Positions 1-22,786 of a DNA stretch of 22,786 nucleotides are shown one piece after another. Both the position numbers and the translations under genes were made by a program. The notes beneath the pieces were generated by a model. The model did not search any database. It saw nothing but the letters and a program-made list of their open reading frames with translations, and was not told the origin of the DNA. The stretch lies in IMG/VR virus record IMGVR_UViG_2547132281_000007, positions 1 to 22,786 of that record. One strand, given 5' to 3'. This stretch comes from a virus. Taxonomy: Duplodnaviria; Heunggongvirae; Uroviricota; Caudoviricetes. How positions within the stretch are numbered: the stretch's first letter is position 1; each line of letters begins with the position of its first letter.

Positions 1-258
1 ATGCAAACCGTTATTTTTGGTCGTTCGGGTTGCCCTTACTGTGTGCGTGCAAAAGATCTGGCTGAGAAATTGAGCAATGAACGCGATGATTTTCAGTATC
101 AGTATGTAGATATTCGTGCGGAAGGGATCACTAAAGAAGATCTACAACAAAAGGCAGGTAAACCCGTAGAAACCGTGCCGCAGATTTTTGTCGATCAGCA
201 ACATATCGGCGGCTATACCGATTTTGCTGCATGGGTGAAAGAAAATCTGGACGCCTGA
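1..258 (+). CDS. grxA: glutaredoxin 1
   Basis: 85-aa ORF beginning MQTVIFGRSGCPYCVRAKDLA with the CPYC active-site motif; recalled as near-identical to E. coli GrxA. ATG at position 1, stop at 256-258. Confidence 0.93.
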   Translation: MQTVIFGRSGCPYCVRAKDLAEKLSNERDDFQYQYVDIRAEGITKEDLQQKAGKPVETVPQIFVDQQHIGGYTDFAAWVKENLDA

Positions 259-267
259 TCGTCTGAC

Positions 268-300
268 AAGCCCTCGCGTTGAGGGCTTTACTGATTTTTT
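268..300 (+). terminator. putative Rho-independent terminator downstream of grxA
   Basis: GC-rich inverted repeat aagccctc / gagggctt (268-288) followed by a T-run ending at 300; it lies between the convergent grxA and ybjM ends. Confidence 0.45.
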
Positions 301-665
301 CTGTGCTGTGGTTTAAACAAACTACTGATAAATAAGAAACACAGTGCCCCCAGCGCACACCAGAACACCGCGCTTAGTAACCATGCCAGCTCTTGCCAGA
401 ATGAGCGCGTCGGTGAAAAAAACAGCCGCATAATGAGCATCGAACAGGGTGCCGCCAGCATTGCGCCAAACAGAGGTTTCAGGACTTCTCTACGCTGTGA
501 AAAGAAGCTGGCGACTGCTCCAGGAAGAATGAAAAATAGCAAGCCGATTTCAGGATGCCCGGCAGCCCGAAAAGCGCCTTTCATGTGCGTCGCCAGAAAA
601 AGGCACACCACAATGAAGAGGACAAAACAGCAGATTGCCCCCGCCCAACGTTGTTTATGTTTCAC
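288..665 (-). CDS. ybjM: inner membrane protein YbjM-like
   Basis: 125-aa hydrophobic ORF with several predicted TM segments, placed between grxA and ybjL as in the E. coli K-12 gene order. Identity rests on synteny and length, not on sequence recall. Confidence 0.7.
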   Translation of the reverse strand: MKHKQRWAGAICCFVLFIVVCLFLATHMKGAFRAAGHPEIGLLFFILPGAVASFFSQRREVLKPLFGAMLAAPCSMLIMRLFFSPTRSFWQELAWLLSAVFWCALGALCFLFISSLFKPQHRKNQ

Positions 666-934
666 TCGTTCCTCCTGACACTGCGTCTATCGAACACATT
701 TTTCGCCAGTGTGGCGTTCAGTAAGATAAAGCCGCTTCGCATTCCATGCTAATATAGGCCAACGCAATTCATATAGCCGTTGATACCTAATGTGATTACA
801 CTAGTAAAATATATTGTTACTTTACTATCGTTTAGGTGCGCTGAATGAATCTGCGCCCTGAATTCTGGTAAAAAACATTATCGTAAATTACCATTTCTTT
901 CAACAGCTTACTAGTAAACAAGAAGTTAGCCTCC

Positions 935-2620
935 GTGAATATAAACGTCGCCGAATTGTTAAATGGGAATTACATTCTGTTATTATTTGTGGTCCTCGCG
1001 CTTGGGCTATGTCTCGGAAAGTTACGACTTGGTTCGATCCAACTGGGTAATTCCATTGGCGTTTTAGTCGTATCGCTGTTATTAGGCCAACAACATTTCA
1101 GCATTAACACCGATGCGCTTAATCTTGGCTTTATGCTGTTTATTTTCTGCGTCGGGGTCGAAGCCGGACCGAACTTTTTTTCCATTTTTTTTCGCGATGG
1201 GAAAAATTACCTAATGTTAGCACTGGTGATGGTTGGCAGTGCGCTGGTGATCGCCTTAGGGTTAGGTAAGCTGTTTGGCTGGGATATTGGCCTGACGGCC
1301 GGTATGTTAGCAGGCTCTATGACGTCGACACCGGTTCTGGTCGGTGCTGGCGATACACTGCGTCATTCCGGCATGGAAAGCAGGCAGCTCTCACTGGCAC
1401 TGGATAATCTGAGCCTCGGGTATGCCTTAACCTATTTAATCGGTCTGGTGAGTTTGATTGTTGGTGCGCGTTACTTGCCGAAATTGCAGCATCAGGACTT
1501 ACAGACCAGCGCCCAGCAAATCGCCCGCGAACGTGGCCTGGACACTGATGCCAACCGTAAGGTTTATTTACCGGTGATCCGCGCCTATCGCGTCGGCCCG
1601 GAACTGGTGGCCTGGACCGACGGCAAAAATCTGCGTGAACTGGGTATTTATCGACAAACCGGCTGCTACATTGAACGTATTCGACGTAACGGGATTCTGG
1701 CAAATCCAGACGGTGATGCCGTGCTACAAATGGGCGATGAAATAGCGTTGGTAGGCTATCCCGACGCCCATGCCCGACTCGATCCCAGCTTCCGTAACGG
1801 TAAAGAAGTTTTCGATCGTGACCTTCTCGACATGCGTATCGTCACTGAAGAAGTGGTCGTTAAAAACCATAACGCTGTAGGTAAACGTCTCGCACAACTG
1901 AAGTTGACCGATCACGGTTGCTTCCTTAACCGCGTCATTCGTAGCCAGATTGAGATGCCGATAGATGACAACGTCGTGCTTAACAAAGGTGACGTTTTAC
2001 AAGTCAGCGGCGATGCCCGCCGCGTAAAAACCATCGCCGATCGCATCGGCTTTATCTCGATTCACAGCCAGGTCACTGACCTGCTGGCATTCTGCGCCTT
2101 CTTTGTTATTGGGCTGATGATCGGGATGATCACCTTCCAGTTCAGCACATTCAGTTTCGGCATGGGGAACGCTGCCGGGTTGTTATTCGCCGGAATTATG
2201 CTGGGCTTTATGCGTGCTAACCACCCGACCTTCGGTTACATTCCGCAAGGTGCATTAAGCATGGTGAAAGAGTTCGGCTTGATGGTGTTTATGGCAGGCG
2301 TTGGTCTGAGCGCCGGTAGCGGTATTAATAACGGCCTGGGCGCGATTGGCGGTCAGATGTTGATTGCCGGATTAATTGTCAGTCTTGTGCCCGTGGTTAT
2401 CTGTTTCTTGTTCGGTGCTTATGTATTGCGAATGAACCGCGCACTGTTGTTCGGCGCAATGATGGGCGCACGCACCTGCGCGCCGGCAATGGAGATCATC
2501 AGTGATACAGCTCGCAGTAACATCCCTGCGCTGGGCTATGCGGGCACCTACGCAATCGCCAACGTCCTGCTGACGCTGGCAGGGACAATCATCGTCATGG
2601 TATGGCCAGGATTAGGATAA
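935..2620 (+). CDS. ybjL: putative AAE-family transporter YbjL (two membrane domains flanking TrkA-C/RCK-C-like domains)
   Basis: 561-aa ORF with a GTG start, beginning [33 protein letters not shown]. Hydrophobic N- and C-terminal halves around a soluble central region; recalled as matching E. coli YbjL in sequence and length. Confidence 0.92.
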
Positions 2621-2732
2621 AACTGAAGTTGCCCTGAAAATGAAATTTTTTTGCACAACCGCAGAACTTTTCCGCAGGGCATCAGTCTTAATTAGTGCCA
2701 CTGCTTTTCTTTGATGTCCCCATTTTGTGGAG

Positions 2733-2778
2733 CCCATCAACCCCGCCATTTCGGTTCAAGGTTGATGGGTTTTTTGTT
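2733..2778 (+). terminator. putative Rho-independent terminator (host side, downstream of ybjL)
   Basis: 10-bp stem cccatcaacc / ggttgatggg (2733-2742 and 2760-2769) followed by TTTTTTGTT. The reverse strand has no U-run, so it is orientated for + strand transcripts. Confidence 0.45.
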
Positions 2779-2855
2779 GCCTGAAATTTAAGCTGTTTAA
2801 AATCATGATGTTAGAAACACTGTTTTTTAACGATGGCGACAAAATGGCGGCAGCG

Positions 2856-3074
2856 TCAAAGAGAGAGCGCCACCTGTCCTGATTTCATTGGATGCGGCTG
2901 AACCGGATTTGACTCTTTTGGCGTTGCAATCGAACGAACAAAAGTTTCATGGGTAACAAAAGTATGGCTGCAGTTAATGTTCTGGCACTGGTTGTAACGC
3001 TCTTTGGTCAATGAAGATACCTGAAAACTGCTGCGAGTATGGGCGGCACTTCCACACAGTGGGCAAATCATCAT
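2856..3074 (-). CDS. ogr: Ogr/Delta/B-family zinc-finger late-gene transcription activator
   Basis: 72-aa product MMICPLCGSAAH...YNQCQNINCSHTF with the CxxC...CxxxxC zinc-finger pattern, recalled as aligning with P2 Ogr (MFHCPLC...). Start chosen by homology at 3074; the longer ORF to 3107 has a GTG start and no RBS. Confidence 0.8.
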   Translation of the reverse strand: MMICPLCGSAAHTRSSFQVSSLTKERYNQCQNINCSHTFVTHETFVRSIATPKESNPVQPHPMKSGQVALSL

Positions 3075-3164
3075 TTTTCGAGTTCTCCCCATTTTTGCTA
3101 AATTCACAATAATGATACCGCATTATTCCATTTTGCAAACTTAAAAGTTCTCCATTGCGAAGAA

Positions 3165-4265
3165 TCATTCCATTTCGAAATCATCAATCCTCACTTCAAG
3201 CTCCAGACTGGTTGTAAAACCGTTATCGGGGCTGACGGTATGCGTCAGAGTCGTAATGGTCCATTCCGCATCATCTATCGGCTGTTTAAAGCCACTGACT
3301 TTCACTGGCATTTCCGTGTAGAGATCTGCCCGACCTTCTGCCAGTTGTAGCGAGAATGACGCAACGCCGCGTTGCAGGCGTTCCCACTGCATTTTCGCCG
3401 TCCGTTCGGCGTTGCTCCGGTTGGCATAGGTGCGATTAAGTACCAGCACGTTTTCATCCGTACCCACCAGGTAATCGCCCTGCTTCGCTTCCGGCTCTTT
3501 CTTCTGCTTCTTAGTTCTGCGCTTACGCTTCACCGTGGTGCTTTCTTTCTTCGCAGGTTCGCGGGTATGCAACCAGCTGGCAATTACGCCCGTGTAGGCT
3601 CCGCGATCTGCCAGGGTAAATCGGTGACTGTCGCCGTCCTTGCGTGTGATAGTGATCACTGGCAGAGGTTTACCAGTGGCGCTTTTGCCCTGCCCCTGCC
3701 GGATGAATAACAGATTGCCATTTTTCACCGACGCGATGGCACCGTACTGTCGCGCCAGCCGCATCAGAAAACTGCCGTCACTCTCATTAGTCTGGTCTAT
3801 ATGCTCCACGGGCTTATCCGACAGGTCTTTACCCAGTGCCATCTTCAGCTTGTGCCGCGCGGCTATTTCCTTCACCACTTCCCCGACGGTGGTCTTATGC
3901 CACGATTTTTCACGGCGGGTATTCAGCGTTTCCCGAAAATCAGCACTTCGCGCCCGGATAGTCAGGCGGTCCGGTGCGCCAGTGTGTTCAATCTCGTCCA
4001 CCGTGAATGCTCCTTTCGGGAAAAGCGACTGCCCCTTCCAGCCCAGCGCCAGCGTAATGACCGCACCACGGCGCGGCAGCACGATTTTTCCGTCGGCGTC
4101 GTCCAGCTCCAGATCAAGCTGGTCCGCTTCAAAGCCCCGATTGTCCGTCAGCGTCAGACTCATCAGGCGGTTATCCAGCACAGTGGTGATATCCTTACCC
4201 TCAATACTGATGCTGAATGCCGGAGTTTTGTTGCCTTTGTTAAGCAGTTCAGAGCTGAAATTCAC
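3165..4265 (-). CDS. P2 gpD-like tail protein
   Basis: 366-aa ORF with motifs LTLTDNRGFEADQLDLELDD and FTVDEIEHTGAPD, recalled as characteristic of P2 gene D product. Overlaps the upstream U gene by 4 bp. Confidence 0.9.
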   Translation of the reverse strand: MNFSSELLNKGNKTPAFSISIEGKDITTVLDNRLMSLTLTDNRGFEADQLDLELDDADGKIVLPRRGAVITLALGWKGQSLFPKGAFTVDEIEHTGAPDRLTIRARSADFRETLNTRREKSWHKTTVGEVVKEIAARHKLKMALGKDLSDKPVEHIDQTNESDGSFLMRLARQYGAIASVKNGNLLFIRQGQGKSATGKPLPVITITRKDGDSHRFTLADRGAYTGVIASWLHTREPAKKESTTVKRKRRTKKQKKEPEAKQGDYLVGTDENVLVLNRTYANRSNAERTAKMQWERLQRGVASFSLQLAEGRADLYTEMPVKVSGFKQPIDDAEWTITTLTHTVSPDNGFTTSLELEVRIDDFEME

Positions 4266-4741
4266 GACAGCAGCCCTCCCACCGTTTTACTGATATCGCT
4301 TAAGGCAGACGTTGTCGTATCCTGCAAATTATTCAGCTGCGCACTGAGATCACCGAACATATCGGACAGGGATTCATCCACCCGTTTGAGCGACAGGGTG
4401 AACTCAATCCGGCGCGGCATACCATCGCGGAAAAACTCCGTTTTAGTCTGATTCAGTCCCTCAATCACATACATGCCGTAAATCGTGCCGCTGCCTTCAA
4501 TCAGGGGCCATGCTTTCCCCTGTTCTGCCATCTGCTCCAGTGCCAGCAACGACAGCCTGCCGCCTGTTATTTCCGGCATAAGAACACCGGAAAGCGTCAG
4601 CATGTCGTTTTCCGGTCCCAGAAACTGCGTGGACGGACGTCGGTTTACCCGACTGTTTGCCGCATGTCGCCAGCTGCGTTGATACTGCAGTTCCTGATAC
4701 GGAACGGTGCGCAGCATAAACACGTACAATCCCAGCACCAT
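4262..4741 (-). CDS. P2 gpU-like tail protein
   Basis: 159-aa ORF MVLGLYVFMLRTVPYQELQ...; size and sequence recalled as matching P2 gpU, with translational coupling to D. Confidence 0.88.
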   Translation of the reverse strand: MVLGLYVFMLRTVPYQELQYQRSWRHAANSRVNRRPSTQFLGPENDMLTLSGVLMPEITGGRLSLLALEQMAEQGKAWPLIEGSGTIYGMYVIEGLNQTKTEFFRDGMPRRIEFTLSLKRVDESLSDMFGDLSAQLNNLQDTTTSALSDISKTVGGLLS

Positions 4742-4782
4742 CAGCCTGGAAAAGAAATCCGAGTTCTAATCGCTGGAGAAAA

Positions 4783-5040
4783 TTGCCTGATGGAACCATC
4801 ATTCAAATGGGAATATCAGCATCAGGGCCATTAGGCTCACCTGTAAATATCACCCTGCCGATATCTTTCAGCAATACCAATTATTGTGTTGTTGCATCGT
4901 ACGATAATGCACGGTCAGGTGTGTCAACAATGGTTAGTTTTGCAGCGTTACCTGTTTCACCATCGCAATTTTCCCTGATGTCATCTGTGACTGAGCAAGG
5001 AATAAATCCTTTTGCTTACTGGATTGCTTTTGGAGATTAA
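4783..5040 (+). pseudogene. orphan tail-fibre C-terminal cassette (alternative variable domain, 5'-truncated)
   Basis: Open frame from 4720 (TTG start annotated at 4783), on the opposite strand to the tail genes and immediately followed by a tail-fibre-assembly gene. It has no N-terminal shaft domain and no upstream crossover site; the product resembles distal tips of phage side tail fibres. Confidence 0.5.
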
Positions 5041-5043
5041 TAA

Positions 5044-5463
5044 ATGGATAGATACTTCTATTCACAAAAAGAAAATGGTTTTTTTACCGATTTAAATAAA
5101 GCACCTTCAGATGCTGTTGAGATAACCACGGATGAATGGCTGTTACTACTGGATGGTCAGGATAATGGCATGAAAATAGTCAGCAATCAGGAGGGATATC
5201 CGGTTTTGACAGAGCAACCACCTTTATCAAAAGAAAACCTTATTGCATTGGCGGATTTGAAAAAAAGAAAACTTATTAATGAAGCCAACGAGCACATGAA
5301 CAGCAGACAATGGCCAGGTAAAGCGGCTATTGGTCGTCTGAAAAGTGAGGAACTGGCGCAATATAATTTATGGCTGGATTATCTGGACGCACTGGAACTG
5401 GTTGATACCTCCAGTGCGCCAGATATTGAATGGCTTACGCCTCCGGCAGTTCAGGCCAGATGA
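5044..5463 (+). CDS. tail fibre assembly protein (alternative cassette, Tfa/U' type)
   Basis: 139-aa ORF with the C-terminal motif LVDTSSAPDIEWLTPPA typical of Tfa chaperones; sits 3 bp after the orphan fibre tip and converges on and overlaps G. Confidence 0.7.
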   Translation: MDRYFYSQKENGFFTDLNKAPSDAVEITTDEWLLLLDGQDNGMKIVSNQEGYPVLTEQPPLSKENLIALADLKKRKLINEANEHMNSRQWPGKAAIGRLKSEELAQYNLWLDYLDALELVDTSSAPDIEWLTPPAVQAR

Positions 5464-6040
5464 CATCCGGCGCGGTGCTGGTATCTGTTGCAGTCACCGC
5501 GTCAATGTAATCCAGCACGGCGTTAAGTCGGGTTGTTTCTGTCTGCGTCAGTTTACGTGCGGCCTGCAATTTCAGCTGAATCAGACTGATGGAAGCCATT
5601 GCAGCATCAATCAGTGACTGACGCTGTGCTTCTGCCGCGTCTACTGCGGCGCTATGCTGTGCCTCAGTATCGGTCACCCATTTCTCACCATCCCATTTAT
5701 CGTATGGCGTTAATGGGGCGATAGTGGTTGTATTTTCAGGGTAATCACCCGGAACTGTGATTTCTTTGGTATCTCCCGTTTCGGTACTATAGACAACTTC
5801 ACCGCGATGGTCTGGCACATATTCCCATGAGTTTAAATCTGCCGAACGACAGATTGCATAACCAGCTTTATGTGTACCTGGTGCATCCAGACAGGAACAT
5901 GCCGGGATACCGACGCCGACAGCGAGATATTCAGTTGATGTAGAAATATATTCCCGCGTTTCACCATCATAATTATAAACGGTAATATCTCCCGCTTTTA
6001 TGGCAATGAGTTCGCTATTTAATACAGCTTTATTCATCAT
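5435..6040 (-). CDS. tail fibre assembly protein (P2 gpG-like)
   Basis: 201-aa ORF with the Tfa C-terminal motif DTSTAPDVIWPELPEA; immediately downstream of H with a 4-bp overlap. Confidence 0.85.
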   Translation of the reverse strand: MMNKAVLNSELIAIKAGDITVYNYDGETREYISTSTEYLAVGVGIPACSCLDAPGTHKAGYAICRSADLNSWEYVPDHRGEVVYSTETGDTKEITVPGDYPENTTTIAPLTPYDKWDGEKWVTDTEAQHSAAVDAAEAQRQSLIDAAMASISLIQLKLQAARKLTQTETTRLNAVLDYIDAVTATDTSTAPDVIWPELPEA

Positions 6041-7593
6041 GCGGCCCTCACAATATAATTAAAAGCGATGTTACGAGGACGAGTTTCTGTACCTACATTT
6101 TCACTAATTTCACCATAACGTTTAACACTACGAGAGCTAAGAGCTCGTAGTGAGGAAGGCACCTTAAGACCGGGTTCGTCCGTTTTAACTATTCCCCCGT
6201 CACCGTATGTAGCCAGTATTCCTGGGTTTACGCCTTCCCGTGCACTTCCTGCGGCGAGTCCGTCCCCTGTCCATAATTCCATATAGTGTGCATGGTCCAA
6301 AATTGTGTGTGGCTGCCAATTAAGCAAAGCGCGACCAGTATCAATCCCGCGACCGTCATCCCAGCCACGAATAAATTCACCGCGTAAATCAGGCAATTTA
6401 TTGGTCGGGTAAGCCTTTGCCAGTTCCGGGTATTCTTCAGCAGAAAAAGCCGCACCATTGCATTTCAGCCAGCCTGTCGGCGGAGTGGCTGAAGGCCACG
6501 GAACAGGCACCCCAACCGGTAATGCAGAGCCTTCTCCCAAACCAAGGTATGTGAGAAGACCAGCTACATCCTTTCCACTCAAATTGGTAAGCGTATTGTC
6601 CAGCGGTTGTTTACCTGCCAGCGCATTAAGCATTGTCGTGGCAAAGTTCGGATCATTCCCCAGTGCCGCCGCCAGTTCGTTCAGTGTATCCAGTGCCGCA
6701 GGTGCAGAACCCACCATTCCTGCAATCGCCGATTTCACAAATGCCGTGGTGGCAATTTGTGTATTGTTGACCGACTGTGCCGCAGTAGGTGCGGTTGGCG
6801 TTCCGGTGAGTGCCGGACTCGACAGCGGCGCTTTCAGTGCCAGCGCATTGTTAATGGTGGTACTGAATTTCGGATCATTGTTAATGGCTGCGGCTATTTC
6901 TTTCAGCGTGTCCAGCGTGGCTGGCGCACCATTAATAAGAGCCGTCAGAGCCGCCTGAACAAACTCGGTGGTCGCAATCTGCGTGGTGTTATTCCCTGCT
7001 GCTGGCGTTGGCGCTTTGGGTGTCCCGGTAAACGTCGGACTTTCTTTGGGTGCATACTGTGAATGCGGGTCCGGTGCGGCAAGATGTTTTGCCATCTGAT
7101 CATCCGCGTACACCTTCAGCTCCAGTGCCTTGTCATCCACATACTTGCGGGTTGCCAGCACTACAGCAGGGTCGATTTTCAGGGTGATATTGTCCGTGCT
7201 GCTGGTAATCAGCACCATGCGCACGGTCTGAGTGCGCCCGCTACCTTCAGCCAGTTGCGGCTTATAGCTTTCCGGGCAGTTGCCCACGGCAATCAATGCC
7301 CCGGACTCATCAAACAAGCCCACTTCACGTATCCACCAACCGCCCTCGTTTTCAGGGATCACCTGTTCGGCAATAATCTGGCTGCTGTTCTGCGGGTCGA
7401 TATAAAGCATATTCAGCGCAGCCCGGCGTTTCTCATTTACCAGTGCCGTCTGCTTTGCGTCCGGCGTTGGCAATACTCCACCGCCATCGCCCACCGCCAT
7501 ATGGGTAATTTTTAGCGGCACACCGAGCGCGGCGGCGCTGGCAAGTTTCGCCGCGCCAATATCCGTCAGCAGGGTATAAAATTTTGTGCTCAT
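6037..7593 (-). CDS. tail fibre protein (P2 gpH-like)
   Basis: 518-aa ORF with a conserved P2 H-like N-terminus (MSTKFYTLLTDIGAAKLA...), internal tandem repeats (NTTQIATTEFV / NNTQIATTAFV) and a divergent C-terminal receptor-binding region. Confidence 0.9.
   Translation of the reverse strand: MSTKFYTLLTDIGAAKLASAAALGVPLKITHMAVGDGGGVLPTPDAKQTALVNEKRRAALNMLYIDPQNSSQIIAEQVIPENEGGWWIREVGLFDESGALIAVGNCPESYKPQLAEGSGRTQTVRMVLITSSTDNITLKIDPAVVLATRKYVDDKALELKVYADDQMAKHLAAPDPHSQYAPKESPTFTGTPKAPTPAAGNNTTQIATTEFVQAALTALINGAPATLDTLKEIAAAINNDPKFSTTINNALALKAPLSSPALTGTPTAPTAAQSVNNTQIATTAFVKSAIAGMVGSAPAALDTLNELAAALGNDPNFATTMLNALAGKQPLDNTLTNLSGKDVAGLLTYLGLGEGSALPVGVPVPWPSATPPTGWLKCNGAAFSAEEYPELAKAYPTNKLPDLRGEFIRGWDDGRGIDTGRALLNWQPHTILDHAHYMELWTGDGLAAGSAREGVNPGILATYGDGGIVKTDEPGLKVPSSLRALSSRSVKRYGEISENVGTETRPRNIAFNYIVRAA
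6532..6557. other. candidate Hin/Gin/Cin-family invertase crossover site inside the tail fibre gene
   Basis: 26-bp imperfect palindrome TTCTCCCAAACC-AA-GGTATGTGAGAA (12-2-12, AA core), matching recalled hixL TTCTTGAAAACCAAGGTTTTTGATAA at 20 of 26 positions. It encodes ...TYLGLGEG... at the expected constant/variable junction of H. Confidence 0.5.
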
Positions 7594-8195
7594 GGATTCA
7601 CTCTCATTGTGTCAATAACATGGACCGCCCCGCCTTCATGCGCGGTGCCACCGGAAATAATCGTTTCGTTGATATACGGATAGATCGTGATTTCTTCGCC
7701 AAGATAGCTGGCGGCTCCCACCCAATGCGGGCCGCTGGTCTGCAGATTGATGGACATGCCGATCATGTGGCGGCTACATGGTTTGGCATCGCTTATCAGT
7801 CGCTCAAGTTCCAGATAGGTATCTTCAGTGATGCCCTGGTCCTGCACGCCGATATCCAGGCGAAACGTGCCCGGTGTTTCTCCGGTCTGCCACCACTCAA
7901 TAATGCGGATCAGGAATCCGAACGGCTCCACCACCCGCCGCACGGCACTGGTGGTCCCTTTATGCTGATGAATATAAAAAGCATCCTTCACCACCTGGCG
8001 CTTGACGCTTTCTGTCCAGCCCTCGTCCCAGCGATCCACAGAGAACGCCCAGGCGAGATAAGGCAGGAAACTGACCGGACAGGTTGCCGGATTCCACAAG
8101 TCACGAAGCGGCACCTGCAGATCAGAAATCCCGCTGCAGGTTTGCGCCAGTCGGCGCTCCAGTGGTGTTGAACCCGGTGGCAGCAGACTATTCAT
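7590..8195 (-). CDS. baseplate assembly protein (P2 gpI-like)
   Basis: 201-aa ORF with LPYLAWAFSVDRWDEGW and GTFRLDIGV motifs, recalled as matching P2 gpI; 4-bp overlap with H. Confidence 0.88.
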   Translation of the reverse strand: MNSLLPPGSTPLERRLAQTCSGISDLQVPLRDLWNPATCPVSFLPYLAWAFSVDRWDEGWTESVKRQVVKDAFYIHQHKGTTSAVRRVVEPFGFLIRIIEWWQTGETPGTFRLDIGVQDQGITEDTYLELERLISDAKPCSRHMIGMSINLQTSGPHWVGAASYLGEEITIYPYINETIISGGTAHEGGAVHVIDTMRVNP

Positions 8196-9096
8196 CCGTT
8201 CCTCCGTTGGTTACGCTCCACTGCGTACATGATGCCGCCTGTGTTTTGTTCAGGACCACATCCGCCAGAGGAGAAGCCAGCTCCACACGCTGCACCCCCT
8301 CAACATGCAGGGCGGCAAAGATGGCGCTACGGCGAATATCCCGACCAAGACGCGTCTGACTGGCGATGTACTTCTGCAGGCTGGCTTTTGCCGCTGCCAT
8401 TACCGGCTCTGCTTCCGGTCCAGGATAGAGAAAAATGGTGGCTTCCACGCGATACGGGATGATTTCTGCGCTGCGAACCGTAAGACGGTCAGCCACCGGG
8501 CGGACGTTCTCACTGTTCAGAGCTTTTTCCACCACGTCCAGCAGGTCTTTTTCTGCAGTTCCATCGCCTTCGCGGCTAAGGACAGTCAGCACCACCTCTG
8601 CAGGTGCCGGGCTGGTTGCACTGGCATCCGCCACCCGACCGTCGGCGCTTCGGGCATGAAATTCATAAGCTGCAGTTGGCCCCGCAACAGAAAGCCCTTC
8701 AAAGGCTGCAGGCACACGCAGGCGCAACGCTTCATCGCTTTCCATCACAGCTGCAACGGGCGGCACAGCATCATTATCAGCAGGCGTCACCGTCAGGCGT
8801 GTCACGTTGTAGTTGGCAGCGAGCTGGTCAAGATCGCCGCCCATCGCGTAAGCCACCATCACCGCCTGCGCGGCTTCGTTAATGCGCTGGCGCAGAAGCA
8901 ACTCACGGTAAGCGTTCTCCTGCAACAATTTAGTGGCGGGTTCAGATTCCAGTTCCAGCGTGCGGATCACTGCTTCCTGCTCATCTTTCGGATGAAGCGC
9001 CACAAATTCTGCCTTGCGTTCGGCAAGCAGCGTCTCAAAGTCCGGCACATCCACAATCTGCGGTGCAGGCAACTGCGAAAGGTCAATCACTGCCAT
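8188..9096 (-). CDS. baseplate assembly protein (P2 gpJ-like)
   Basis: 302 aa from the ATG at 9096 (MAVIDLSQLPAPQIV...), preceded by a GGAG RBS; aligns in recall with P2 gpJ (MPIIDLNQLPAP...). The longer ORF to 9135 has no support. Confidence 0.88.
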   Translation of the reverse strand: MAVIDLSQLPAPQIVDVPDFETLLAERKAEFVALHPKDEQEAVIRTLELESEPATKLLQENAYRELLLRQRINEAAQAVMVAYAMGGDLDQLAANYNVTRLTVTPADNDAVPPVAAVMESDEALRLRVPAAFEGLSVAGPTAAYEFHARSADGRVADASATSPAPAEVVLTVLSREGDGTAEKDLLDVVEKALNSENVRPVADRLTVRSAEIIPYRVEATIFLYPGPEAEPVMAAAKASLQKYIASQTRLGRDIRRSAIFAALHVEGVQRVELASPLADVVLNKTQAASCTQWSVTNGGTDE

Positions 9097-9442
9097 TCTC
9101 TGCTCCTGTTGATACGGAAAGGGACACAGGCACACCGTTATTCCGCCGCCCGGTCAGCTCCACCACCATAGAACCGTCAAAGTTGCTGTTGATGGTGATG
9201 GAATCCAGCGTCAGCCGTGGCTCCCAGCGACTCAGCGCCACATACACTGCCGACATGACCTGCAGGCGTAATGCCGGATTTTGTGGCTGATCTATTAAAA
9301 CCGACAGGAGGGAACCATATTCCCGGCGGGCAATGCGGCTACCCTGCGGTGTCAGCAGAATGTCCCGCACCGACTGGCGCAGATGATCAATATCAGTAAT
9401 GACTTTGCCGCTGGTATTGTTCATCCCGCTATAAAGCGTCAT
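9083..9442 (-). CDS. baseplate protein (P2 gpW-like)
   Basis: 119-aa ORF MTLYSGMNNTSGKVITDIDHL...GSRIARREYGSLL, recalled as matching P2 gpW; the 3' end overlaps the J start. Confidence 0.88.
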   Translation of the reverse strand: MTLYSGMNNTSGKVITDIDHLRQSVRDILLTPQGSRIARREYGSLLSVLIDQPQNPALRLQVMSAVYVALSRWEPRLTLDSITINSNFDGSMVVELTGRRNNGVPVSLSVSTGAENGSD

Positions 9443-9564
9443 ACCGGGCCTCCGGTTGTATCGCCGCCTTTCAGGACGCCAGTATGCTGATGCGCATCAA
9501 CAACAATCCCGTTAGAGCTCATCGCTCCGCCGCCCTGGGTATCCGTTCTGGTCCGGTGCGCTGT
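9439..9564 (-). pseudogene. remnant 3' end of spike gene V (about 40 codons)
   Basis: Short open frame ending ...GGGAMSSNGIVVDAHQHTGVLKGGDTTGGPV* whose TGA overlaps the W ATG (ATGA), as V/W do in P2. It carries an HxH-type motif and is truncated by an in-frame stop at 9565-9567, with no N-terminal part present. Confidence 0.4.
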
Positions 9565-9593
9565 TCAACCGTGGGCGCAACAAAGCCGATAAG

Positions 9594-10436
9594 GTGGACA
9601 TCGACCTGTCCCACAACAATCTGGCCCCCGGCCTGCTGTGCGCAGACGGGCAATACCGCCAGATAGTCACCGTGGAAGATGCGGTGCGCGGCGGCTGTAA
9701 CCTGTTCGACCTCGACCAGTTGCGCATGGAGTACAGCCCGGACGAATACCAGAACCTGCTGATGTGTGAGTTCGTGGACGATCTCGCGTCCGTGTTCCCG
9801 CTCAGCGAGCTGCAGGCGTGCATGGTGGACAGCTGGGAAGTCTGGACCGACTTTCATGCACTGGCCCTGCGCCCGTTTGGCTGGCGCGAGGTGTGGATCG
9901 GTTATGACCCGGCAAAAGGTACGCAGAACGGCGACAGTGCCGGATGCGTTGTGGTGGCTCCGCCAGCCGTGCCGGGCGGTAAGTTCCGCATTCTTGAGCG
10001 TCACCAGTGGCGCGGGATGGACTTCCGCGCCCAGGCGGACGCCATCAAAAAACTGACCGAACAGTACAACGTGACCTATATCGGCATCGACTCGACCGGC
10101 GTCGGTCACGGGGTTTATGAGAACGTGAAAGCGTTCTTTCCTGCCGTCCGGGAGTTTGTCTACAACCCCAACGTTAAAAACGCGCTGGTACTCAAGGCCT
10201 ACGACATTATCAGCCACCGCCGTCTGGAGTTTGACGCCGGGCACACCGACATTGCGCAGTCATTCATGGCAATCCGTCGCGCAACCACCGCCAGTGGCAA
10301 CCGCCCAACCTATGAAGCCAGCCGCAGCGAAGAAGCCAGCCACGCCGATCTGGCCTGGGCAACAATGCACGCACTGTTTAACGAACCACTGCAGGGCGAG
10401 TCCGCCAATACCAGTAATATTGTGGAGATTTTTTGA
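9594..10436 (+). pseudogene. terminase large subunit (P2 gpP-like), C-terminal fragment only
   Basis: 280-aa ORF with a GTG start; motifs ...VWIGYDPAKG...DSAGCVVVAPP...KFRILERHQWRGMDF...YIGIDSTGVG...SHADLAWATMHA match the nuclease half of P2 terminase. The reading frame opens only at 9516, so the N-terminal ATPase half (about 300 aa) is absent. Confidence 0.75.
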
Positions 10437-11464
10437 TGGGAAAGAGTAAGAAGAACCGCGCTGCGTCGACGAACCAGATCCAGCATAAAAGTCAAACTAC
10501 AGCCGAAGCATTCAGCTTCGGTGATCCCGTTCCTGTTCTGGACCGCCGCGAACTACTGGACTATGTGGAATGCGTACAGACAGATCGCTGGTATGAGCCG
10601 CCAGTAAGCTTTGACGGACTGGCGCGCACCTTCCGCGCCGCCGTGCATCACAGTTCACCAATTGCGGTGAAATGCAACATTCTGACCAGTACCTACATCC
10701 CCCACCCGCTGCTCAGCCAGCAGGCTTTTTCACGTTTTGTGCAGGACTATCTGGTATTTGGTAACGCCTACCTGGAGAAACGCACGAACCGCTTCGGTGA
10801 AGTTATCGCCCTTGAGCCTGCTCTGGCAAAATACACCCGACGCGGGTTAGACCTGGATACCTACTGGTTTGTGCAATACGGTATGACAACCCAGCCGTAT
10901 CAGTTCACGAAAGGCAGCATTTTTCATCTGATGGAACCGGACATTAACCAGGAGATCTACGGCCTGCCCGGTTATCTTTCTGCCATTCCGTCCGCCCTGC
11001 TCAATGAGTCCGCCACGCTGTTCCGACGCAAATATTACATCAACGGCAGCCATGCAGGCTTCATCATGTATATGACCGATGCCGCGCAGAATCAGGAGGA
11101 TGTGAACAATCTCCGCAACGCGATGAAAAGTGCCAAAGGTCCTGGTAACTTCCGCAACCTGTTTATGTACTCGCCTAATGGCAAAAAAGACGGGCTTCAG
11201 ATCATCCCGTTGTCAGAAGTCGCAGCGAAGGATGAATTTCTGAACATCAAGAACGTGAGCCGGGACGATATGATGGCGGCGCATCGTGTACCGCCACAGA
11301 TGATGGGGATTATGCCGAATAATGTTGGGGGATTTGGGGATGTGGAGAAGGCTAGTAAGGTATTTGTACGCAATGAGTTAAATTCACTCCAACAACGAAT
11401 TAGAGAGGTGAATAATTGGCTGAATGATAAAGTAATAAAATTCCAAGCCTATTCGTTATCATGA
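10433..11464 (+). CDS. portal protein (P2 gpQ-like)
   Basis: 343-aa ORF overlapping the P stop; FSFGDPVPVLDRRELLDYVEC and SATLFRRKYYINGSHAGFIMY motifs recalled as matching P2 Q. Confidence 0.9.
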   Translation: MMGKSKKNRAASTNQIQHKSQTTAEAFSFGDPVPVLDRRELLDYVECVQTDRWYEPPVSFDGLARTFRAAVHHSSPIAVKCNILTSTYIPHPLLSQQAFSRFVQDYLVFGNAYLEKRTNRFGEVIALEPALAKYTRRGLDLDTYWFVQYGMTTQPYQFTKGSIFHLMEPDINQEIYGLPGYLSAIPSALLNESATLFRRKYYINGSHAGFIMYMTDAAQNQEDVNNLRNAMKSAKGPGNFRNLFMYSPNGKKDGLQIIPLSEVAAKDEFLNIKNVSRDDMMAAHRVPPQMMGIMPNNVGGFGDVEKASKVFVRNELNSLQQRIREVNNWLNDKVIKFQAYSLS

Positions 11465-11484
11465 AAAACCGACATTTATAATAT

Positions 11485-11511
11485 TAAAGGGTGAAAACAA
11501 CGCACCCTTTA
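11485..11511. terminator. hairpin between convergent portal gene and cargo membrane gene (possible bidirectional terminator)
   Basis: 9-bp stem TAAAGGGTG / CACCCTTTA with a 9-nt loop, flanked by A/T-rich sequence on both sides. Confidence 0.4.
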
Positions 11512-11533
11512 ATATATGCCAATACAAAATTAA

Positions 11534-12718
11534 CTATTCCTTATTCAAATCAACCAACTTGTCCATAAGAGTTTCATTGTTATACCCCTCATGCATTTCA
11601 GTTCGTTTCCCTGAAAATTTTCTTTTATGAAACTCATTTATATCAACATTAAGATGTTCACAAATTTGCTCAAACTCATCTAGATAGAGAGGATCAACAT
11701 AATAATTATCTGAAATCAATTTTTTTTTGCGCATTTCTTCGTAAGTTGATTTCAGAGTGTAACGTACTGGGCATAATGCCTTTATTATTTCATGAATAAA
11801 CTCATCATTGTTGACCCCATAATTTCTTAGCTTTAAAAATAGCTTTTTTCGATCATCGGCAATTTTAAAGCAAGCATCCGCAAACTCTAACTTTTCAACA
11901 CCACCAGCAACATAAAAGTCTAATAAAGCCTTCCTTTGAAGGCTAATATCTTCCTCCGGTTTATAATCGTTAACTTTAACACTTCTAATAGATTTCTCTT
12001 TATTTTTTCTACGAGCTGAAATAATATCACTTGGGATGCTAAGAGACATTGCAAGCAATGCCATAAGAATCAAACAAAGAAAAGCATATACAAACACCCT
12101 TATTATTTGATACCACCATTTACTTGTTGTAAAAACCTCACTCCAAAAAGATTCAGTCTGAGAGTCGCCACTCATTTTGAGAATATCAAACCCTTTTACA
12201 CCAGCGACTTTACCAACCAACGATATAACTGGACTCGAATTCTCACTCCCCAAAACAAAAAAGCTCACCCGAAATTTTTCGTCAGGCTCTATGATTACCG
12301 GATTGAAAACCAAAGAATCATTACTAATCCTTGGCTTTATATTGTCCTTTAGATACACACTGTCTGTAATAATTGTAGGTTTCTCTACAACTTCACCTCC
12401 AGAAACTCTTAACGTTAGTAATGATGAATCATCAAAGTCACCTTTCCTTATAACAGCATTACCAGTATTTTTAATTGTTACATTTATTAGCCATAAGTTT
12501 TTTTTGGCTGTTCTGAGTTCTTCCCCATTATATGAAATAGATAATCCTCCGACAGCTTGATGAATATCAAGAACTTTTGTCGGCTGCATTAGTTCAATCG
12601 AAATATTCCCTTGTTTTTCATAATAGAAGCCAACATAAATCGCCACAACAAAACTAACTAAAGCTACTACAGCCATGAATCCAGCAGACTTTACAAATCC
12701 CCATATCGAACTGAGCAT
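11534..12718 (-). CDS. hypothetical 2-TM membrane protein (prophage cargo; candidate superinfection-exclusion or abortive-infection factor)
   Basis: 394-aa ORF in AT-rich DNA. N-terminal TM helix (FMAVVALVSFVVAIYVGFYY), a beta-rich central domain, a second TM (WWYQIIRVFVYAFLCLILMALLAMSL) followed by a positively charged stretch (RRKNKEKSIR), then a helical C-terminal domain. No family recognised. Confidence 0.6.
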   Translation of the reverse strand: MLSSIWGFVKSAGFMAVVALVSFVVAIYVGFYYEKQGNISIELMQPTKVLDIHQAVGGLSISYNGEELRTAKKNLWLINVTIKNTGNAVIRKGDFDDSSLLTLRVSGGEVVEKPTIITDSVYLKDNIKPRISNDSLVFNPVIIEPDEKFRVSFFVLGSENSSPVISLVGKVAGVKGFDILKMSGDSQTESFWSEVFTTSKWWYQIIRVFVYAFLCLILMALLAMSLSIPSDIISARRKNKEKSIRSVKVNDYKPEEDISLQRKALLDFYVAGGVEKLEFADACFKIADDRKKLFLKLRNYGVNNDEFIHEIIKALCPVRYTLKSTYEEMRKKKLISDNYYVDPLYLDEFEQICEHLNVDINEFHKRKFSGKRTEMHEGYNNETLMDKLVDLNKE

Positions 12719-12781
12719 TTTTCGAACTACCCCTTATCTTATCTCATGAGTTGTTTTAGGATATTACACTATTTGCGCGCG

Positions 12782-12800
12782 CTCGTATCCCCGCCACGCC
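12782..12800 (-). other. candidate cos site (cohesive-end sequence of P2/186 type)
   Basis: Minus strand reads GGCGTGGCGGGGATACGAG followed by CGCGCGC. Recalled P2 cos is GGCGAGGCGGGGAAAGCAC and 186 cos GGCGTGGCGGGGAAAGCAT, about 14-15 of 19 matches. The block is GC-rich between two AT-rich genes. Confidence 0.5.
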
Positions 12801-12845
12801 TGCCCGCTTTGTGTAGTGGTTTTCATGCAGGTGCCTGATCCACGC

Positions 12846-12869
12846 AAAAGCCCGCCAGTTCTGGCGGGC
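12846..12869 (-). terminator. putative Rho-independent terminator downstream of the DUF2971-like gene
   Basis: + strand AAAA then gcccgcc-agttct-ggcgggc; on the minus strand this is a GC stem-loop followed by UUUU. Confidence 0.45.
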
Positions 12870-12935
12870 CTTAGCAAAAACGATCCTCAAACGGTCATGC
12901 AAATTCAGGCAGCATAGGCATGCACTGTTGTTAGG

Positions 12936-14054
12936 TTAGTTCGTAATGCCAATTTCCTTCAAAACTTTAGCCATTTCCGTCTGACTTAACTTGTTCCTGA
13001 ACAAAGTGAAATTTTTCATTTTTTCCGCTCGTTGCCCTTTTGAAATAGTAATCTTTCCTGATGCTGATAACTCAGAGTCAAAAAAATAACATATTGTTGA
13101 ATTTGAATTCTCCATATTTGACTTGATACAATTCCATATGCTTTCTTTTTTCATTTCACACATTCTAGGACCAAAAATGATCCCTTTAACAACATTAGCA
13201 TCATGATGAAAAATATGTCCAATATTTCGATTTACGCGTCTTTGAACATGCCGCTCACTCCCTATTCCTGCATTTGCCTCCGGAATAAACATTCGATATT
13301 CAGCTTCATATCTCCAAAATCTATTTTTAGTTAAAAATAACTCTGCAACATTTGCGCTTGGGTCTAGAAGTGAAACCTCTTTAGCCTGATTACTATATTT
13401 TATTGGCTTAACTGGAAAATTAAATTTATCTGATGAAAATAAATTTTCTCTTAGCTTCATTCCAGTATAGGGTATACCATCAATATTAAAATCCTGCGTT
13501 TCATAAATCACAACACAACCACTAAAGCCAGCAGCATAATGCGCCCACATCATACGATCTAACGCATTAGCTGAAAATGACACACTGAATACTGCAGGAA
13601 CTATTTTCCTATACAACCTTTCTTTGATACTGTTCTCGCAAAGTGAAACCAAATATTGGCGTGGTTCAGGAATATTTCCATAAATAGCAGAATTAATCAC
13701 ATTGATAGGAAGTAAACCATCATCTATGATCTTACGTATCTCATCAACGTGTGAGTCAAACAGGCTATCTAATGACTCAATGCTACTTTTTATTTTTTTT
13801 CCTCTAAAAATACGATTCAATCCCTTATGTATTTTCAAATTACTCAAATCCAATATGTGACTCAAATTTTTATAGGATTTATCGCAAGGAGAACGCAATA
13901 AAATATCCCATAATTTCAATTTATTATCGAAGCGATAATCTATATTGAGATCATTGGGATCATTCAATTGCGCAGGAGCGGAAAAATATAATTCATTATA
14001 ACGAATAGCTTTCTCGAAGAAGAAGTCCGGACGGTAATACTTGAAAAGATACAT
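12936..14054 (-). CDS. DUF2971-like hypothetical protein (prophage cargo at the P2 old/tin position; candidate anti-phage effector)
   Basis: 372-aa ORF in AT-rich DNA with an AGGT RBS. N-terminus MYLFKYYRPD...FSAPAQLNDPND and internal MMWAHYAAGFSGCVVIYE resemble my recollection of the DUF2971 signature (LYKY..., FNDPxE, MWshYa). Positioned between the replication/tum module and cos. Confidence 0.65.
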   Translation of the reverse strand: MYLFKYYRPDFFFEKAIRYNELYFSAPAQLNDPNDLNIDYRFDNKLKLWDILLRSPCDKSYKNLSHILDLSNLKIHKGLNRIFRGKKIKSSIESLDSLFDSHVDEIRKIIDDGLLPINVINSAIYGNIPEPRQYLVSLCENSIKERLYRKIVPAVFSVSFSANALDRMMWAHYAAGFSGCVVIYETQDFNIDGIPYTGMKLRENLFSSDKFNFPVKPIKYSNQAKEVSLLDPSANVAELFLTKNRFWRYEAEYRMFIPEANAGIGSERHVQRRVNRNIGHIFHHDANVVKGIIFGPRMCEMKKESIWNCIKSNMENSNSTICYFFDSELSASGKITISKGQRAEKMKNFTLFRNKLSQTEMAKVLKEIGITN

Positions 14055-14438
14055 GACATTACCTATAACATTGCAATATTAATAACCGTATGAAAACAGT
14101 TTGATTGTATTGATAATATCCTATTCTGCATATACCACAGTGTAAAGATTAATTTTAAATACCATATCCAACAGTAAATCATGTATCGACCGCCAGATAA
14201 GAAGCTTTTGAAAAACTTGGACGATAATTAATCAAAAGCTCTTCCCATCCTGTATCCTCTATCTCACTCTTTTGGACATTGAAAGAAGCCCCTCTGATCG
14301 GGAATGATTGTTTCCAGCGTTTGACCACGATATACAATATGATATTTGATGTCTTTTGATCAGATGGCTAACGCCTCGCATAGCTCGTTGTTCAACCTTG
14401 CTGACGCCAGAAGCAAGTTCAGACGCCAGCAACGTTTC

Positions 14439-14672
14439 TTAATGCAGCCAGCTGTCGTCTTCCCACACCTTCTGCATAATTTTCATCACTTGTTTCCTTT
14501 CTTCGTCCAGTTGCAGTCCGGTCAGTTCCACACCGTTAGAGCTACCTTTACGGATACGAATTACCGTTTTGGGATACAGGGGGCGCAGATTGCGGTAAAG
14601 CTCTGATTCAAGGGCGTCTAGGGTAGACTGGCTAATCTTCTGCTCTTTATCGATCATTATTTCAATGCGCAT
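14439..14672 (-). CDS. DinI-family protein
   Basis: 77 aa from the ATG at 14672, with a GAGGGG RBS 6 nt upstream. MRIEIMIDK...LDALESEL...VWEDDSWLH aligns in recall with E. coli DinI (MRIEVTIAK...AIDALAGEL...ETWESADDWF). The annotated ORF extension to 14744 has no support. Confidence 0.75.
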   Translation of the reverse strand: MRIEIMIDKEQKISQSTLDALESELYRNLRPLYPKTVIRIRKGSSNGVELTGLQLDEERKQVMKIMQKVWEDDSWLH

Positions 14673-14682
14673 AAAAGTCCCC

Positions 14683-14871
14683 TCAGCTGATGACATCCAT
14701 TGAGCGGTTGTATTCGTGGCTTCTGATTTTTGCCATGAGTTCATCTGTCAGTTCAGAAACCCACTGCAGGGCCAGCCCCTTCTCTTCATCACTACACTCA
14801 CTAGCCGCTACAAGCTTAAGAAAAAAATCAATGCGTTGGAGCTTCAAAGACTCCAAAAAATAGTCCTGCAT
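14683..14871 (-). CDS. small hypothetical protein in the SOS-controlled tum-like operon (possible antirepressor N-terminal module)
   Basis: 62 aa from the ATG at 14871, preceded by a perfect AGGAGG RBS with 4-nt spacing and lying directly downstream of the LexA box. The ORF extension to 14973 lacks an RBS. The gene sits where phage 186 carries tum. Confidence 0.5.
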   Translation of the reverse strand: MQDYFLESLKLQRIDFFLKLVAASECSDEEKGLALQWVSELTDELMAKIRSHEYNRSMDVIS

Positions 14872-14912
14872 CTTTCCTCCTATGACACCACAAGCAATAC
14901 TGTATACATAAC

Positions 14913-14932
14913 CACTGTTTATATTTACAGTA
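14913..14932 (-). promoter_or_regulatory. LexA box (SOS operator) upstream of the tum/DinI-like operon
   Basis: Minus strand TACTGTAAATATAAACAGTG is CTG-N10-CAG, matching consensus TACTGTATATATATACAGTA at 17 of 20 positions. It lies about 40 bp upstream of the AGGAGG RBS and is flanked by promoter-like hexamers (TTTACA ... TATACT). Confidence 0.6.
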
Positions 14933-15024
14933 TATAATAATCTTACTGATGTAAAACGTTTTTTTACGTTCATCAGCCTGATATGCCTGGTATTATTAAG
15001 AGCACGAATTGTTAATCCGCGTAA

Positions 15025-17439
15025 TTAATACAGGTTCCGCCACTTATCATCTTCCTGCAAACGCTGGTTCCGATAGAAAATACGCAGGCCTGCTCCTGAC
15101 GGAATGCTGCCGCCGCGAAGGAGTAAATCGACCTCTTTCTCGCTGCCATCAAATCTTCTGGACTTCAGTTCATAGACGAGCTGCTGTCGTTGATGGTCTG
15201 TAATTCGCTGTTTGTAGTCTCTACGCCGTTTCGGTTTCACCAGGCGTAACCTTGCAGCCAGTTCCCGGCGTTCTTTTTTGTTCATACTGTGCAGGTAATC
15301 GTGCAACTCCTTGTCATCCATACGGGTGATATCCGTTCTGGTATCCCCATCAGCTGATTTGTCTTTCCCTTGTTGGTACAAATTTTCAGCAAGGGGACAG
15401 TTATTGCCACGAGTCCAAGGGGCGCAAGCGCCCTGGTCGGCTGCCGCCTCCTGAACGTCAACGGCCTTACGAACCATTTTCCACTTCACTGCATGAGTGC
15501 AGATCTTGCCCTCTGCAATGGGTGACCAGATGCCATAAATACGAATACCGTGATCGCCATAGGCGGTCGGCTCTTCGTTAATTTCATAAGCAGTTCTGAT
15601 GAGGTGATATTTACGGGGAACCAGTACACCTCCCTGCTTCATGATATAGGTGGCAAAACAACCAGCATCAGCAGCAGCCAGAATGGCATCAAGGCGCGGG
15701 TTATCCAGTACCGGCACACCTGCTTTTTTGTCACCCTGCTGCCTTGCCGCCTGACCAGCCAGCAATCGCAGTTCACGGTAAGCCTGACGCCCCGGAATAC
15801 CAAAGAAGCGGAATTGCTGAACACGATGCAAAGACGCCCAGGCATTCACGTATTCAGCGTTATCACGAAGAGATTTACCCGTTTCCTTGCTGATCTCGCC
15901 AGCCAGACCACGCCCGTCAATGTTCTTACTGATGTATTTCGCTATGTAGCTTGTCGGCGTTCCTTTGCGCGGGTTAATCAGCTCAGACTTAAAGCGCGGC
16001 CCCGTGTTATTGCCCAGCTCCTCGCGGTCTTCACGGATAGCAAACTTACGCAACAATGCAGTAATGGCGCGGCGGTCTTTTTTGCGCATGAAACACAACA
16101 GGTGCCAGTGAACTGTGCCGTCGTGATGCGGCTCAGCCACCCGCACGCCATACCAGCGCAACCCGGCTTTGTGCATCGCCTTACGAAATGCAGCAAACAT
16201 ACCGACCAGATAATCGCTGCTTTGTCTTACCGTCGCGTTTTTCCAGGTCGGGTTGGGTCTGCCGTTATTTAGCGTGGAATGGAAACGTGACGGACAGGTA
16301 ATGGTGTAGAAAACGGCGCAGTCACCGCGCATTTCCGCGATAAGCTCCAGACCTTTAACACAGGCCATCATCTCATTGCGGCGATGCGCCGGGTTGCTGC
16401 AGCTGGCGTTTACCACATCTTCCATATCCAGCGCGTCTCCGTCTTCGTTCACCAGTTCATGAGAACGGAAAAACTCCAGCGACTTACGGCGCTGCTCACG
16501 TTTATGCATCACAGCTTCATAGCTGACATAGGGAGATGCTTTTTTGCTGACCAGGCAGACAGCACGCAACTGCTCTTCCCGCCATTCGCAACGCATCTTC
16601 CACAATTTCCGATACCACCAGTCGGCGCACAGCATACGCGCCAGCGAGCCCGGAATGAGTTCATAGGGCACTGGTTTACGGCGGTTTCTTTTCCGACGGA
16701 GTTGCTCAAACGCAGGCGGGATGACATCCAAACGTAGGGTTTCCGCTGCCACCCTTTCCCATGTCTTGCGGATTTCTTCTGGCTTAACATCATCGGTGGC
16801 GTACAAATCACCACAAGCGGCATCAAGACACATGCTCATATGCGCAGCGACAAGGGTAGACAGGCGTTTCACCTGATCCTGACTCATTTCAGGCAGGATC
16901 AGCAGGCCGTCCAGCCCTTCATGGCTTGCCATAAAGCGAAAAGAAGTGGATAGCTGACTGTCGCGTACATGCTCCAGTCGTTCCAGACATGGCTTAATCG
17001 TCTCACGCAGATAGCGAGAATAAGCCTTTGGCCTGCCCAGGCTGCTGAAATATTCGATACGTTGCATCAGCGGCTTGCTGATGTGGGAAGGCTGGGCGCT
17101 GACGTCCGCCAGAATGACCATGTCCGGGTTAAAACGCTGCTGTTCATGCGCCAGCTTTGCCCGACTAATGAGCTTATCCTGCTCCATTTCACGCTGGACA
17201 GGATCACGGGATTCATTAAAGAAATAACGCTCCCAGACCTGCTCACTCAGTGCATCGCGGCGCAGCTGTTCCTGCTCATTATCGGCAGCGTACAGAGTGA
17301 TCAGGTTTGAAAGTGCAGACTCCAGCGCAACTTCCGCCGGGTCCAGATACGGGTTAATGGCCTTTTTCGGGCCGTTCCATGAAAATGCTACAGCGGCCTC
17401 GTTAAAGCCGCTAGAGTTGCTCATATCGTCATGACTCAT
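15025..17439 (-). CDS. replication initiation endonuclease (P2 gpA-like, rolling-circle)
   Basis: 804-aa ORF of the size and family expected for P2 gpA (recalled as about 760 aa), directly downstream of dam with an ATGA overlap. Confidence 0.88.
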
Positions 17440-18293
17440 ACACGCACCTCGTACACAGCAGAACTATCCACGCCACACGAAGGATCAAATCCCACCCAGC
17501 AGCGCGCCCCGGAAACAGCAATGATTTCTGTTGCAGATTTACTCTCGCCAGCCGACACGCCGATGCTGCGTTTTGCCTTGATGTAGTGGTGAGTGAAATT
17601 TCGATACAGCGAACGGATCAGGGATGTGTCACTGTTAGAAACAATGACTGGATGACCTTCTGATGATCGATATTCAAGAACAGATGCCAGGTGATACTGG
17701 TCATCTTCAGTGAAACCATCAGTGTGATAGCCGGAAAACGTACCGTCATAAGGCGGATCGCAATACACCACATCCCCCACCTGCAGCATCGCCAGCGTTT
17801 CATCAAAGCTGGCGCAGATAAACGTTGCTCGCTGGGCTTTCTCTGCAAATGCGCGAATTTCTTTTTCAGGGAAATACGGATTTTTATAATTACCGTATGG
17901 AATGTTGAAATGCCCGCTCTTGTTATAACGACATAACCCACGGTAACCATGACGATTGAGATACAGAAAATATACCGCTTTCATGAAATCAGTAATTTCA
18001 GTGGAGTAATTAAACTCCTGCCTTATGTTGTAATAAGCCACCTCTCTGTTTGCTTCCTCAAATAAAGCTCTGGCACGAGATATAAACGCCTCACAATCAG
18101 CAGCAACCTTTTTATAGAGGTTGATTAAATCAGGATTAATATCCGCAACAAGATAGCTGGGGTAATCCGTCTCCATCATCACTGCACAGGAACCCGCGAA
18201 AGGTTCAACCAGTCGCGGACCAGCAGGAAGATGTTTTTTCAGTTCGGACATAATGGCGGTTTTATTTCCCGCCCATTTCAGGATGGTGCTCAT
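17436..18293 (-). CDS. DNA adenine methyltransferase (Dam-like)
   Basis: 285 aa from [11 protein letters not shown]; carries the DPPY catalytic motif (VYCDPPYDG) and FAGSCAV SAM-binding region. The upstream extension to 18353 is unlikely because it overlaps the TraR-like gene. Confidence 0.85.
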
Positions 18294-18517
18294 ACAGCAC
18301 CTCCGTTGTAATGTTTGCCTTTCAGCTCTGCGATTTCCTGACAGGTAATGCAAAGTTGCACACCCGGAATGGCACGGCGGCGTGCTGGCGGAATTGGCGC
18401 TTCACACTCAATGCAAAGCACGCGGGACACGCCCGGCGTTTTGGCACGGGCAGCACGGATATGGCGCTGGCGTTCTTCTTCAACGCGCTGCTGTACGAGA
18501 TCCATTGCATCAGCCAT
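18290..18517 (-). CDS. TraR/DksA-family C4 zinc-finger protein
   Basis: 75-aa ORF with CIECEAPIP...CITCQ (CxxC...CxxC), typical of small TraR-like proteins of P2-like phages and conjugative plasmids. Confidence 0.7.
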   Translation of the reverse strand: MADAMDLVQQRVEEERQRHIRAARAKTPGVSRVLCIECEAPIPPARRRAIPGVQLCITCQEIAELKGKHYNGGAV

Positions 18518-18756
18518 TAGTGGATCTCCTGCGCTTCGTTCTGGATTGCTTCAGCAGTTACACGCAATAGTTCTGCTGCTTCGACGTGGTTTAGCTGGCG
18601 GGATGTGATATGACACGCCAGGCTATCAAGGCGAGCTGCCATTGCTTCAGCCCTTGCCCGGCGTTCTTCCAGACGAGTCTCTGTCAGTAAAATATTAAGC
18701 CCAGCATCATCCGGTCCGGTTTTAGTCGTGAGGGTTTCAATATTACGCATAATCAA
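18517..18756 (-). CDS. hypothetical phage early protein
   Basis: 79-aa ORF in operon context, its start overlapping the upstream gene arrangement; no recognisable motif. Confidence 0.45.
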   Translation of the reverse strand: MIMRNIETLTTKTGPDDAGLNILLTETRLEERRARAEAMAARLDSLACHITSRQLNHVEAAELLRVTAEAIQNEAQEIH

Positions 18757-18817
18757 TTCTCCTGAATTTAGATAAAGGGATACCCGGCGGGTTTACGCCA
18801 TTAATTTCATTAGTTGG

Positions 18818-19159
18818 TTAATTCGGCATGGTTAGCCGTCTGGGAAATAAGCTCACCACTGCACGAAAATGATTCATTGCTTTAATCAACTCCCGCTTTT
18901 CGTCAGTGGTCAGCTCATTAATGCTGATGCTATGACGTTCAGCTGGAATTTTTGCCATAAAGAATATAGCAGCCAGTGCCCGTTTATTTTGTTCGTTATT
19001 GATATCCCGTGGATCACGCATATCTTTAATAAACCGCTCAAGCTCTGACTCAATATTCAGGCCAAATACTTTCGCCCTTAACTCCGCAATGTGATTAAGT
19101 CCATTCAGGCGTTCACCGGGGCTTAATGGAACAGTCGCCGCAGCGCTTTCAATAGCCAT
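18818..19159 (-). CDS. hypothetical phage early protein
   Basis: 113-aa ORF on the early-operon strand with a GGGGA-type RBS; no recognisable motif. Confidence 0.4.
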   Translation of the reverse strand: MAIESAAATVPLSPGERLNGLNHIAELRAKVFGLNIESELERFIKDMRDPRDINNEQNKRALAAIFFMAKIPAERHSISINELTTDEKRELIKAMNHFRAVVSLFPRRLTMPN

Positions 19160-19241
19160 TTATGCATCCCCACAACACATCTACTAAAAAATTTTTGATA
19201 TGATCCATTACCAACATATTGATAGCTAGAAGGAATCATCA

Positions 19242-19490
19242 ATGTTGAACCCGGTTGAAAGAGAGCGTATAGAGCAACTTGAAAACGAGATCTCCAGTCT
19301 TCGCGATGAGGTTGCTGTTCAACGAATTCTTGTTTCAGGTCTGATCCACTCCTTATTTCGAACTGACTCAGCAAATCAATCAGCATTTTTTGAGCTCCTC
19401 CGCGAAGAATTAAACAAACTTCCTTTAGGTTCGGTTAAACAACAAGAATTCACTCATCTGATACAGACACTGATAGATCGTTACCGATAA
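19242..19490 (+). CDS. hypothetical small coiled-coil protein (opposite strand inside early region)
   Basis: 82-aa ORF with an AGGAA RBS 8 nt upstream of the ATG and heptad-like sequence (ERERIEQLENEISSLRDEVAVQRIL). The overlapping minus-strand ORF 19123..19386 is low-complexity and less protein-like. Confidence 0.4.
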   Translation: MLNPVERERIEQLENEISSLRDEVAVQRILVSGLIHSLFRTDSANQSAFFELLREELNKLPLGSVKQQEFTHLIQTLIDRYR

Positions 19491-19705
19491 ATATTTCGCC
19501 GATAACGTTCAAGAGGTGATGTCTTTATACGCATCACTTCTTGTACTTTTTCACCACGTATAAAGGTTCCATCCTTTAGCGTGAAAAAGTAGCTACCATC
19601 GCCCGACAACGACGGATAGCAACTGAGCAAATCATCTTCAGGTACTGAATAATTCTCCCCTCTGTAACGAAAGTGATAAACCACTTCATTTTCTGCCGCA
19701 TACAT
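19481..19705 (-). CDS. hypothetical protein
   Basis: 74-aa ORF (MYAAENEVVYHFRYRGENYSVPEDD...) overlapping the 3' part of ORF 19576..19872 in another frame; only one of the two is likely to be real over the shared region. Confidence 0.3.
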   Translation of the reverse strand: MYAAENEVVYHFRYRGENYSVPEDDLLSCYPSLSGDGSYFFTLKDGTFIRGEKVQEVMRIKTSPLERYRRNIYR

Positions 19706-19872
19706 TTGGACTTTCTCCGTTTCCTCGTGGTCAATTCAGACAGCAATTCATCTTGTGAACGGCACGGATGCCAGCGTTTACCATCCTCACCCATGATCCA
19801 GCCGTGACCGTAGTGCATTGCCGGGCTTTGTTTTACCAGCAGCGATGCAAATGATGGTTCTTTCGTCAGCAT
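19576..19872 (-). CDS. hypothetical early protein downstream of cII (186 fil/dhr position)
   Basis: Internal ATG at 19872 just downstream of the cII stop (MLTKEPSFASLLVK...). The C-terminal third looks low-complexity, so a frameshift or the overlapping ORF may be the true reading. Confidence 0.3.
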   Translation of the reverse strand: MLTKEPSFASLLVKQSPAMHYGHGWIMGEDGKRWHPCRSQDELLSELTTRKRRKSKCMRQKMKWFITFVTEGRIIQYLKMICSVAIRRCRAMVATFSR

Positions 19873-19879
19873 AAGCACC

Positions 19880-20395
19880 TCACAGCAAACCGAATGAAGC
19901 ACCGAGGCCAGTCACGGTATCAACCGCACTCGCCATCGCAGGATTAGCCTGTAAACGGGCCTGCAATGAAACAGCAGCCAGCGCCATCAGTCGTGTAACA
20001 GAGTTAATGCTGCTGATCGCATCACGACGGCCTGCACTGGTTTTTACATCGCCAGAAACCGCACCTGCCGCGACACGCCCTATCTCTGCAGTTGCACTCA
20101 TGACGTAATGTGGCAGTTTCTCTTTTGCCACCTCATTAATCGGTACACATGGCAGACAATGAATCTGTGCCAGAAAACCATCTACCAGCGTTGAATCTTC
20201 AGTCAGATCGGTAAGCAGCCAGATTTCTGGTGCGGTTAATAGATGAGGCTGAGCTGGGTTCAGCTTGTTCCGCAGAATCTGCACATTCATGCCTGCACGT
20301 TCTGCCAGTTGCACCAGATTGTGGCGCAGTGCAAATGCACGACAGGCTTCATCAAAATGTGGATGTTTGGAAACTTGGTAATCAAACATGGTCAA
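19880..20395 (-). CDS. cII: CII-like lysogeny establishment protein (phage 186 type)
   Basis: 171-aa ORF; [24 protein letters not shown]...[17 protein letters not shown]...[22 protein letters not shown] recalled as near-identical to phage 186 CII. The true start may be the third codon. Confidence 0.85.
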
Positions 20396-20421
20396 TGCCT
20401 CTGATGTATTTCAGAATCGAA

Positions 20422-20643
20422 CTAACTAAGGTTTAGATTGCATTCTGAAAGCGCATCAACGGTCATGGCTGCTATGTTGATCATCACTTTTTCGCGTTTT
20501 TTATCTTTGCGCAAACGGTGACGGATAAGGCGTCCGTCAGCCAACATGTCATTGATGGTATCGATGGACAGCCCTGTCAGCTCGCTATAGCGCTCAATAG
20601 TCACATGAGGCGTGGTAAGAGTGATTGAAATGTTAGGTCTCAT
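20422..20643 (-). CDS. Apl/Cox-like excisionase and transcriptional regulator
   Basis: 73-aa basic ORF with an HTH-like segment, first gene of the early operon and divergent from the repressor, as apl in 186 or cox in P2. Confidence 0.65.
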
Positions 20644-20688
20644 GATGCAACATTCCTCGTTTAATGATGATTAATCAGGACGAATACG

Positions 20689-20726
20689 GATCGTTTGTAT
20701 TTTGTGAACACCATAAACATACGATC
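20689..20726. promoter_or_regulatory. candidate repressor operator in the lysis/lysogeny switch region
   Basis: Imperfect inverted repeat GATCGTTTGTAT ... ATAAACATACGATC centred near 20708, in the 119-bp region between the divergent apl and cI genes. Confidence 0.35.
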
Positions 20727-20768
20727 GCACAATGAAATCGTCAAGATAAAAGTTCACTTGGAGTGACC

Positions 20769-21338
20769 ATGAATTTGGAGAAAGGCGGACGAGGCGCTAT
20801 AGAGCGCATGGTAGAAGCTTATGGATTCAAAACTCGACAGGCGTTGTGCGATCATTTAGGAATCTCTAAAAGTACACTCGCCACACGCTACATGCGTGAC
20901 TCATTCCCAGCAGAATGGGTAATCCAGTGCGCCCTTGAAACGGGCACCTCGCTTAATTGGCTCACAACCGGACATGGTTCAAAGCAAACTTCAGGTAATA
21001 CAAATACTATGGAAGTTGCTAAATATGTATTATCTGATGGTGCCTTGCGTGAAGACGGTTTTTATATTTTTGATAAGGGATTTCTACCCTCTACGTTTAA
21101 AAAACCTTTTGTCATCACAGATAACAATTCTGAATTTATTTGTGATAAAGAATTTGATGATATACGTGATGGTAAATGGGTAATAAGTATTGATGGCGAA
21201 GTAACGATCCGTGACATTACTCGTTTACCCGGTGGAAGAATCTTCGTCGAGGGTGGAAACAGAGCCTTCGAATGTAAGATAGAAGACATTGAAATAATTG
21301 GTAAAATTATAAGTTTAACAGTCAAGTATGTTAAATAG
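20769..21338 (+). CDS. cI: CI immunity repressor (phage 186 type)
   Basis: About 190 aa; ...VEAYGFKTRQALCDHLGISKSTLATRYMRD...CALETGTSLNWLTTGHG... has an N-terminal HTH and a 186 CI-like C-terminal domain (186 CI recalled as 192 aa). ATG at 20769 has a GGAG RBS; an in-frame GTG at 20763 is the alternative start. Confidence 0.85.
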   Translation: MNLEKGGRGAIERMVEAYGFKTRQALCDHLGISKSTLATRYMRDSFPAEWVIQCALETGTSLNWLTTGHGSKQTSGNTNTMEVAKYVLSDGALREDGFYIFDKGFLPSTFKKPFVITDNNSEFICDKEFDDIRDGKWVISIDGEVTIRDITRLPGGRIFVEGGNRAFECKIEDIEIIGKIISLTVKYVK

Positions 21339-21353
21339 TACCGGGAGGAAACT

Positions 21354-21545
21354 ATGCTTGGTAAGGTATTTTTTGTGGTTTTGTCATGTTCTTTGTTATT
21401 AAACCCACTAACTACCTATGCTAGAAATTATCCCTGCTCAGGGAAAAAGGGAGGTGTTTCTCACTGTACCTCAGATGGCAAATTCGTTTGCAATGATGGA
21501 ACTATTAGTAAATCCAAAAAAATCTGTACTAAAAACTCACGATAA
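21354..21545 (+). CDS. small secreted cysteine-rich protein (moron between cI and int)
   Basis: 63-aa ORF with a strong GGGAGG RBS, a predicted signal peptide ([23 protein letters not shown]) and a 40-aa mature region with 4 Cys and many Lys; AT-rich. Confidence 0.45.
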
Positions 21546-21733
21546 CTTTTGCTTTTATATCTGCGTCTAAAATAAAAATGAGCCGCAGGTTAACCGCAAA
21601 AGTTACATGCTCACATAGCAAAAAGAATAGCCAACTTCATTATGGCTTCAGTGAGATGTATGGTCGTAGGATTTCATACATTGACACTGGTTATACATAC
21701 AGTAAAAATGCTCTCTACTGGAGGGCATTTTTT

Positions 21734-22786
21734 ATGGCAGTACGAAAACTCACCACAGGGAAATGGCTTTGCGAATGTTACCCCGCCGGACGAAGTGGGC
21801 GTCGTGTGCGTAAACAATTCGCCACCAAAGGCGAAGCTCTGGCTTTTGAGCGTCACACTATGGAAGAAACCGAATCAAAGCCATGGCTGGGCGAATCAGT
21901 GGATCGTCGAACCCTGAAAGACGTGGTTGAGCTATGGTTCAAACTACATGGTAAATCTCTGACTGCTGGGCAGCATGTCTATGACAAATTGCTGCTGATG
22001 GTTGACGCTCTGGGCAATCCTCTTGCAACCGATCTCACCTCTAAAATGTTTGCCCACTATCGAGATAAACGCCTAACAGGCGAGATCTACTTCAGCGAGA
22101 AATGGAAGAAAGGAGCAAGCCCGGTCACCATTAACCTGGAGCAAAGCTATCTAAGTAGTGTTTTTAGCGAACTATCCCGTCTGGGCGAATGGTCGTATCC
22201 GAACCCACTGGAGAACATGCGAAAATTCACCATCGCAGAAAAAGAGATGGCATGGCTTACCCATGAGCAGATTGTTGAATTACTGGCTGATTGCAAACGT
22301 CAGGACCCAATTCTAGCACTGGTAGTTAAGATATGCTTAAGCACAGGCGCACGCTGGCGAGAAGCCGTAAATCTTACTCGTTCACAGGTGACCAAATACC
22401 GAATTACCTTTGTAAGAACGAAGGGGAAGAAAAACAGAAGCATCCCTATCAGTAAAGAGCTTTACGAAGAGATCATGGCGCTTGATGGGTTCAATTTCTT
22501 CACAGACTGCTATTTTCAATTTTTATCCGTGATGGAAAAAACGTCTATCGTGCTCCCTCGCGGCCAACTCACACACGTTCTGCGCCATACGTTTGCGGCG
22601 CACTTCATGATGTCGGGTGGAAACATTCTGGCCTTACAAAAAATTCTCGGACACCACGATATAAAAATGACTATGCGTTACGCACATCTGGCACCGGATC
22701 ATCTGGAAACAGCGCTCCGTTTCAATCCTCTGGCAACGCTGCCAAGTGGCGACAAAGTGGCGGCAGCGGTTGGCATTACCCCGTAA
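21734..22786 (+). CDS. int: tyrosine integrase (P2/186 Int family)
   Basis: 350 aa from MAVRKLTTGKW (recalled P2 Int starts MAIKKLDDGRY), with catalytic residues in context: ARWREA (Arg), HVLRHTFA (His-x-x-Arg) and MRYAHL (Tyr). The stop codon is the last three bases of the window. The annotated upstream extension to 21578 is unlikely. Confidence 0.9.
   Translation: MAVRKLTTGKWLCECYPAGRSGRRVRKQFATKGEALAFERHTMEETESKPWLGESVDRRTLKDVVELWFKLHGKSLTAGQHVYDKLLLMVDALGNPLATDLTSKMFAHYRDKRLTGEIYFSEKWKKGASPVTINLEQSYLSSVFSELSRLGEWSYPNPLENMRKFTIAEKEMAWLTHEQIVELLADCKRQDPILALVVKICLSTGARWREAVNLTRSQVTKYRITFVRTKGKKNRSIPISKELYEEIMALDGFNFFTDCYFQFLSVMEKTSIVLPRGQLTHVLRHTFAAHFMMSGGNILALQKILGHHDIKMTMRYAHLAPDHLETALRFNPLATLPSGDKVAAAVGITP

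Follow-up and report, generated by a model that had tools for sequence, protein, structure and literature searches.

Invertible tail-fibre segments that are switched by invertases of the Din family are known from several phages, namely the G segment of Mu with Gin, the C segment of P1 with Cin and the P segment of e14 with Pin. Intact relatives of the prophage described here resemble these systems in that they combine a constant fibre part, two opposed tips with their own chaperones, inverted sites of the 26-bp type and an adjacent gene for a serine invertase. An apparently intact relative is present in E. coli LD22-1 (NZ_CP047876.1, approximately 3016.6-3052 kb), where it occupies the same chromosomal site as the element studied here and has the gene order ogr-D-U-T-E'-E-FII-FI-invertase-[H' tip, G', G]-H-I-J-W-V-S-R-lysis-X-L-M-N-O-P-Q-cargo-A...int. 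It is related to Escherichia phage 500465-1 (Wadgaonvirus) and to Klebsiella phage 4LV2017 (Elveevirus). The same native order, with the invertase gene between FI and the cassette, is found in phage 500465-1 and in Klebsiella phage KP12.

Decayed relatives of these prophages are also on record. Escherichia coli B (strains REL606 and BL21) carries a remnant at the same ybjL site in which, as in the element described below, an internal deletion ending in the invertase/fibre-cassette region has taken the genes for sheath, tube and tape measure, and a second deletion affects the head/lysis region. The two remnants differ in that the one in E. coli B has D fused to an invertase fragment and K fused to O (scaffold), has lost U, retains an intact P and carries a retron as cargo. 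The same module was lost via other breakpoints in strain C21, where U' is fused to H, and in FORC_082, where T is fused to a fragment of FI and that fragment in turn to H. Since several remnants at this site differ in their breakpoints, loss of the tail region is recurrent and belongs to the usual picture of prophage decay. The literature yielded nothing usable on recurrent deletion breakpoints in P2-like prophages or on the E. coli B remnant.

A prophage remnant downstream of ybjL

The stretch of DNA analysed in this work, hereafter the window, comprises 22,786 nucleotides. Its bases 1-2700 carry the E. coli genes grxA, ybjM and ybjL and are 100% identical to many complete genomes. The prophage begins at about position 2765 and runs in reverse P2 orientation; an attR core located just 3' of ybjL (2765-2783) is identical to the attR given in the annotation of Klebsiella phage 4LV2017. 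The element is a P2/186-like (Peduoviridae) prophage of E. coli, a defective one integrated downstream of ybjL, as shown by its gene content, its attR core and its colinearity with Peduoviridae records and with the LD22-1 prophage. The genes ogr, D, U, H, G, I, J, W, P, Q, A, CI/CII and int are present in P2 order at the attachment site. Of the tail, head and lysis set, T, E', E, FII and FI are gone, as is everything from S and R through the lysis genes to X, L, M, N and O, and both V and P lack their 5' parts. The prophage is thus a remnant and not a functional element able to form particles.

The gene for the late-gene activator, ogr (2856-3074, minus strand, 72 aa), is retained; it matches PHROG 603, and Pfam Ogr_Delta is assigned to it in identical contigs. 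Next to it lie the tail gene D (3165-4265, minus strand), which is full length with 366 aa (PHROG 52, E 1.5e-174) and aligns with LD22-1 without gaps, and the tail gene U (4262-4741, minus strand), which is clipped at its 5' end and encodes 159 instead of 161 aa (PHROG 76, E 3.5e-81). On the far side of the tail-fibre cassette, the baseplate genes I, J and W are intact (7590-9442, minus strand; PHROGs 48, 6/4226 and 43) and 99.4% identical to LD22-1. The baseplate gene V is reduced to its final 103 nt (9439-9541, minus strand); V homology stops at 9541, which corresponds to position 21525 of the LD22-1 prophage locus (L011). Comparison with LD22-1 places a deletion junction with a TA overlap at 9540-9541 (junction 2). 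It leads into a truncated terminase gene, P', of which the last 897 nt are left, and the portal gene Q (together 9540-11464, plus strand; Pfam Terminase_6C and Phage_portal). The open reading frames for the C-terminal terminase fragment and for the portal protein extend from 9594 to 10436 and from 10433 to 11464, respectively, on the plus strand, and the P' DNA is 100% identical to P of LD22-1. Beyond Q follow two cargo genes, the replication gene A and genes for a Dam-type methylase, CII, CI and integrase.

The window and the LD22-1 prophage thus share the attachment site (ybjL / rcdA), the gene order outside the deletions, a DNA identity of 96-99.9%, the type and orientation of the invertible cassette and two cargo genes next to cos that are 99.9% identical. 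They differ in that LD22-1 keeps 6,100 bp from T to the start of the H' tip and 7,366 bp from V to the 5' part of P. Further differences concern the immunity region (19160-21675), where the window encodes a CI of 191 aa versus 293 aa in LD22-1 and the latter has two extra genes, and the stretch following int, where approximately 350 bp and a small gene of LD22-1 are missing from the end of the window (22745-22786). The listed int open reading frame (402 aa) extends to the final base of the window. The cargo genes (11534-12718 and 12936-14054, both on the minus strand) flank a cos-like sequence at 12782-12800. One of their products, with 394 aa, is without a family match, and the other, with 372 aa, matches the PADLOC candidate defence family PDC-S31 (E 1e-23) and, weakly, DUF2971. 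In related remnants, the same position is occupied by retrons, GmrSD, SIR2/HIRAN or TIR genes, which are of the defence type.

The junction between U and the tail-fibre cassette

A sequence-only reading of the window had proposed that U directly adjoins the tail-fibre cassette and that the tape-measure, sheath and tube genes are missing. Gene calls and the ends of homology bear this out: genes for tape measure, tail chaperones, tube or sheath were found neither between U and the fibre cassette nor elsewhere in the window. The breakpoints were defined by BLAST alignment with complete relatives, as that reading had recommended. On the left, homology stops at exactly 4743 in four relatives in which T comes after U (Klebsiella phage 4LV2017, Escherichia phage 500465-1, FORC_082 and LD22-1), and on the right it begins at exactly 4741 in five relatives with the spare fibre tip (O55:H7 CB9615, 6EVA, 504838, O78 strain 3 and LD22-1). 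The trinucleotide TCA at 4741-4743, in which the two stretches of homology overlap, is present in both parent sequences and forms a 3-nt overlap (junction 1).

Window positions 1-4743 correspond to L011 5882-10624 with 98.8% identity and without gaps, and positions 4741-6086 correspond to L011 16722-18066. When the TCA overlap is allowed for, deletion 1 comprises 6,100 bp (L011 10625-16724), a value that is an estimate because LD22-1 is a close relative (1-4% divergent) and not the direct ancestor. The deleted segment contained T, E', E, FII and FI, in agreement with the earlier proposal that these genes had been removed, and every intact relative examined has these genes between U and the cassette, together with a DNA invertase gene where the cassette is invertible. 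The invertase, whose loss had been regarded as probable, is certainly gone, and with it went the left crossover site (L011 16655-16674), while the spare tip lost 34 of its 133 codons. U was shortened by its first 4 nt, and the intergenic region between FI and the invertase gene disappeared with its TGT-N12-ACA late-promoter element. Two further suggestions need correction. The 40 bp between the U start and the fibre tip are not a spacer, as 4742-4782 codes for the truncated tip in a frame that is open across the junction, and the G-FI interval of this lineage is made up of the invertible cassette and the invertase gene and not of Z/fun.

Junction 1 is without filler and without a mobile element, and its flanks bracket contiguous DNA in intact relatives. 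In a simulation, the probability of an overlap of at least 3 nt at a random join was 0.057. As the 3-nt overlap alone is not clearly above chance, the case for a deletion rests on the colinearity with intact relatives and not on microhomology. The clean junction is compatible with the suggested removal in a single event.

The truncated invertible cassette

The cassette comprises a spare inverted tail-fibre tip, H' (4741-5040, plus strand; Pfam Gp53-like_C), of which codons 35-133 of 133 are left and which includes an open reading frame for a tail-fibre C-terminus of 85 aa (4783-5040, plus strand), the intact spare assembly gene G' (5044-5463, plus strand; PHROG 188), which has the same length as in LD22-1, the assembly gene G in the expressed orientation (5435-6040, minus strand; PHROG 105, E 2.7e-98) and the tail-fibre gene H (6037-7593, minus strand, 518 aa; PHROG 327). 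Two opposed tips, each with an assembly chaperone, are therefore recognizable: the tip of H with G on the minus strand, and the truncated H' with G' on the plus strand. The H' tip is 99.6-96% identical to gp53-like tip open reading frames of other E. coli prophages. Homology begins 99-102 nt into the tip open reading frames of these relatives, and H' in the window is without a start and without a crossover site. The only invertase crossover site that remains, CTTCTCCCAAACCAAGGTATGTGAGAA (6531-6557), lies inside H and equals the right inverted-repeat arm of phage 500465-1. Its partner arm is present in loci L001, L003 and L011 and missing from the window; a search for inverted repeats finds the pair in L001 and L003. 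No open reading frame for a recombinase lies between U and the cassette, and the invertase gene of the relatives falls within the stretch that is deleted here. In strain 6EVA the cassette is flipped, with the spare tip of the window fused to H, which identifies the spare tip as a real alternative exon and indicates that the inversion switch works in relatives. Compared with the Din-family systems, the window lacks an invertase gene and a second crossover site, and its spare tip has been shortened by 34 codons at its start. Without the invertase and the partner site, the fibre switch is frozen and H is locked to its present tip.

The former segment (4741-6556) is also 96.9% identical to a pinE-linked segment in an unrelated tail cluster of non-P2 type in O55:H7 CB9615, and this homology ends at the crossover site inside H. 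The match exemplifies exchange of the cassette between different types of phages.

Expression signals of U and D

The native U product starts with MMMVLG, which is shortened to MVLG in the window by loss of two of the three initial methionine codons. At the DNA level, U has lost its first ATG and one further base; an in-frame ATG is kept, and an in-frame stop is located 24 nt upstream of the present U ATG. The native G-rich ribosome-binding site of U sat in the end of T and was lost together with T, and the sequence upstream of U is now antisense fibre-tip DNA. The statement that U and D were left intact is thus correct for D, which is full length and aligns without gaps, and incorrect for U, which has lost its 5' end and its ribosome-binding site.

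That both genes lack a promoter, as had also been stated, agrees with our comparison, since the Ogr-type late promoter before FI lies inside deletion 1. The LD22-1 prophage has three late-promoter regions, each with a TGT-N12-ACA element, and none of these regions matches the window: the one before FI was taken by deletion 1, and those before V and between O and P were taken by deletion 2. No TGT-N12-ACA element is left anywhere in the prophage. Likewise, no sigma-70-like site was found on the minus strand from 4742 to 9700, i.e. from U to junction 2, and scans for consensus promoters and terminators gave nothing informative beyond this absence of promoter-like sites on the minus strand upstream of U. 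U and D are thus without their Ogr-dependent late promoter. As the two deletions together removed all late promoters, ogr has been kept without a target, and the structural genes are probably silent passengers.

Junction 2 and recurrent breakpoints

Compared with LD22-1, deletion 2 (7,366 bp, at 9540/9541 with the TA overlap) extends from V, which lost its 5' part, to P, which lost its first 870 nt, and took S, R, the lysis genes, X, L, M, N and O in between. The breakpoint in P lies between window positions 9541 and 9542 (L011 28891 and 28892) within GC(G/T)TA^TCCGTTCTGG, where the caret marks the break, and recurs to the nucleotide in other remnants. All junctions at this P site read ...(C/G)GTA^TCCGTTCTGGTCCGG. 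The site is joined to at least seven different left partners, which are located in D (L011 9448, in remnant L027), at the U/T boundary (10636, L033), in T (11900, L030, and 12008, L021), in V (21525, the window), upstream of the holin gene (24641, L024) and in N (27015, L023). Among the complete E. coli genomes that carry this part of P, 16 of 1,175 (approximately 1%) have it cut within the 120 nt tested.

The P' alleles of the other remnants are 2.6-3.6% divergent from that of LD22-1 and the window and up to 3.7% divergent among themselves. Remnants L020 and L021 have a common left breakpoint in T and P' alleles that differ by 0.7%, and the two seem to belong to a single lineage, in which L020 underwent an additional loss of 51 nt of P that stops 3 nt short of the GTG of the residual P' open reading frame (GGTA^AGGTGG). 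Apart from this pair, the P-site junctions represent independent events, because their left partners differ and their P' alleles diverge. Descent of all P-site junctions from one ancient event was rejected on these same grounds and because P' of the window is that of the intact phage.

Sites other than that in P were also reused, namely in D (L011 9448, in REL606 and L027), T (11900, in L030 and Survcare253), FI (15832, in FORC_082 and L023), J (20834-20838, in C21 and L023), V (21525, in the window and L024) and K (approximately 24193, in Survcare253 and L043). The reused endpoints include 12008, and the loci behind them are L005, L006, L007, L023, L024, L027, L030, L042 and L043. In independent remnants, the reused sites outside P are paired with different partners. 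Among the 33 endpoints not at the P site, the expected number of coincident pairs was 0.23 and the observed number 5-6 (P ~4e-6). Both the protein look-up and the pattern scan favour the P site, which introduces an ascertainment bias there, whereas the coincidences outside P were not selected for. Most of the reused sites conform to SSGTA^W, a TA overlap at the junction is far commoner than expected by chance (0.3% per junction in the null model), and GCGTA^TCCGTTCTGGTCC and GGGTA^ACGCC are candidate break-site sequences. The remnant L043 (GCA_012566545.1), likewise next to ybjL, has a 17-nt piece of the lysozyme gene K between a truncated T and a truncated A, an arrangement that suggests either several breaks rejoined at once or nested deletions.

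These coincidences may mean that deletions in P2-like prophages are non-random, with a sequence-specific nuclease or recombinase of phage or host breaking the DNA at a few SSGTA^W sites, that in P among them, and the ends being joined mostly with a TA overlap. Junction 2 would then be a direct product and junction 1 a product trimmed by 10-12 nt. We put this forward tentatively and consider it unlikely.

Several candidate agents for the recurrent breaks were considered. Nicking by the rolling-circle A protein was rejected, as the P2 nick site, GCGCCTCG^GAGTCCTGTCAATAACTGT (annotated in NC_001895), has a homologue in gene A of the window (approximately 15400-15430, minus strand) that is unlike GC(G/T)TA^TCCGTTCTGG. 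Cleavage at cos by terminase was rejected because the cos-like sequence does not resemble the hot sites, nor does the crossover site of the invertase match them. A 13-mer at the P hot site, TATCCGTTCTGGT (9540-9552), is repeated at 15330-15342 (plus strand) in gene A, approximately 75 nt from the ori homologue, and most related loci have it in their A genes. P2 and 186, however, lack it, and a search of gene A of the hot-site remnant L023 that allowed one mismatch did not find it, which makes the link to gene A weak.

Occurrence of the junction

None of 5,426 complete E. coli genomes contained junction 1, nor did the phage collection, the GTDB species representatives (one genome per species) or the JGI metagenomes. 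It was traced by a protein look-up, in which the clipped U protein of 159 aa was on record in 13 contigs. An exact 30-mer across the junction is present in six fetched contigs from five samples (GCA_000166615.2, GCA_001912305.1 with two contigs, GCA_002458215.1, SRR11281108 and SRR11281204), and the ENA metagenome scaffold ERZ28623223 also crosses the junction with 99.9% identity. GCA_000166615.2 equals the window at 100% over 10.7 kb and has both deletions. At least six draft or read assemblies, independent of one another, show the same join, which is therefore a fixed allele of a lineage and not an assembly error. In 9 of 10 sampled contexts of the same ogr, U is followed by T through FI, and the tenth context is a different remnant.

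Origin of the junction

Taken together, junction 1 marks an internal deletion of approximately 6.1 kb in a P2/186-like remnant, which joined codon 2/3 of U to codon 35 of the inverted spare tip, an account that we hold with high confidence. The segment between these two points was most likely dropped in one step, by illegitimate end joining, either independent of homology or assisted by microhomology, or by replication slippage at TCA. The 3-nt overlap does not discriminate between these mechanisms, because 5.7% of random joins show such an overlap. As a consequence, tape measure, chaperones, tube and sheath are missing, and because of this no tail can be built; the further deletion at 9540/9541 took the other late promoters.

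The initiating breaks may nevertheless have been non-random, because both breakpoints lie 10-12 nt from GTA/TAC-type sites, a kind of site at which breakpoints recur in other remnants. Junction 1 could accordingly be pictured as the trimmed product of two sequence-directed breaks made by the same process as junction 2 and many of the junctions in related remnants, with cuts at GCGTCGTA^TCC just upstream of U and at AGA^TACCGG in the spare tip, resection of approximately 10-12 nt on each side and joining at TCA. The left of these sites, L011 10636, is the breakpoint to the nucleotide in remnant L033 and is separated from junction 1 by 12 nt, the right breakpoint has a TACCG site at a distance of approximately 10 nt, both sites being on the deleted side, and breakpoints do coincide among independent remnants well beyond expectation. 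However, junction 1 itself is without the GTA/TA signature, loose SSGTA/TACSS motifs occur every ~167 nt, which gives a chance of approximately 9% for the right side, and none of the candidate enzymes checked emerged as the agent, so that we consider this origin unlikely. We are similarly doubtful that junction 1 is the last of at least two successive deletions. Nested deletions do occur, L020 being L021 minus a further 51 nt at the same junction, and the window itself has two separate deletions, but no filler or residual fragment is seen at junction 1 and all contigs with the clipped U share one junction.

Deletion by the resident DNA invertase, through recombination between a crossover site and a pseudo-site near U, would account for the loss of the invertase gene together with one crossover site, and invertases of the Din family are known to act, at low frequency, on quasi-sites. 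It was rejected as very improbable, because the right breakpoint (L011 16722) falls within the segment, 48 nt beyond the arm at L011 16655-16674, and neither breakpoint resembles the 26-bp site. An assembly artefact, in which the tail genes had collapsed out of the contig, might be suspected from several draft contigs that stop 29-76 nt past the junction, the fibre cassette being repeated in the genome. Such an error is highly implausible: three contigs extend far on both sides of the junction and three short ones cross it too, the sequence at the junction is unique with an overlap of just 3 nt, and the 30-mer recurs in separate samples. Finally, the juxtaposition of U and cassette could be the native order of an undescribed phage lineage, to which we give almost no credence. 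An intact phage with this order, the finding that would have spoken against a deletion, was looked for; U beside the fibre cassette has no record in the phage collection and occurs in none of the 5,426 complete E. coli genomes, nearly all sampled ogr contexts contain T through FI, and the cuts run through the middle of sequences, namely the start of U on one side and the fibre tip on the other. The single-step deletion hence remains our preferred explanation.

Implications

Junction 1 is a new allele of a familiar event, ordinary prophage decay. It documents to the nucleotide the loss of the tail module and of the fibre switch in one lineage of E. coli, which by itself carries little weight. 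For annotation, it means that U, D, W, J, I, H and G should not be taken here as a functional tail or tailocin locus and that the 85-aa open reading frame at 4783-5040 is a pseudogene fragment. The reuse of breakpoints by relatives that decayed independently could matter more, as it would make prophage decay at this site amenable to study in terms of one specific activity that breaks DNA.

Follow-up and report, generated by a model that had tools for sequence, protein, structure and literature searches.

A 7,364-bp deletion scar in a decayed 186/P2-like prophage ends at a recurrent break site in the large terminase gene P

Michel and Ehrlich are said to have described, in 1986, illegitimate recombination in M13 and pC194 in which one end is fixed at the replication-origin nick. 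Ikeda and co-workers reportedly obtained E. coli deletions made by type II topoisomerase between two specific cleavage sites, formed without homology and with protein-protected ends. Cleavage by gyrase has a preference for T^G. The deletions considered here resemble the M13/pC194 events in that many of them share one exact endpoint while the other varies, with little or no homology, and the polarity of rolling-circle replication fits; they differ in that the fixed end is not the ori nick, which lies ~5.9 kb away in gene A, and in that the partner sites recur. With gyrase-mediated recombination, as at the lambda bio/gal hot spots, they would share hot spots at both partners, unresected ends and no need for homology, but their junctions are without sign of a 4-nt heteroduplex. 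The short overlaps (1-3 nt), imperfect flanking homology and lack of an insert are as in microhomology deletion or template switching; ordinary slippage, however, does not focus ~19 events on one phosphodiester, and one of the deletions (L025) ignored a longer homology.

The gene order of the prophage described below, ogr-D-U...H-I-J-W-V / P-Q-cos-cargo-A...CI-int, is that of cryptic P2/186-family prophages (Peduoviridae remnants) in E. coli and Salmonella. Defective members of the family are likewise chromosomal, have lost morphogenetic and lysis genes by internal deletions, and have kept the cos-proximal defence hotspot (PMC9122126, PMC13586616); defective P2 elements with conserved defence genes are also on record (PMC13586616). 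Preferred breakpoints are not described in these two reports (PMC9122126, PMC13586616), whereas here the terminase breakpoint is recurrent and nucleotide-precise, and none of the papers searched reports this hot spot. Deletion scars are commonplace in cryptic prophages; nucleotide-precise recurrence is not. Two positions in a single gene serve some 30 independent deletions across E. coli and Salmonella, and the partner sites recur as well.

The window, by which is meant the whole stretch of DNA analysed (22,786 nt), holds a decayed 186/P2-like prophage adjoining ybjL in E. coli, whose retained blocks have 97-99% DNA identity to intact prophages. The late genes are collinear with those of P2/186-like phages (Peduoviridae), homologues of W, J, I, H, Q, P, D, U, ogr and A are present, and Pfam matches include GPW_gp25, Phage_portal, Terminase_6N/6C, Phage_CI_repr and Phage_integrase. 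An initial annotation of this DNA took P2 as its comparison, which is right for the family; judged by the CI/CII/Fil/DinI-Tum-type early region and an 804-aa A protein (31% identity with P2 A), the nearest relative is a 186-like phage and not P2 itself. Two internal deletions, of 6,097 bp and 7,364 bp, have left the morphogenetic, lysis and packaging gene set incomplete. The first has its junction at 4741-4743, where 3 nt are shared (6243 vs 12341 in the intact prophage L002), and took with it T, E, E+E', FII, FI, the invertase gene and the start of a gp53-like gene. Holin, endolysin, spanin, scaffold, capsid, small terminase and terminase ATPase are all absent from the prophage, and the earlier deduction from gene content, that the element would be unable to lyse the cell or to build capsids, is sound. 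What remains includes the baseplate gene W (GPW/gp25; 9083-9442, minus strand) and the portal gene Q (10433-11464, plus strand), both intact by ORF list and Pfam, the ATG of W overlapping the V stop, as well as the probable cos cohesive-end sequence GGCGTGGCGGGGATACGAG (12782-12800, minus strand). The portal gene is kept, as had been claimed, but to say that the element keeps its baseplate genes is an overstatement: tail assembly is impossible, the V hub/spike having been destroyed and sheath, tube, E/E', tape measure and invertase having gone with the 4741-4743 deletion.

The second deletion was mapped against the intact prophage at the same chromosomal site in E. coli LD22-1 (L002), by the alignment to a P2/186-type relative that had been recommended at the outset. 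Window positions 6335-9541 correspond to L002 13938-17144, and 9540-19159 to L002 24509-34128. In a three-way alignment the two blocks meet at 9540-9541, in a dinucleotide TA common to both parents (L002 17144 vs 24509), and the 7,364 bp absent relative to LD22-1 comprise V(5'), S, R, lysC, lysB, lysA, K, Y, X, L, M, N, O and P(5'), in agreement with the earlier list of losses (S, R, lysis genes, X, L, M, N, O and the P ATPase). The junction has the character of a microhomology-mediated illegitimate deletion, being clean, with TA in common, no foreign DNA, and flanks that are collinear and on the same strand. A 7,364-bp internal deletion has left its scar here: an end in V and an end at P nt 871-873 (codon 290/291) were joined via TA.

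On one side of the scar lies the 3' remnant of the spike gene V (9439-9541, minus strand), which encodes TQGGGAMSSNGIVVDAHQHTGVLKGGDTTGGPV followed by a stop. Protein and DNA comparison and Pfam agree on its origin: its 33 codons, where about 40 had been estimated, match without a difference the C-terminal 33 residues of V (192 aa) in the intact reference, which disposes of the possibility that the short ORF is not V-derived. The remnant takes in all of the Pfam 'GpV Apex' motif, found at residues 170-192 of the full-length protein, with the previously noted HxH present as HQH, and it is without a start codon of its own, an internal Met yielding only a 27-aa peptide. The ATGA overlap between V and W is likewise as described, the plus strand at 9439-9442 reading TCAT (ATGA on the minus strand, V stop / W start). 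V homology stops at 9541, and the gap of 30-150 bp that was supposed to precede P is in fact 0 bp, V and P DNA sharing the TA.

The other side is the 3' remnant of the large terminase gene P (9540-10436, plus strand; codons 291-588), which begins YPFWSG... at residue 291 of 588. There is an in-frame stop upstream, at 9513, and the longest ORF runs from a GTG, the first possible start, at 9594 to 10436 (280 aa). By Pfam, only the final third of the ATPase fold survives in the remnant, the RNaseH-like nuclease domain (Terminase_6C) is complete, and Terminase_5 and Terminase_6N profile positions 1-142 (Walker A/B) are lost. Alignment to LD22-1 together with Pfam bears out the proposal of an internal deletion by which the tail of V was fused to the nuclease-bearing C-terminal portion of P.

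The same V-P junction is present in GCA_000166615.2 and GCA_002458215.1 (100% identity to the window) and, with 1 mismatch, in Logan run SRR11281047. Because three independent assemblies from different sources (L003, L007, L009) carry it, an assembly artefact is rejected. Only an exact look-up of the shortened P ORF recovered the junction; neither a 33-mer nor a 24-mer across it had a match in GTDB representative genomes, IMG/VR or JGI metagenomes, and none of 5,426 complete E. coli genomes spans it.

Where the initial annotation treated the junction as a one-off loss, it turned out to be mistaken: the P-side and V-side breakpoints recur in many separate deletions. Junctions were sampled by way of exact P' ORFs (280, 250, 224 and 204 aa), which covered P nt ~800-1150 in a design that favours leftward deletions, so that directional bias is not to be read from the counts. 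About 19 distinct deletions (17-19 junction types) end at P nt 868-873, within 1-3 nt of the breakpoint in the window, and they come from E. coli and Salmonella, from divergent prophage backgrounds and from three chromosomal loci. This hot site 1 (9540-9556, plus strand) has the sequence TATCCGTTCTGGTCCGG, which begins exactly at the recurrent breakpoint, P nt 871 (CT/TA/TCCG). The left ends lie in D, U-proximal T, FII, H, I, V, lysA, lysB, X and N, and the partners recorded are V17144, T7631, T7428, T7529, T7163, T7519, N22634, X20264, D5068, D4973 (in both E. coli and Salmonella), D4998, H14729, I15285, lysB18831, lysA19309, FII10051, FII9927 and that of L042. Within the ~120-nt endpoint window that would give the same 280-aa ORF, just two deletions end elsewhere (nt 896 and 918), and one of the five TA dinucleotides available in it takes 17 of the 19 events. 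The left flank of L025 has CAGTGCT homology to P, and still no P base to the left of (T)ATCCG was used, a pattern that points to a real DNA end at hot site 1.

The 17-nt run from P nt 871 is nearly invariant among 75 unique P alleles but is only the 8th longest run in P, and neither DNA-level conservation nor a dip in diversity among the P alleles sets it apart. No strong hairpin (z = -0.4 and +0.3) and no Rfam family were matched there. Counted over complete E. coli genomes, the left half of the site (1185 genomes) is about as common as the right half (1183), and deletions are rare (~2%); analogous junctions occur in two complete chromosomes, L171 and L172.

Ten other distinct deletions end at P nt 1073-1080, around hot site 2 (9744-9756, plus strand; P nt 1077/1078, GAATA/CCAGAAC). 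The site is intact in the window and carries the reverse complement of the GTTCTGG of hot site 1, and one of its deletions shares the window's V left end. The P-side end is a recurrent, nucleotide-precise break site, with a second such site 207 nt downstream. Several left ends recur as well, among them the V site of the window, which is found with another right end in a diverged background; the endpoints thus show strong site preference in P and at the left ends. In pairs with a common left end the flanks differ by 1.3-24%, and this divergence argues for independent origin. Pairs in which one end is fixed and the other has moved (L005/L004; L014/L026/L167; the window and L153) could be sequential erosions and not independent. 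P sites are found, too, as the left ends of deletions that run rightward or are internal (P0111 at nt 873, P0114 at 897, P0107 at 987, P0144 at 990, L171 at 921), which makes the same positions break points rather than borders of a protected block. All variants retain P', Q, cos and the adjoining defence-gene hotspot, and multiple deletions per prophage are common in related loci. Small derivatives of the form ogr-D'/P'-Q-cos-...-int are represented by the L023 type in E. coli and, at another locus, by the L028/L029 type in Salmonella.

All occurrences of TACC or TATCC in the sampled range (767, 871, 985 and 1078) are breakpoints. Junction overlaps are of 1-3 nt, occasionally 6-11, with imperfect flanking homology and no inserted DNA; the imperfect homology is always on the P-retained / left-deleted side, and the junctions always read TATCC, never TAAC-CG. 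By manual count, GG stands before TA in ~27% of left sites vs ~6% expected. Each partner retains a 3' end in ...GGTA, ...GGATA or ...GGTCAG, the two lying on opposite strands, so that the junctions approximate GGTA(T)CC; one of them is a perfect 12-nt palindrome, ACGGATATCCGT.

The recurrence of endpoints at the P sites and at the left ends leads to the view that a specific DNA end forms repeatedly and is joined via 1-3 nt. To the full account, a 7,364-bp scar at a recurrent site where such an end re-forms, with a replication-linked scenario preferred, we assign a probability of roughly 60%. The end would arise at TA(T)CC positions in P, the retained minus strand ending ...GG(A)TA-3'. This 3' end would anneal by 1-3 nt, usually TA, to the plus strand deeper in the late region, often beside imperfect extra pairing (e.g., TAACCG or TAACG), and would then be extended, with loss of the intervening DNA. 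The preferred setting is an abortive induction or replication in situ, in which DNA breaks or the polymerase switches template, because the polarity, from which alone the argument is drawn, matches that of leading-strand rolling-circle synthesis, which starts at the gene A ori nick and passes leftward across cos, Q and P. The end may be formed by a pause, a nick or a nuclease, the predicted minus-strand 3'-OH being ...CCAGAACGGATA and ...GTTCTGGTA; survivors without terminase, capsid or lysis functions would then be selected. Were this recurrence to hold, the decay of P2-like prophages would be partly channelled by a specific DNA-breaking event and not random, which would provide a testable mechanism for their domestication with the defence hotspot kept, explain the frequent fixed-length 'terminase family protein' ORFs in databases (280, 224 aa and others), and make the breakpoints a marker for tracing such events.

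A bolder proposal, offered only tentatively and thought rather unlikely, is that P2/186-like terminase genes hold short, sequence-defined fragile sites (TA(T)CC beside GTTCTGG/CCAGAAC) at which a dedicated activity cuts or stalls DNA, repeatedly reducing inducible prophages to remnants that neither lyse nor package. A replication-linked process of the phage could supply this activity, as could a nuclease, from the host or a satellite, aimed at the terminase of a helper. The remnants would keep cos, portal, replication, immunity and defence cargo, and would represent either a programmed-looking prophage domestication or a source of helper-dependent mini-elements.

Other explanations place the origin of the breaks elsewhere. 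A sequence-specific enzyme that cuts GGTA/TACC-like sites (a nickase, a transposase acting on pseudo-ends, an HUH protein, or a host, satellite or defence nuclease), with the deletions as repair of two cuts, would suit the nucleotide-precise recurrence of both partners, the GGTA(T)CC-like junctions with their palindrome and excess of GG before TA, and the inverted GTTCTGG copies in two hot sites used in both directions. It is nevertheless improbable: no candidate was found, and the motif is short and not obligatory, many left sites being without GG. A linked defence nuclease is unlikely because the cargo/defence genes that adjoin Q differ between loci. No IS element was found at any junction, V- or late-gene DNA abutting P directly, and an IS-mediated adjacent deletion does not apply, because no IS is retained at the fixed endpoint. 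The P2 ori is nicked at GCGCCTCGG^AGTCCTGTCAATAAC (annotated 29892), and neither the P2 A nick motif (..CGG^AGTCCTGTCAATAAC) nor its equivalent in the window matches site 1; gpA, the HUH rolling-circle initiator, acting at a pseudo-ori was accordingly rejected, with no nick pattern near site 1 and a local alignment not above shuffles.

Several further break-makers were considered and set aside. For terminase acting at a pseudo-cos, the likeness of CAGTGCTT-TCC to P2 cos is no better than that of 24% of shuffles; the window's own cos is dissimilar, and the predicted nick falls 5-7 nt off the break. Site-specific recombination (Int, tail-fibre DNA invertase, Xer) does not fit, the att core ATGGGTTTTTTGTT being unrelated and the left partners diverse; TTATCC resembles the consensus of gix/hix half-sites, with the break at its outer edge and not at its centre. 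A RecBCD/Chi limit is contradicted by the sole Chi in the prophage (GCTGGTGG), at L002 26870, far from the site. As for CRISPR self-targeting, reasoning suggests that the direction of type I-E Cas3 is wrong and that a type I-F target would be retained.

Illegitimate recombination in which gyrase or topo IV, the type II topoisomerases, joins strong cleavage sites, with quinolone exposure as a possible stimulus, would be in keeping with the presence of hot sites at either end and with their bidirectional use; the prophage also carries a DinI/Tum-like gene, and quinolones induce 186-type prophages through SOS. This origin is judged distinctly improbable, however, for a 4-nt staggered exchange of TAAC (left) and TATC (P) overhangs should leave either version once mismatches are resolved, whereas all junctions carry the TATCC of P, and the sites would seem to depart from the T^G preference.

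A single random microhomology deletion during prophage decay, with neither breakpoint special, is strongly disfavoured. The junction taken by itself would allow it, with 2-nt microhomology and neither IS nor repeat; the V-P combination is confined to a few closely related strains, and several deletions per prophage are usual in related loci. It does not account for ~19 left partners within 1-3 nt of one P position and ten at a second, for the V left end that recurs with a different right end in a diverged background, or for 17 of 19 events at one of five TA dinucleotides in 120 nt. To rescue it by a look-up artefact from one contaminating sequence is countered by the different flanks and sources of the junction types. 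Convergence by selection, in which deletions occur everywhere and only this P' boundary persists (through an internal promoter, a nuclease-only protein or removal of a toxic partial ATPase), has in its favour the retention of P', Q, cos and the defence hotspot in all variants and the reported defective P2 elements with defence genes (PMC13586616). It is barely plausible all the same: selection cannot yield 1-3-nt precision where 5-50 extra bases would do just as well, upstream stops close the P frame and it has no common start, other boundaries (nt 896-1144) persist too, and left ends also recur. That the 7.4 kb lies elsewhere in the genome, or that the contig is chimeric, is scarcely credible, for although a relocated segment would be compatible with a view limited to the window, the identical junction recurs in two NCBI assemblies from different projects, the Logan run and further loci, assemblers do not join on a 2-nt overlap, and complete chromosomes L171 and L172 have analogous junctions.

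A second exact copy of the 12-mer TATCCGTTCTGG lies within gene A (15330-15341, plus strand), ~75 nt from the homologue of the P2 nick. As a pseudo-ori it was rejected, with the nick ~75 nt off and on the other strand, no copy in P2, and L006 carrying the hot-site deletion but not the copy; it is an unexplained coincidence of uncertain significance. Low-power searches found no A-copy junctions in IMG/VR and metagenomes, and no rightward deletions or insertions at hot site 1 in IMG/VR. Three IMG/VR loci do have an insertion of ~0.7-0.8 kb, placed between P and Q and not at hot site 1, and the IS26 in L159 is a simple insertion unrelated to the junctions.

In the window, the chromosomal genes grxA-ybjM-ybjL precede a P2-family prophage, as judged from an ORF list, Pfam and BLAST against annotated genomes. 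The genes ogr, D, U, the tail-fibre genes, I, J and W lie on the minus strand; a truncated large terminase gene P and then Q occupy the plus strand. One cargo gene follows Q and precedes cos (about 12782-12800), a DUF2971 cargo gene comes after cos, and a minus-strand, 186-type early region (DinI-like, 804-aa A, Dam-like methylase, TraR-like, Fil and CII) leads to a plus-strand CI-type repressor and integrase at the end of the element. E. coli LD22-1 has an intact 38.1-kb prophage at this site (L002) that serves best for comparison, and relative to it collinear BLAST blocks show DNA absent from the window at three places.

One of these, at 9540/9541, is the scar of a real 7.4-kb deletion, ordinary in kind, and the prophage is a defective one of the 186/P2-like type. 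Minus-strand positions 9439-9541 encode the last 33 residues of the spike protein V, identical to the intact protein and including HQH and the entire Pfam Apex motif; the stop codon of V and the start codon of W overlap in ATGA. Homology to P begins at 9540, at residue 291 (YPFWSG...), and continues to the natural stop. In a three-way alignment V identity extends up to 9541 and P identity starts at 9540, with TA alone common to both parents and no inserted nucleotide. By Pfam, the P remnant (P') has neither the Terminase_5 (DNA-binding) domain nor the initial two thirds of the ATPase domain; it retains the RNaseH-like nuclease domain in full. Upstream, a stop at 9513 closes off the P frame, and the longest ORF runs from a GTG at 9594 (280 aa). 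The 7,364 bp lost (L002 17145-24508) comprise V(5'), S, R, lysC, lysB, lysA, K, Y, X, L, M, N, O and P(5'). The initial annotation of a V tail fused to P is thus borne out in structure, HxH motif, ATGA overlap and lost genes, with 33 codons rather than about 40 and a spacer of 0 bp, not 30-150.

The same annotation had raised the prospect of an assembly artefact, which is ruled out. A database record exists for the exact 280-aa P' product; contigs of GCA_000166615.2 and GCA_002458215.1 match the window at 100% identity over 20.4 and 15.3 kb, respectively, and the Logan assembly of SRR11281047 has the V-P junction with one mismatch. Because all three have it, the junction is reproduced by independent assemblies. 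It was not found in 5,426 complete E. coli genomes, GTDB representatives, IMG/VR or JGI metagenomes.

What provisionally lifts this scar above the ordinary is that its P-side and V-side ends coincide with recurrent, nucleotide-precise break sites. These appear to be previously undescribed; no description of the hot spots was found in the searchable literature, and a 2026 survey of defective P2 elements reported no obvious pattern. The 280-aa P' ORF is also present in loci whose left neighbour is other than V, and alignment of the upstream 140 nt shows these to part from intact P at one identical nucleotide. With more cases added through a second 280-aa variant, a 250-aa form, IMG/VR and complete genomes, the tally reaches about 19 different left ends, each of which meets P at a point within nt 868-873 (CT/T/A/TCCG; hot site 1). 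In L002 coordinates these are D4973, D4998, D5068, T7163, T7428, T7519, T7529, T7631, FII9927, FII10051, H14729, I15285, V17144 (the window's own), lysB18831, lysA19309, X20264, N22634 and one unmapped. Most overlaps span 1-3 nt, and the deletions remove between 1.9 and 19.4 kb. These prophages differ in cargo genes and reside at ybjL, ssrA/smpB and a third locus, with at least one junction type in Salmonella (L029). The clustering is no product of the search method, because the 280-aa ORF is compatible with any endpoint between about nt 804 and 925, an interval with five TA dinucleotides in which just two deletions end elsewhere (nt 896 and 918).

Look-up of 224-aa and 204-aa forms revealed a second cluster, hot site 2, at P nt 1073-1080 (between GACGAATA and CCAGAACC), with ten different left partners; minor clusters lie at 984-990 and 1122-1126. 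Among the ten is V17144, in a locus (L153) whose background is 1.3% divergent on the left side and 5.5% divergent on the right. Recurrence extends to further left ends: E9375/6 is found with nt 896, 974 and 1144 (flanks 90-97% identical), D4992-4998 with nt 873, 1080 and 1126, and D4973 with nt 871 in both E. coli and Salmonella, where the left flank is just 76% identical. Some families sharing one end may reflect successive erosions and not independent events, yet every such step would also require breakage at that one nucleotide. A homology search for P N-terminal fragments showed that rightward or internal deletions also have their left ends at these P positions: the break is at nt 873 in P(1-291)::Q, at 897, 987 and 990 in others, and at 921 in L171. 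They thus mark sites of breakage rather than the borders of a protected block. Sampling started from exact ORFs, over P nt ~800-1150, and is biased to deletions that keep P'. Such deletions are rare, 1,180 of 1,204 complete E. coli genomes being intact across hot site 1, and the left and right halves of the site are about equally frequent in complete E. coli genomes.

The junctions themselves offer clues to mechanism. In L025, a related locus, the left flank has CAGTGCT, identical to P just left of hot site 1, and the junction takes no P base left of (T)ATCCG; since this homology is ignored, P DNA to the left must have been unavailable, and a physical end was present. Extra imperfect homology (TA-ACCG, TA-ACG, AATCCGG) is always on the P-retained/left-deleted side, and junctions always carry P's TATCC. 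Both features are as expected if a minus-strand 3' end, ...CCAGAACGGATA-3', were to anneal to a distant plus-strand TA and then be extended leftward. A 4-nt heteroduplex of gyrase type at the junctions is disfavoured by the constant TATCC and the one-sided extra homology. All plus-strand TACC/TATCC in the surveyed range (767, 871, 985, 1078) are breakpoints, and on the plus strand the recurrent left ends have ...GGTA or ...GGTCAG, so that both partners would give 3' ends ...GG(A)TA and junctions come close to GGTA(T)CC; in one case the junction is a perfect palindrome, ACGGATATCCGT.

Hot sites 1 and 2 have GTTCTGG(T) in opposite orientations, and gene A contains a third copy, TATCCGTTCTGGTAT, ~75 nt away from where the annotated P2 ori nick would map by homology. 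That nick is on the minus strand, and rolling-circle leading-strand synthesis is therefore predicted to run leftward through cos and Q and into P, arriving at site 2 before site 1. Because this polarity is that of the inferred 3' end, replication-linked end formation at the P hot sites is the preferred, still unproven, scenario. End formation or template switching would occur during abortive induction or in-situ replication, followed by selection of survivors without packaging, capsid or lysis functions.

Selection alone could not reach a precision of 1-3 nt. A conserved DNA element at hot site 1 is not supported: there is no diversity dip, and the invariant 17-mer from nt 871 is just the 8th longest such run in P. 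A gpA pseudo-ori and a terminase pseudo-cos show similarity no higher than shuffled controls, and hot site 1 has no Chi nearby and no structured RNA or strong hairpin. Int, invertase or Xer recombination (unrelated att core, diverse partners, wrong geometry) and IS-mediated deletion (no IS at any junction) are likewise not supported.

Several further observations concern the P region. Across E. coli prophages, sequence is far less variable in the 198 nt right of hot site 1 than in the 198 nt left of it (L002 24311-24708), with 6 versus 398 complete E. coli genomes at 90-95% identity; a mosaic or recombination boundary may lie nearby. An exact 12-mer direct repeat, TATCCGTTCTGG, occurs on the same strand at 15330-15341 (gene A, near the inferred ori) and 9540-9551 (P hot site), with a chance expectation of about 0.005 for a post hoc comparison; P2 itself is without the gene A copy. 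A mini-derivative, ogr-D'/P'-Q-cos-...-int, is shared by L023 (E. coli, ybjL) and L028/L029 (another locus; L029 comes from a Salmonella assembly), with an identical junction in two genera at different chromosomal sites and left flanks only 76% identical. It might be mobilisable by a helper phage, since cos, replication and integration genes are kept. Three P2-like IMG/VR contigs (L114, L139, L146) have a ~0.7-0.8 kb insertion between P and Q with a 47-nt stretch resembling an internal part of P, and in OZ040824.1 (L159) an IS26 (IS6-family) insertion interrupts P at nt ~1067, with hot site 2 lying 10 nt further downstream.

The first deletion, at 4741-4743 with a 3-nt overlap, removed 6,097 bp (T, E, E+E', FII, FI and the invertase) and is also found in L003. 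It joins U to the middle of a gp53-like tail-fibre cassette; U begins at an ATG at 4741, created or retained, and has 159 aa versus 161. At 5284-6557 the tail-fibre cassette region matches another P2-like element (L001) in the opposite orientation, which indicates an invertible segment, frozen in one orientation because the invertase gene is deleted. The third deletion, with its junction at about 22743-22745, lost ~350 bp relative to LD22-1, among them the 3' end of int and a small gene beyond it, and fused the int end to downstream sequence. The resulting integrase ORF (21578-22786) has 402 aa versus 343, and E. coli W26 (EID66180.1) is the sole source on record for that exact product. The cargo genes flank cos in a known P2 defence hotspot: 11534-12718 encodes a 394-aa, Pfam-negative protein with an N-terminal membrane-like segment, and 12936-14054 a 372-aa protein with a weak DUF2971 match. 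Related loci have HIRAN, SIR2, GmrSD, TIR, RT, DarT/macro or AIPR genes at this position instead.

Follow-up and report, generated by a model that had tools for sequence, protein, structure and literature searches.

A large, unnamed family of predicted two-pass membrane proteins with members beside cos in P2/186-like prophages, a candidate for stand-alone anti-phage function

Small membrane proteins that bring about superinfection exclusion (Sie) are encoded by phages and prophages, T4 Imm, HK97 gp15, and lactococcal Sie2009 among them; we know of no Sie protein with a two-sided architecture, in which both a periplasmic and a cytoplasmic domain are present.

The cos-proximal region between gpA and gpQ is a defence hotspot of Escherichia coli that comprises 1650 arrangements, with old, tin, and many other genes of validated systems among its contents (Rousset et al., 2022, PMC9122126). 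Tests were made of old, of tin, and of eight more systems cloned from this hotspot, and a phenotype was obtained for only about a third of the cloned loci (PMC9122126); among 21 experimentally selected E. coli defence systems, four map to the gpA–gpQ position (Vassallo et al., 2022, PMC9519451). In a 2026 preprint, six of eight randomly chosen unknown loci of the P4 hotspot were protective, and 15–32% of the unknown proteins of the P2 hotspot were predicted to be antiviral.

The gene described here encodes a protein of 394 aa and belongs to a P2/186-like prophage inserted between ybjL and rcdA. The window, which is the whole stretch of 22,786 bp that was analysed, is identical to sequence of E. 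coli TW14425 (NZ_CP127265.1), where the prophage occupies the same site. The gene lies between gpA and the portal gene, adjacent to cos, and thus in the hotspot position; with the known cargo of the P2 gpA–cos–gpQ region (old, tin, and the systems of PMC9122126 and PMC9519451) it shares the slot, an AT-rich mosaic character, and replacement between similar prophages. Unlike that cargo, its product has no sequence or domain similarity to validated hotspot occupants, as judged by PADLOC. In the part of the P2-hotspot supplementary listing that was available, the RefSeq version of the protein, WP_126719504, appears in at least two entries ("hypothetical + DUF2971 + hypothetical + DinI"), where it is given as "hypothetical" and stands outside the cloned systems (PMC9122126); as far as that part of the listing goes, the insertion has therefore been catalogued but is uncharacterised. 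The supplements of the 2026 preprint do not mention the 394-aa protein. Cargo between cos and Q is not new, being part of a published hotspot in which WP_126719504 is already catalogued; the finding is a new, unnamed family in a known kind of locus. Its novelty is moderate; while no surprise, the gene is well suited to inexpensive experiments.

The gene, cos, and the flanking signals

The window prophage carries genes for an integrase, CI, CII, Fil, a Dam methylase, gpA (15025–17439, minus strand, from the ORF list and a domain scan), a DinI-like protein, a P2 Q-type portal protein (10433–11464, plus strand; Phage_portal match, 2e-16), baseplate and tail-fibre proteins, gpD, and ogr. The prophage is defective: it has no capsid, lysis, or tail-completion genes, and its large terminase, which has lost the N-terminal half, abuts a remnant of gpV, so that both are truncated. 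An intact version of the prophage, with identical cargo proteins, is found in E. coli LD22-1.

The ORF of the predicted two-pass inner-membrane protein runs from 11534 to 12718 on the minus strand, starts with ATG, and is convergent with the portal gene. It is confirmed as a genuine gene: the probability of 394 codons without a stop, computed with the gene's own base composition, is about 1e-15, and homologues of the same length occur at 33–99% identity. Its GC content (0.341) is lower than that of the portal gene (0.503), of gpA (0.528), and of the phage backbone in general (approximately 50%). The RefSeq protein WP_126719504.1 ("hypothetical protein") is the same sequence begun at Met15, giving 380 aa; the 394-aa start is preferable because residues 1–14 are conserved in 12 of 13 close homologues.

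The equivalent of the cos cohesive end is a 19-nt sequence at 12782–12800, GGCGTGGCGGGGATACGAG on the minus strand, which was placed by alignment and by comparison with the annotated cosL of P2, GGCGAGGCGGGGAAAGCAC. It includes the motif GGCGTGGCGGGG (window 12789–12800), lies in a conserved cos region of about 12770–12812 defined by alignment with three other P2-like loci, and is itself conserved in 14 loci; the cos motif adjoins a family gene in nine different P2-like prophages or contigs. In the window it lies 63 bp upstream of the ATG of the 394-aa gene, so this gene and a DUF2971 gene on the same strand at the far side of cos (12936–14054) flank the cohesive end. A preliminary description of the window had proposed both this flanking arrangement and the presence of an AT-rich 394-aa gene between cos and the 3′ end of Q, convergent with Q, and the ORF, its composition, and the mapping of cos agree with it. 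Its comparison with P2, as a phage with essentially nothing between cos and Q, was correct as well, because only 167 bp separate P2 cosL from the Q stop codon; the 394-aa gene thus occupies the portal side of cos, where P2 has only these 167 bp.

The 394-aa gene and the portal gene end facing each other, and the stretch between their stop codons holds a 13-bp hairpin (11481–11515; calculated folding energy −20.1 kcal/mol on one strand and −15.9 kcal/mol on the other, z about −5.2), which is probably a bidirectional terminator; the P2 terminator tQ occupies the equivalent place. A second hairpin, GC-rich and followed by a U-run on the minus strand (12843–12872; −27.9 kcal/mol, z −4.1), lies between the end of the DUF2971 gene and cos, where it is predicted to insulate the 394-aa gene from upstream transcription. 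With putative hairpin terminators upstream of cos and after its stop codon, the 394-aa gene is shown as a predicted transcription unit of its own. No sigma-70-like promoter was found by a sigma-70 scan of the 63 bp between cos and the ATG, and no Ogr-type TGT-N12-ACA site was found by eye.

The family, its genomic contexts, and its accessory status

Scans of the 394-aa protein against Pfam, NCBIfam, and PADLOC gave no match, and its sole profile match was phrog_29747 (E 1.1e-25; residues 17–253 against profile positions 20–256 of 364), which is without annotated function, so that membership gives no mechanism. Word-indexed homology searching returned only 13 clusters, and only one extra protein when a 26-sequence profile was used; an exhaustive phmmer scan of 1.84 billion representatives returned 1281 proteins at E ≤ 1e-3 and 913 at E ≤ 1e-10, the figure of 1281 being a count of clusters at 50% identity. 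Most of the 161 sequences retrieved are 350–410 aa long, and most family members align over query residues 1 to about 280; the named sources include Salmonella, Klebsiella, Citrobacter, Lelliottia, Stenotrophomonas, Variovorax, and Roseateles. Relatives were also found with a hand-made degenerate DNA pattern for D-x-H-x2-[VI]GGL-x-[VI]-x-Y-x-G, which located true relatives at three genome loci and seven metagenome loci; four other metagenome matches were false. By tblastn, no homologue was present in 50,697 isolated-phage records or in 72,556 plasmids.

A Pfam scan of 147 diverse members gave no significant domain, a PADLOC scan of 26 members gave no match, and comparison of the family profile with PDB sequences gave no single significant domain (overall E 0.02); the ion-channel S6 helices that appeared in the last search were rejected as compositional matches to the transmembrane (TM) and basic stretch only. 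The family is shown to be large and to be unnamed by Pfam, NCBIfam, or PADLOC v2.

In P2-like prophages the family gene recurs in one slot. Members at 74, 52, 46, 37, and 33–34% identity to the window protein lie 60–350 bp downstream of cos and converge with the portal gene in eight of nine P2-like prophages or contigs; in the ninth context, represented by two Lelliottia loci (33%), a pair consisting of a 145-aa gene and a DUF6575 gene stands between cos and the family gene, which still adjoins the portal gene. The closest of these relatives (73–74%) are on two IMG/VR viral contigs with full-length terminase, portal, and gpA genes and the order gpA, a 61-aa ORF, cos, the family gene, and the convergent portal gene, with no other large cargo; a Klebsiella locus (34%) has the same arrangement, and there too the family gene is the only large cargo. 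At a locus with a 46% identical member (L004), a 146-aa and DUF6575 pair lies on the gpA side of cos and the family gene follows cos, facing a decayed portal gene. Two metagenome loci (37%; L020 and L026) carry the gene downstream of cos and convergent with a portal gene that is itself only 58% identical. A prophage remnant at the same ybjL site (52%; L003) has cos just upstream of the family gene, and DUF3800 and HNH genes as neighbours. Outside the slot, a 28% identical member lies between gpD and a CI-type repressor gene in a P2-like element, and members at non-phage chromosomal sites adjoin DUF4365, DUF4357, a Cdc6-like ATPase with integrase and PIN genes, or a Tc-toxin-like gene. When all neighbours were compared with one another, only phage core genes recurred, together with the DUF6575 pair in two loci. 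From these contexts and this comparison, the family gene is therefore a stand-alone module.

This bears directly on the proposal, made in the preliminary description, that the 394-aa gene acts with the DUF2971-like gene. Such a two-gene system across cos would draw on the adjacency of the two genes in the window, on one strand and with a similarly AT-rich composition, on the match of the DUF2971 protein to the PADLOC defence candidate PDC-S31 (1e-23), and on the conservation of the pair in three of 5426 complete E. coli genomes. However, at least 22 E. coli genomes have the DUF2971 gene, 98–100% identical, but lack the 394-aa gene, so that the two do not consistently co-occur; none of the other family loci examined has a DUF2971 neighbour, no neighbour of any kind recurs in a way that would suggest a partner, and a strong predicted terminator as well as cos separates the two genes. 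A functional pairing is largely refuted and must be regarded as highly improbable.

The 394-aa gene is accessory. It is present in three of 5426 complete E. coli genomes, whereas the flanking portal and cos DNA was matched in 1249, and in E. coli strain 61 a DUF262 gene fills the slot between the portal gene and cos; the gene thus varies between related prophages and stands out by its composition (GC 0.34 against 0.50–0.53). A core role in the P2 virion or in packaging was ruled out, the gene being rare in E. coli P2-like prophages and absent from P2 and from the 50,697 phage records, and the earlier view of it as cargo is upheld. An optional role in the phage life cycle at the membrane (lysis timing, self-exclusion during lytic growth, or the anchoring of injected or replicating DNA near cos) would fit its position in eight of the nine P2-like contexts, where it is the leftmost gene of the virion chromosome, with no other gene between it and cos. 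This role is nevertheless improbable: the gene is missing from almost all P2-like prophages and from every isolated phage genome searched, the family also occupies non-phage chromosomal sites, and the gene survives intact where the prophage has lost the ability to make particles. The last point concerns three independently decayed prophages, namely that of the window, L003, and L004, and argues for selection in the host cell, not in the phage lytic cycle.

The alleles themselves are exchanged. Prophages whose backbones have diverged equally from the window (portal 87–89% identity, gpA 81–82%) nevertheless carry family proteins that are either 74% or 34% identical to the query, a pattern of allelic replacement that is typical of conflict genes.

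Predicted architecture and structural likeness

The 394-aa protein is predicted to be an N-in bitopic hairpin made up of TM1, a periplasmic Ig-like sandwich of about 150 aa, TM2, a basic patch, and a helical cytoplasmic domain of about 145 aa. Kyte–Doolittle hydropathy peaks at residues 12–32 and 204–228, the second peak being followed by RRKNKEK, and exactly two hydrophobic segments are found at the same positions in 123 of 153 family members. The family mean net charge is +1.6 before TM1, −0.7 after TM1, and +4.1 in the 20 aa after TM2; under the positive-inside rule, this pattern places the N terminus and the C terminus inside and the beta domain in the periplasm. An AlphaFold2 model (14-sequence alignment, mean pLDDT 73) has a helix at residues 2–34, a beta-sandwich at 37–181, a helix at 201–249, and a helical domain at 260–393. 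An inner-membrane location with a periplasm-exposed segment is thus predicted from the hydrophobic segments, the charge pattern in the 123 members, and the model, and hydropathy, charge, and structure prediction concur with the architecture first suggested for this protein: an N-terminal TM segment, a beta-rich periplasmic domain, a second TM segment with a positive patch, and a helical cytoplasmic domain.

All parts are encoded on the minus strand. TM1 (residues 12–32; 12623–12685) would serve as a signal-anchor. It is followed by the putative periplasmic Ig-like beta-sandwich (residues 35–185; 12164–12616), the most conserved part of the protein, in which N84, D96, Y122, G169, K170, G173, and D51 are nearly invariant and L59 and G86 are further conservation peaks. 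TM2 (residues 204–228; 12035–12109) leads to a basic juxtamembrane patch, RRKNKEKSIRS (residues 236–246; 11981–12013), on the predicted cytoplasmic side. Further conservation maxima lie where the TM helices meet the periplasm, at Y28 (94% of the family) in TM1 and at R207 (97%) and Y211 (93%) in TM2. The helical cytoplasmic C-terminal domain (residues 250–394; 11537–11971) is the fastest-evolving part, with few conserved positions (R245, Y269, and G273). Divergence is accordingly uneven, least in the beta-sandwich and greatest in the cytoplasmic domain and tail; between the window protein and that of L026, identity is 48% in the beta domain and 7% in the C-terminal domain.

The best matches of the model in a viral structure library (Foldseek) are small, uncharacterised phage proteins with one TM segment and a sandwich, DUF4352/DUF5067 proteins, and putative lipoproteins, led by A0A8S5R7S0 (168 aa; E 7e-9; TM-score 0.58 on the target). 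An N-terminal anchor and an Ig-like sandwich are common to the 394-aa protein and to these membrane-anchored BFVD entries, which are themselves uncharacterised; however, the BFVD and DUF4352/DUF5067-type proteins end after the sandwich, without TM2 or a cytoplasmic domain, and identity is 10–19%. Ig-like or jelly-roll domains of cohesin, CLIPPER, pilin, and adhesin proteins are 5–12% identical; theirs is a generic binding fold, common to many proteins that are unrelated, and would identify a "binding module" only.

In topology (TM1, periplasmic domain, TM2, N-in/C-in), the protein also resembles the Wzz/FepE polysaccharide co-polymerases (PCPs), genes for which occur in prophages. The PCP periplasmic domain, however, is a long alpha-helical hairpin on an alpha/beta base, whereas that of the 394-aa protein is predicted to be an all-beta sandwich, and the proline-rich motif of PCP TM2 is missing; a Wzz/PCP identity was rejected on this predicted fold and on the lack of a Wzz Pfam match in 147 members.

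The broader possibility is a lysogenic-conversion "moron" that would alter the envelope, signalling, or host fitness, for instance in polysaccharide handling, stress tolerance, or colonisation. The arrangement of two TM segments around a periplasmic domain, as in regulators of envelope assembly, is compatible with such a factor, and the invariant polar residues of the beta domain suggest a universal ligand or a metal site; family members are widespread at chromosomal sites outside phages, one of these being next to a Tc-toxin-like gene, and retention of the gene in decayed prophages shows a host benefit of unspecified kind. An envelope factor is nonetheless unlikely. Beyond the predicted sandwich, which is not the helical PCP fold, the 147 members have no Pfam match to Wzz or to any other envelope family, the gene is not linked to loci for polysaccharides or virulence, allelic replacement of the kind seen here is characteristic of genes in conflict, and elsewhere genes of a defence type, DUF262 among them, take the slot (also PMC9122126).

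Anti-phage function and its possible mechanisms

The reading that we prefer is that the 394-aa protein is a stand-alone anti-phage accessory membrane protein of P2/186-like temperate phages, to which we assign a probability of roughly 0.5, a figure that excludes any sub-mechanism and that was chosen because of the hotspot base rates and the conflict-type allelic turnover. The prophage would express the protein, and the lysogen would be protected from other phages at the inner membrane. The hotspot position, the accessory nature of the gene, its recurrence in the slot, its stand-alone status, its retention in decayed prophages, and its allelic turnover all support an anti-phage function, as does the proximity of chromosomal relatives to DUF4365, DUF4357, PIN, and integrase genes. 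The absence of any PADLOC match, of homologues in the isolated phages and plasmids searched, and of a sigma-70-like promoter in the scanned interval counts against it, and so do the low base rates of the hotspot (about a third of cloned loci; 15–32% predicted antiviral).

As to mechanism, an abortive sensor–effector is slightly favoured. The fast-evolving cytoplasmic domain would recognise a phage product, whereupon the conserved module of two TM segments and periplasmic domain, probably oligomeric, would compromise the membrane or envelope and abort the infection. The conservation of the beta domain and TM segments, set beside the variability of the cytoplasmic domain, matches what a conserved effector with a variable sensor might look like, and this gradient is like that of known single-protein defences that have variable sensors. 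A conserved periplasmic domain of 150 aa with invariant polar residues is, on the other hand, more than a simple pore-forming effector needs.

A block to genome entry appears nearly as likely as the abortive sensor–effector because the periplasmic domain is of a binding type. In this variant of anti-phage function, which amounts to superinfection exclusion and which taken by itself is unlikely, the Ig-like domain would bind the incoming tail tip, the tape-measure complex, or its inner-membrane channel, and DNA would be kept out without death of the cell. Exclusion of this sort had been suggested from the outset, and, like the phage-encoded membrane exclusion proteins (T4 Imm, P22 SieA, HK97 gp15, Sie2009, and lambda RexB), the 394-aa protein is prophage-borne, is predicted to reside in the inner membrane with few TM segments, and would act alone or nearly so. 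The prophage location of the 394-aa gene, the predicted inner-membrane anchoring of a periplasm-facing sandwich, which would be a plausible point of contact with an incoming phage, and the structural neighbours among small TM-plus-sandwich phage proteins, putative lipoproteins, and DUF4352/DUF5067 proteins are consistent with it. The 394-aa protein is, however, much larger than the exclusion proteins, its periplasmic part being a folded Ig-like domain and its cytoplasmic part a domain of 145 aa, and it has no homology to them; searches of Pfam (147 members) and PADLOC (26 members) gave no sequence relationship to Imm, SieB, RexB, or any other Sie or abortive-infection family represented there. 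Moreover, the periplasmic domain is the part most conserved across very different bacteria, whereas a surface in contact with a phage or a host receptor is expected to vary, and the sizeable, evolving cytoplasmic domain would be left without a role. That domain, at 145 aa, is more than known entry-blocking Sie proteins have. Neither the abortive nor the entry-block model fully explains both domains.

At the level of the family, a more far-reaching proposal is offered tentatively: its members may form a new and widespread class of single-protein transmembrane immune receptors, in which a conserved module of two TM segments and a periplasmic Ig-like domain would be coupled through the inner membrane with a fast-diversifying cytoplasmic specificity domain, and of which P2/186-like phages would keep exchangeable alleles in the slot between cos and portal, excluding competitors.

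If the function is not antiviral, the family would still be a sizeable, conserved family of membrane proteins with no Pfam model and with invariant periplasmic residues, deserving a name. If it is antiviral, it would add to the known repertoire a single-gene, membrane-spanning defence family that lies outside PADLOC v2, Pfam, and NCBIfam and, when clustered at 50% identity, numbers no fewer than 1281 clusters; the portal side of cos would be a recurrent, dedicated cargo slot, and the alleles found there would provide a natural series in a constant phage backbone, handy for the mapping of specificity by domain swaps.

State of the prophage and its accessory regions

The window prophage (about 2850-22700) is defective. 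Its large terminase lacks the N-terminal half and persists as a 280-aa C-terminal fragment (9594-10436) adjoining a gpV remnant (region 9440-10436), and deletions have removed the capsid, lysis and tail-completion genes. An intact version of this prophage resides in E. coli LD22-1, where the cargo proteins are identical to those encoded in the window.

In the segment 4783-6040, the plus strand carries a gp53-like fragment together with a gene for tail-fibre assembly, and these face minus-strand genes for tail-fibre assembly and the tail fibre; the segment has the look of an inverted cassette for an alternative host range, and no invertase was found near it. Downstream of gpA, the DinI-like gene (14439-14744, minus strand; shorter in its RefSeq version, at 77 aa) is the equivalent of the tum-type, SOS-linked function of phage 186.

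Putative transcription signals and an antisense frame

Two strong hairpins bracket the transcription unit of the 394-aa gene (11534-12718, minus strand): a GC-rich stem followed by a U-run on the minus strand (12843-12872), between the stop codon of the DUF2971 gene and cos, and a 13-bp stem (11481-11515) where the 394-aa gene and the portal gene converge, between their stop codons. The cohesive end is separated from the ATG of the 394-aa gene by only 63 bp (12719-12781), and no σ70-like promoter was detected within this interval; any promoter of the gene may lie across the cos junction, and thus be present only in circular or prophage DNA. An antisense ORF of 127 aa (12177-12560, plus strand) lies within the 394-aa gene, and the matching frame is also open, over 143 aa, in L009, a viral contig encoding a relative with 73-74% identity; the 127-aa ORF probably arises from the AT-rich codon bias and is not a true gene.

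Cargo exchange around cos

Across cos, the protein encoded by the DUF2971 gene (12936-14054, minus strand) has only a borderline Pfam score (21.7 bits; cutoff, 22 bits) but matches the PADLOC candidate PDC-S31 (1e-23). Since at least 22 E. coli genomes carry this gene without the 394-aa gene, it is an independent single-gene defence candidate.

In E. coli strain 61, whose prophage is otherwise near-identical to that of the window, a 579-aa DUF262 protein fills the cos-to-portal slot (L002 3191-4930), and the two sequences part no more than about 10 bp from the conserved core of cos. Related prophages carry cargo at hotspots other than this slot, namely a SNIPE/T5orf172 protein gene adjoining CI in Lelliottia (L031 1-816) and an AAA_15/OLD-like ATPase gene between the integrase and CI genes in Klebsiella (L030 1468-3462). 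Cargo modules evidently move across cos: a gene pair encoding a 145-aa protein and a DUF6575/DUF7226 protein is found on the gpA side in L004, a P2-like locus (1374-3103), and on the portal side in L031 (7225-8948).

Follow-up and report, generated by a model that had tools for sequence, protein, structure and literature searches.

The 19 bases at positions 12782-12800 of the window, by which we mean the whole 22,786-nucleotide stretch of viral DNA analysed here, can be assigned by alignment to phage ends as an authentic and complete cos site of a P2-family (Peduoviridae) prophage of the Fels-2 type. Our account as a whole, to which we give a probability of roughly 85%, is that a bona fide Fels-2/186-like cos persists in a recently double-deleted prophage that is a vertically inherited, non-lytic carrier of cargo genes. 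The prophage lies between ybjL and rcdA of E. coli and derives from a Fels-2/186-like phage of the P2 family. The terminase of that parent (gpM and gpP), judging from what is known of the family, would have recognised a cos block of about 160 bp and nicked it in a staggered manner; such nicks by P2-family terminases at cos give cohesive ends with 19-nt 5' overhangs. Two deletions, of 6.1 kb and 7.4 kb, both recent and microhomology-mediated, have cost this prophage the tail shaft genes, the lysis cassette and the head genes, together with the small terminase and that half of the large terminase which carries the ATPase. They left cos and the portal gene untouched, and likewise the two cargo genes that flank cos and the early region in its entirety. 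The site would thus be intact by recency and would be no token of a satellite lifestyle, and the element would act as a vertically inherited, non-lytic carrier of its two cargo genes. The literature already describes cos sites of the P2 family, their location in a defence-gene hotspot, and defective P2-like prophages in which such genes persist, and the finding as posed matters little; the one result that a specialist might find surprising is a recurrent deletion endpoint in the terminase gene P, which is described further below.

On the plus strand, positions 12782-12800 read ctcgtatccccgccacgcc; the 19-nt cohesive-end sequence (the cos nicking region) lies on the minus strand as the reverse complement GGCGTGGCGGGGATACGAG and is followed directly on that strand by CGCGCGC (12781-12775), so that its orientation is that of the P2 map. 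The joined ends of the P2, 186 and P4 records were aligned with the window, the LD22-1 prophage, Fels-2 and vB_EcoM-813R9, using as the conserved 55-bp core positions 12775-12829 (minus strand; TGCATGAAAACC...GCGGGCA, the 19-mer and CGCGCGC), a concept that goes back to Ziermann and Calendar 1990 as cited in PMC5694545 and PMC9594776. LD22-1 is identical to the window in both the 19-mer (19/19) and the core (55/55), and Fels-2 and vB_EcoM-813R9 each match at 19/19 and 54/55 positions, whereas only 15/19 and 43/55 positions are identical in 186, 14/19 and 44/55 in P4, and 14/19 and 41/55 in P2. The last six bases of the overhang differ (ATACGAG in the window versus AAAGCAC/T in P2, 186 and P4). 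The family hallmark, a 19-mer opening with GGCG(A/T)GGCGGGGA, is shared by the window with P2, 186 and P4, as are GCGCGC on the left-end side, TGCATNAAAACC at offset -29 and TGCAT at -101 and -124; both flank features of the core, GCGCGC and the upstream TGCATNAAAACC, are thus present in the window. The position, between the replication (old/tin) side and the portal gene Q, is the canonical P2-family location. The first-pass annotation had likened the 19-mer and the GCGCGC that follows it to the cohesive ends of P2 and 186. This holds at the level of the family (15/19 to 186, 14/19 to P2), but the nearest relatives are the Fels-2-type phages (19/19) and not P2 or 186. The alignments also place the match inside the conserved cos region, with the 55-bp core complete.

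The family pattern GGCGWGGCGGGGA-N7-GCGCGC, searched with up to three mismatches, occurs once in the window, and shuffled sequences lead one to expect 0.02 occurrences. Among 124 cos regions sampled from IMG/VR and reference phages, the 19-mer of the window is the commonest allele (40/124) and is confined in that sample to P2-like contigs, with none among the P4-like contigs; the exact 55-mer core was found in 11 of the 124, the window and LD22-1 included.

The whole conserved cos block comprises the core and about 126 bp on its right-end side only (12764-12926, minus strand). It is 87-92% identical to P2-like phages of Escherichia, Salmonella, Klebsiella and Yersinia over exactly that stretch, homology to other phages beginning and ending at the edges of the block. 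In P2, 186 and P4, the motif TGCAT stands at fixed offsets of -124, -111, -101 and -29 from the nick; each offset is occupied in 51-98% of the 124 cos regions, and the density of the motif averages 3.3 per 140 nt versus 0.13 by chance. By this fixed-offset count the window carries it on the minus strand at 12920-12924 (-124), 12897-12901 (-101) and 12825-12829 (-29), the last of these opening the 55-bp core and being present in 98% of the cos regions; at -111 (12907-12911, minus strand) a degenerate TGCCT is found, with the same change in LD22-1. To judge by their spacing and frequency, the TGCAT repeats are obvious candidates for terminase recognition elements. The first-pass annotation had named missing recognition elements beside cos as the outcome that would speak against it; the block is instead colinear with its relatives, with three of the four upstream TGCAT motifs retained and a hairpin in place. 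Two substitutions in the upstream part, TGCATG to TGCCTG (12907-12911) and CATGCA to CAGGCA (12830-12840), are rare in this class of cos (about 7% of sequences) and destroy GCAT-containing repeats; both are also found in the full-length LD22-1 prophage, and they could have weakened terminase recognition. The hairpin (12846-12870, minus strand) is GC-rich, reads GGCCCGCCAG-AA-CTGGCGGGC followed by TTTT, and has a counterpart of different sequence at the equivalent place in 186 and P4; it is probably a terminator that shields cos from transcription, and it was missed by a consensus terminator scan because it is followed by only four T. Fels-2 and vB_EcoM-813R9, a Salmonella and an Escherichia phage of the Felsduovirus type, share with the window both the conserved block and the hairpin, and differ from it in being full-length phages, the window being without head, tail shaft, lysis and terminase functions. 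Longer cos flanks are reported to boost packaging efficiency about ten-thousand-fold (PMC2231350, PMC9942202, PMC9594776). Taken as sequence, the cos of the window is probably a latent packaging signal that could still be cleaved.

The window matches E. coli chromosomes, and the best matches stretch its 22.8 kb across about 38 kb of the record. In strain LD22-1 the counterpart region (locus L001) holds an entire P2-family prophage of the 186/Fels-2-like kind, bordered by ybjL and rcdA and with the same two genes flanking cos. Mapped onto it, the window shows two clean deletions. The first (junction at 4741-4743, 6.1 kb lost) joins the start of U to the alternative fibre cassette and removes the tape measure gene T, E, E+E', the FII tube, the FI sheath, the fibre invertase and part of the alternative fibre cassette; it was found only in the window's own lineage. 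The second (junction at 9540-9541, 7.4 kb lost) joins V to P and removes most of V, S, R, the lysis cassette (lysC, lysB, lysA, lysozyme and holin), X, L, the small terminase gene M, the capsid gene N, the scaffold gene O and residues 1-290 of P. All of these losses were confirmed protein by protein against the LD22-1 prophage. The claim that capsid, scaffold, small terminase and half of the large terminase had been lost is therefore true relative to the intact sibling, as far as it went; the list was incomplete, since the tail has also lost its sheath, tube and tape measure, and nothing of the lysis cassette is left. Genes for morphogenesis, packaging and lysis are thus missing relative to an intact relative, and from its gene content the element is best filed as a defective prophage and not as a satellite. 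Junction 1 also deletes the native start codon of the tail gene U together with the Cin/Hin-type invertase, and with the invertase lost the tail-fibre cassette (5044-7593) is frozen in one orientation.

What remains is largely complete. Full-length genes comprise ogr, D, the fibre genes, I, J, W, Q, both cargo genes, tum, A, dam, CII, Apl and Int, and the retained full-length proteins are 86-100% identical to those of LD22-1 with the exception of CI, which is a different, shorter immunity allele; identity reaches 100% for the products of Q, tum, W, J, I and the two cargo genes. The portal gene Q (10433-11464, plus strand) is intact, with 342/342 residues identical to LD22-1. Upstream of it lies the 3' remnant of the terminase ATPase/nuclease gene P (9541-10436, plus strand; residues 291-588 by comparison with LD22-1), which holds a callable open reading frame of 280 aa (9594-10436) and has lost its late promoter. 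This frame belongs to a 90%-identity cluster of 284 distinct 'terminase family protein' sequences of 277-307 aa from E. coli, Salmonella, Enterobacter, Klebsiella and Citrobacter, and it is matched end to end by phrog_5909 (285 positions).

Protein comparison further identified a Tum/DinI-like antirepressor gene (14442-14672, minus strand), the full-length replication initiator gene A (15025-17439, minus strand; 804 aa), which contains the origin, an Apl/Cox-like excisionase-repressor (20422-20643, minus strand), a 186-type CI repressor with an immunity allele unlike that of LD22-1 (20763-21338, plus strand) and an integrase in which the catalytic RYAH tyrosine region is present (21734-22786, plus strand). 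A perfect palindromic LexA box (CTGT-N8-ACAG; 14915-14930, plus strand) precedes the tum/DinI-like operon; it stands in the gap that separates gene A from the small ORF and tum, and is placed like the SOS promoter p95 of 186. A perfect box before an operon for a Tum-like antirepressor makes SOS induction likely, and this arrangement implies, at the level of sequence motifs, 186-style SOS induction of a prophage without the ability to lyse. Comparison of att cores located one copy beside ogr (2835-2855, plus strand; GGCGACAAAATGGCGGCAGCG) and one beside int (22748-22768, plus strand; GGCGACAAAGTGGCGGCAGCG); the two are imperfect copies, and the distance of about 19.9 kb between them gives the size of the circle on excision. 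The integrase frame crosses the att core at 22745-22786 and ends in host-side sequence (C-terminus SGDKVAAAVGITP); in LD22-1 (L001 38719-39070), int and the att core are separated by an additional 352 bp, which contain a small ORF. The immunity region (20972-21675) differs as well, the window having a 191-aa 186-type CI followed directly by int, and LD22-1 a 293-aa CI with two extra genes (400 and 173 aa); it is another variable slot.

The deletions are recent. Over every overlapping base the window is 100% identical to contig AELE01000003.1 (GCA_000166615.2), and relative to LD22-1 it shows no difference in a 200-bp cos region, 0/890 differing nucleotides in the P remnant and three mismatches in the 5202 bp around cos, from tum to P. 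Since the retained DNA is near-identical to that of the intact sibling, the element is young and cos is intact for that reason; after so short a time one would expect a 55-bp site to be intact in any case, and its intactness is silent on selection for packaging. Contigs with identical junctions come only from near-clonal hosts and sit at the same site. In this small sample (about 10 contigs), host-flank differences between carriers amount to 0, 2 and 21 of 8530 nt and element differences to 0, 3/11950 and 4/1988, that is, between none and four mismatches in the 2-12 kb of element sequence aligned. Host and element divergence are thus matched, which argues for vertical inheritance and gives no sign of past mobilisation.

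Gene calls and profile searches placed two cargo genes on either side of cos. Cargo gene 1 (11534-12718, minus strand; 380/394 aa, 34% GC) fills the slot between cos and Q; it belongs to a PHROG of unknown function (phrog_29747) and gave no match in Pfam or PADLOC. Cargo gene 2 (12936-14054, minus strand; 372 aa, 33% GC) fills the slot between tum and cos, has a DUF2971 domain and matches the PADLOC defence candidate PDC-S31 (E=1e-23). Both are foreign, their GC content being 33-34% compared with 50-55% in the backbone. In related prophages the same two slots hold HIRAN/SIR2/DUF87, GmrSD, TIR, AIPR, DarT/macro or reverse transcriptase genes, so that the content beside cos varies between conserved gpA-side and gpQ flanks. 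Variable cargo between gpA and gpQ beside cos is the P2 cos-proximal defence hotspot (Rousset et al. 2022, PMC9122126); insertions beside cos had been seen in older work (Dodd and Egan 1996, as cited in PMC5694545), and a later paper (PMC13586616) describes P2-like elements that are defective and yet retain their defence genes intact. The window shares with the published hotspot (PMC9122126, PMC13586616) the AT-rich variable cargo on both sides of cos, with one PADLOC candidate, and shows no substantive difference from it; cargo gene 1 is without an assigned function. That cos marks the boundary between two cargo genes, as had been proposed, is borne out by cargo gene 1 on the Q side and cargo gene 2 on the tum side, and this is the hotspot layout already published.

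The arrangement raises the alternative that cos serves the element as an anchor for recombination, the conserved 160-bp block together with Q and tum/A letting each cargo slot swap independently with incoming P2-family phages. One further prophage (locus L138) has the cos block of the window and the same DUF2971 slot, with a different gene in the Q-side slot, its homology to the window resuming within 5 nt of the edge of the cos core; the contents of the two slots are likewise independent in Fels-2, vB_EcoM-813R9 and other loci, and rapid swapping of hotspot cargo, defective P2 elements included, has been discussed (PMC13586616). However, a block of 160 bp with 87-92% identity offers recombination little length, functional phages could equally have acquired the pattern before the deletion, and no exchange event is dated after the deletion. 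We regard this alternative as doubtful, though it fares best among those considered.

An account in which the site still works for the element is that of a satellite in the making, along the lines of the first-pass suggestion that a P2-like helper could mobilise or package it in trans: the SOS-induced 19.9-kb element would excise, replicate from its own origin and be packaged through cos into the capsids of a P2-family helper, either co-induced or superinfecting, spreading its cargo. The inventory of the window is compatible with this, with att cores at both ends, a full-length Int, Apl/Cox-like excisionase, A and CII, a LexA box with a Tum-like antirepressor, and a complete cos core. There is also precedent. 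The P2 terminase packages cos plasmids in trans, underlength ones too (PMC2231350, PMC9942202, PMC9594776), and the defective prophage Sp13 of E. coli O157 Sakai is mitomycin-inducible, excises, replicates and yields DNA in DNase-resistant particles (Asadulghani et al. 2009, PMC2669165). Sp13 resembles the window element in being P2-like, without most morphogenetic genes and with early functions kept; it differs in being known by experiment (PMC2669165), the window element being known here from sequence, and in having a P4 epsilon-like gene where the window element has a Tum/LexA module. The LD22-1-type terminase clade, moreover, is found in about 22% of complete E. coli genomes. Against this, transfer of Sp13 was not detected in the published test (PMC2669165), a second copy of the terminase gene occurs in only about 3% of carriers (1242 places in 1207 records), the genome amounts to 59% of head capacity, and cos phages show no lateral transduction from an unexcised site (PMC12829572).

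The comparison with true satellites points the same way. P4-like satellites share the family cos with the window and depend on a helper for virion proteins, but the window has no sid, psu, delta, epsilon or alpha-type genes. Dedicated genes for exploiting a helper were not found: all of its genes are ordinary P2-family genes, and every open reading frame corresponds to a gene of the intact sibling. Nor is horizontal spread apparent, the exact element with its identical junctions occurring only in one near-clonal lineage at one site, with divergence matched to that of the host. The choice of helper would also be narrow. M is 81-100% identical to that of LD22-1 within its clade and about 49% identical in phages with P2/186-type cos alleles, in which P is about 63% identical; this cos allele thus goes with a terminase clade of its own, which makes P2 and 186 themselves doubtful helpers, and a Fels-2-type helper would be needed. 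Packaging of the element in trans is thus possible in principle and has precedent, the comparative evidence gives it no support, and we consider it unlikely that the element spreads in this way. In loci L009-L128, the overhangs ATACGAG and ATACGAT go with one M/P clade, and AAAGCAC, AAAGCAT and ATAGCAT with another that is only 49%/63% identical, which suggests, from this co-variation, packaging-specificity groups within the P2 family; the ATACGAG allele was found in no P4-like element of that sample.

The right endpoint of junction 2 proved to be shared by other prophages. It lies at L001 24009, corresponding to window 9540/9541 (GCT|TATCCGTTCTGG), the first base of codon 291 of P. The exact 280-aa product of the P remnant occurs in 54 blocks of the assembly collection, with varied neighbours, and these blocks and further loci were mapped onto the intact LD22-1 prophage. 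At least 10 independent deletions end within 5 nt of window 9540/9541, comprising nine left partners in E. coli and one deletion in Erwinia. On the L001 map the left partners are D (4568, locus L143), the U/T boundary (5758, L152), T at two positions (7019, L146; 7131, L138), the tube gene (~9427, L179), I (14785, L180), V (16644, the window), X (19764, L141) and N (22134, L139). Microhomology at the junctions is 1-7 nt and almost always includes TA. The retained P DNA differs between alleles at 13-35/890 nt, the copy in the window being identical to the intact gene, and prophages with the shared endpoint differ in their cargo and, in one case, in integration site; the deletions are therefore independent. 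In the Erwinia rhapontici prophage, whose P has about 79% DNA identity to P of other genera, a deletion joining lysC to P ends 3-5 nt from the site as judged against the closest intact relative.

A census of 5,426 complete E. coli genomes with a 300-nt probe centred on the window 9540/9541 site gave matches in 1207 records, of which 1185 were intact across the site, about 18 matched on the right side only and at most four on the left side only; among the matches listed, both right-only examples were anchored at the endpoint site. A protein search found many other truncations of P, so that the anchor is a hot spot and not the sole endpoint. Several prophages carry two or three colinear deletions. 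Other endpoints recur as well, at L001 7128-7131 (7128|24056 and 7131|24009) and at 16644 (16644|24009 and 15154|16644); both read GGTA|AC, and 16644 is the left side at window 9540. Islands of 66 nt (L180 6001-6066) and 126 nt (L152 ~4754-4879) survive between deletions, and both begin exactly at the anchor, as if the stretch were protected.

Tentatively, and at somewhat less than even odds, we propose that a site-specific process repeatedly breaks P2-family prophages at Tyr291-Pro292 of P (TATCCG) and, by way of microhomologies of 1-7 nt, joins this fixed end to variable points in the late region as far as 19 kb off, turning prophages capable of lysis into non-lytic elements. A single ancestral deletion shared by descent is ruled out by the differences between P alleles and by the identity of the window copy to the intact gene. 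Bias from the way in which loci were looked up accounts for clustering within about 55 nt and not for the same nucleotide, and in two complete genomes whose choice was free of this bias the deletion has that very base as its anchor. A pseudo-origin cut by the A protein was rejected as the nick site of P2/186 (GCGCCTC|GGAGTCCTGTCAATAAC) is unrelated to the anchor sequence, and hairpin-induced slippage was rejected as no structure is present (z = -0.68 and +0.20). An intron, intein or homing-endonuclease site was also discarded, the apparent 700-bp insertions being a second weak match downstream and the +1 residue being Tyr. Type I-F CRISPR self-targeting with a protospacer at the anchor returned repeat-level matches only. 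Over 6 nt at its outer edge the anchor resembles, in a comparison by eye, the half-sites of gix/hix; an inverted-repeat scan of L001 11650-13800, the region of the invertase and tail-fibre cassette, found no cix-like repeat, and nothing in these two comparisons supports an invertase crossover site at the anchor. Scans of metagenome contigs and GTDB representatives gave no junction patterns, IMG/VR no rightward deletions and the deposited phage records no anchored partial matches, and no description of a recurrent endpoint in the terminase gene P was found in the literature searched.

The products of such a process would in every case retain the part of P that encodes the nuclease, the portal gene and cos, along with the defence hotspot and the early genes. 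If the proposal is true, such derivatives could be raw material for helper-dependent, cos-bearing defence islands. A defined mechanism would constitute a testable route by which bacteria or rival elements disarm prophages yet keep defence cargo and a packaging signal, and would provide a simple sequence marker for truncation events in genome surveys.

The same derivatives bear on a further alternative, in which the deletions arose as in defective interfering genomes: during lytic replication a shortened genome would have formed, been packaged through cos, injected and integrated, so that cos was used in trans once. All recurrent deletion derivatives retain exactly cos, ori/A, CI, Int and att, and many have several colinear microhomology junctions, as expected from serial template switching in one replication pass. 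With the direction of rolling-circle replication inferred from the strand of the annotated nick site, the fixed endpoint would be met first, with the variable endpoint ahead. However, the element matches the intact sibling of a related host in site and cargo and nearly so in sequence, so that deletion in situ is simplest. We consider such an origin very improbable and retain the reading of a prophage deleted where it stands. That the 19-mer resembles cos by chance, for which only its G+C-rich, low-complexity look could be cited, can be dismissed given the 0.02 matches expected per window, the syntenic place, the 160-bp conserved flanks and the alignment at 19/19 to known phage ends.

A minor observation concerns the neighbourhood of the terminase gene in other members of the family. 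About 60 bp downstream of P in loci L189, L215, L247, L252-L256 and L258, which come from several genera, the place at which the portal gene would be expected has a gene with 30-38% similarity to residues 126-368 of P, and this similarity falls in the ATPase region of P.

Follow-up and report, generated by a model that had tools for sequence, protein, structure and literature searches.

In phage P2 the genes tin and old are located between A/orf91 and cosR, and the distance from cosL to Q is only 187 bp. The variable genes between gpA and gpQ of P2-like prophages have been defined as the cargo of the P2 hotspot, and Table S5B of the respective survey lists as system #65, under the name 'DUF2971', a system of one gene that occurs 65 times in 18,150 P2 loci, and as system #130, under the name '2 TM', a system with 19 occurrences, which is absent from the table of systems evaluated for defence (Rousset et al., 2022). 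[quoted passage not shown] It should be kept in mind, however, that the hotspot also hosts partition systems (in about a quarter of P2-like phages) and cytolethal distending toxins (CDT; in about 2% of the hotspots). With three active systems out of eight and cargo of these other kinds, position in the hotspot alone is therefore no proof of defence. In other strains DarT+Macro cassettes are found in the same hotspot.

A published analysis assigns proteins with a DUF2971 domain to the ADP-ribosyltransferase (ART) superfamily, as neighbours of DarT and AbiGi; they have a conserved tyrosine and an ExE motif, and the histidine of motif I is poorly conserved. One member of the DUF2971 family is a validated defence system: Aristaios, a protein of 316 aa encoded on the Lactococcus plasmid pUCCL641, which is a single-gene, Abi-like system (Grafakou et al., 2024; PMC11381338). 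Aristaios reportedly acts by blocking the transcription or the protein production of the phage, and the resistance it gives is described as all-or-nothing (PMC11381338).

The gene considered here is found in a window (the whole stretch of DNA that was analysed, 22,786 nucleotides) that is 100% identical to positions 320094-342879 of E. coli TW14425 (NZ_CP127265.1) and comprises an entire P2/186-like prophage, which extends from ogr to the integrase and is inserted beside ybjL. Most head genes and several tail genes of the prophage have been lost and the DUF2971 gene is intact. We read this gene as coding for a DUF2971-family defence enzyme that acts on its own, carried as swappable cargo in the A-to-cos slot of the prophage, and assign to this reading a probability of about 60%. 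On the minus strand the order is gene A, a LexA box, a 62-aa ORF, a DinI/Tum-like gene, the DUF2971 gene, a hairpin and cos. The features to which the text refers are the following:

15025-17439, A gene
14915..14930, minus strand, match to the LexA-box consensus CTGT-N8-ACAG, CTGTAAATATAAACAG, 5' of the 62-aa ORF and the DinI-like gene
14439..14672, minus strand, DinI-like (Tum-like) backbone gene (Pfam DinI, E = 7e-23, and PGAP), upstream border of the cargo slot
14055..14367, minus strand, cargo-specific 5' region of 313 nt, GC 0.34, which travels with the DUF2971 gene
14118..14146, minus strand, putative promoter-like site TTTACA-17 nt-TAGGAT, 5' of the DUF2971 gene
14061..14064, minus strand, Shine-Dalgarno-like element AGGT, read from the sequence, 7 nt 5' of the ATG
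12936..14054, minus strand, gene for the DUF2971 / PDC-S31 protein, an ORF of 372 aa with an ATG start
12846..12872, minus strand, intrinsic-terminator-like hairpin (GC stem, GAAC loop, UUUU), 64 nt past the stop codon of the DUF2971 gene
12782..12800, minus strand, exact position of the cohesive-end 19-mer of cos, GGCGTGGCGGGGATACGAG, the same 19 nt as in the published cos of the P2-like phage SEN8
11534..12718, minus strand, gene (GC 0.34) for a protein of 394 aa that has two transmembrane helices, the second cargo gene, in the cos-to-portal slot
10436-11464, portal gene, beyond cos from the DUF2971 gene

The 19-mer of the window also resembles the cohesive end of P2 (GGCGAGGCGGGGAAAGCAC). 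With the DinI/Tum-like gene at 14439-14672 on the one side and cos at 12800-12782 on the other, the gene lies between the replication/tum module and cos, as the original prediction had proposed, and this slot is indeed that of old and tin, which in P2 fill the A-to-cos interval. The LexA box at 14930-14915 is the sole match to the consensus in the window, where 0.19 matches are expected by chance. Judged from its position, it possibly makes the transcription that proceeds toward the DUF2971 gene responsive to SOS: the hairpin found 3' of the stop codon of the DinI-like gene is without a U-run and therefore SOS-driven read-through into the cargo is possible.

The ORF of 372 aa, which PGAP annotates as WP_000280510.1 ('DUF2971 domain-containing protein'), had been predicted to lie in strongly AT-rich DNA, and this is so: its GC content is 0.333 (GC3 0.287) versus 0.50 for the window outside the hotspot and 0.528 (GC3 0.566) for the A gene. 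Three alleles of the gene (99.8%, 97.9%, and 85% nucleotide identity) show dN/dS values of 0.12-0.17 and no disruption of the frame, from which it follows that the ORF is a functional protein-coding gene under purifying selection. A ribosome-binding site of its own had also been assigned to the gene, and an AGG-containing Shine-Dalgarno-like element is present 7 nt before the ATG. The promoter-like site TTTACA-17-TAGGAT matches the consensus in 9 of 12 positions, and both hexamers are kept in the 85%-identity allele (L005); such sites are no commoner in the region than in shuffled sequence.

A likely terminator had been proposed at 12846-12869. The hairpin and its U-run are real (ΔG −27.9 kcal/mol, z −5.5 for 12872-12846), as found by direct folding after an automated terminator scan had missed them, but they do not belong to the gene. 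The hairpin is invariant in the five loci compared, and the cos-proximal segment of about 150-166 bp that follows the stop codon and contains the hairpin together with cos recurs in 1,249 genomes out of the 5,426 complete ones of E. coli; the segment is therefore part of the P2 backbone and the terminator is common to the slot rather than the gene's own, which is why we rejected it as part of the cargo. At the DinI side, about 515 genomes have backbone homology that ends at 14367/14368, and the entire region is common to only 26 genomes. The cargo unit thus extends from about 12927 to 14367 (1.44 kb, GC 0.336). Within its 5' region are the remains of a small ORF, which only the 85% allele has kept intact (86 aa); stop codons interrupt it in the 97.9% allele, and in the allele of the window it has suffered a 121-bp deletion. 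A small antitoxin encoded upstream was considered and rejected: the candidate ORF is intact in only 1 of 27 alleles, and its 86-aa product gave no match in Pfam.

The protein belongs, as judged by profile searches, to the DUF2971 / PDC-S31 family. The Pfam model DUF2971 (PF11185) matches residues 169-255 over its full 89 positions with 21.7 bits (E = 5e-4), 0.3 bits short of the gathering cut-off of 22.0. The DUF2971-like signature of the original prediction was therefore seen in the right family and was misplaced with respect to the Pfam domain, which is not N-terminal; the N-terminus is nevertheless a strongly conserved motif, its first 36 residues being among the most conserved of the family. 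What has to be given up is the statement that the protein matches no named defence family. The PADLOC model PDLC04990 of the class PDC-S31 matches residues 3-312 of 372 (model positions 9-236 of 259) with E = 1e-23, three further PDC-S31 HMMs match too (four in all), a near-identical protein is system #65 of Rousset et al. (2022), and DUF2971 is the domain of Aristaios. In PHROG the protein matches phrog_1762 (3e-29), in NCBIfam it has no match, and Pfam, PADLOC, PHROG and NCBIfam together returned nothing beyond DUF2971, PDC-S31 and phrog_1762. A confident match to a housekeeping or phage structural family, which would have spoken against a defence function, was thus found neither in Pfam nor in PHROG nor in NCBIfam.

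Full-length homologues (58) were found in Enterobacterales and Pseudomonas, most of them with a precomputed PF11185 match and the name DUF2971. A search with a homologue profile retrieved 6,807 representative clusters (50% identity) at E ≤ 1e-3 and only 23 at E ≤ 1e-30, which indicates, at the level of sequence profiles, that the protein belongs to a subfamily which is small within a very large family. All 108 of the profile-retrieved relatives sampled match both PF11185 and PDC-S31. None of the 108 matches a DarT or an AbiGi model, and the protein itself is likewise without a Pfam match to either. One relative (P0179) has a length of 316 aa.

The AlphaFold2 model (mean pLDDT 93.1, pTM 0.86) is compact and globular, without a disordered segment. 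It predicts an ADP-ribosyltransferase-like core (residues ~1-315) with a helical insert (~46-148) and a C-terminal tail of about 55 residues, which is regarded as subfamily-specific because the alignments of distant relatives are confined to profile positions 1 to ~315. The split beta-sheet NAD+-binding core by which the ART fold is recognized is, in our judgement, present in the predicted structure. In structure comparisons the model scored highest with DarT from M. tuberculosis (7.7), followed by Thermus DarT (7.2), yeast Tpt1 (7.0), Thermosipho DarTG (6.6), KptA (6.3), E. coli DarT1 (6.2) and TreX (5.7), and lower with SopF, PARP15, ART2.2 and scabin. The nearest folds are thus predicted to be those of the nucleic-acid ADP-ribosyltransferases DarT and Tpt1. 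The signal is only moderate, since in the same list an unrelated arginine deiminase scores 7.1; it agrees, however, with two independent published analyses, the one that placed DUF2971 among the ARTs and the one that ascribed an ART fold to Aristaios. Foldseek found no match of the model in the PDB or BFVD, and profile searches with the 52- and 108-sequence alignments against the PDB sequences found no family member with a solved structure.

Nine residues (D32, Y173, G179, Y220, K243, E250, E252, G291, and G295) are invariant in the 108 sequences, which are only 15-27% identical. E250-x-E252, invariant also in the alignments of 52 and 28 sequences, is part of the invariant motif W-x-Y-E250-x-E252-x-R at the predicted boundary between a helix (245-250) and a strand (252-259). 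By its position at the start of a core strand it fits the catalytic glutamate motif ([QE]-x-E) and is the candidate active site, in agreement with the ExE motif published for DUF2971. Strand 1 carries K5 (lysine or arginine in most aligned relatives) and R8, and the canonical motif I histidine is absent; S157-x-S159 is conserved in the subfamily and Y173 is conserved, and from their order in the sequence these residues may tentatively be assigned to motif I (His or Arg) and motif II (Tyr or S-x-S).

The replacement of the motif I histidine by lysine and the moderate fold match leave some room for a protein that has kept the ART fold, is catalytically dead and has a non-enzymatic role, for example in nucleic-acid binding, or for a selfish addiction or toxin element; in the literature searched, biochemical evidence was found for no DUF2971 protein. 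We consider this unlikely. The ExE motif and other polar residues are invariant even in very distant relatives, as expected of an active site, and Aristaios confers strong phage resistance. A classical toxin-antitoxin addiction module is improbable because there is no cognate antitoxin, the upstream small ORF being decayed in 26 of the 27 carriers.

As to its distribution, the DUF2971 gene was found in 27 of the 5,426 complete E. coli genomes, always in the chromosome, and the backbone in about 1,250, so that the carriers make up about 2% of the P2-like prophages. This comparison across prophages upholds the view of the locus as a variable cargo slot, and the gene is P2-hotspot cargo as defined above, a variable gene between gpA and gpQ (Rousset et al., 2022). 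A tblastn search of phage genomes gave a single weak partial match and no sequenced isolate with the gene. All alleles diverge completely just beyond cos (at about 12776). In the eight loci examined, the interval between cos and the portal gene contains seven different gene sets: the 394-aa two-TM protein in the window, a 778-aa AAA ATPase in L002, DprA in L003 and L018, an AIPR protein in L004, a DUF4145 protein in L005, a retron St85 reverse transcriptase with its effector in L016, and two hypothetical proteins with IS421 in L017. The A-to-Q hotspot therefore consists of two cargo slots that are divided by cos and recombine independently, which explains how defence genes are mixed and matched in these loci. 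The companions of the DUF2971 gene on the other side of cos include known defence systems, namely those with the retron, DprA, AIPR and the AAA ATPase.

Five contexts of distant homologues (33-63% identity) were examined and have no neighbour in common. Two of these homologues stand alone in the moron regions of lambdoid prophages, with the replication genes on one side and the region of the Q antiterminator on the other; one of the two adjoins GIY-YIG and HNH proteins. Of the remaining three, one is in an ICE, one in a Pseudomonas chromosome, and one shares its island with SIR2+DUF87, CcdAB and an integrase that is broken. From these contexts and the eight E. coli loci it is evident that the gene is a single-gene module without a conserved partner, as is Aristaios. 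Being variable cargo in the company of defence systems, and without a match to a housekeeping or structural family, the gene can reasonably be read as a defence gene, and an anti-phage role of the E. coli DUF2971 protein is plausible and better grounded than before.

ADP-ribosyltransferases encoded by phages can also serve the phage itself: Alt, ModA and ModB of T4 are ARTs that retool the host. By analogy, the DUF2971 protein could modify the RNA polymerase of the host or disarm its defences while the P2-like phage grows lytically or is induced, its synthesis being switched on by the SOS response via the Tum-like operon. The gene is co-oriented with, and 3' of, the LexA-boxed unit of small ORF and DinI-like gene, from which only the hairpin without a U-run separates it. 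Such a function is nonetheless quite unlikely for a gene that is present in only about 2% of the P2-like prophages and is freely replaced there by unrelated cargo, that has stayed intact in a prophage devoid of most head and several tail genes, and that has homologues in an ICE and in chromosomal islands, which have no lytic cycle.

Very unlikely, in our view, is a toxin or virulence factor acquired by lysogenic conversion, an ADP-ribosyltransferase-like protein directed against eukaryotic cells or competing bacteria. Cytolethal distending toxin in about 2% of the P2 hotspots is a precedent, a survey of Legionella predicts about 18% of the DUF2971 proteins to be effectors, and the strain of the window was isolated from human stool. 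However, carriers come from sources as varied as river water, wastewater, chicken and cattle, near none of the homologues examined is there a conserved partner for secretion or delivery, the genes across cos are defence systems, the model is compact and globular without any disordered segment, and the nearest folds are intracellular nucleic-acid ARTs rather than secreted protein-modifying toxins. It is thus the distribution of the gene, its company and its intactness in a decayed prophage that make the selfish, the phage-serving and the virulence functions less likely than defence.

Finally, a two-gene system in which the DUF2971 protein and the 394-aa two-TM protein (11534-12718; phrog_29747, E = 1e-25; system #130 of Rousset et al., 2022) act together, with a sensing role for one of them and an effector role at the membrane for the other, was rejected as hardly credible despite the adjacent position of both AT-rich genes on the same strand of the window and despite the frequency of transmembrane effectors in abortive-infection systems, for cos and the backbone terminator lie between the genes, only 3 of the 27 DUF2971 carriers have the two-TM gene, no distant homologue has a neighbour of this type, and #65 and #130 are listed as separate single-gene systems.

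For the defence enzyme that we prefer, we infer the following course of events, which comprises NAD+ use, target, autoinhibition, trigger and an abortive outcome. The gene itself is shown to move as an AT-rich unit of 1.44 kb with its own 5' region and to use the backbone terminator before cos. In uninfected cells the protein would be inactive, held back perhaps by the helical insert or the C-terminal region; a self-restraint of this kind is proposed because the protein needs no antitoxin. A cue from the infecting phage would switch the protein on, and the active protein would use NAD+ for the ADP-ribosylation of its target, for which DNA, RNA and parts of the machinery of gene expression are candidates by analogy to DarT, Tpt1 and Aristaios. 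As a consequence, phage gene expression or replication would stop in an abortive infection that the cell itself would probably not survive, a behaviour that is reported for Aristaios.

More tentative is the idea of a DarT relative that regulates itself without an antitoxin and, on infection, ADP-ribosylates a nucleic acid or a transcription component not known as the target of any defence ART, and whose expression may be boosted by the SOS-controlled Tum-like operon; we hold this to be possible and would not count on it. If it is true, the protein provides a tractable E. coli model for the mechanism of DUF2971, Aristaios and PDC-S31. As a member of the family in the best-studied prophage defence hotspot, the E. 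coli protein lends itself to quick genetic and biochemical tests with standard coliphages, and it could reveal how a toxin with an ART fold stays harmless without an antitoxin.

It remains to compare the gene with the systems from which we started. With old and tin of P2 it shares the slot between A/orf91 and cos, in which P2 carries non-essential lysogenic-conversion genes that exclude other phages. There is, however, no homology, Old being an AAA/OLD nuclease and Tin unrelated, and transcription of old and tin begins near cos and proceeds in the direction of A, whereas the DUF2971 gene runs toward cos. With DarT, to which the predicted fold is closest, neither the protein nor its 108 relatives have a sequence match at E up to 1 (DarT models of Pfam and PADLOC); in addition, the protein is about 160 aa longer, owing its larger size to the large helical insert and an extra C-terminal region, and neither in the window nor in any homologue context examined does a DarG macrodomain gene adjoin the DUF2971 gene. 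The relationship to PDC-S31 is much closer, the best HMM covering residues 3-312 and all 108 relatives matching as well, but PDC-S31 is a computational candidate class rather than a validated system, and no mention of it was found in the literature searched.

System #65 of Rousset et al. (2022) is essentially the protein of the window (372 aa, an allele of about 98%). It is, however, only an entry in the catalogue and is absent from the table of systems evaluated for defence, and in the literature searched no experimental test of the E. coli DUF2971 gene was found. Gene and family have thus been catalogued already, and what is described here is a known candidate and neither a discovery nor an unrecognized system. 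The one comparison that leads to a validated system is that with Aristaios. Aristaios comes from a Gram-positive host and is 56 aa shorter than the E. coli protein, and most distant relatives lack the tail of about 55 aa with which the proteins of the E. coli subfamily end. The likeness is one of domain family, the sequence identity between the two proteins probably being low, and in a tblastn search of plasmids the DUF2971 protein found no match in Lactococcus. What the E. coli gene and Aristaios have in common is the DUF2971 domain, a predicted ADP-ribosyltransferase fold, the organization as a single gene and the location on a mobile element.

The variable interval between gpA and the portal gene gpQ of P2-like prophages, the A-to-Q 'hotspot', contains cos as well as a terminator hairpin that is conserved. 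The segment that carries the two, which is found in 1,249 of 5,426 E. coli genomes, splits the 'hotspot' into two cargo slots, each of which is swapped independently. The point at which all alleles diverge lies directly beyond cos, near position 12776. The features of the window concerned are:

11534-12718, minus strand: second cargo gene, between cos and the portal gene, AT-rich (GC 0.34)
12770-12935: cos and terminator hairpin segment, with the cos 19-mer at 12782-12800
14055-14367: remains of an ORF of 86 aa, on the 5' side of the DUF2971 gene (the corresponding positions are 6297-6557 in L005 and 6120-6630 in L004, two other E. coli loci with this gene)
14915-14930: LexA box, perfect consensus CTGT-N8-ACAG

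The gene in the cos-to-portal slot encodes a protein of 394 aa (380 aa with the PGAP start at 12676) that matches phrog_29747; Pfam and PADLOC give no match for it. In the catalogue of P2-hotspot systems it is system #130, described as '2 TM' and with 19 occurrences (Rousset 2022). It is a defence candidate in its own right, separate from the DUF2971 gene. The same slot is occupied by a retron St85 system in L016, the DUF2971-carrying prophage of E. coli O68:H12 strain 97.3.

The prophage in the window is defective, as seen at 9439-10436 and 4262-5463. A C-terminal fragment of the baseplate gene V adjoins a terminase fragment without its N-terminus, and the V-to-P interval has therefore lost its head and lysis genes; the stretch from the tail genes at 3165-4741 to the tail-fibre genes has no annotated tail sheath or tube gene. 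Despite this decay the cargo genes are intact. What look like the remnants of a tail-fibre cassette, either invertible or duplicated, lie at 4783-6037: a pair of tail-fibre assembly genes, one on each strand, that share positions 5435-5463, with a short gp53-like fragment close by. Further accessory insertions may be present at 19242-19872 in the early region, where a truncated Fil pseudogene adjoins a hypothetical gene on the opposite strand, and at 21354-21545 between cI and the integrase gene, where AT-rich DNA (GC 0.36) holds a small YdcA-family gene.

Upstream of the DUF2971 gene, the 86-aa ORF, for which Pfam gives no match, is intact only in the allele with 85% nucleotide identity (L005); the 97.9% allele has stop codons in it, and 121 bp of it are deleted in that of the window. 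DprA and the DUF2971 gene are about 850 bp apart in L003 (4152-5000) and L018 (3652-4500), with nothing annotated between them; the phosphoribosyltransferase that partners DprA in the validated DprA-PRTase system may lie there, as a pseudogene or as a gene missed by the annotation.

The LexA box is followed downstream by a 62-aa ORF (phrog_698) and a DinI-like gene, both in the same orientation as the DUF2971 gene, from which only a hairpin without a U-run separates them. One DUF2971-carrying prophage, L016, has a group II intron (ltrA, 6537-8024) between replication gene A and this small ORF/DinI unit. Together, the LexA box, the 62-aa ORF and the DinI-like gene resemble the tum unit of phage 186, which is under SOS control.

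Follow-up and report, generated by a model that had tools for sequence, protein, structure and literature searches.

A probable two-gene tum operon of the Fels-2 type, related to the SOS operon of phage 186, in an Escherichia coli P2/186-like prophage remnant

Phage 186's Tum protein binds the CI repressor and prevents it from binding its operators (Shearwin et al, 1998, as cited in PMC3121763), and has been described as resembling a fusion of an antirepressor with DinI (Lemire et al, 2011, PMC3121763). In 186 both modules are fused in one 146-aa protein, although the DinI part is also made separately, from an internal GTG behind AAGGAGGG, and the 186 record annotates shorter tum products from internal start codons. 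In Fels-2 and PSP3 tum is split in two (Bunny, Liu & Roth, 2002, as cited in PMC3121763) and, according to the same paper, the antirepressor activity of PSP3 resides in the upstream gene. The two-gene arrangement is therefore already known, from these two phages, and it is common in enterobacterial genomes. A comparable pairing is seen in the dinI-gfoA/gftA operons of Gifsy-1/2/3, which are under LexA/SOS control and, as presumably at the locus described here, combine a DinI homologue with a small antirepressor of the non-cleaving type (PMC3121763). These differ, however, in having dinI first, in using an unrelated antirepressor family and in belonging to lambdoid phages with different repressors. 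Action in trans, on prophages other than their own, is possible for the Gifsy antirepressors (Lemire et al, 2011, PMC3121763).

The stretch of DNA analysed here (the window; 22,786 nucleotides) is a segment of an E. coli chromosome with ybjL and rybB at its start, followed by a P2/186-like prophage. Related strains carry a version of this prophage of about 38 kb. In the window a deletion of 7.4 kb, with its junction at 9540/9541, has joined the terminase gene to gene V of the baseplate, with loss of the head and lysis genes, while the 186-type switch of CI, Cox/Apl and CII is kept, so that the term remnant, used in a sequence-only reading of this DNA, is appropriate. That reading had also placed a tum-like module at the position where phage 186 carries tum, and the module does lie there, directly downstream of the replication gene A and on the same strand. 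The order of gene A followed by an SOS module is common to 186, Fels-2, PSP3 and nine other phages. All elements of the module are on the minus strand, at the coordinates that the sequence-only reading gave. Taken with the comparisons below, we consider it very probable that the module is a Fels-2-type two-gene version of the 186 SOS operon. The features referred to in the text are as follows.

2700-2778, rybB (RF00110)
14398..14432, minus strand, GC-rich hairpin just past the dinI-like stop, with no U-run
14439..14672, minus strand, dinI-like gene (tumB), 77 aa, ATG at 14672 and end at 14439, Pfam DinI, in a different frame from tumA
14679..14684, minus strand, GAGGGG, ribosome-binding site of the dinI-like gene; it overlaps the stop codon of tumA
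14683..14871, minus strand, tumA-like gene, 62 aa, ATG at 14871 and stop TGA at 14685..14683, phrog_698, homologue of Fels-2 STM2728
14881..14876, minus strand, Shine-Dalgarno sequence AGGAGG, 4 nt before the ATG of the 62-aa ORF
14898..14917, minus strand, second LexA-like site, overlapping box 1
14932..14913, minus strand, LexA box 1
14932..14927, minus strand, -10 hexamer TACTGT, 17 nt from the -35 and also the left half of LexA box 1
14955..14950, minus strand, -35 hexamer TTTACA of a p95-like promoter, assigned by reading of the sequence
14945..14977, minus strand, hairpin between the gene A stop and the promoter
15025-17439, minus strand, gene A, P2/186-type replication endonuclease, 804 aa (Phage_GPA, E 5e-127)
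20763..21338, plus strand, 186-type CI repressor, the presumed target of TumA (PHROG transcriptional repressor)

LexA box 1, TACTGTAAATATAAACAGTG, matches the consensus TACTGTATATATATACAGTA at 17 of 20 positions with both the CTGT and the ACAG cores intact, and it overlaps the -10 hexamer, in agreement with the earlier description of a near-consensus box on the promoter. It is the sole site in the window with three or fewer mismatches from the consensus, and is also the window's single CTGT-N8-ACAG; none of 100 dinucleotide-preserving shuffles gave any site at this threshold. All 13 phages compared, the distant ESSI-2, YenM_324, 186 and PSP3 among them, have an intact CTGT-N8-ACAG box upstream of the tumA-like gene, 40-100 nt from its start. 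A generic promoter and terminator scan called neither a promoter nor a terminator for the module. The promoter is missing from these calls because TACTGT, a weak -10, matches TATAAT at three of the six positions. Both hexamers are nevertheless invariant in an alignment of six phages that includes the diverged ST13phi12.1 and ST512phi13.6, and the annotated p95 promoter of phage 186 (TTCACA, 18 nt, TACTGT) has the identical -10, likewise overlapped by a LexA site. On these comparative grounds the predicted p95-like promoter was accepted. Alignment with the two diverged Fels-2-type promoters gives a footprint-like pattern, in which the -35, the -10 with the left half-site, the right half-site and the Shine-Dalgarno sequence are invariant and the N8 between the half-sites varies.

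Overlapping box 1, at an offset of 15 bp, there is a second LexA-like site, CAGTGGTTATGTATACAGTA, whose right half, ACAGTA, is good and whose left half, GTGG, is poor. This right half constitutes a candidate third LexA half-site, at 14903-14898 on the minus strand and 15 bp downstream, which is as invariant as the halves of box 1. Across the Fels-2-type promoters CAGTGG and TACAGT are invariant and the 8 nt between them are variable. In the reading of TumA as an antirepressor of broad specificity, considered below, LexA occupancy would gain a second layer from the third half-site, and this would set the threshold of induction.

Between the gene A stop (15025) and the tumA-like gene lies an AT-rich spacer of 153 nt (33% GC) that holds two hairpins. 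The hairpin at 14945..14977, CUGAUGAACGU-A6-ACGUUUUACAUCAG, contains the -35 in its 3' arm, and the fold of 14935-15030 on the minus strand has a z-score of -3.76, with none of 200 shuffles folding as well. It is terminator-like and may insulate the SOS promoter from read-through out of gene A; analogous palindromes are located upstream of the LexA box at the Gifsy SOS loci (PMC3121763). The hairpin just past the dinI-like stop (-30.8 kcal/mol, z -2.18) was not called by the terminator scan; like t95a of 186, it could possibly stabilise the mRNA or terminate transcription in part. Rfam and tRNA scans gave no match within the module.

The first gene of the module begins 4 nt after a perfect AGGAGG, as had been described, and this Shine-Dalgarno sequence is invariant in the promoter alignment. 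It encodes an acidic protein (12 D+E versus 7 K+R), labelled as a hypothetical protein in RefSeq, with no Pfam, NCBIfam or PADLOC annotation and with its PHROG family, phrog_698, listed as of unknown function. The protein was modelled by AlphaFold2 as a two-helix hairpin formed by residues 2-23 and 28-61 (pLDDT 86.9), with a conserved cysteine in the turn. Foldseek searches with this model returned generic helical hairpins alone, at E > 1, and a PDB sequence search with the 62-aa ORF gave no match. A Pfam match to PPP1R21_C (13 bits against a cutoff of 27.3) is below threshold and was rejected as noise, and no support was found for the name 'levan regulatory protein' carried by some homologues. 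A 96-aa reading from ATG 14973, made by some gene callers, is spurious because it crosses the promoter and because the N-terminal extensions of the homologues are not conserved, whereas the sequence from MQDY onward is.

It had been suggested that the 62-aa ORF might correspond to the N-terminal half of 186 Tum. Direct BLASTP between the two proteins gave no alignment, and hhalign with a shallow profile, built from homologues of more than 80% identity only, reached 33.6% probability to the Tum N-terminal family. The correspondence does emerge from profiles of diverse homologues. A profile of 35 sequences of the 62-aa ORF family matched the 186 Tum N-terminal family with 96.8% probability (P 2.9e-10, columns 4-44 of both), and an HMM built from Fels-2-type sequences alone gave 186 Tum 35.5 bits, compared with 12.5 bits for the best of 2000 shuffles. 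The case for homology thus rests on intermediate sequences, since BLASTP was empty and the shallow profile weak. Diverged members of the family form a bridge to Tum, with MQDLFLEKMALERIELIARLATINQCSIGDKELVINWIAEL beside Tum's DRELNEHVMIERVEMIARLTAEGTCQERDREIALNLIAEI, and Glu7, Arg13, Cys26, Ala34 and Glu40 are nearly invariant in both families, though the window's protein itself is only about 20% identical to Tum residues 1-57. On the evidence of these profiles the 62-aa protein is a diverged homologue of the N-terminal, antirepressor half of Tum, which we refer to as TumA, and is presumed to be an antirepressor of the 186-type CI. An exhaustive HMMER search of 1.84 billion cluster representatives for the family gave 67 hits. 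The genuine ones are small proteins with identities down to about 36%, and the few that are longer are chimeras, spurious entries or proteins with an N-terminal extension.

The second gene starts exactly 10 nt after the tumA stop (GGGGACTTTT) and, as expected from the earlier reading, has a ribosome-binding site of its own, GAGGGG, for which the relatives have an equivalent GGGG or GGTG. Its 77-aa product matches Pfam DinI (PF06183) with an E-value of 6.6e-23 and 81.3 bits, against a cutoff of 24.2, over profile positions 1-63 of 63. It has a fold family in common with the chromosomal DinI of E. coli, which is also LexA-regulated (PDB 1GHH, matched at E 2.7e-6), and the acidic helix region has its counterpart in the C-terminal WEDDSW motif. 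The score against the chromosomal-DinI equivalog NF007893 of NCBIfam is 42.7 bits, below the cutoff of 111, and the gene is best classed from these scores as a phage paralogue, not an orthologue of chromosomal DinI. As the sequence-only reading had it, 186 Tum is DinI-like in its C-terminal half, and the 77-aa ORF aligns to Tum 71-145 without gaps at 41% identity (E 3e-24). Because there are two ORFs, in different frames, with a stop and 10 nt between them, the module is a member of the split (tumA/tumB) subtype and is not a Tum in the strict sense.

Among the described systems Fels-2 of Salmonella is the closest. Its module occupies the same place after gene A, its 10-nt spacer is likewise out of frame, and the DNA of its promoter, LexA box and ribosome-binding site is nearly identical to that of the window. 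The 62-aa protein is 96.8% identical to STM2728 and the 77-aa protein 100% identical to STM2726.1. The two differ in that the window's module is in an E. coli host and in a prophage that is a deletion remnant. PSP3 also has a tumA/tumB pair behind a LexA box after gene A, and its TumB is 78% identical to the 77-aa protein, but its two genes are in frame, with TAG-ATT between them, whereas those of the window are not. For the 60-aa tumA the PSP3 record has the annotation 'similar to 5' end 186 tum; UV induction of prophage'. The similarity of PSP3 TumA to the window's family is marginal, at 15.5 bits with the 186-type profile and 11.6 bits with a combined profile, where the best shuffles reached 9.5-10.9, and the Fels-2-type profile does not detect it, so that the transfer of function rests mainly on 186 Tum and Fels-2. 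ESSI-2, ESSI2_ev129 and YenM_324 lack a DinI gene but have a tumA-like gene behind a LexA box, its product ending in a Gly-rich ...GGxGxxFQ tail, and there are 186-type 'Tum' proteins of 63 aa that stand alone, with a methylase gene and not DinI next in order. Since modules with TumA only exist, DinI is dispensable, an optional partner to TumA as the constant component.

The CI repressors of these prophages have diverged far more than TumA. TumA is 97-100% identical in seven genomes (the window, E. coli LD22-1, 813R9, Cartapus, Fels-2, Kp4847-2 and Kp4872-2), and in this same set A and CII are 88-100% identical, yet CI is only 38-55% identical to that of the window. The best match of the window's CI among phage records is only 56%. 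This divergence is unevenly distributed, with 66-78% identity in the N-terminal helix-turn-helix domain and 26-43% in the C-terminal domain. In 186 and YenM_324, which have the 186-type Tum N-terminus, the N-terminal domain of CI is down to 40% identity. Across 78 pairs the identity of TumA goes with that of the CI N-terminal domain (Spearman coefficient 0.87, Mantel p 2e-4) far more closely than with that of the C-terminal domain (0.30, p 0.04), a relationship confounded by shared ancestry. This suggests, but does not prove, that TumA contacts the DNA-binding domain of CI and can serve many CI alleles. As the identity of the window's CI is no more than 38% with the CI of Fels-2 and 32% with that of 186 (E 1e-24), action of TumA on the window's own CI is an assumption.

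The sequence-only reading had allowed for either a tum gene split by a frameshift or stop or a natural two-gene version, and the evidence favours the latter. A 186-type tum that was once fused, and that a frameshift or nonsense mutation has recently broken as the prophage decayed, leaving one or both ORFs non-functional, would be in keeping with the deletion in this prophage and with the fused form in 186. The same two-ORF layout is, however, present with 97-100% protein identity in the intact Fels-2, Cartapus, 813R9 and Klebsiella phages, and among sequenced phages of Klebsiella, Escherichia, Salmonella and Yersinia 56-66 have the module. Of 5426 complete E. coli genomes 1141 have it, with its genes annotated as 'hypothetical protein' and 'DinI-like family protein'. 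The ORFs are out of frame and have separate ribosome-binding sites, and the spacer between them measures 10, 11 or 13 nt in relatives. Values of pN/pS are 0.11-0.14 for tumA and 0.11-0.14 for the DinI gene, with relatives at a pS of about 0.57, which indicates purifying selection; the value for the ST13phi12.1 DinI gene (0.97) was left out on account of a misregistered start codon. No C-terminal fusion to the TumA domain was found among the 67 representatives of the family drawn from the 1.84 billion searched. A recent break is for practical purposes refuted, and we give it almost no credence; from the differing frames, the varying spacers, the separate ribosome-binding sites, the purifying selection and the wide occurrence, the module is read as a natural two-gene tumA-tumB operon. 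It would seem very unlikely, too, that the LexA box and promoter are relics, deaf to SOS and leaving the genes of this remnant constitutively silent or on. The weak -10, the absence of a call in the promoter scan and the defective state of the prophage could be taken in that sense, but both LexA half-sites and both hexamers are intact, the segment from promoter through LexA box to ribosome-binding site is essentially identical in Fels-2 and other intact phages, and 186 p95 functions under the same -10, TACTGT. The module is real, and it is probably functional.

A somewhat more credible alternative, though still an unlikely one, accepts the SOS induction of the 62-aa protein but gives it a role other than antirepressor of this CI, for example as a regulator or host-directed factor, with the module serving mainly to deliver a DinI-like modulator of RecA. 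A TumA that is nearly invariant opposite a CI of 38-55% identity is unusual for a specific repressor-antirepressor pair, and neither the database annotations nor the predicted fold, a helical hairpin of a generic kind for which structural neighbours are uninformative, speaks for an antirepressor. On the other side are the profile homology to the N-terminal half of Tum, the occupation of tum's position under tum's promoter and LexA control, the constant association with 186-type CI/Apl/CII switches and the way in which TumA divergence tracks that of the CI N-terminal domain. Modules that have TumA without DinI also argue against a mainly DinI-delivering role, as do the reports on Fels-2 and PSP3 in PMC3121763.

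With TumA as the antirepressor, the operon would be expected to work as follows, by analogy with 186, Fels-2 and PSP3. In the resting lysogen LexA would bind the box at the -10 and start region of the sigma-70 promoter just downstream of A and keep the operon off. DNA damage would activate RecA, leading to self-cleavage of LexA and production of a bicistronic mRNA. TumA would then bind the 186-type CI, probably through the N-terminal DNA-binding domain of the repressor, and reversibly block its binding to the operators, and with CI blocked the early lytic promoter would fire (apl/cox, cII, fil, dam and A). By homology, SOS would derepress this switch, and DinI would not be needed for that. The second product, a DinI paralogue, is the counterpart of Tum's C-terminal half and of the short forms of Tum in 186, and may bind RecA filaments and tune the SOS signal as an accessory. 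With the head and lysis genes lost, induction would yield no virions, although excision, replication or the induction in trans of co-resident relatives may be possible.

This last possibility can be taken further. Fels-2-type TumA could be an antirepressor of broad specificity, able to recognise 186-type CI repressors that have otherwise diverged strongly by the N-terminal DNA-binding domain that they conserve, and the SOS-controlled TumA of the remnant could then trans-induce co-resident P2/186-like prophages whose CI alleles differ; we put this forward tentatively and regard it as doubtful at present. If true, it would mean prophage crosstalk of the Gifsy kind in Peduoviridae, present in about a fifth of E. 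coli genomes, and the contrast between a near-invariant TumA and a highly variable CI offers a lead on target recognition and on cross-induction of co-resident prophages. The main value of the assignment lies in annotation, in that the 62-aa gene probably couples a very common prophage family of E. coli, Salmonella and Klebsiella to SOS, and spotting the Tum antirepressor module may allow DNA-damage-inducible P2-like prophages and remnants to be predicted.

Downstream of the module no homologue of 186 orf97 was found in the window or in the Fels-2 region. From the tum module to the portal gene the window has a cargo region of 35% GC. Where Fels-2 carries STM2726, the window has in this region a gene for a DUF2971 protein with a match (E 1e-23) to PDC-S31, a candidate defence family of PADLOC.

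The CI repressor, the presumed target of TumA, varies considerably amongst the relatives, and was compared with its counterparts in loci L004-L011.

20763-21338, plus strand: CI repressor

The best match to this CI amongst 50,697 phage records is just 56% identical, and an E. coli strain with a 100% identical tum module has a CI allele different from that of the window. In phages with the same TumA the N-terminal domain of CI is 66-78% identical, whereas identity in the linker and C-terminal domain falls to 26-43%. TumA identity correlates with that of the CI N-terminal domain with a Spearman coefficient of 0.87, compared with 0.30 for the C-terminal domain, and follows the former rather than the latter.

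TumA-like proteins are also found outside the arrangement seen in the window, either as diverged homologues in phages without a DinI gene (L012-L014) or as a stand-alone form of the 186-type domain (L016 and L017).

L012, 825-1037: diverged TumA homologue
L013, about 829-1050: diverged TumA homologue
L014, about 5694-5906: diverged TumA homologue
L016/L017, 2501-2692: stand-alone 63-aa 186-type Tum N-terminal domain, annotated 'Tum protein'

The diverged homologues, with which proteins P0267, P0269, P0273, P0276, P0298 and P0301 were grouped, have a C-terminal Gly-rich tail and a conserved terminal motif, ending in ...GGxSGGGSRFQ, ...RRGFQ, ...GCGTLQ or ...GGVLQ. This tail, which is absent from the Fels-2-type TumA, may act as a degron or mediate an interaction. 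The genes for the 63-aa Tum proteins lie downstream of A, and the gene after them encodes a DNA methylase, not DinI. Since 186-type Tum N-terminal domains occur as proteins on their own, the fused 146-aa Tum of 186 is just one of at least three architectures.

Upstream of the 62-aa ORF, a second LexA-like site overlaps the main box, and several public gene calls extend the ORF into the same region.

14898-14917, minus strand: second LexA-like site, with a third half-site, ACAGTA, and a poor left half, GTGG
14683-14973, minus strand: extended readings of the 62-aa ORF

The third half-site is 15 bp downstream of the main box. CAGTGG and TACAGT are constant in diverged Fels-2-type promoters while the intervening 8 nt vary; neither 186 nor PSP3 has the third half-site at the corresponding position. 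The 84-109-aa readings, which start from upstream ATGs within the promoter and LexA box, are annotation artefacts, their N-terminal extensions not being conserved. The name 'levan regulatory protein' on some records of the 62-aa protein has no visible support.

A low-GC region separates the tum module from the portal gene.

11534-14054, minus strand: cargo region, 35% GC
12936-14054, minus strand: part of chief note within this region

It encodes a DUF2971 protein of 372 aa, which matches PDC-S31, a candidate defence family in PADLOC (E 1e-23), and contains a second ORF of 394 aa (phrog_29747). Unlike the window, Fels-2 has STM2726 and 813R9 has Hypoth_Ymh here, and because gene content differs amongst relatives this looks like a variable hotspot for cargo or defence genes.

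Compared with E. coli LD22-1, whose prophage is intact, the window has an internal deletion of ~7.4 kb at junction 9540/9541, where baseplate gene V is fused to the middle of the terminase ATPase gene. The scaffold, capsid, small terminase, head completion, holin, lysozyme, spanin and tail completion genes are lost, and the prophage is therefore unable to form particles. Two host genes directly adjoin the prophage end.

935-2620, plus strand: ybjL
2700-2778, plus strand: rybB, sRNA gene (Rfam RF00110, 105 bits)

As the opposite flank in relatives is rcdA (ybjK), the insertion site of the element lies between rybB and rcdA.

What the first reader, a model, noticed from the sequence alone, without database searches (positions are those of the whole stretch)
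19123..19902. Early region downstream of cII has conflicting overlapping ORFs and a likely opposite-strand gene
Between cII and the next clear early gene, the minus strand has two overlapping ORFs in different frames (19576..19872 and 19481..19705), and the plus strand has a well-formed 82-aa coiled-coil ORF with an RBS (19242..19490) that converges on them. This may be a frameshifted fil/dhr-like gene, or a small convergent pair such as an antisense-regulated toxin-antitoxin-like module embedded in the early operon.
Basis: seen in the sequence. Interest (0 to 1): 0.4.

Follow-up and report, generated by a model that had tools for sequence, protein, structure and literature searches.

The report
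Conserved convergent small-gene pair beside fil
The "conflicting ORFs" after cII in this 186/Fels-2-type E. coli prophage are three real small genes: the cell-division inhibitor fil with a meaningless read-through tail, an unannotated 74-residue early gene overlapping that tail, and an 82-residue gene on the opposite strand that always sits tail-to-tail with the 74-residue gene; what the pair does is unknown.

Summary
The window is a 186/Fels-2-type (Peduoviridae) prophage, 100% identical over the tested 1.8 kb to E. coli LR-33.

Substitution patterns against relatives about 70% identical support three genes:
- the fil core (19717-19872, minus strand)
- a 74-aa gene (19481-19705, minus strand)
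- an 82-aa gene (19242-19490, plus strand)

The fil tail (19576-19716) and the 87-aa ORF (19123-19386, minus strand) show no coding signal. Nothing is frameshifted. Fil's conserved core is intact, and its C-terminal tail differs in every phage compared.

Relative to compact relatives, a 546-bp cassette sits start codon to start codon between fil and the DUF5347 gene. In all 11 diverged lineages that carry an 82-aa homologue (23-71% identity), a 74-aa homologue lies tail-to-tail with it (stop-to-stop -35 to +8 nt). This holds whether the pair follows fil, precedes fil or replaces it. The 74-aa gene often occurs alone.

Neither protein matches Pfam, NCBIfam, PADLOC or PDB. The models are a three-helix protein and a small beta-barrel.

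My best mechanistic guess, which is inferred: an early host-directed effector plus a prophage-expressed convergent modulator acting through its protein, antisense RNA or both. A toxin-antitoxin identity is not shown.

The parts
19880..20389 (-). cII (CP76 family), the upstream neighbour that anchors the operon
   Evidence: PF06892 at 144 bits. PGAP calls it 'phage regulatory CII family protein' in the identical E. coli LR-33 locus.
19717..19872 (-). Conserved core of fil (cell-division inhibitor family), codons 1-52. The ATG lies 8 nt after the cII stop, as in phage 186.
   Evidence: PF10893 at 80.4 bits, aa 5-53 against HMM positions 1-49 of 56. dN/dS about 0.1 against L005 and L006. Aligns with Fil of phage 186 and of a Klebsiella phage. 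PGAP marks exactly this stretch as 'Fil, missing C-terminus'.
19576..19716 (-). Read-through tail of the fil ORF (46 codons). It overlaps the 74-aa gene by 130 nt in another frame and is not under selection as protein.
   Evidence: pN>=pS and no third-position excess. Fil tails differ completely between 186 (75 aa), the Klebsiella phage (66 aa) and the window (98 aa). The ORF is 112 aa in L005 and is stopped at codon 15 in L006.
19481..19705 (-). 74-aa early gene (phrog_4312), not annotated by PGAP. GGAG lies 9 nt before its ATG, inside fil. The model is a small 5-stranded beta-barrel plus a C-terminal helix.
   Evidence: Purifying selection: pN 0.18-0.26 against pS 0.6-0.8. 53 homologue clusters in Enterobacterales. 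AF2 pLDDT 85. phrog_4312 at E=4e-47. No feature in the RefSeq annotation.
19242..19490 (+). 82-aa opposite-strand gene (phrog_26925; WP_000934004.1). The protein is acidic and modelled as three helices.
   Evidence: Purifying selection: 50 of 80 differences at third positions, p=9e-8. A family of about 15 clusters at 50% identity, each 79-86 aa. AF2 gives three helices at pLDDT 78. pI 5.3.
19196..19204 (+). Predicted extended -10 promoter element TGATATGAT for the 82-aa gene. This is inferred, not shown.
   Evidence: TGnTAT(G/C)AT lies 44-46 nt before the ATG in the window, L005 and L006, which are about 70% identical in DNA. It is not found in the more distant lineages, and the generic -35/-10 scan did not report it.
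19228..19234 (+). Shine-Dalgarno-like AGAAGGA of the 82-aa gene
   Evidence: Read from the sequence. G-rich purine runs sit at the same place in L005 and L006.
19510..19553 (+). Predicted intrinsic terminator of the plus-strand transcript (13-bp stem, then TACTTTTTCA). It lies inside the 3' coding part of the 74-aa gene.
   Evidence: It is the only terminator-like site in 18700-20800. RNA folding gives -20.5 kcal/mol on the plus strand against -14.5 on the minus strand, because of a G.U pair. The hairpin is kept in L005 and L006 and is weaker in 813R9, which lacks the plus gene.
19160..19705 (.). 546-bp cassette absent from compact relatives. It runs from the start codon of the 74-aa gene to the start codon of the DUF5347 gene, and both junctions read AAATG.
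   Evidence: Alignment A1 against Klebsiella phage ST437-OXA245phi4.2 and phage 813R9. Identity to 813R9 is >=90% down to about 19571 and then about 63%, so one breakpoint lies inside the 74-aa gene.
19123..19386 (-). 87-aa ORF, not a gene. It is antisense to the 82-aa gene and ends in the former fil stop.
   Evidence: dN/dS about 1 with no third-position excess. Its last residues, KWLLKALRRLFH, are the C-terminus of the compact Klebsiella-phage Fil read over the DUF5347 start.
18818..19159 (-). DUF5347 gene, the downstream neighbour. The early transcript must cross the plus gene in antisense to reach it and the replication genes.
   Evidence: PF17282 at 114 bits. Annotation and gene order.

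Best explanation
Anatomy (shown by the sequence comparisons). This is a variable accessory slot in the pR early lytic operon of a 186/Fels-2-type prophage.
- fil follows cII and its conserved 50-residue core is intact. Its C-terminal tail is whatever the ribosome reads until the next stop, here 46 unconstrained codons.
- A separate 74-aa gene starts inside fil in another frame. It is a genuine early gene that genome annotation misses.
- An 82-aa gene is encoded on the opposite strand, in the same direction as cI and int. Its 3' end overlaps the 3' end of the 74-aa gene by 10 nt.
- The two genes form a conserved tail-to-tail cassette that has moved between different positions of the early operon in Enterobacterales P2-like prophages. 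The 82-aa gene is never seen without the 74-aa gene, while the 74-aa gene is often alone.

Mechanism (inferred).
- The 74-aa beta-barrel protein is a pR-driven early protein. It sits in the slot where phage 186 keeps its host-directed genes fil and dhr, so I read it as host-directed too.
- The 82-aa gene is probably transcribed from its own extended -10 promoter while pR is repressed in the lysogen. Because there is no intergenic space, its transcript must end inside the 74-aa gene.
- It would then modulate its partner and the downstream replication genes in two possible ways: by convergent transcription or antisense pairing (as lambda OOP RNA does to cII mRNA), by its acidic helical protein binding the 74-aa protein, or both.
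For: - Identity of the element: 100% identical over the tested 1.8 kb to E. coli LR-33 and related to Peduoviridae phages, with the gene order of phage 186.
- Coding status of each frame.
- Fil core intact and tails variable. A 98-aa Fil variant is common enough to have its own PHROG family, phrog_32377.
- Nested insertions relative to 813R9 and the Klebsiella phage.
- Pair conserved in 11 of 11 lineages at 23-71% identity, with stop-to-stop spacing of -35 to +8 nt. The pair lies after fil in the window, L005, L006 and L034. It lies directly after cII with no fil called in L024, L028 and L039. It lies between cII and fil in L030 and L038, and upstream of fil in the short contig L037. The downstream neighbours also differ.
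- Pairwise identities of the two families correlate, r=0.80.
- The 74-aa gene occurs alone in 813R9, Edwardsiella and Pantoea.
- E. coli genome counts are 585 with the 74-aa gene against 64 with the 82-aa gene.
- Promoter-like and terminator-like elements.
- Both proteins are soluble, and the 82-aa protein is acidic in 7 of the 8 lineages computed.
Against: - There are no expression data of any kind, so plus-strand transcription in lysogens is inferred.
- The extended -10 motif and the hairpin are conserved only in the three closest lineages. A weaker hairpin exists in 813R9, which has no plus gene.
- No homology or fold match points to a function for either protein.
- The linkage could reflect physical hitch-hiking, because the genes abut. 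The correlation of identities uses non-independent pairs.
- The 74-aa gene does well without the 82-aa gene in about 90% of the E. coli prophages that carry it. Any antidote role is therefore dispensable.
Confidence: 0.6

Rival explanations
1. The 82-aa gene is an independent moron, such as a lysogenic-conversion, exclusion or anti-defence factor expressed from the prophage. It has no functional tie to the 74-aa gene, and the constant adjacency only reflects one ancient insertion next to that gene plus joint inheritance.
For: The gene is rare (64 of 5426 E. coli genomes; no match in 50,697 GenBank phage records). It faces the lysogenic direction and seems to have its own promoter-like and terminator-like signals. 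The region between integrase and primase is a known minor hotspot for accessory and defence genes in P2-like phages (PMC13586616). The 74-aa gene functions without it.
Against: The pair has kept its tail-to-tail geometry through divergence down to 23-30% identity and through relocation to at least three different slots with different flanks. Simple hitch-hiking from a single insertion does not predict this. There is no PADLOC hit.
Confidence: 0.25
2. A true toxin-antitoxin module. The 74-aa protein is a toxin, and the 82-aa gene supplies the antitoxin, either as a type II-like protein or as a type I-like cis-antisense RNA. The module would stabilise the prophage or cause abortive infection.
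For: A conserved two-gene unit of small proteins, one of them acidic and helical, with obligatory 3' antisense overlap. 3'-overlapping convergent type I systems such as txpA/RatA are a precedent (my own knowledge).
Against: The putative toxin is frequent without the putative antitoxin. It is soluble and has no membrane segment. There is no toxin or antitoxin domain in Pfam, NCBIfam or PADLOC. The genes are convergent rather than an autoregulated operon. The plus gene is clearly protein-coding, not a non-coding antitoxin RNA.
Confidence: 0.12
3. A frameshifted, decaying fil or fil-dhr gene. The two minus-strand ORFs would be the halves of one broken gene, and the plus ORF would be a chance ORF on the other strand.
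For: PGAP labels fil here as a pseudogene 'missing C-terminus'. Frame-fusion variants exist in assemblies (P0029, 129 aa).
Against: The 74-aa frame has its own ATG and RBS, is conserved as an independent gene where fil is absent (L024, L028) or lies downstream of it (L030, L033), and is under purifying selection. The Fil core matches the family model through position 49 of 56, and tails vary among functional phages including 186. The plus ORF is under strong purifying selection. There is no similarity to Dhr.
Confidence: 0.03

Closest known systems
Phage 186 fil (cell-division inhibitor; Pfam PF10893 Phage_186_Fil)
   Same: Same position 8 nt after cII. The conserved N-terminal 50 residues are present (MLxxEPSFASLLVKQSPxMHYGHGWIxGxDGKRWHPCRSQxELL). 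Its 3' end overlaps the start of the next gene.
   Different: The tail is 46 codons long and overlaps the next gene by 130 nt, against 14 nt in 186 and 37 nt in the Klebsiella phage. The tail sequence is unrelated to other Fil tails and is unconstrained.
Phage 186 dhr (depresses host DNA replication)
   Same: The 74-aa gene occupies the slot directly after fil, starts inside fil, and is similar in size (66 against 74 aa).
   Different: No detectable sequence relationship: BLASTP finds nothing and hhalign gives a probability of 0.5%. They fall in different PHROG families, 6069 against 4312.
Lambda OOP antisense RNA acting on cII mRNA (convergent short transcript ending inside the 3' end of an early gene; my own knowledge)
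   Same: A convergent transcription unit placed just downstream of an early-operon gene, with its predicted terminator inside that gene's 3' coding region.
   Different: Here the convergent transcript encodes a conserved 82-aa protein. Nothing is known about RNase III cleavage or any regulatory effect.
Type I toxin-antitoxin pairs with 3'-overlapping convergent genes (for example txpA/RatA, bsrG/SR4; my own knowledge)
   Same: Tail-to-tail arrangement of small genes with overlapping 3' ends, carried on prophage-like elements.
   Different: The 74-aa protein is soluble and not a membrane peptide. The partner is protein-coding. The 'toxin' is often found alone.
PHROG families phrog_4312, phrog_26925 and phrog_32377
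   Same: Full-length matches at E=4e-47, 2e-57 and 2e-65, so all three ORFs were already catalogued from phage and prophage genomes.
   Different: The first two are 'unknown function'. The library says nothing about their pairing.

Membership tests
Phage_186_Fil (PF10893) | Sequence match to the family model above the curated threshold | tested here: met
   80.4 bits against a cut-off of 25; aa 5-53 against model positions 1-49 of 56
Phage_186_Fil (PF10893) | Gene immediately downstream of cII in the pR early operon | tested here: met
   The ATG at 19872 lies 8 nt after the cII stop at 19880, the same spacing as in 186
Phage_186_Fil (PF10893) | Complete C-terminal end of the family model | tested here: not met
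   Model positions 50-56 are unmatched and PGAP flags 'missing C-terminus'. However, the tails of 186 Fil and the Klebsiella-phage Fil are also unrelated to each other, so this feature is weakly defining.
Phage_186_Fil (PF10893) | Blocks cell division when overexpressed | not testable with these tools
   Known for 186 fil from the record annotation. It needs an experiment here.
Phage 186 Dhr | Sequence or profile similarity to Dhr | tested here: not met
   BLASTP finds no alignment. hhalign probability is 0.5%. They belong to different PHROG families.
Phage 186 Dhr | Small gene overlapping the 3' end of fil | tested here: met
   19481-19705 starts inside the fil ORF. In 186, dhr overlaps fil by 14 nt.
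Type II toxin-antitoxin module | Known toxin or antitoxin domains | tested here: not met
   No Pfam, NCBIfam or PADLOC family reached a curated threshold for either protein; the only listed hits were weak and far below cut-off
Type II toxin-antitoxin module | Co-directional, co-transcribed gene pair | tested here: not met
   The genes are convergent in all 11 lineages
Type II toxin-antitoxin module | Toxin not maintained without its antitoxin | tested here: not met
   The 74-aa gene is alone in 813R9, Edwardsiella and Pantoea, and in about 90% of the E. coli genomes that carry it
Type I (cis-antisense) toxin-antitoxin module | Small hydrophobic membrane toxin | tested here: not met
   GRAVY is -0.7 and the model is a beta-barrel with no hydrophobic helix
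Type I (cis-antisense) toxin-antitoxin module | Non-coding antisense RNA partner | tested here: not met
   The partner is protein-coding under purifying selection
Type I (cis-antisense) toxin-antitoxin module | Overlapping convergent transcripts | tested here: inconclusive
   The coding regions overlap or abut (-35 to +8 nt), so transcripts must overlap if both are made. A terminator is predicted inside the partner gene. There are no transcript data.
Known anti-phage defence systems (PADLOC-DB 2.0) | Match to any defence-protein model | tested here: not met
   0 families for all the proteins tested
PHROG phrog_26925 / phrog_4312 | Full-length profile match | tested here: met
   E=1.6e-57 over 1-82 of 82 and E=4e-47 over 1-74 of 74

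The most novel reading that the evidence does not exclude
The 74-aa/82-aa cassette is a previously undescribed two-component module of temperate P2/186-like phages. It would consist of an early effector aimed at the host or at competing phages, and an inhibitor made by the resident prophage. The inhibitor's gene would face the effector gene, so that both its protein and its transcript restrain the effector and the downstream replication genes. In effect this would be a hybrid protein-plus-antisense 'immunity to one's own early gene', influencing prophage stability or cross-protection against related superinfecting phages.
Probability: 0.2. Interest if true: 0.6.

Novelty: new variant of a known kind. 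Interest (0 to 1): 0.36.

Why it matters
- Annotation. A small gene under clear purifying selection (74 aa, present in about 585 of 5426 complete E. coli genomes) was left unannotated in nearly all RefSeq records checked, because annotation pipelines prefer the longer read-through ORF of fil. Here fil itself is called a pseudogene although its conserved core is intact. Correcting this changes the gene inventory of a very common prophage family.
- Biology. A small convergent gene pair has stayed together through deep divergence and several relocations inside the lysis-lysogeny control region. That makes it a cheap, testable candidate for a new regulatory or effector/inhibitor module in the well-studied 186/P2 switch system.
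- If the pair turns out to be two unrelated accessory genes, the finding is ordinary phage mosaicism.

Tried and rejected
- Frameshift or pseudogene reading: rejected by per-frame substitution analysis and by loci where the 74-aa gene exists without fil.
- The 87-aa minus ORF as a gene: rejected (dN/dS about 1). It is the antisense of the 82-aa gene running into the old fil stop.
- Dhr homology of the 74-aa protein: a shared 'K.DG..R'-like motif seen by eye did not hold up.
- Function by homology: Pfam, NCBIfam, PADLOC and a PDB sequence search gave nothing significant. PHROGs returned only 'unknown function' families.
- Known RNA families: none.
- CI-operator sharing between the plus gene's upstream region and the pR/pL region: none, only one chance 8-mer. 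No LexA-box spacing was seen by eye.
- A scan of one genome per species for the 82-aa family found nothing.
- Literature: no paper mentions the proteins or the pair.
- The generic -35/-10 scan found no promoter for the plus gene. The extended -10 proposal rests on my own motif comparison.
Full report
**What the window is.** The tested 1.8 kb of the window (18700-20500) is 100% identical to a prophage in the E. coli LR-33 chromosome. About 1,324 of 5,426 complete E. coli genomes carry related sequence, and it is related to Peduoviridae phages of Escherichia, Klebsiella and Salmonella. The gene order matches the phage 186 switch and early region:
- plus strand: int and cI
- minus strand: apl/cox, cII, fil, then the genes for DUF5347, DUF2732, a TraR/DksA zinc finger, Dam methylase and the gpA replication protein

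The finding lies between cII and the DUF5347 gene.

**Check of the observation.**
- minus 19576..19872 (98 aa from the ATG)
- minus 19481..19705 (74 aa, a different frame, overlapping the first by 130 nt)
- plus 19242..19490 (82 aa, preceded by AGAAGGA; its last 10 nt overlap the end of the 74-aa ORF)
- minus 19123..19386 (87 aa)

**Which frames are real.** I aligned the interval with two relatives about 70% identical in DNA and counted substitutions per frame. The relatives were L005 (Lelliottia amnigena CP077331) and L006 (a metagenomic contig whose 82-aa protein is also on record from Klebsiella).

| Stretch | Third-position differences (window vs L005) | Other measures | Verdict |
|---|---|---|---|
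| 82-aa plus frame | 50 of 80, p=9e-8 | pN about 0.18, pS 0.7-0.8 | coding |
| 74-aa frame | 38 of 75 (40 of 70 for L005 vs L006; p=1e-3 to 4e-5) | pN 0.18-0.26, pS 0.6-0.8 | coding |
| fil core, codons 1-51 | 23 of 33, p=2e-5 | dN/dS about 0.1 | coding |
| fil tail over the 74-aa gene | no excess | pN>=pS | not constrained |
| 87-aa ORF | no excess | dN/dS about 1 | not a gene |

So there are three genes, one unconstrained tail and one artefactual ORF.

**fil is not frameshifted.** The 98-aa ORF matches Pfam Phage_186_Fil at 80 bits over model positions 1-49 of 56. Comparing Fil of 186 (75 aa), of Klebsiella phage ST437-OXA245phi4.2 (66 aa) and of the window (98 aa) shows that only the first 47 or so residues are conserved. 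After '...RSQxELL' the three tails are unrelated. Each is simply the alternative-frame reading of whatever gene follows.

The ORF is 98 aa in phage 813R9, 112 aa in L005, and cut by a TAA at codon 15 in L006. PGAP's label 'pseudogene, missing C-terminus' in LR-33 therefore probably undersells the gene. The same 98-aa form is annotated as an intact Fil in many other genomes and has its own PHROG family, phrog_32377.

**How the region was built.** Alignment with compact relatives shows nested additions:
- In the Klebsiella phage, fil overlaps the DUF5347 start directly.
- Phage 813R9 has an extra 240 bp or so, which is the 74-aa gene.
- The window has a further 300 bp or so, which is the 82-aa gene.

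Relative to the compact form, the window carries 546 bp (19160-19705). This runs from the ATG of the 74-aa gene to the ATG of DUF5347, and both junctions read AAATG. Identity to 813R9 is >=90% from 19900 down to about 19571 and then falls to about 63%. The exchangeable unit in E. coli is therefore the 3' third of the 74-aa gene plus the 82-aa gene and its upstream region. The C-terminal residues of the artefactual 87-aa ORF (KWLLKALRRLFH) are the old Fil C-terminus read across the DUF5347 start.

**The two small proteins.** Neither protein reaches any curated threshold in Pfam, NCBIfam or PADLOC, and neither has a significant PDB sequence match. Both are soluble, and the 82-aa protein is acidic in most lineages.
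- **82-aa protein.** It belongs to a small family: 4 clusters by word-indexed search and about 15 representatives of 79-86 aa by exhaustive HMMER. It matches phrog_26925 (unknown function). It is present in only 64 E. coli genomes and 12 IMG/VR contigs, and in none of 50,697 GenBank phage records by tblastn. AlphaFold gives three helices (4-40, 43-58, 63-81; pLDDT 78) with no significant PDB neighbour.

**The key comparative result.** I examined the context of 82-aa homologues in 11 lineages, at 23-71% identity: the window, L005, L006, L034, L036, L024, L028, L030, L037, L038 and L039. In every one, a 74-aa-family gene lies immediately tail-to-tail, with stop-to-stop spacing from -35 to +8 nt.

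The position of the pair varies:
- after fil (window, L005, L006, L034)
- directly after cII with no fil called between (L024, L028, L039)
- between cII and fil (L030, L038), and upstream of fil in the short contig L037

The downstream neighbour varies too: DUF5347, or unrelated genes of 212, 108 or 126 aa. Pairwise identities of the two families co-vary (r=0.80 over 28 pairs, which are not independent).

The reverse does not hold. The 74-aa gene is alone in 813R9, Edwardsiella and Pantoea and in about nine-tenths of the E. coli prophages that carry it. The dependence is therefore one-way: the 82-aa gene goes with the 74-aa gene, but the 74-aa gene does not need the 82-aa gene.

**Signals.**
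- A motif TGnTAT(G/C)AT, which looks like an extended -10 element, lies 44-46 nt before the ATG of the 82-aa gene in the window (19196-19204), L005 and L006. I did not find it in the distant lineages.
- The only terminator-like site in 18700-20800 is on the plus strand at 19510-19543, followed by TACTTTTTCA, inside the 74-aa coding region.
- That hairpin is kept in L005 and L006. In the window and L006 it is 4-6 kcal/mol more stable on the plus strand because of G.U pairs. It is weaker in 813R9.
- No operator-like words are shared with the pR/pL region, and there is no Rfam match.
- These signals are suggestive only. What is firm is the geometry. With essentially no space between the stop codons, any plus-strand transcript must end inside the 74-aa gene, and the pR transcript must cross the 82-aa gene in antisense to reach DUF5347 and the replication genes.

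**How it most likely works.**
- *Shown:* three genes, one accessory cassette, and a conserved convergent pair with one-way dependence.
- *Inferred:* the 74-aa protein is a pR-driven early protein in the slot where 186 keeps its host-directed genes fil and dhr. The 82-aa gene faces the lysogenic direction and is probably expressed while pR is repressed. It would act on its partner through its protein, through convergent transcription or antisense pairing (as lambda OOP RNA does on cII mRNA; my own knowledge), or both.
- I put the anatomy at about 0.9, a functional coupling of the pair at about 0.5, and the specific effector/inhibitor mechanism at about 0.25.

**Rivals.**
- An unrelated moron that hitch-hikes with its neighbour (0.25).
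- A strict toxin-antitoxin module (0.12). It fails on domains, orientation, solubility and the frequent solo 'toxin'.
- A broken fil/dhr gene (0.03), which the frame analysis contradicts.

**Comparison with what is known, and novelty.** fil is a member of the Fil family with an unusual long unconstrained tail. The 74-aa gene is Dhr-like in position only. All three ORFs already sit in PHROGs, two of them as 'unknown function'. The region between integrase and primase is a recognised minor accessory hotspot of P2-like phages (PMC13586616). I found no description of the pair or of either protein.

I therefore rate the finding as a new variant of a known kind: small accessory genes with a convergent arrangement in a phage early operon. 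Interest is modest. It rises if the effector/inhibitor reading proves true.

Noticed in passing
window 21354-21545 (+): A 63-aa ORF lies between cI and int. It has an N-terminal signal-peptide-like segment and a cysteine- and lysine-rich mature part ([34 protein letters not shown]...). PGAP calls it hypothetical (WP_000900883.1). In relatives the same cI-int slot holds a 483-aa KAP NTPase (L006-L009), a 493-aa protein (L004/L005) or an AAA_15/AAA_21 ATPase (L028), so it looks like a second variable or defence slot. It has no PADLOC hit.
   Followed up: partly
L006/L007/L008/L009, fil region (L006 about 4590-4631): In this lineage fil carries an in-frame TAA at codon 15 (GTT AAG TAA) and gene callers skip it, while the 74-aa/82-aa pair downstream is intact. 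fil seems dispensable where the pair is kept.
   Followed up: partly
window 19481-19705 and RefSeq E. coli genomes: The 74-aa gene is not annotated in the identical LR-33 record and in nearly all other RefSeq hits, which list 'none' or only 'Fil family protein' under the match. Gene callers on the same DNA disagree: Logan calls the 72-aa gene, while NCBI calls a 112-aa Fil.
   Followed up: yes
proteins P0011-P0020, P0029, P0032, P0008 (relatives of window 19481-19705): Many assembly-derived variants of the 74-aa protein are frame-shifted near an A-run at its 3' end, giving 80-aa forms ending ...IRKMYLLLSVTVRTKNDSCVWGI. Others are fused to Fil, cII or Dam fragments. These may be sequencing or assembly errors at the homopolymer, or real slippage-prone variants.
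   Followed up: no
window 18818-19159 (-): The DUF5347 gene is annotated as 'replication protein GpB' in phage vB_EcoM-813R9 but as a DUF5347 or hypothetical protein elsewhere. The GpB label was not supported by anything I ran; Pfam gives only DUF5347.
   Followed up: no
window 19206-19235 (+) and the equivalent stretches of L005 and L006: Two direct copies of YTGRTA (TTGATA...TTGATA in the window) lie about 24 nt apart upstream of the 82-aa gene, in all three close lineages. The first overlaps the proposed extended -10 element. The role of the second is unexplained; it could be an operator or a 5'-UTR element.
   Followed up: no
NZ_CM135829.1 (hit H54): A record labelled 'Escherichia coli strain DH5alpha' carries the 82-aa gene at 99.6% identity. 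This is unexpected for a K-12 derivative and suggests a mislabelled strain or assembly.
   Followed up: no

Follow-up and report, generated by a model that had tools for sequence, protein, structure and literature searches.

A predicted exported YdcA-family mini-protein encoded behind the cI repressor in the lysogenic operon of a decayed P2/186-like prophage

The DNA considered here (hereinafter the window, i.e., the whole analyzed stretch of 22,786 nucleotides from the Caudoviricetes record IMGVR_UViG_2547132281_000007) is a decayed P2/186-like prophage lying beside a host permease gene. It is devoid of tail sheath, tube, tape-measure, capsid, terminase and lysis genes, and codes for replication, switch and integration functions. 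At its right end, an apl/cox-type gene and the cI repressor gene diverge from the switch region, with a small ORF coding for 63 amino acids and a structured spacer placed between cI and the integrase gene int (Table 1). The stop codon of int ends on the last base of the window, which is also the prophage end in the IMG/VR contigs, and an IMG/VR scan yielded no copies other than identical ones in prophages of this type. RefSeq labels the genes at the identical locus as phage repressor protein CI, YdcA family protein ("hypothetical protein" in older annotations) and phage integrase. Within the switch region we find a single weak promoter-like site, on the minus strand at 20744..20716. RefSeq-style annotation starts cI at the ATG at 20769, and 15 nt separate its TAG stop (21336–21338) from the small ORF. 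From about window position 21656–21676 onward, the sequence is 96–97% identical at the nucleotide level to the integrases of Klebsiella P2-like phages.

Table 1. Features at the switch and integration end of the window
Feature	Coordinates	Strand	Basis and remarks
apl/cox-type excisionase-repressor gene, first of the divergent lytic operon	20422..20643	-	phrog_575 "Cox-like excisionase and repressor", E = 6.4e-31
apl-cI switch region, face-to-face lytic and lysogenic promoters expected	20644..20762	.	Analogy with phage 186 pR/pL
186-type CI immunity repressor	20763..21338	+	PF07022, E = 2.8e-33; PF16452, E = 5.4e-29; CI label at identical loci
Shine-Dalgarno GGGAGG	21343..21348	+	5 nt before the small-ORF ATG; read directly from the sequence
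Small ORF (YdcA-family gene)	21354..21545	+	ATG start, 63 aa and stop; phrog_6000, NF007463, RefSeq label, pN/pS
Predicted Sec signal peptide, residues 1–23	21354..21422	+	Predicted cut after T-Y-A23; sequence rules, Dis2 homolog
Mature 40-aa cationic domain with four invariant Cys (YdcA/PF27300 domain)	21423..21542	+	Alignment, AF2, Dis2 homology
AT-rich, strongly structured spacer	21546..21733	+	MFE -64.1 kcal/mol, z = -5.4
13-bp hairpin with A-tract and U-tract, just before the int ATG	21704..21732	+	-17.5 kcal/mol, z = -5.5
Tyrosine integrase (int), 350 aa	21734..22786	+	PF24624, E = 3.2e-32; PF00589, E = 7.2e-22

Phage 186 has no gene between cI and int: its lysogenic operon is annotated as pL, cI, int and orf69, with the cI stop overlapping the int start. 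Because of this overlap, the window appears to carry an insertion of about 395 bp in a 186-type lysogenic operon, made up of the small gene and the structured spacer. A preliminary description of this DNA had set the ORF in an AT-rich gap where P2 has no gene. The region is AT-rich (GC of 0.34–0.37 over 21300–21750 as compared to 0.45–0.55 in the flanks) and the prototype 186 lacks a gene there, but the C-terminal half of cI is as AT-rich as the small-ORF region itself. Its placement of the ORF for the lysogenic transcript holds, the gene being on the same strand, directly behind cI and within the 186-type operon, and the coordinates of the ORF and its strong ribosome-binding site are likewise borne out.

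By our own arithmetic, the chance of a 63-codon open frame at 36% GC is about 1% per start. The ORF is far beyond chance expectation, and it is almost certainly a genuine translated gene. Of its 12 differences from the allele of E. coli B, 11 are synonymous and one, R24K, is conservative, with a pS of 0.257, a pN of 0.007 and a pN/pS of about 0.03, as against 0.179, 0.023 and 0.13, respectively, for cI. The small ORF is under strong purifying selection, tighter than that on the adjacent cI. Between E. coli and the Haemophilus phage HP2, the small proteins are 54% identical overall and about 74% identical in the mature part, as against 33% for the CI proteins.

The protein opens with an n-region (MLGK), followed by a 12-residue hydrophobic core with a mean Kyte-Doolittle value of 2.86 and by T-Y-A at positions -3 to -1. 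By sequence rules this leader resembles a signal peptide, with a hydrophobic stretch and an Ala-x-Ala type site; the Ala at -1 is kept in at least 90% of the family, and 124 of 133 YdcA-family representatives possess a hydrophobic leader. The mature part comprises 40 residues without a membrane-spanning segment, among them 7 Lys, 2 Arg and 2 Asp (net charge +7, pI 9.7, about 4.3 kDa), and its four cysteines (C28, C38, C46 and C58) are invariant across 35 aligned homologs. An AF2 model of this domain has a mean pLDDT of 80.9 and shows two short strands. Thus, the initial picture of a signal peptide preceding a 40-aa Lys-rich part with four cysteines is sound, the leader being signal-peptide-like by prediction, and these sequence rules together with a solved homolog discussed below point to export of the small protein. 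A fifth cysteine, C12, lies in the leader and is without conservation; we rejected a lipoprotein reading of V-L-S-C12, as this Cys is only 12 residues from the start and is absent in most homologs.

Homology searches reveal what had been missed in the preliminary description, namely that the small ORF is a member of the already catalogued YdcA family and not a new gene. The NCBIfam model NF007463 (PRK10040.1-2) matches it over profile positions 1–58 of 58 with 115.8 bits (E = 5.3e-34) against a curated cut-off of 93, and the phage family PHROG 6000 matches it at full length (profile positions 1–56 of 56, E = 1.9e-34). A further model, NF007462, which we take to be the equivalog for K-12 YdcA-type proteins, scores 68.5 bits, under its cut-off of 118; because of this score, the small ORF is best classified as a paralog distinct from NF007462-type YdcA. 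The Pfam-A release searched predates PF27300 and gave only GULLO2-like_3rd (E = 0.075), which we take as chance; a precomputed PF27300.1 tag is present on the representative of the identical-protein cluster (P0001) and on nearly all homologs. A weak match to lpg1681_fam (E = 0.11) was also disregarded, and PADLOC-DB v2 returned no family for the small protein at E up to 1.

At 90% identity, the exact protein is placed in a cluster of 355 members from more than 1,000 contigs, and with an E-value limit of 0.001 an exhaustive HMM search collects 451 clusters at 50% identity. When one genome per species is scanned, 225 loci emerge in Enterobacterales, Moraxellaceae, Neisseriaceae, Burkholderiales, Rhizobiales and other lineages. 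Across the family, the leader is free to vary and the core of the domain, which spans about 35 aa, is almost invariant. Fourteen residues are invariant in 35 sequences (P27, C28, S29, K32, G33, G34, C38, F44, C46, G49, S52, S54, K55 and C58); the window protein has all of them, along with the motifs P-C-S-G-K-K-G-G and C-N-D-G-x-x-S-x-S-K.

The best-known member, YdcA of E. coli K-12 (b1419; PRK10040 models NF007462, NF007463 and NF007464; PF27300; PHROG 6000), has the same Sec-type leader and four-Cys domain, and identity between chromosomal ydcA copies and the window protein is about 79% over the mature core. While K-12 ydcA lies between cybB and trg, the window gene is phage-borne, in the lysogenic operon behind cI, and its regulation is therefore expected to differ from that of the chromosomal gene. 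Acid induction is reported for E. coli ydcA, and E. coli W deleted for it becomes sensitive to 300 mM 3-hydroxypropionate (PMC7642389); in our literature search for "YdcA" these were the only functional statements found on E. coli ydcA. By title and context, most of the literature under this name concerns other proteins, such as one from a B. subtilis rhomboid-protease context and the product of a gene of the gonococcal genetic island.

The gene is among the commonest accessory genes of E. coli prophages, strongly selected and kept in decayed prophages. Among 5,426 complete E. coli genomes, 647 contain this cI type and 630 the ORF region, which covers at least 80% of the query in 589 of the 630. 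The carriers, among them the B/BL21 lineage, ATCC 8739 and HS, make up about 12% of complete genomes. The prophage of E. coli B has otherwise decayed to pseudogenes, but its cI, ORF and int are intact; thus, both in the window and in the E. coli B remnant the small gene is kept intact in a decayed prophage. The refuting condition named in the preliminary description, absence or disruption in close relatives, thus gives a mixed picture: the ORF is intact in about 589–630 of the 647 genomes, but E. coli AHB21, with about 90% nucleotide identity in cI, has a second CI-like gene and a KAP NTPase in its place, and in E. coli 730V1 an IS5-family element truncates it. The Klebsiella phage KP12, with a 96% identical integrase, lacks the small ORF and has a PD-Lambda-1 ATPase in the gap. 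E. coli TUM13773 and JA0072 have a 60-aa allele, with a PDC-S20/KAP NTPase gene between it and int; from this layout, extra cargo appears to enter 3' of the small gene, and the latter keeps its place next to cI. As relatives carry defence genes in the gap or lack the ORF, the gene is classified on these comparisons as a dispensable accessory gene of the lysogenic operon.

The attachment to cI extends to distant phages. The deposited phages with a 186-type CI number 140, and only three of them, all Haemophilus HP2/S2 records, have the gene; in HP2 it is an unannotated 60-codon ORF whose ATG overlaps the cI stop, in the order cI, YdcA-like, int. The same order recurs in three Yersinia species with a divergent cI, an HP2-type integrase and a gap of 48 nt. 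This fixed place behind cI, shared by phages of E. coli, Yersinia and Haemophilus, hints at a function linked to lysogeny, and both its constancy across distant P2/186/HP1-like phages and the unannotated HP2 copy appear to be new. In Moraxella and Acinetobacter phages the gene is located elsewhere, among structural genes. Thus, prophages of Escherichia, Yersinia, Haemophilus, Moraxella and Acinetobacter carry it, as do some plasmids. Most bacterial copies are chromosomal and without a recurring neighbor: we found no conserved operon partner across 80 loci (147 flanking genes, 68 Pfam families), the only repeats being cI/int and lineage-specific genes, such as cybB and trg at the E. coli ydcA locus. 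A UniRef label, "Conjugal transfer protein", on the identical peptide was set aside, as no T4SS genes flank the gene in the 80 loci and only 14 of its 58 carrier plasmids are predicted to be conjugative.

These patterns bear on the earlier proposal of a lysogenic-conversion factor, of which one half survives: the gene is accessory, being absent in 186, KP12 and AHB21, but an exported toxin or immunity peptide is not supported. On the comparative evidence, candidate lysogenic-conversion gene, or moron, is a fair label for it. Morons expressed in lysogens include rexAB (co-transcribed with cI), bor and lom of lambda, as well as the defence cargo of P2-like hotspots. Like these, the window gene is non-essential, of atypical composition and placed for transcription in the lysogen; unlike them, its product is a tiny, predicted periplasmic domain rather than an ATPase, nuclease or membrane protein. 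Similarly, the same cI-int gap in relatives is occupied by the PD-Lambda-1 and PDC-S20 defence genes, whereas the window gene has no PADLOC match.

Domain architectures offer a further handle on the function of the family. In a survey of its 149 best representatives, several proteins contain two or three tandem copies of the YdcA domain and 10 carry other Pfam domains. The latter include the nuclease domains Endonuclease_NS (3 proteins), staphylococcal nuclease (SNase; 1) and a PLD/Nuc-type domain (1), as well as the T6SS domain VasL (1), DUF4124 (2), the PBCV basic adaptor (2) and a borderline TerY_C (1). In the fusion proteins whose sequences were inspected, the signal peptide leads straight into the YdcA domain, and a low-complexity linker then connects this domain to the enzyme. 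Judging by these domain assignments, every fusion partner of known activity is a predicted secreted non-specific nuclease, and the nucleases belong to three unrelated folds. The domain itself bears a net positive charge in 95% of 139 copies (mean of +3.1 on about 31 residues), with K32 and K55 being invariant in the 35 close homologs.

A search of the PDB with the family profile recovers one solved structure, Dis2 of Legionella (chain AN of 7MUC/7MUD; hmmsearch E = 1.4e-5). The mature part alone reaches it in a phmmer comparison (E = 2.2e-4) with both of its lobes aligned, hhalign gives 93.7% (E = 1.9e-7), and Foldseek places it at ranks 1–2 of 350,542 chains (probability 0.89, TM 0.63). Some Dis2-family proteins bear the PF27300 tag, and the window protein and Dis2 share the pattern C-[CS]-x3-GG-x3-C-x5-G-x2-VCN[DN]G-x2-S. 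The cryo-EM model of Dis2 begins 1–2 residues past an A-F-A that aligns with the predicted cleavage site. Dis2 lies under the outer membrane, its two similar lobes pinned by five disulfides, and contacts the lipoproteins DotC, DotD and DotK rather than the channel; it is dispensable for assembly and intracellular growth, with a subtle effect on the translocation of some effectors (PMC8486379; PMC12716638). It has been described as Legionellales-specific and without obvious homologs (PMC8486379; PMC12716638). The above comparisons indicate that Dis2 probably arose as a tandem duplication of the widespread YdcA-type domain.

Both proteins are disulfide-rich and exported, the window protein by prediction. 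However, Dis2 has two lobes, five disulfides and extra cysteines as against the single free domain and four Cys of the window protein. Moreover, the basic SKSKK tail belongs to YdcA proper and is missing in Dis2, which has an acidic SEEC in lobe 2. Finally, Dis2 is a Legionella-restricted part of a secretion machine, whereas the window protein occurs in hosts without Dot/Icm and has cI and int as its neighbors. The homology between YdcA and Dis2 and the nuclease fusions appear to be new, and together they supply cheap, testable hypotheses for the family.

Taken together, the explanation that we favor overall, by a modest balance of probability, is that of a functional accessory gene in the lysogenic operon: a phage-borne ydcA paralog coding for a periplasmic binding module. 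Under this proposal, and as the layout and the operon of 186 suggest, transcription from the cI promoter in the lysogen would run through cI into the small gene, for which a strong ribosome-binding site of its own is present. The Sec pathway would export the precursor, with cleavage after Ala23, and the four cysteines would form two disulfides to give a 4.3-kDa mini-domain of pI ~9.7 with the two strands of the AF2 model. On the sequence and its context, export and expression with cI in lysogens are very probable. As the domain has no catalytic features and recurs in fusions, in tandem arrays and, by comparison, as the lobes of Dis2, it would act as a binding module, and a non-enzymatic binding role is a likely one.

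The nature of the ligand is a more tentative matter. The nuclease fusions, the tandem arrays and the conserved cationic surface favor a polyanionic, polymeric ligand, and we speculate that the domain binds nucleic acid or another polyanion, with the free version taking hold of periplasmic DNA. Binding of this kind might alter how foreign DNA, whether phage, conjugative or transforming, enters the cell, or how extracellular DNA is handled. DNA is our tentative candidate, and an outer-membrane protein complex or envelope component a possible but weaker one; on sequence data the two stand close together, with DNA favored as the somewhat likelier. The functional analogy that we favor is with ComEA and the DNA-binding accessory domains of nucleases, which would likewise be small, exported and basic. 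ComEA-type periplasmic DNA-binding proteins use helix-hairpin-helix motifs, and their fold is unrelated to the disulfide-stabilized mini-domain predicted here.

The most serious alternative is that the free domain is an envelope-docking adaptor, which attaches to assemblies of outer-membrane lipoproteins or to the inner surface of the outer membrane and alters stress or acid tolerance of the lysogen, or its secretion, pilus or phage-receptor machines, with DNA untouched. We consider this unlikely, albeit far from negligible. Dis2, the sole homolog of solved structure, is located beneath the outer membrane and touches DotK, DotC and DotD; one family member is fused to the T6SS VasL domain; the acid induction of ydcA and the 3-hydroxypropionate sensitivity of its deletion in E. 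coli W (PMC7642389) are in keeping with an envelope role; and the nuclease fusions can be read as envelope tethers. Yet a Dot/Icm system is absent from E. coli and from most other hosts of the family, no conserved neighbor points to a partner complex, Dis2 lacks the conserved cationic patch by which YdcA proper is defined, and loss of Dis2 barely affects its own machine.

Within our preferred reading of a periplasmic binding module, exclusion of incoming DNA or phage as the phenotype is doubtful. It fits the slot between cI and int, which is otherwise occupied by defence genes. Envelope-level superinfection exclusion is known from Imm and Sp of T4, Llp of T5, Cor of phi80/N15, SieA of P22 and gp15 of HK97. 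These are small, phage-encoded and envelope-acting, as is proposed for the window protein; however, we found no relationship of sequence or fold between it and them, and it differs from lipoproteins of the Llp/Cor type in having no usable lipobox. A bolder and improbable extension is that cI and the YdcA-like gene form an old two-gene immunity module of P2/186/HP1-like phages, in which the repressor would block superinfecting genomes inside the cell and the exported mini-protein would act as a periplasmic entry barrier, either by binding DNA or by docking to injection or secretion machines. If this were true, the chromosomal ydcA genes of Enterobacteria would be domesticated copies.

An exported toxin, a bacteriocin-like peptide or an immunity peptide, which would kill competitors or protect against a toxin, is very unlikely. 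The protein is small, cationic and cysteine-rich with a leader, and mobile elements, i.e., prophages and some plasmids, carry its gene. However, no immunity, processing or export gene is linked to it in the 80 loci or the phage contexts, and single-copy chromosomal members of the family are widespread, the conserved E. coli ydcA among them. The domain, moreover, turns up again at the N-terminus of enzymes, in tandem arrays and as a structural component of a secretion machine, and a plain Sec leader would deliver only to the Gram-negative periplasm. We give still less weight to a periplasmic protease inhibitor. The Cys spacing and the DG.FVC motif weakly resemble Pin-II (potato type II) repeats, which are the next matches in the PDB by sequence after Dis2 (1fyb, 1ytp, 5zfo, 2jzm, 1oyv and 1tih) with three of four Cys aligned, but their E-values of 0.07–0.8 are not significant, the second Cys is out of register, Pin-II repeats have eight cysteines, and no such structure occurs among the 50 Foldseek matches listed.

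The reading with the least credence of all, that the ORF is a non-functional frame arisen by chance in an AT-rich spacer which really serves to control int at the RNA level, has in its favor the AT-richness of the region and the strong structure downstream, but the breadth of the family (conserved across Proteobacteria, with the 451 clusters noted above) and the codon-level purifying selection in frame refute it for practical purposes, the curated HMM matches and the position of the structured RNA after rather than within the ORF also speaking against it.

The spacer itself begins with a long hairpin at about 21544–21605, directly 3' of the small-ORF stop. The spacer is identical to that of the E. 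coli B allele at 177 of 188 positions, and in this comparison we found no covariation support for the long hairpin, two pairs of which are broken uncompensated in that allele. An Rfam search of 20300–22000 gave only Phe-leader (E = 0.84), far under gathering and taken as chance. The second hairpin, at the end of the spacer, pairs GGAGGG, the would-be ribosome-binding site of int; a simple terminator scan missed it. We propose that it may be terminator-like and/or a translational attenuator of int, and the layout of the locus suggests that cI and the small gene are co-transcribed and that much of their transcript or its translation would end before int. This second hairpin is identical in the E. 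coli B allele.

The gap between cI and int, in which the small YdcA-family ORF lies, behaves as a cargo hotspot in P2/186-like prophages. In Klebsiella phage KP12 it holds PD-Lambda-1 (E=7e-120), in E. coli TUM13773 and JA0072 a PDC-S20/KAP NTPase (E=3e-171), and in E. coli AHB21 a KAP NTPase together with a second CI-like gene. In E. coli O19:H7 730V1 (locus L171, 2516-3798), an IS5-family (ISKpn26-like) insertion cuts the 3′ end of the YdcA-like ORF, providing a natural knockout usable for phenotype comparison.

Matches by tblastn place YdcA-family ORFs in the Haemophilus phages HP2 and S2. The HP2 version (NC_003315) is an unannotated 60-codon ORF, with its ATG overlapping the stop codon of cI; it is followed by orf1(S), coding for a 254-aa product likewise with a signal-peptide-like leader at its N-terminus, and then int. 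In Moraxella phage Mcat17 and Acinetobacter phage Ab11510-phi, the YdcA-family gene instead sits amid genes for virion structure, and a few small genes separate it from a long downstream gene that is annotated as a tail protein in the former and as hypothetical in the latter. Therefore, phages have acquired the family on at least two occasions, at different genome positions; several of the phage records leave the gene unannotated.

The Legionella Dot/Icm protein Dis2 (Lpg0823) has been described as Legionellales-specific and as lacking obvious homologs (PMC8486379; PMC12716638). Profile comparison of Dis2 (PDB 7MUC/7MUD chain AN) with the YdcA/PF27300 domain (hhalign 93.7%, E=1.9e-7) shows the two to be homologous, and Dis2 looks like a tandem duplication of this widespread domain.

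The prophage itself (window 2900-22786) is a decayed remnant that keeps the genes for replication, switch and integration. The tail-fibre genes start within about 700 bp after D/U; hence, the prophage lacks genes for the sheath, tube and tape measure. Those for capsid, terminase and lysis are likewise absent from the interval between V and the portal gene Q in the window. Cargo in P2-like phages usually lies between Q and the replication gene, and here the window has two large minus-strand ORFs with no Pfam match (11534-14054). One of them matches a candidate defence family, and the other, of 394 aa (11534..12718), has no match in Pfam or PADLOC.

Location of features in the window and in the comparison loci (L handles; positions within each locus)
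Feature	Position	Strand	Remark
Host permease gene	window 935-2620		Asp-Al_Ex + TrkA_C
Genes D and U	window 3165-4741
Gene V	window about 9519-10244
Portal gene Q	window 10433-11464
372-aa ORF	window 12936..14054	-	PDC-S31, E=1e-23
Sigma-70 promoter-like site TTAACA-17-TATAAT	window 21306-21334	-	near-consensus, 11/12
Promoter-like site TTGACA-17-AAAAAT	window 21681..21709	+	overlaps pre-int hairpin
cI-int gap cargo	L005 822-2498; L006 2712-4043; L169 2952-4283; L170 2827-4966
YdcA-family ORF, HP2	L001 2920-3102 = NC_003315 record 2486-2668	minus strand of record
YdcA-family gene, Mcat17	L002 3438-3617
YdcA-family gene, Ab11510-phi	L003 3501-3599

In the plus-strand stretch upstream of int (window 21681-21733) lies a 13-bp hairpin (-17.5 kcal/mol, z = -5.5) that carries both an A-tract and a U-tract; its 3′ end directly abuts the int ATG, and the GGAGGG of int is paired within it. 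The hairpin may serve as a terminator, as a brake on the translation of int, or as both; over the last 90 nt or so upstream of int, the window and the E. coli B allele are identical. The minus-strand promoter-like site at the junction of cI and the small ORF is oriented antisense into cI, and may be a chance product of AT-rich sequence because three promoter-like sites were found as against 3.9 expected.

The same small ORF recurs in other database records. JAEWTL010000113.1, a 3,057-bp contig of a 'Bacillota bacterium' MAG, has an identical copy alongside apl, cI and int, all close matches to the E. coli prophage of the window, and its Bacillota assignment probably reflects a binning error or contamination. 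Two 55-kb E. coli 'plasmid' records (NZ_CP148400.1 and NZ_CP148585.1) also encode the identical 63-aa protein; these records may represent phage-plasmids, or else P2-like prophages that were either excised or misassembled.
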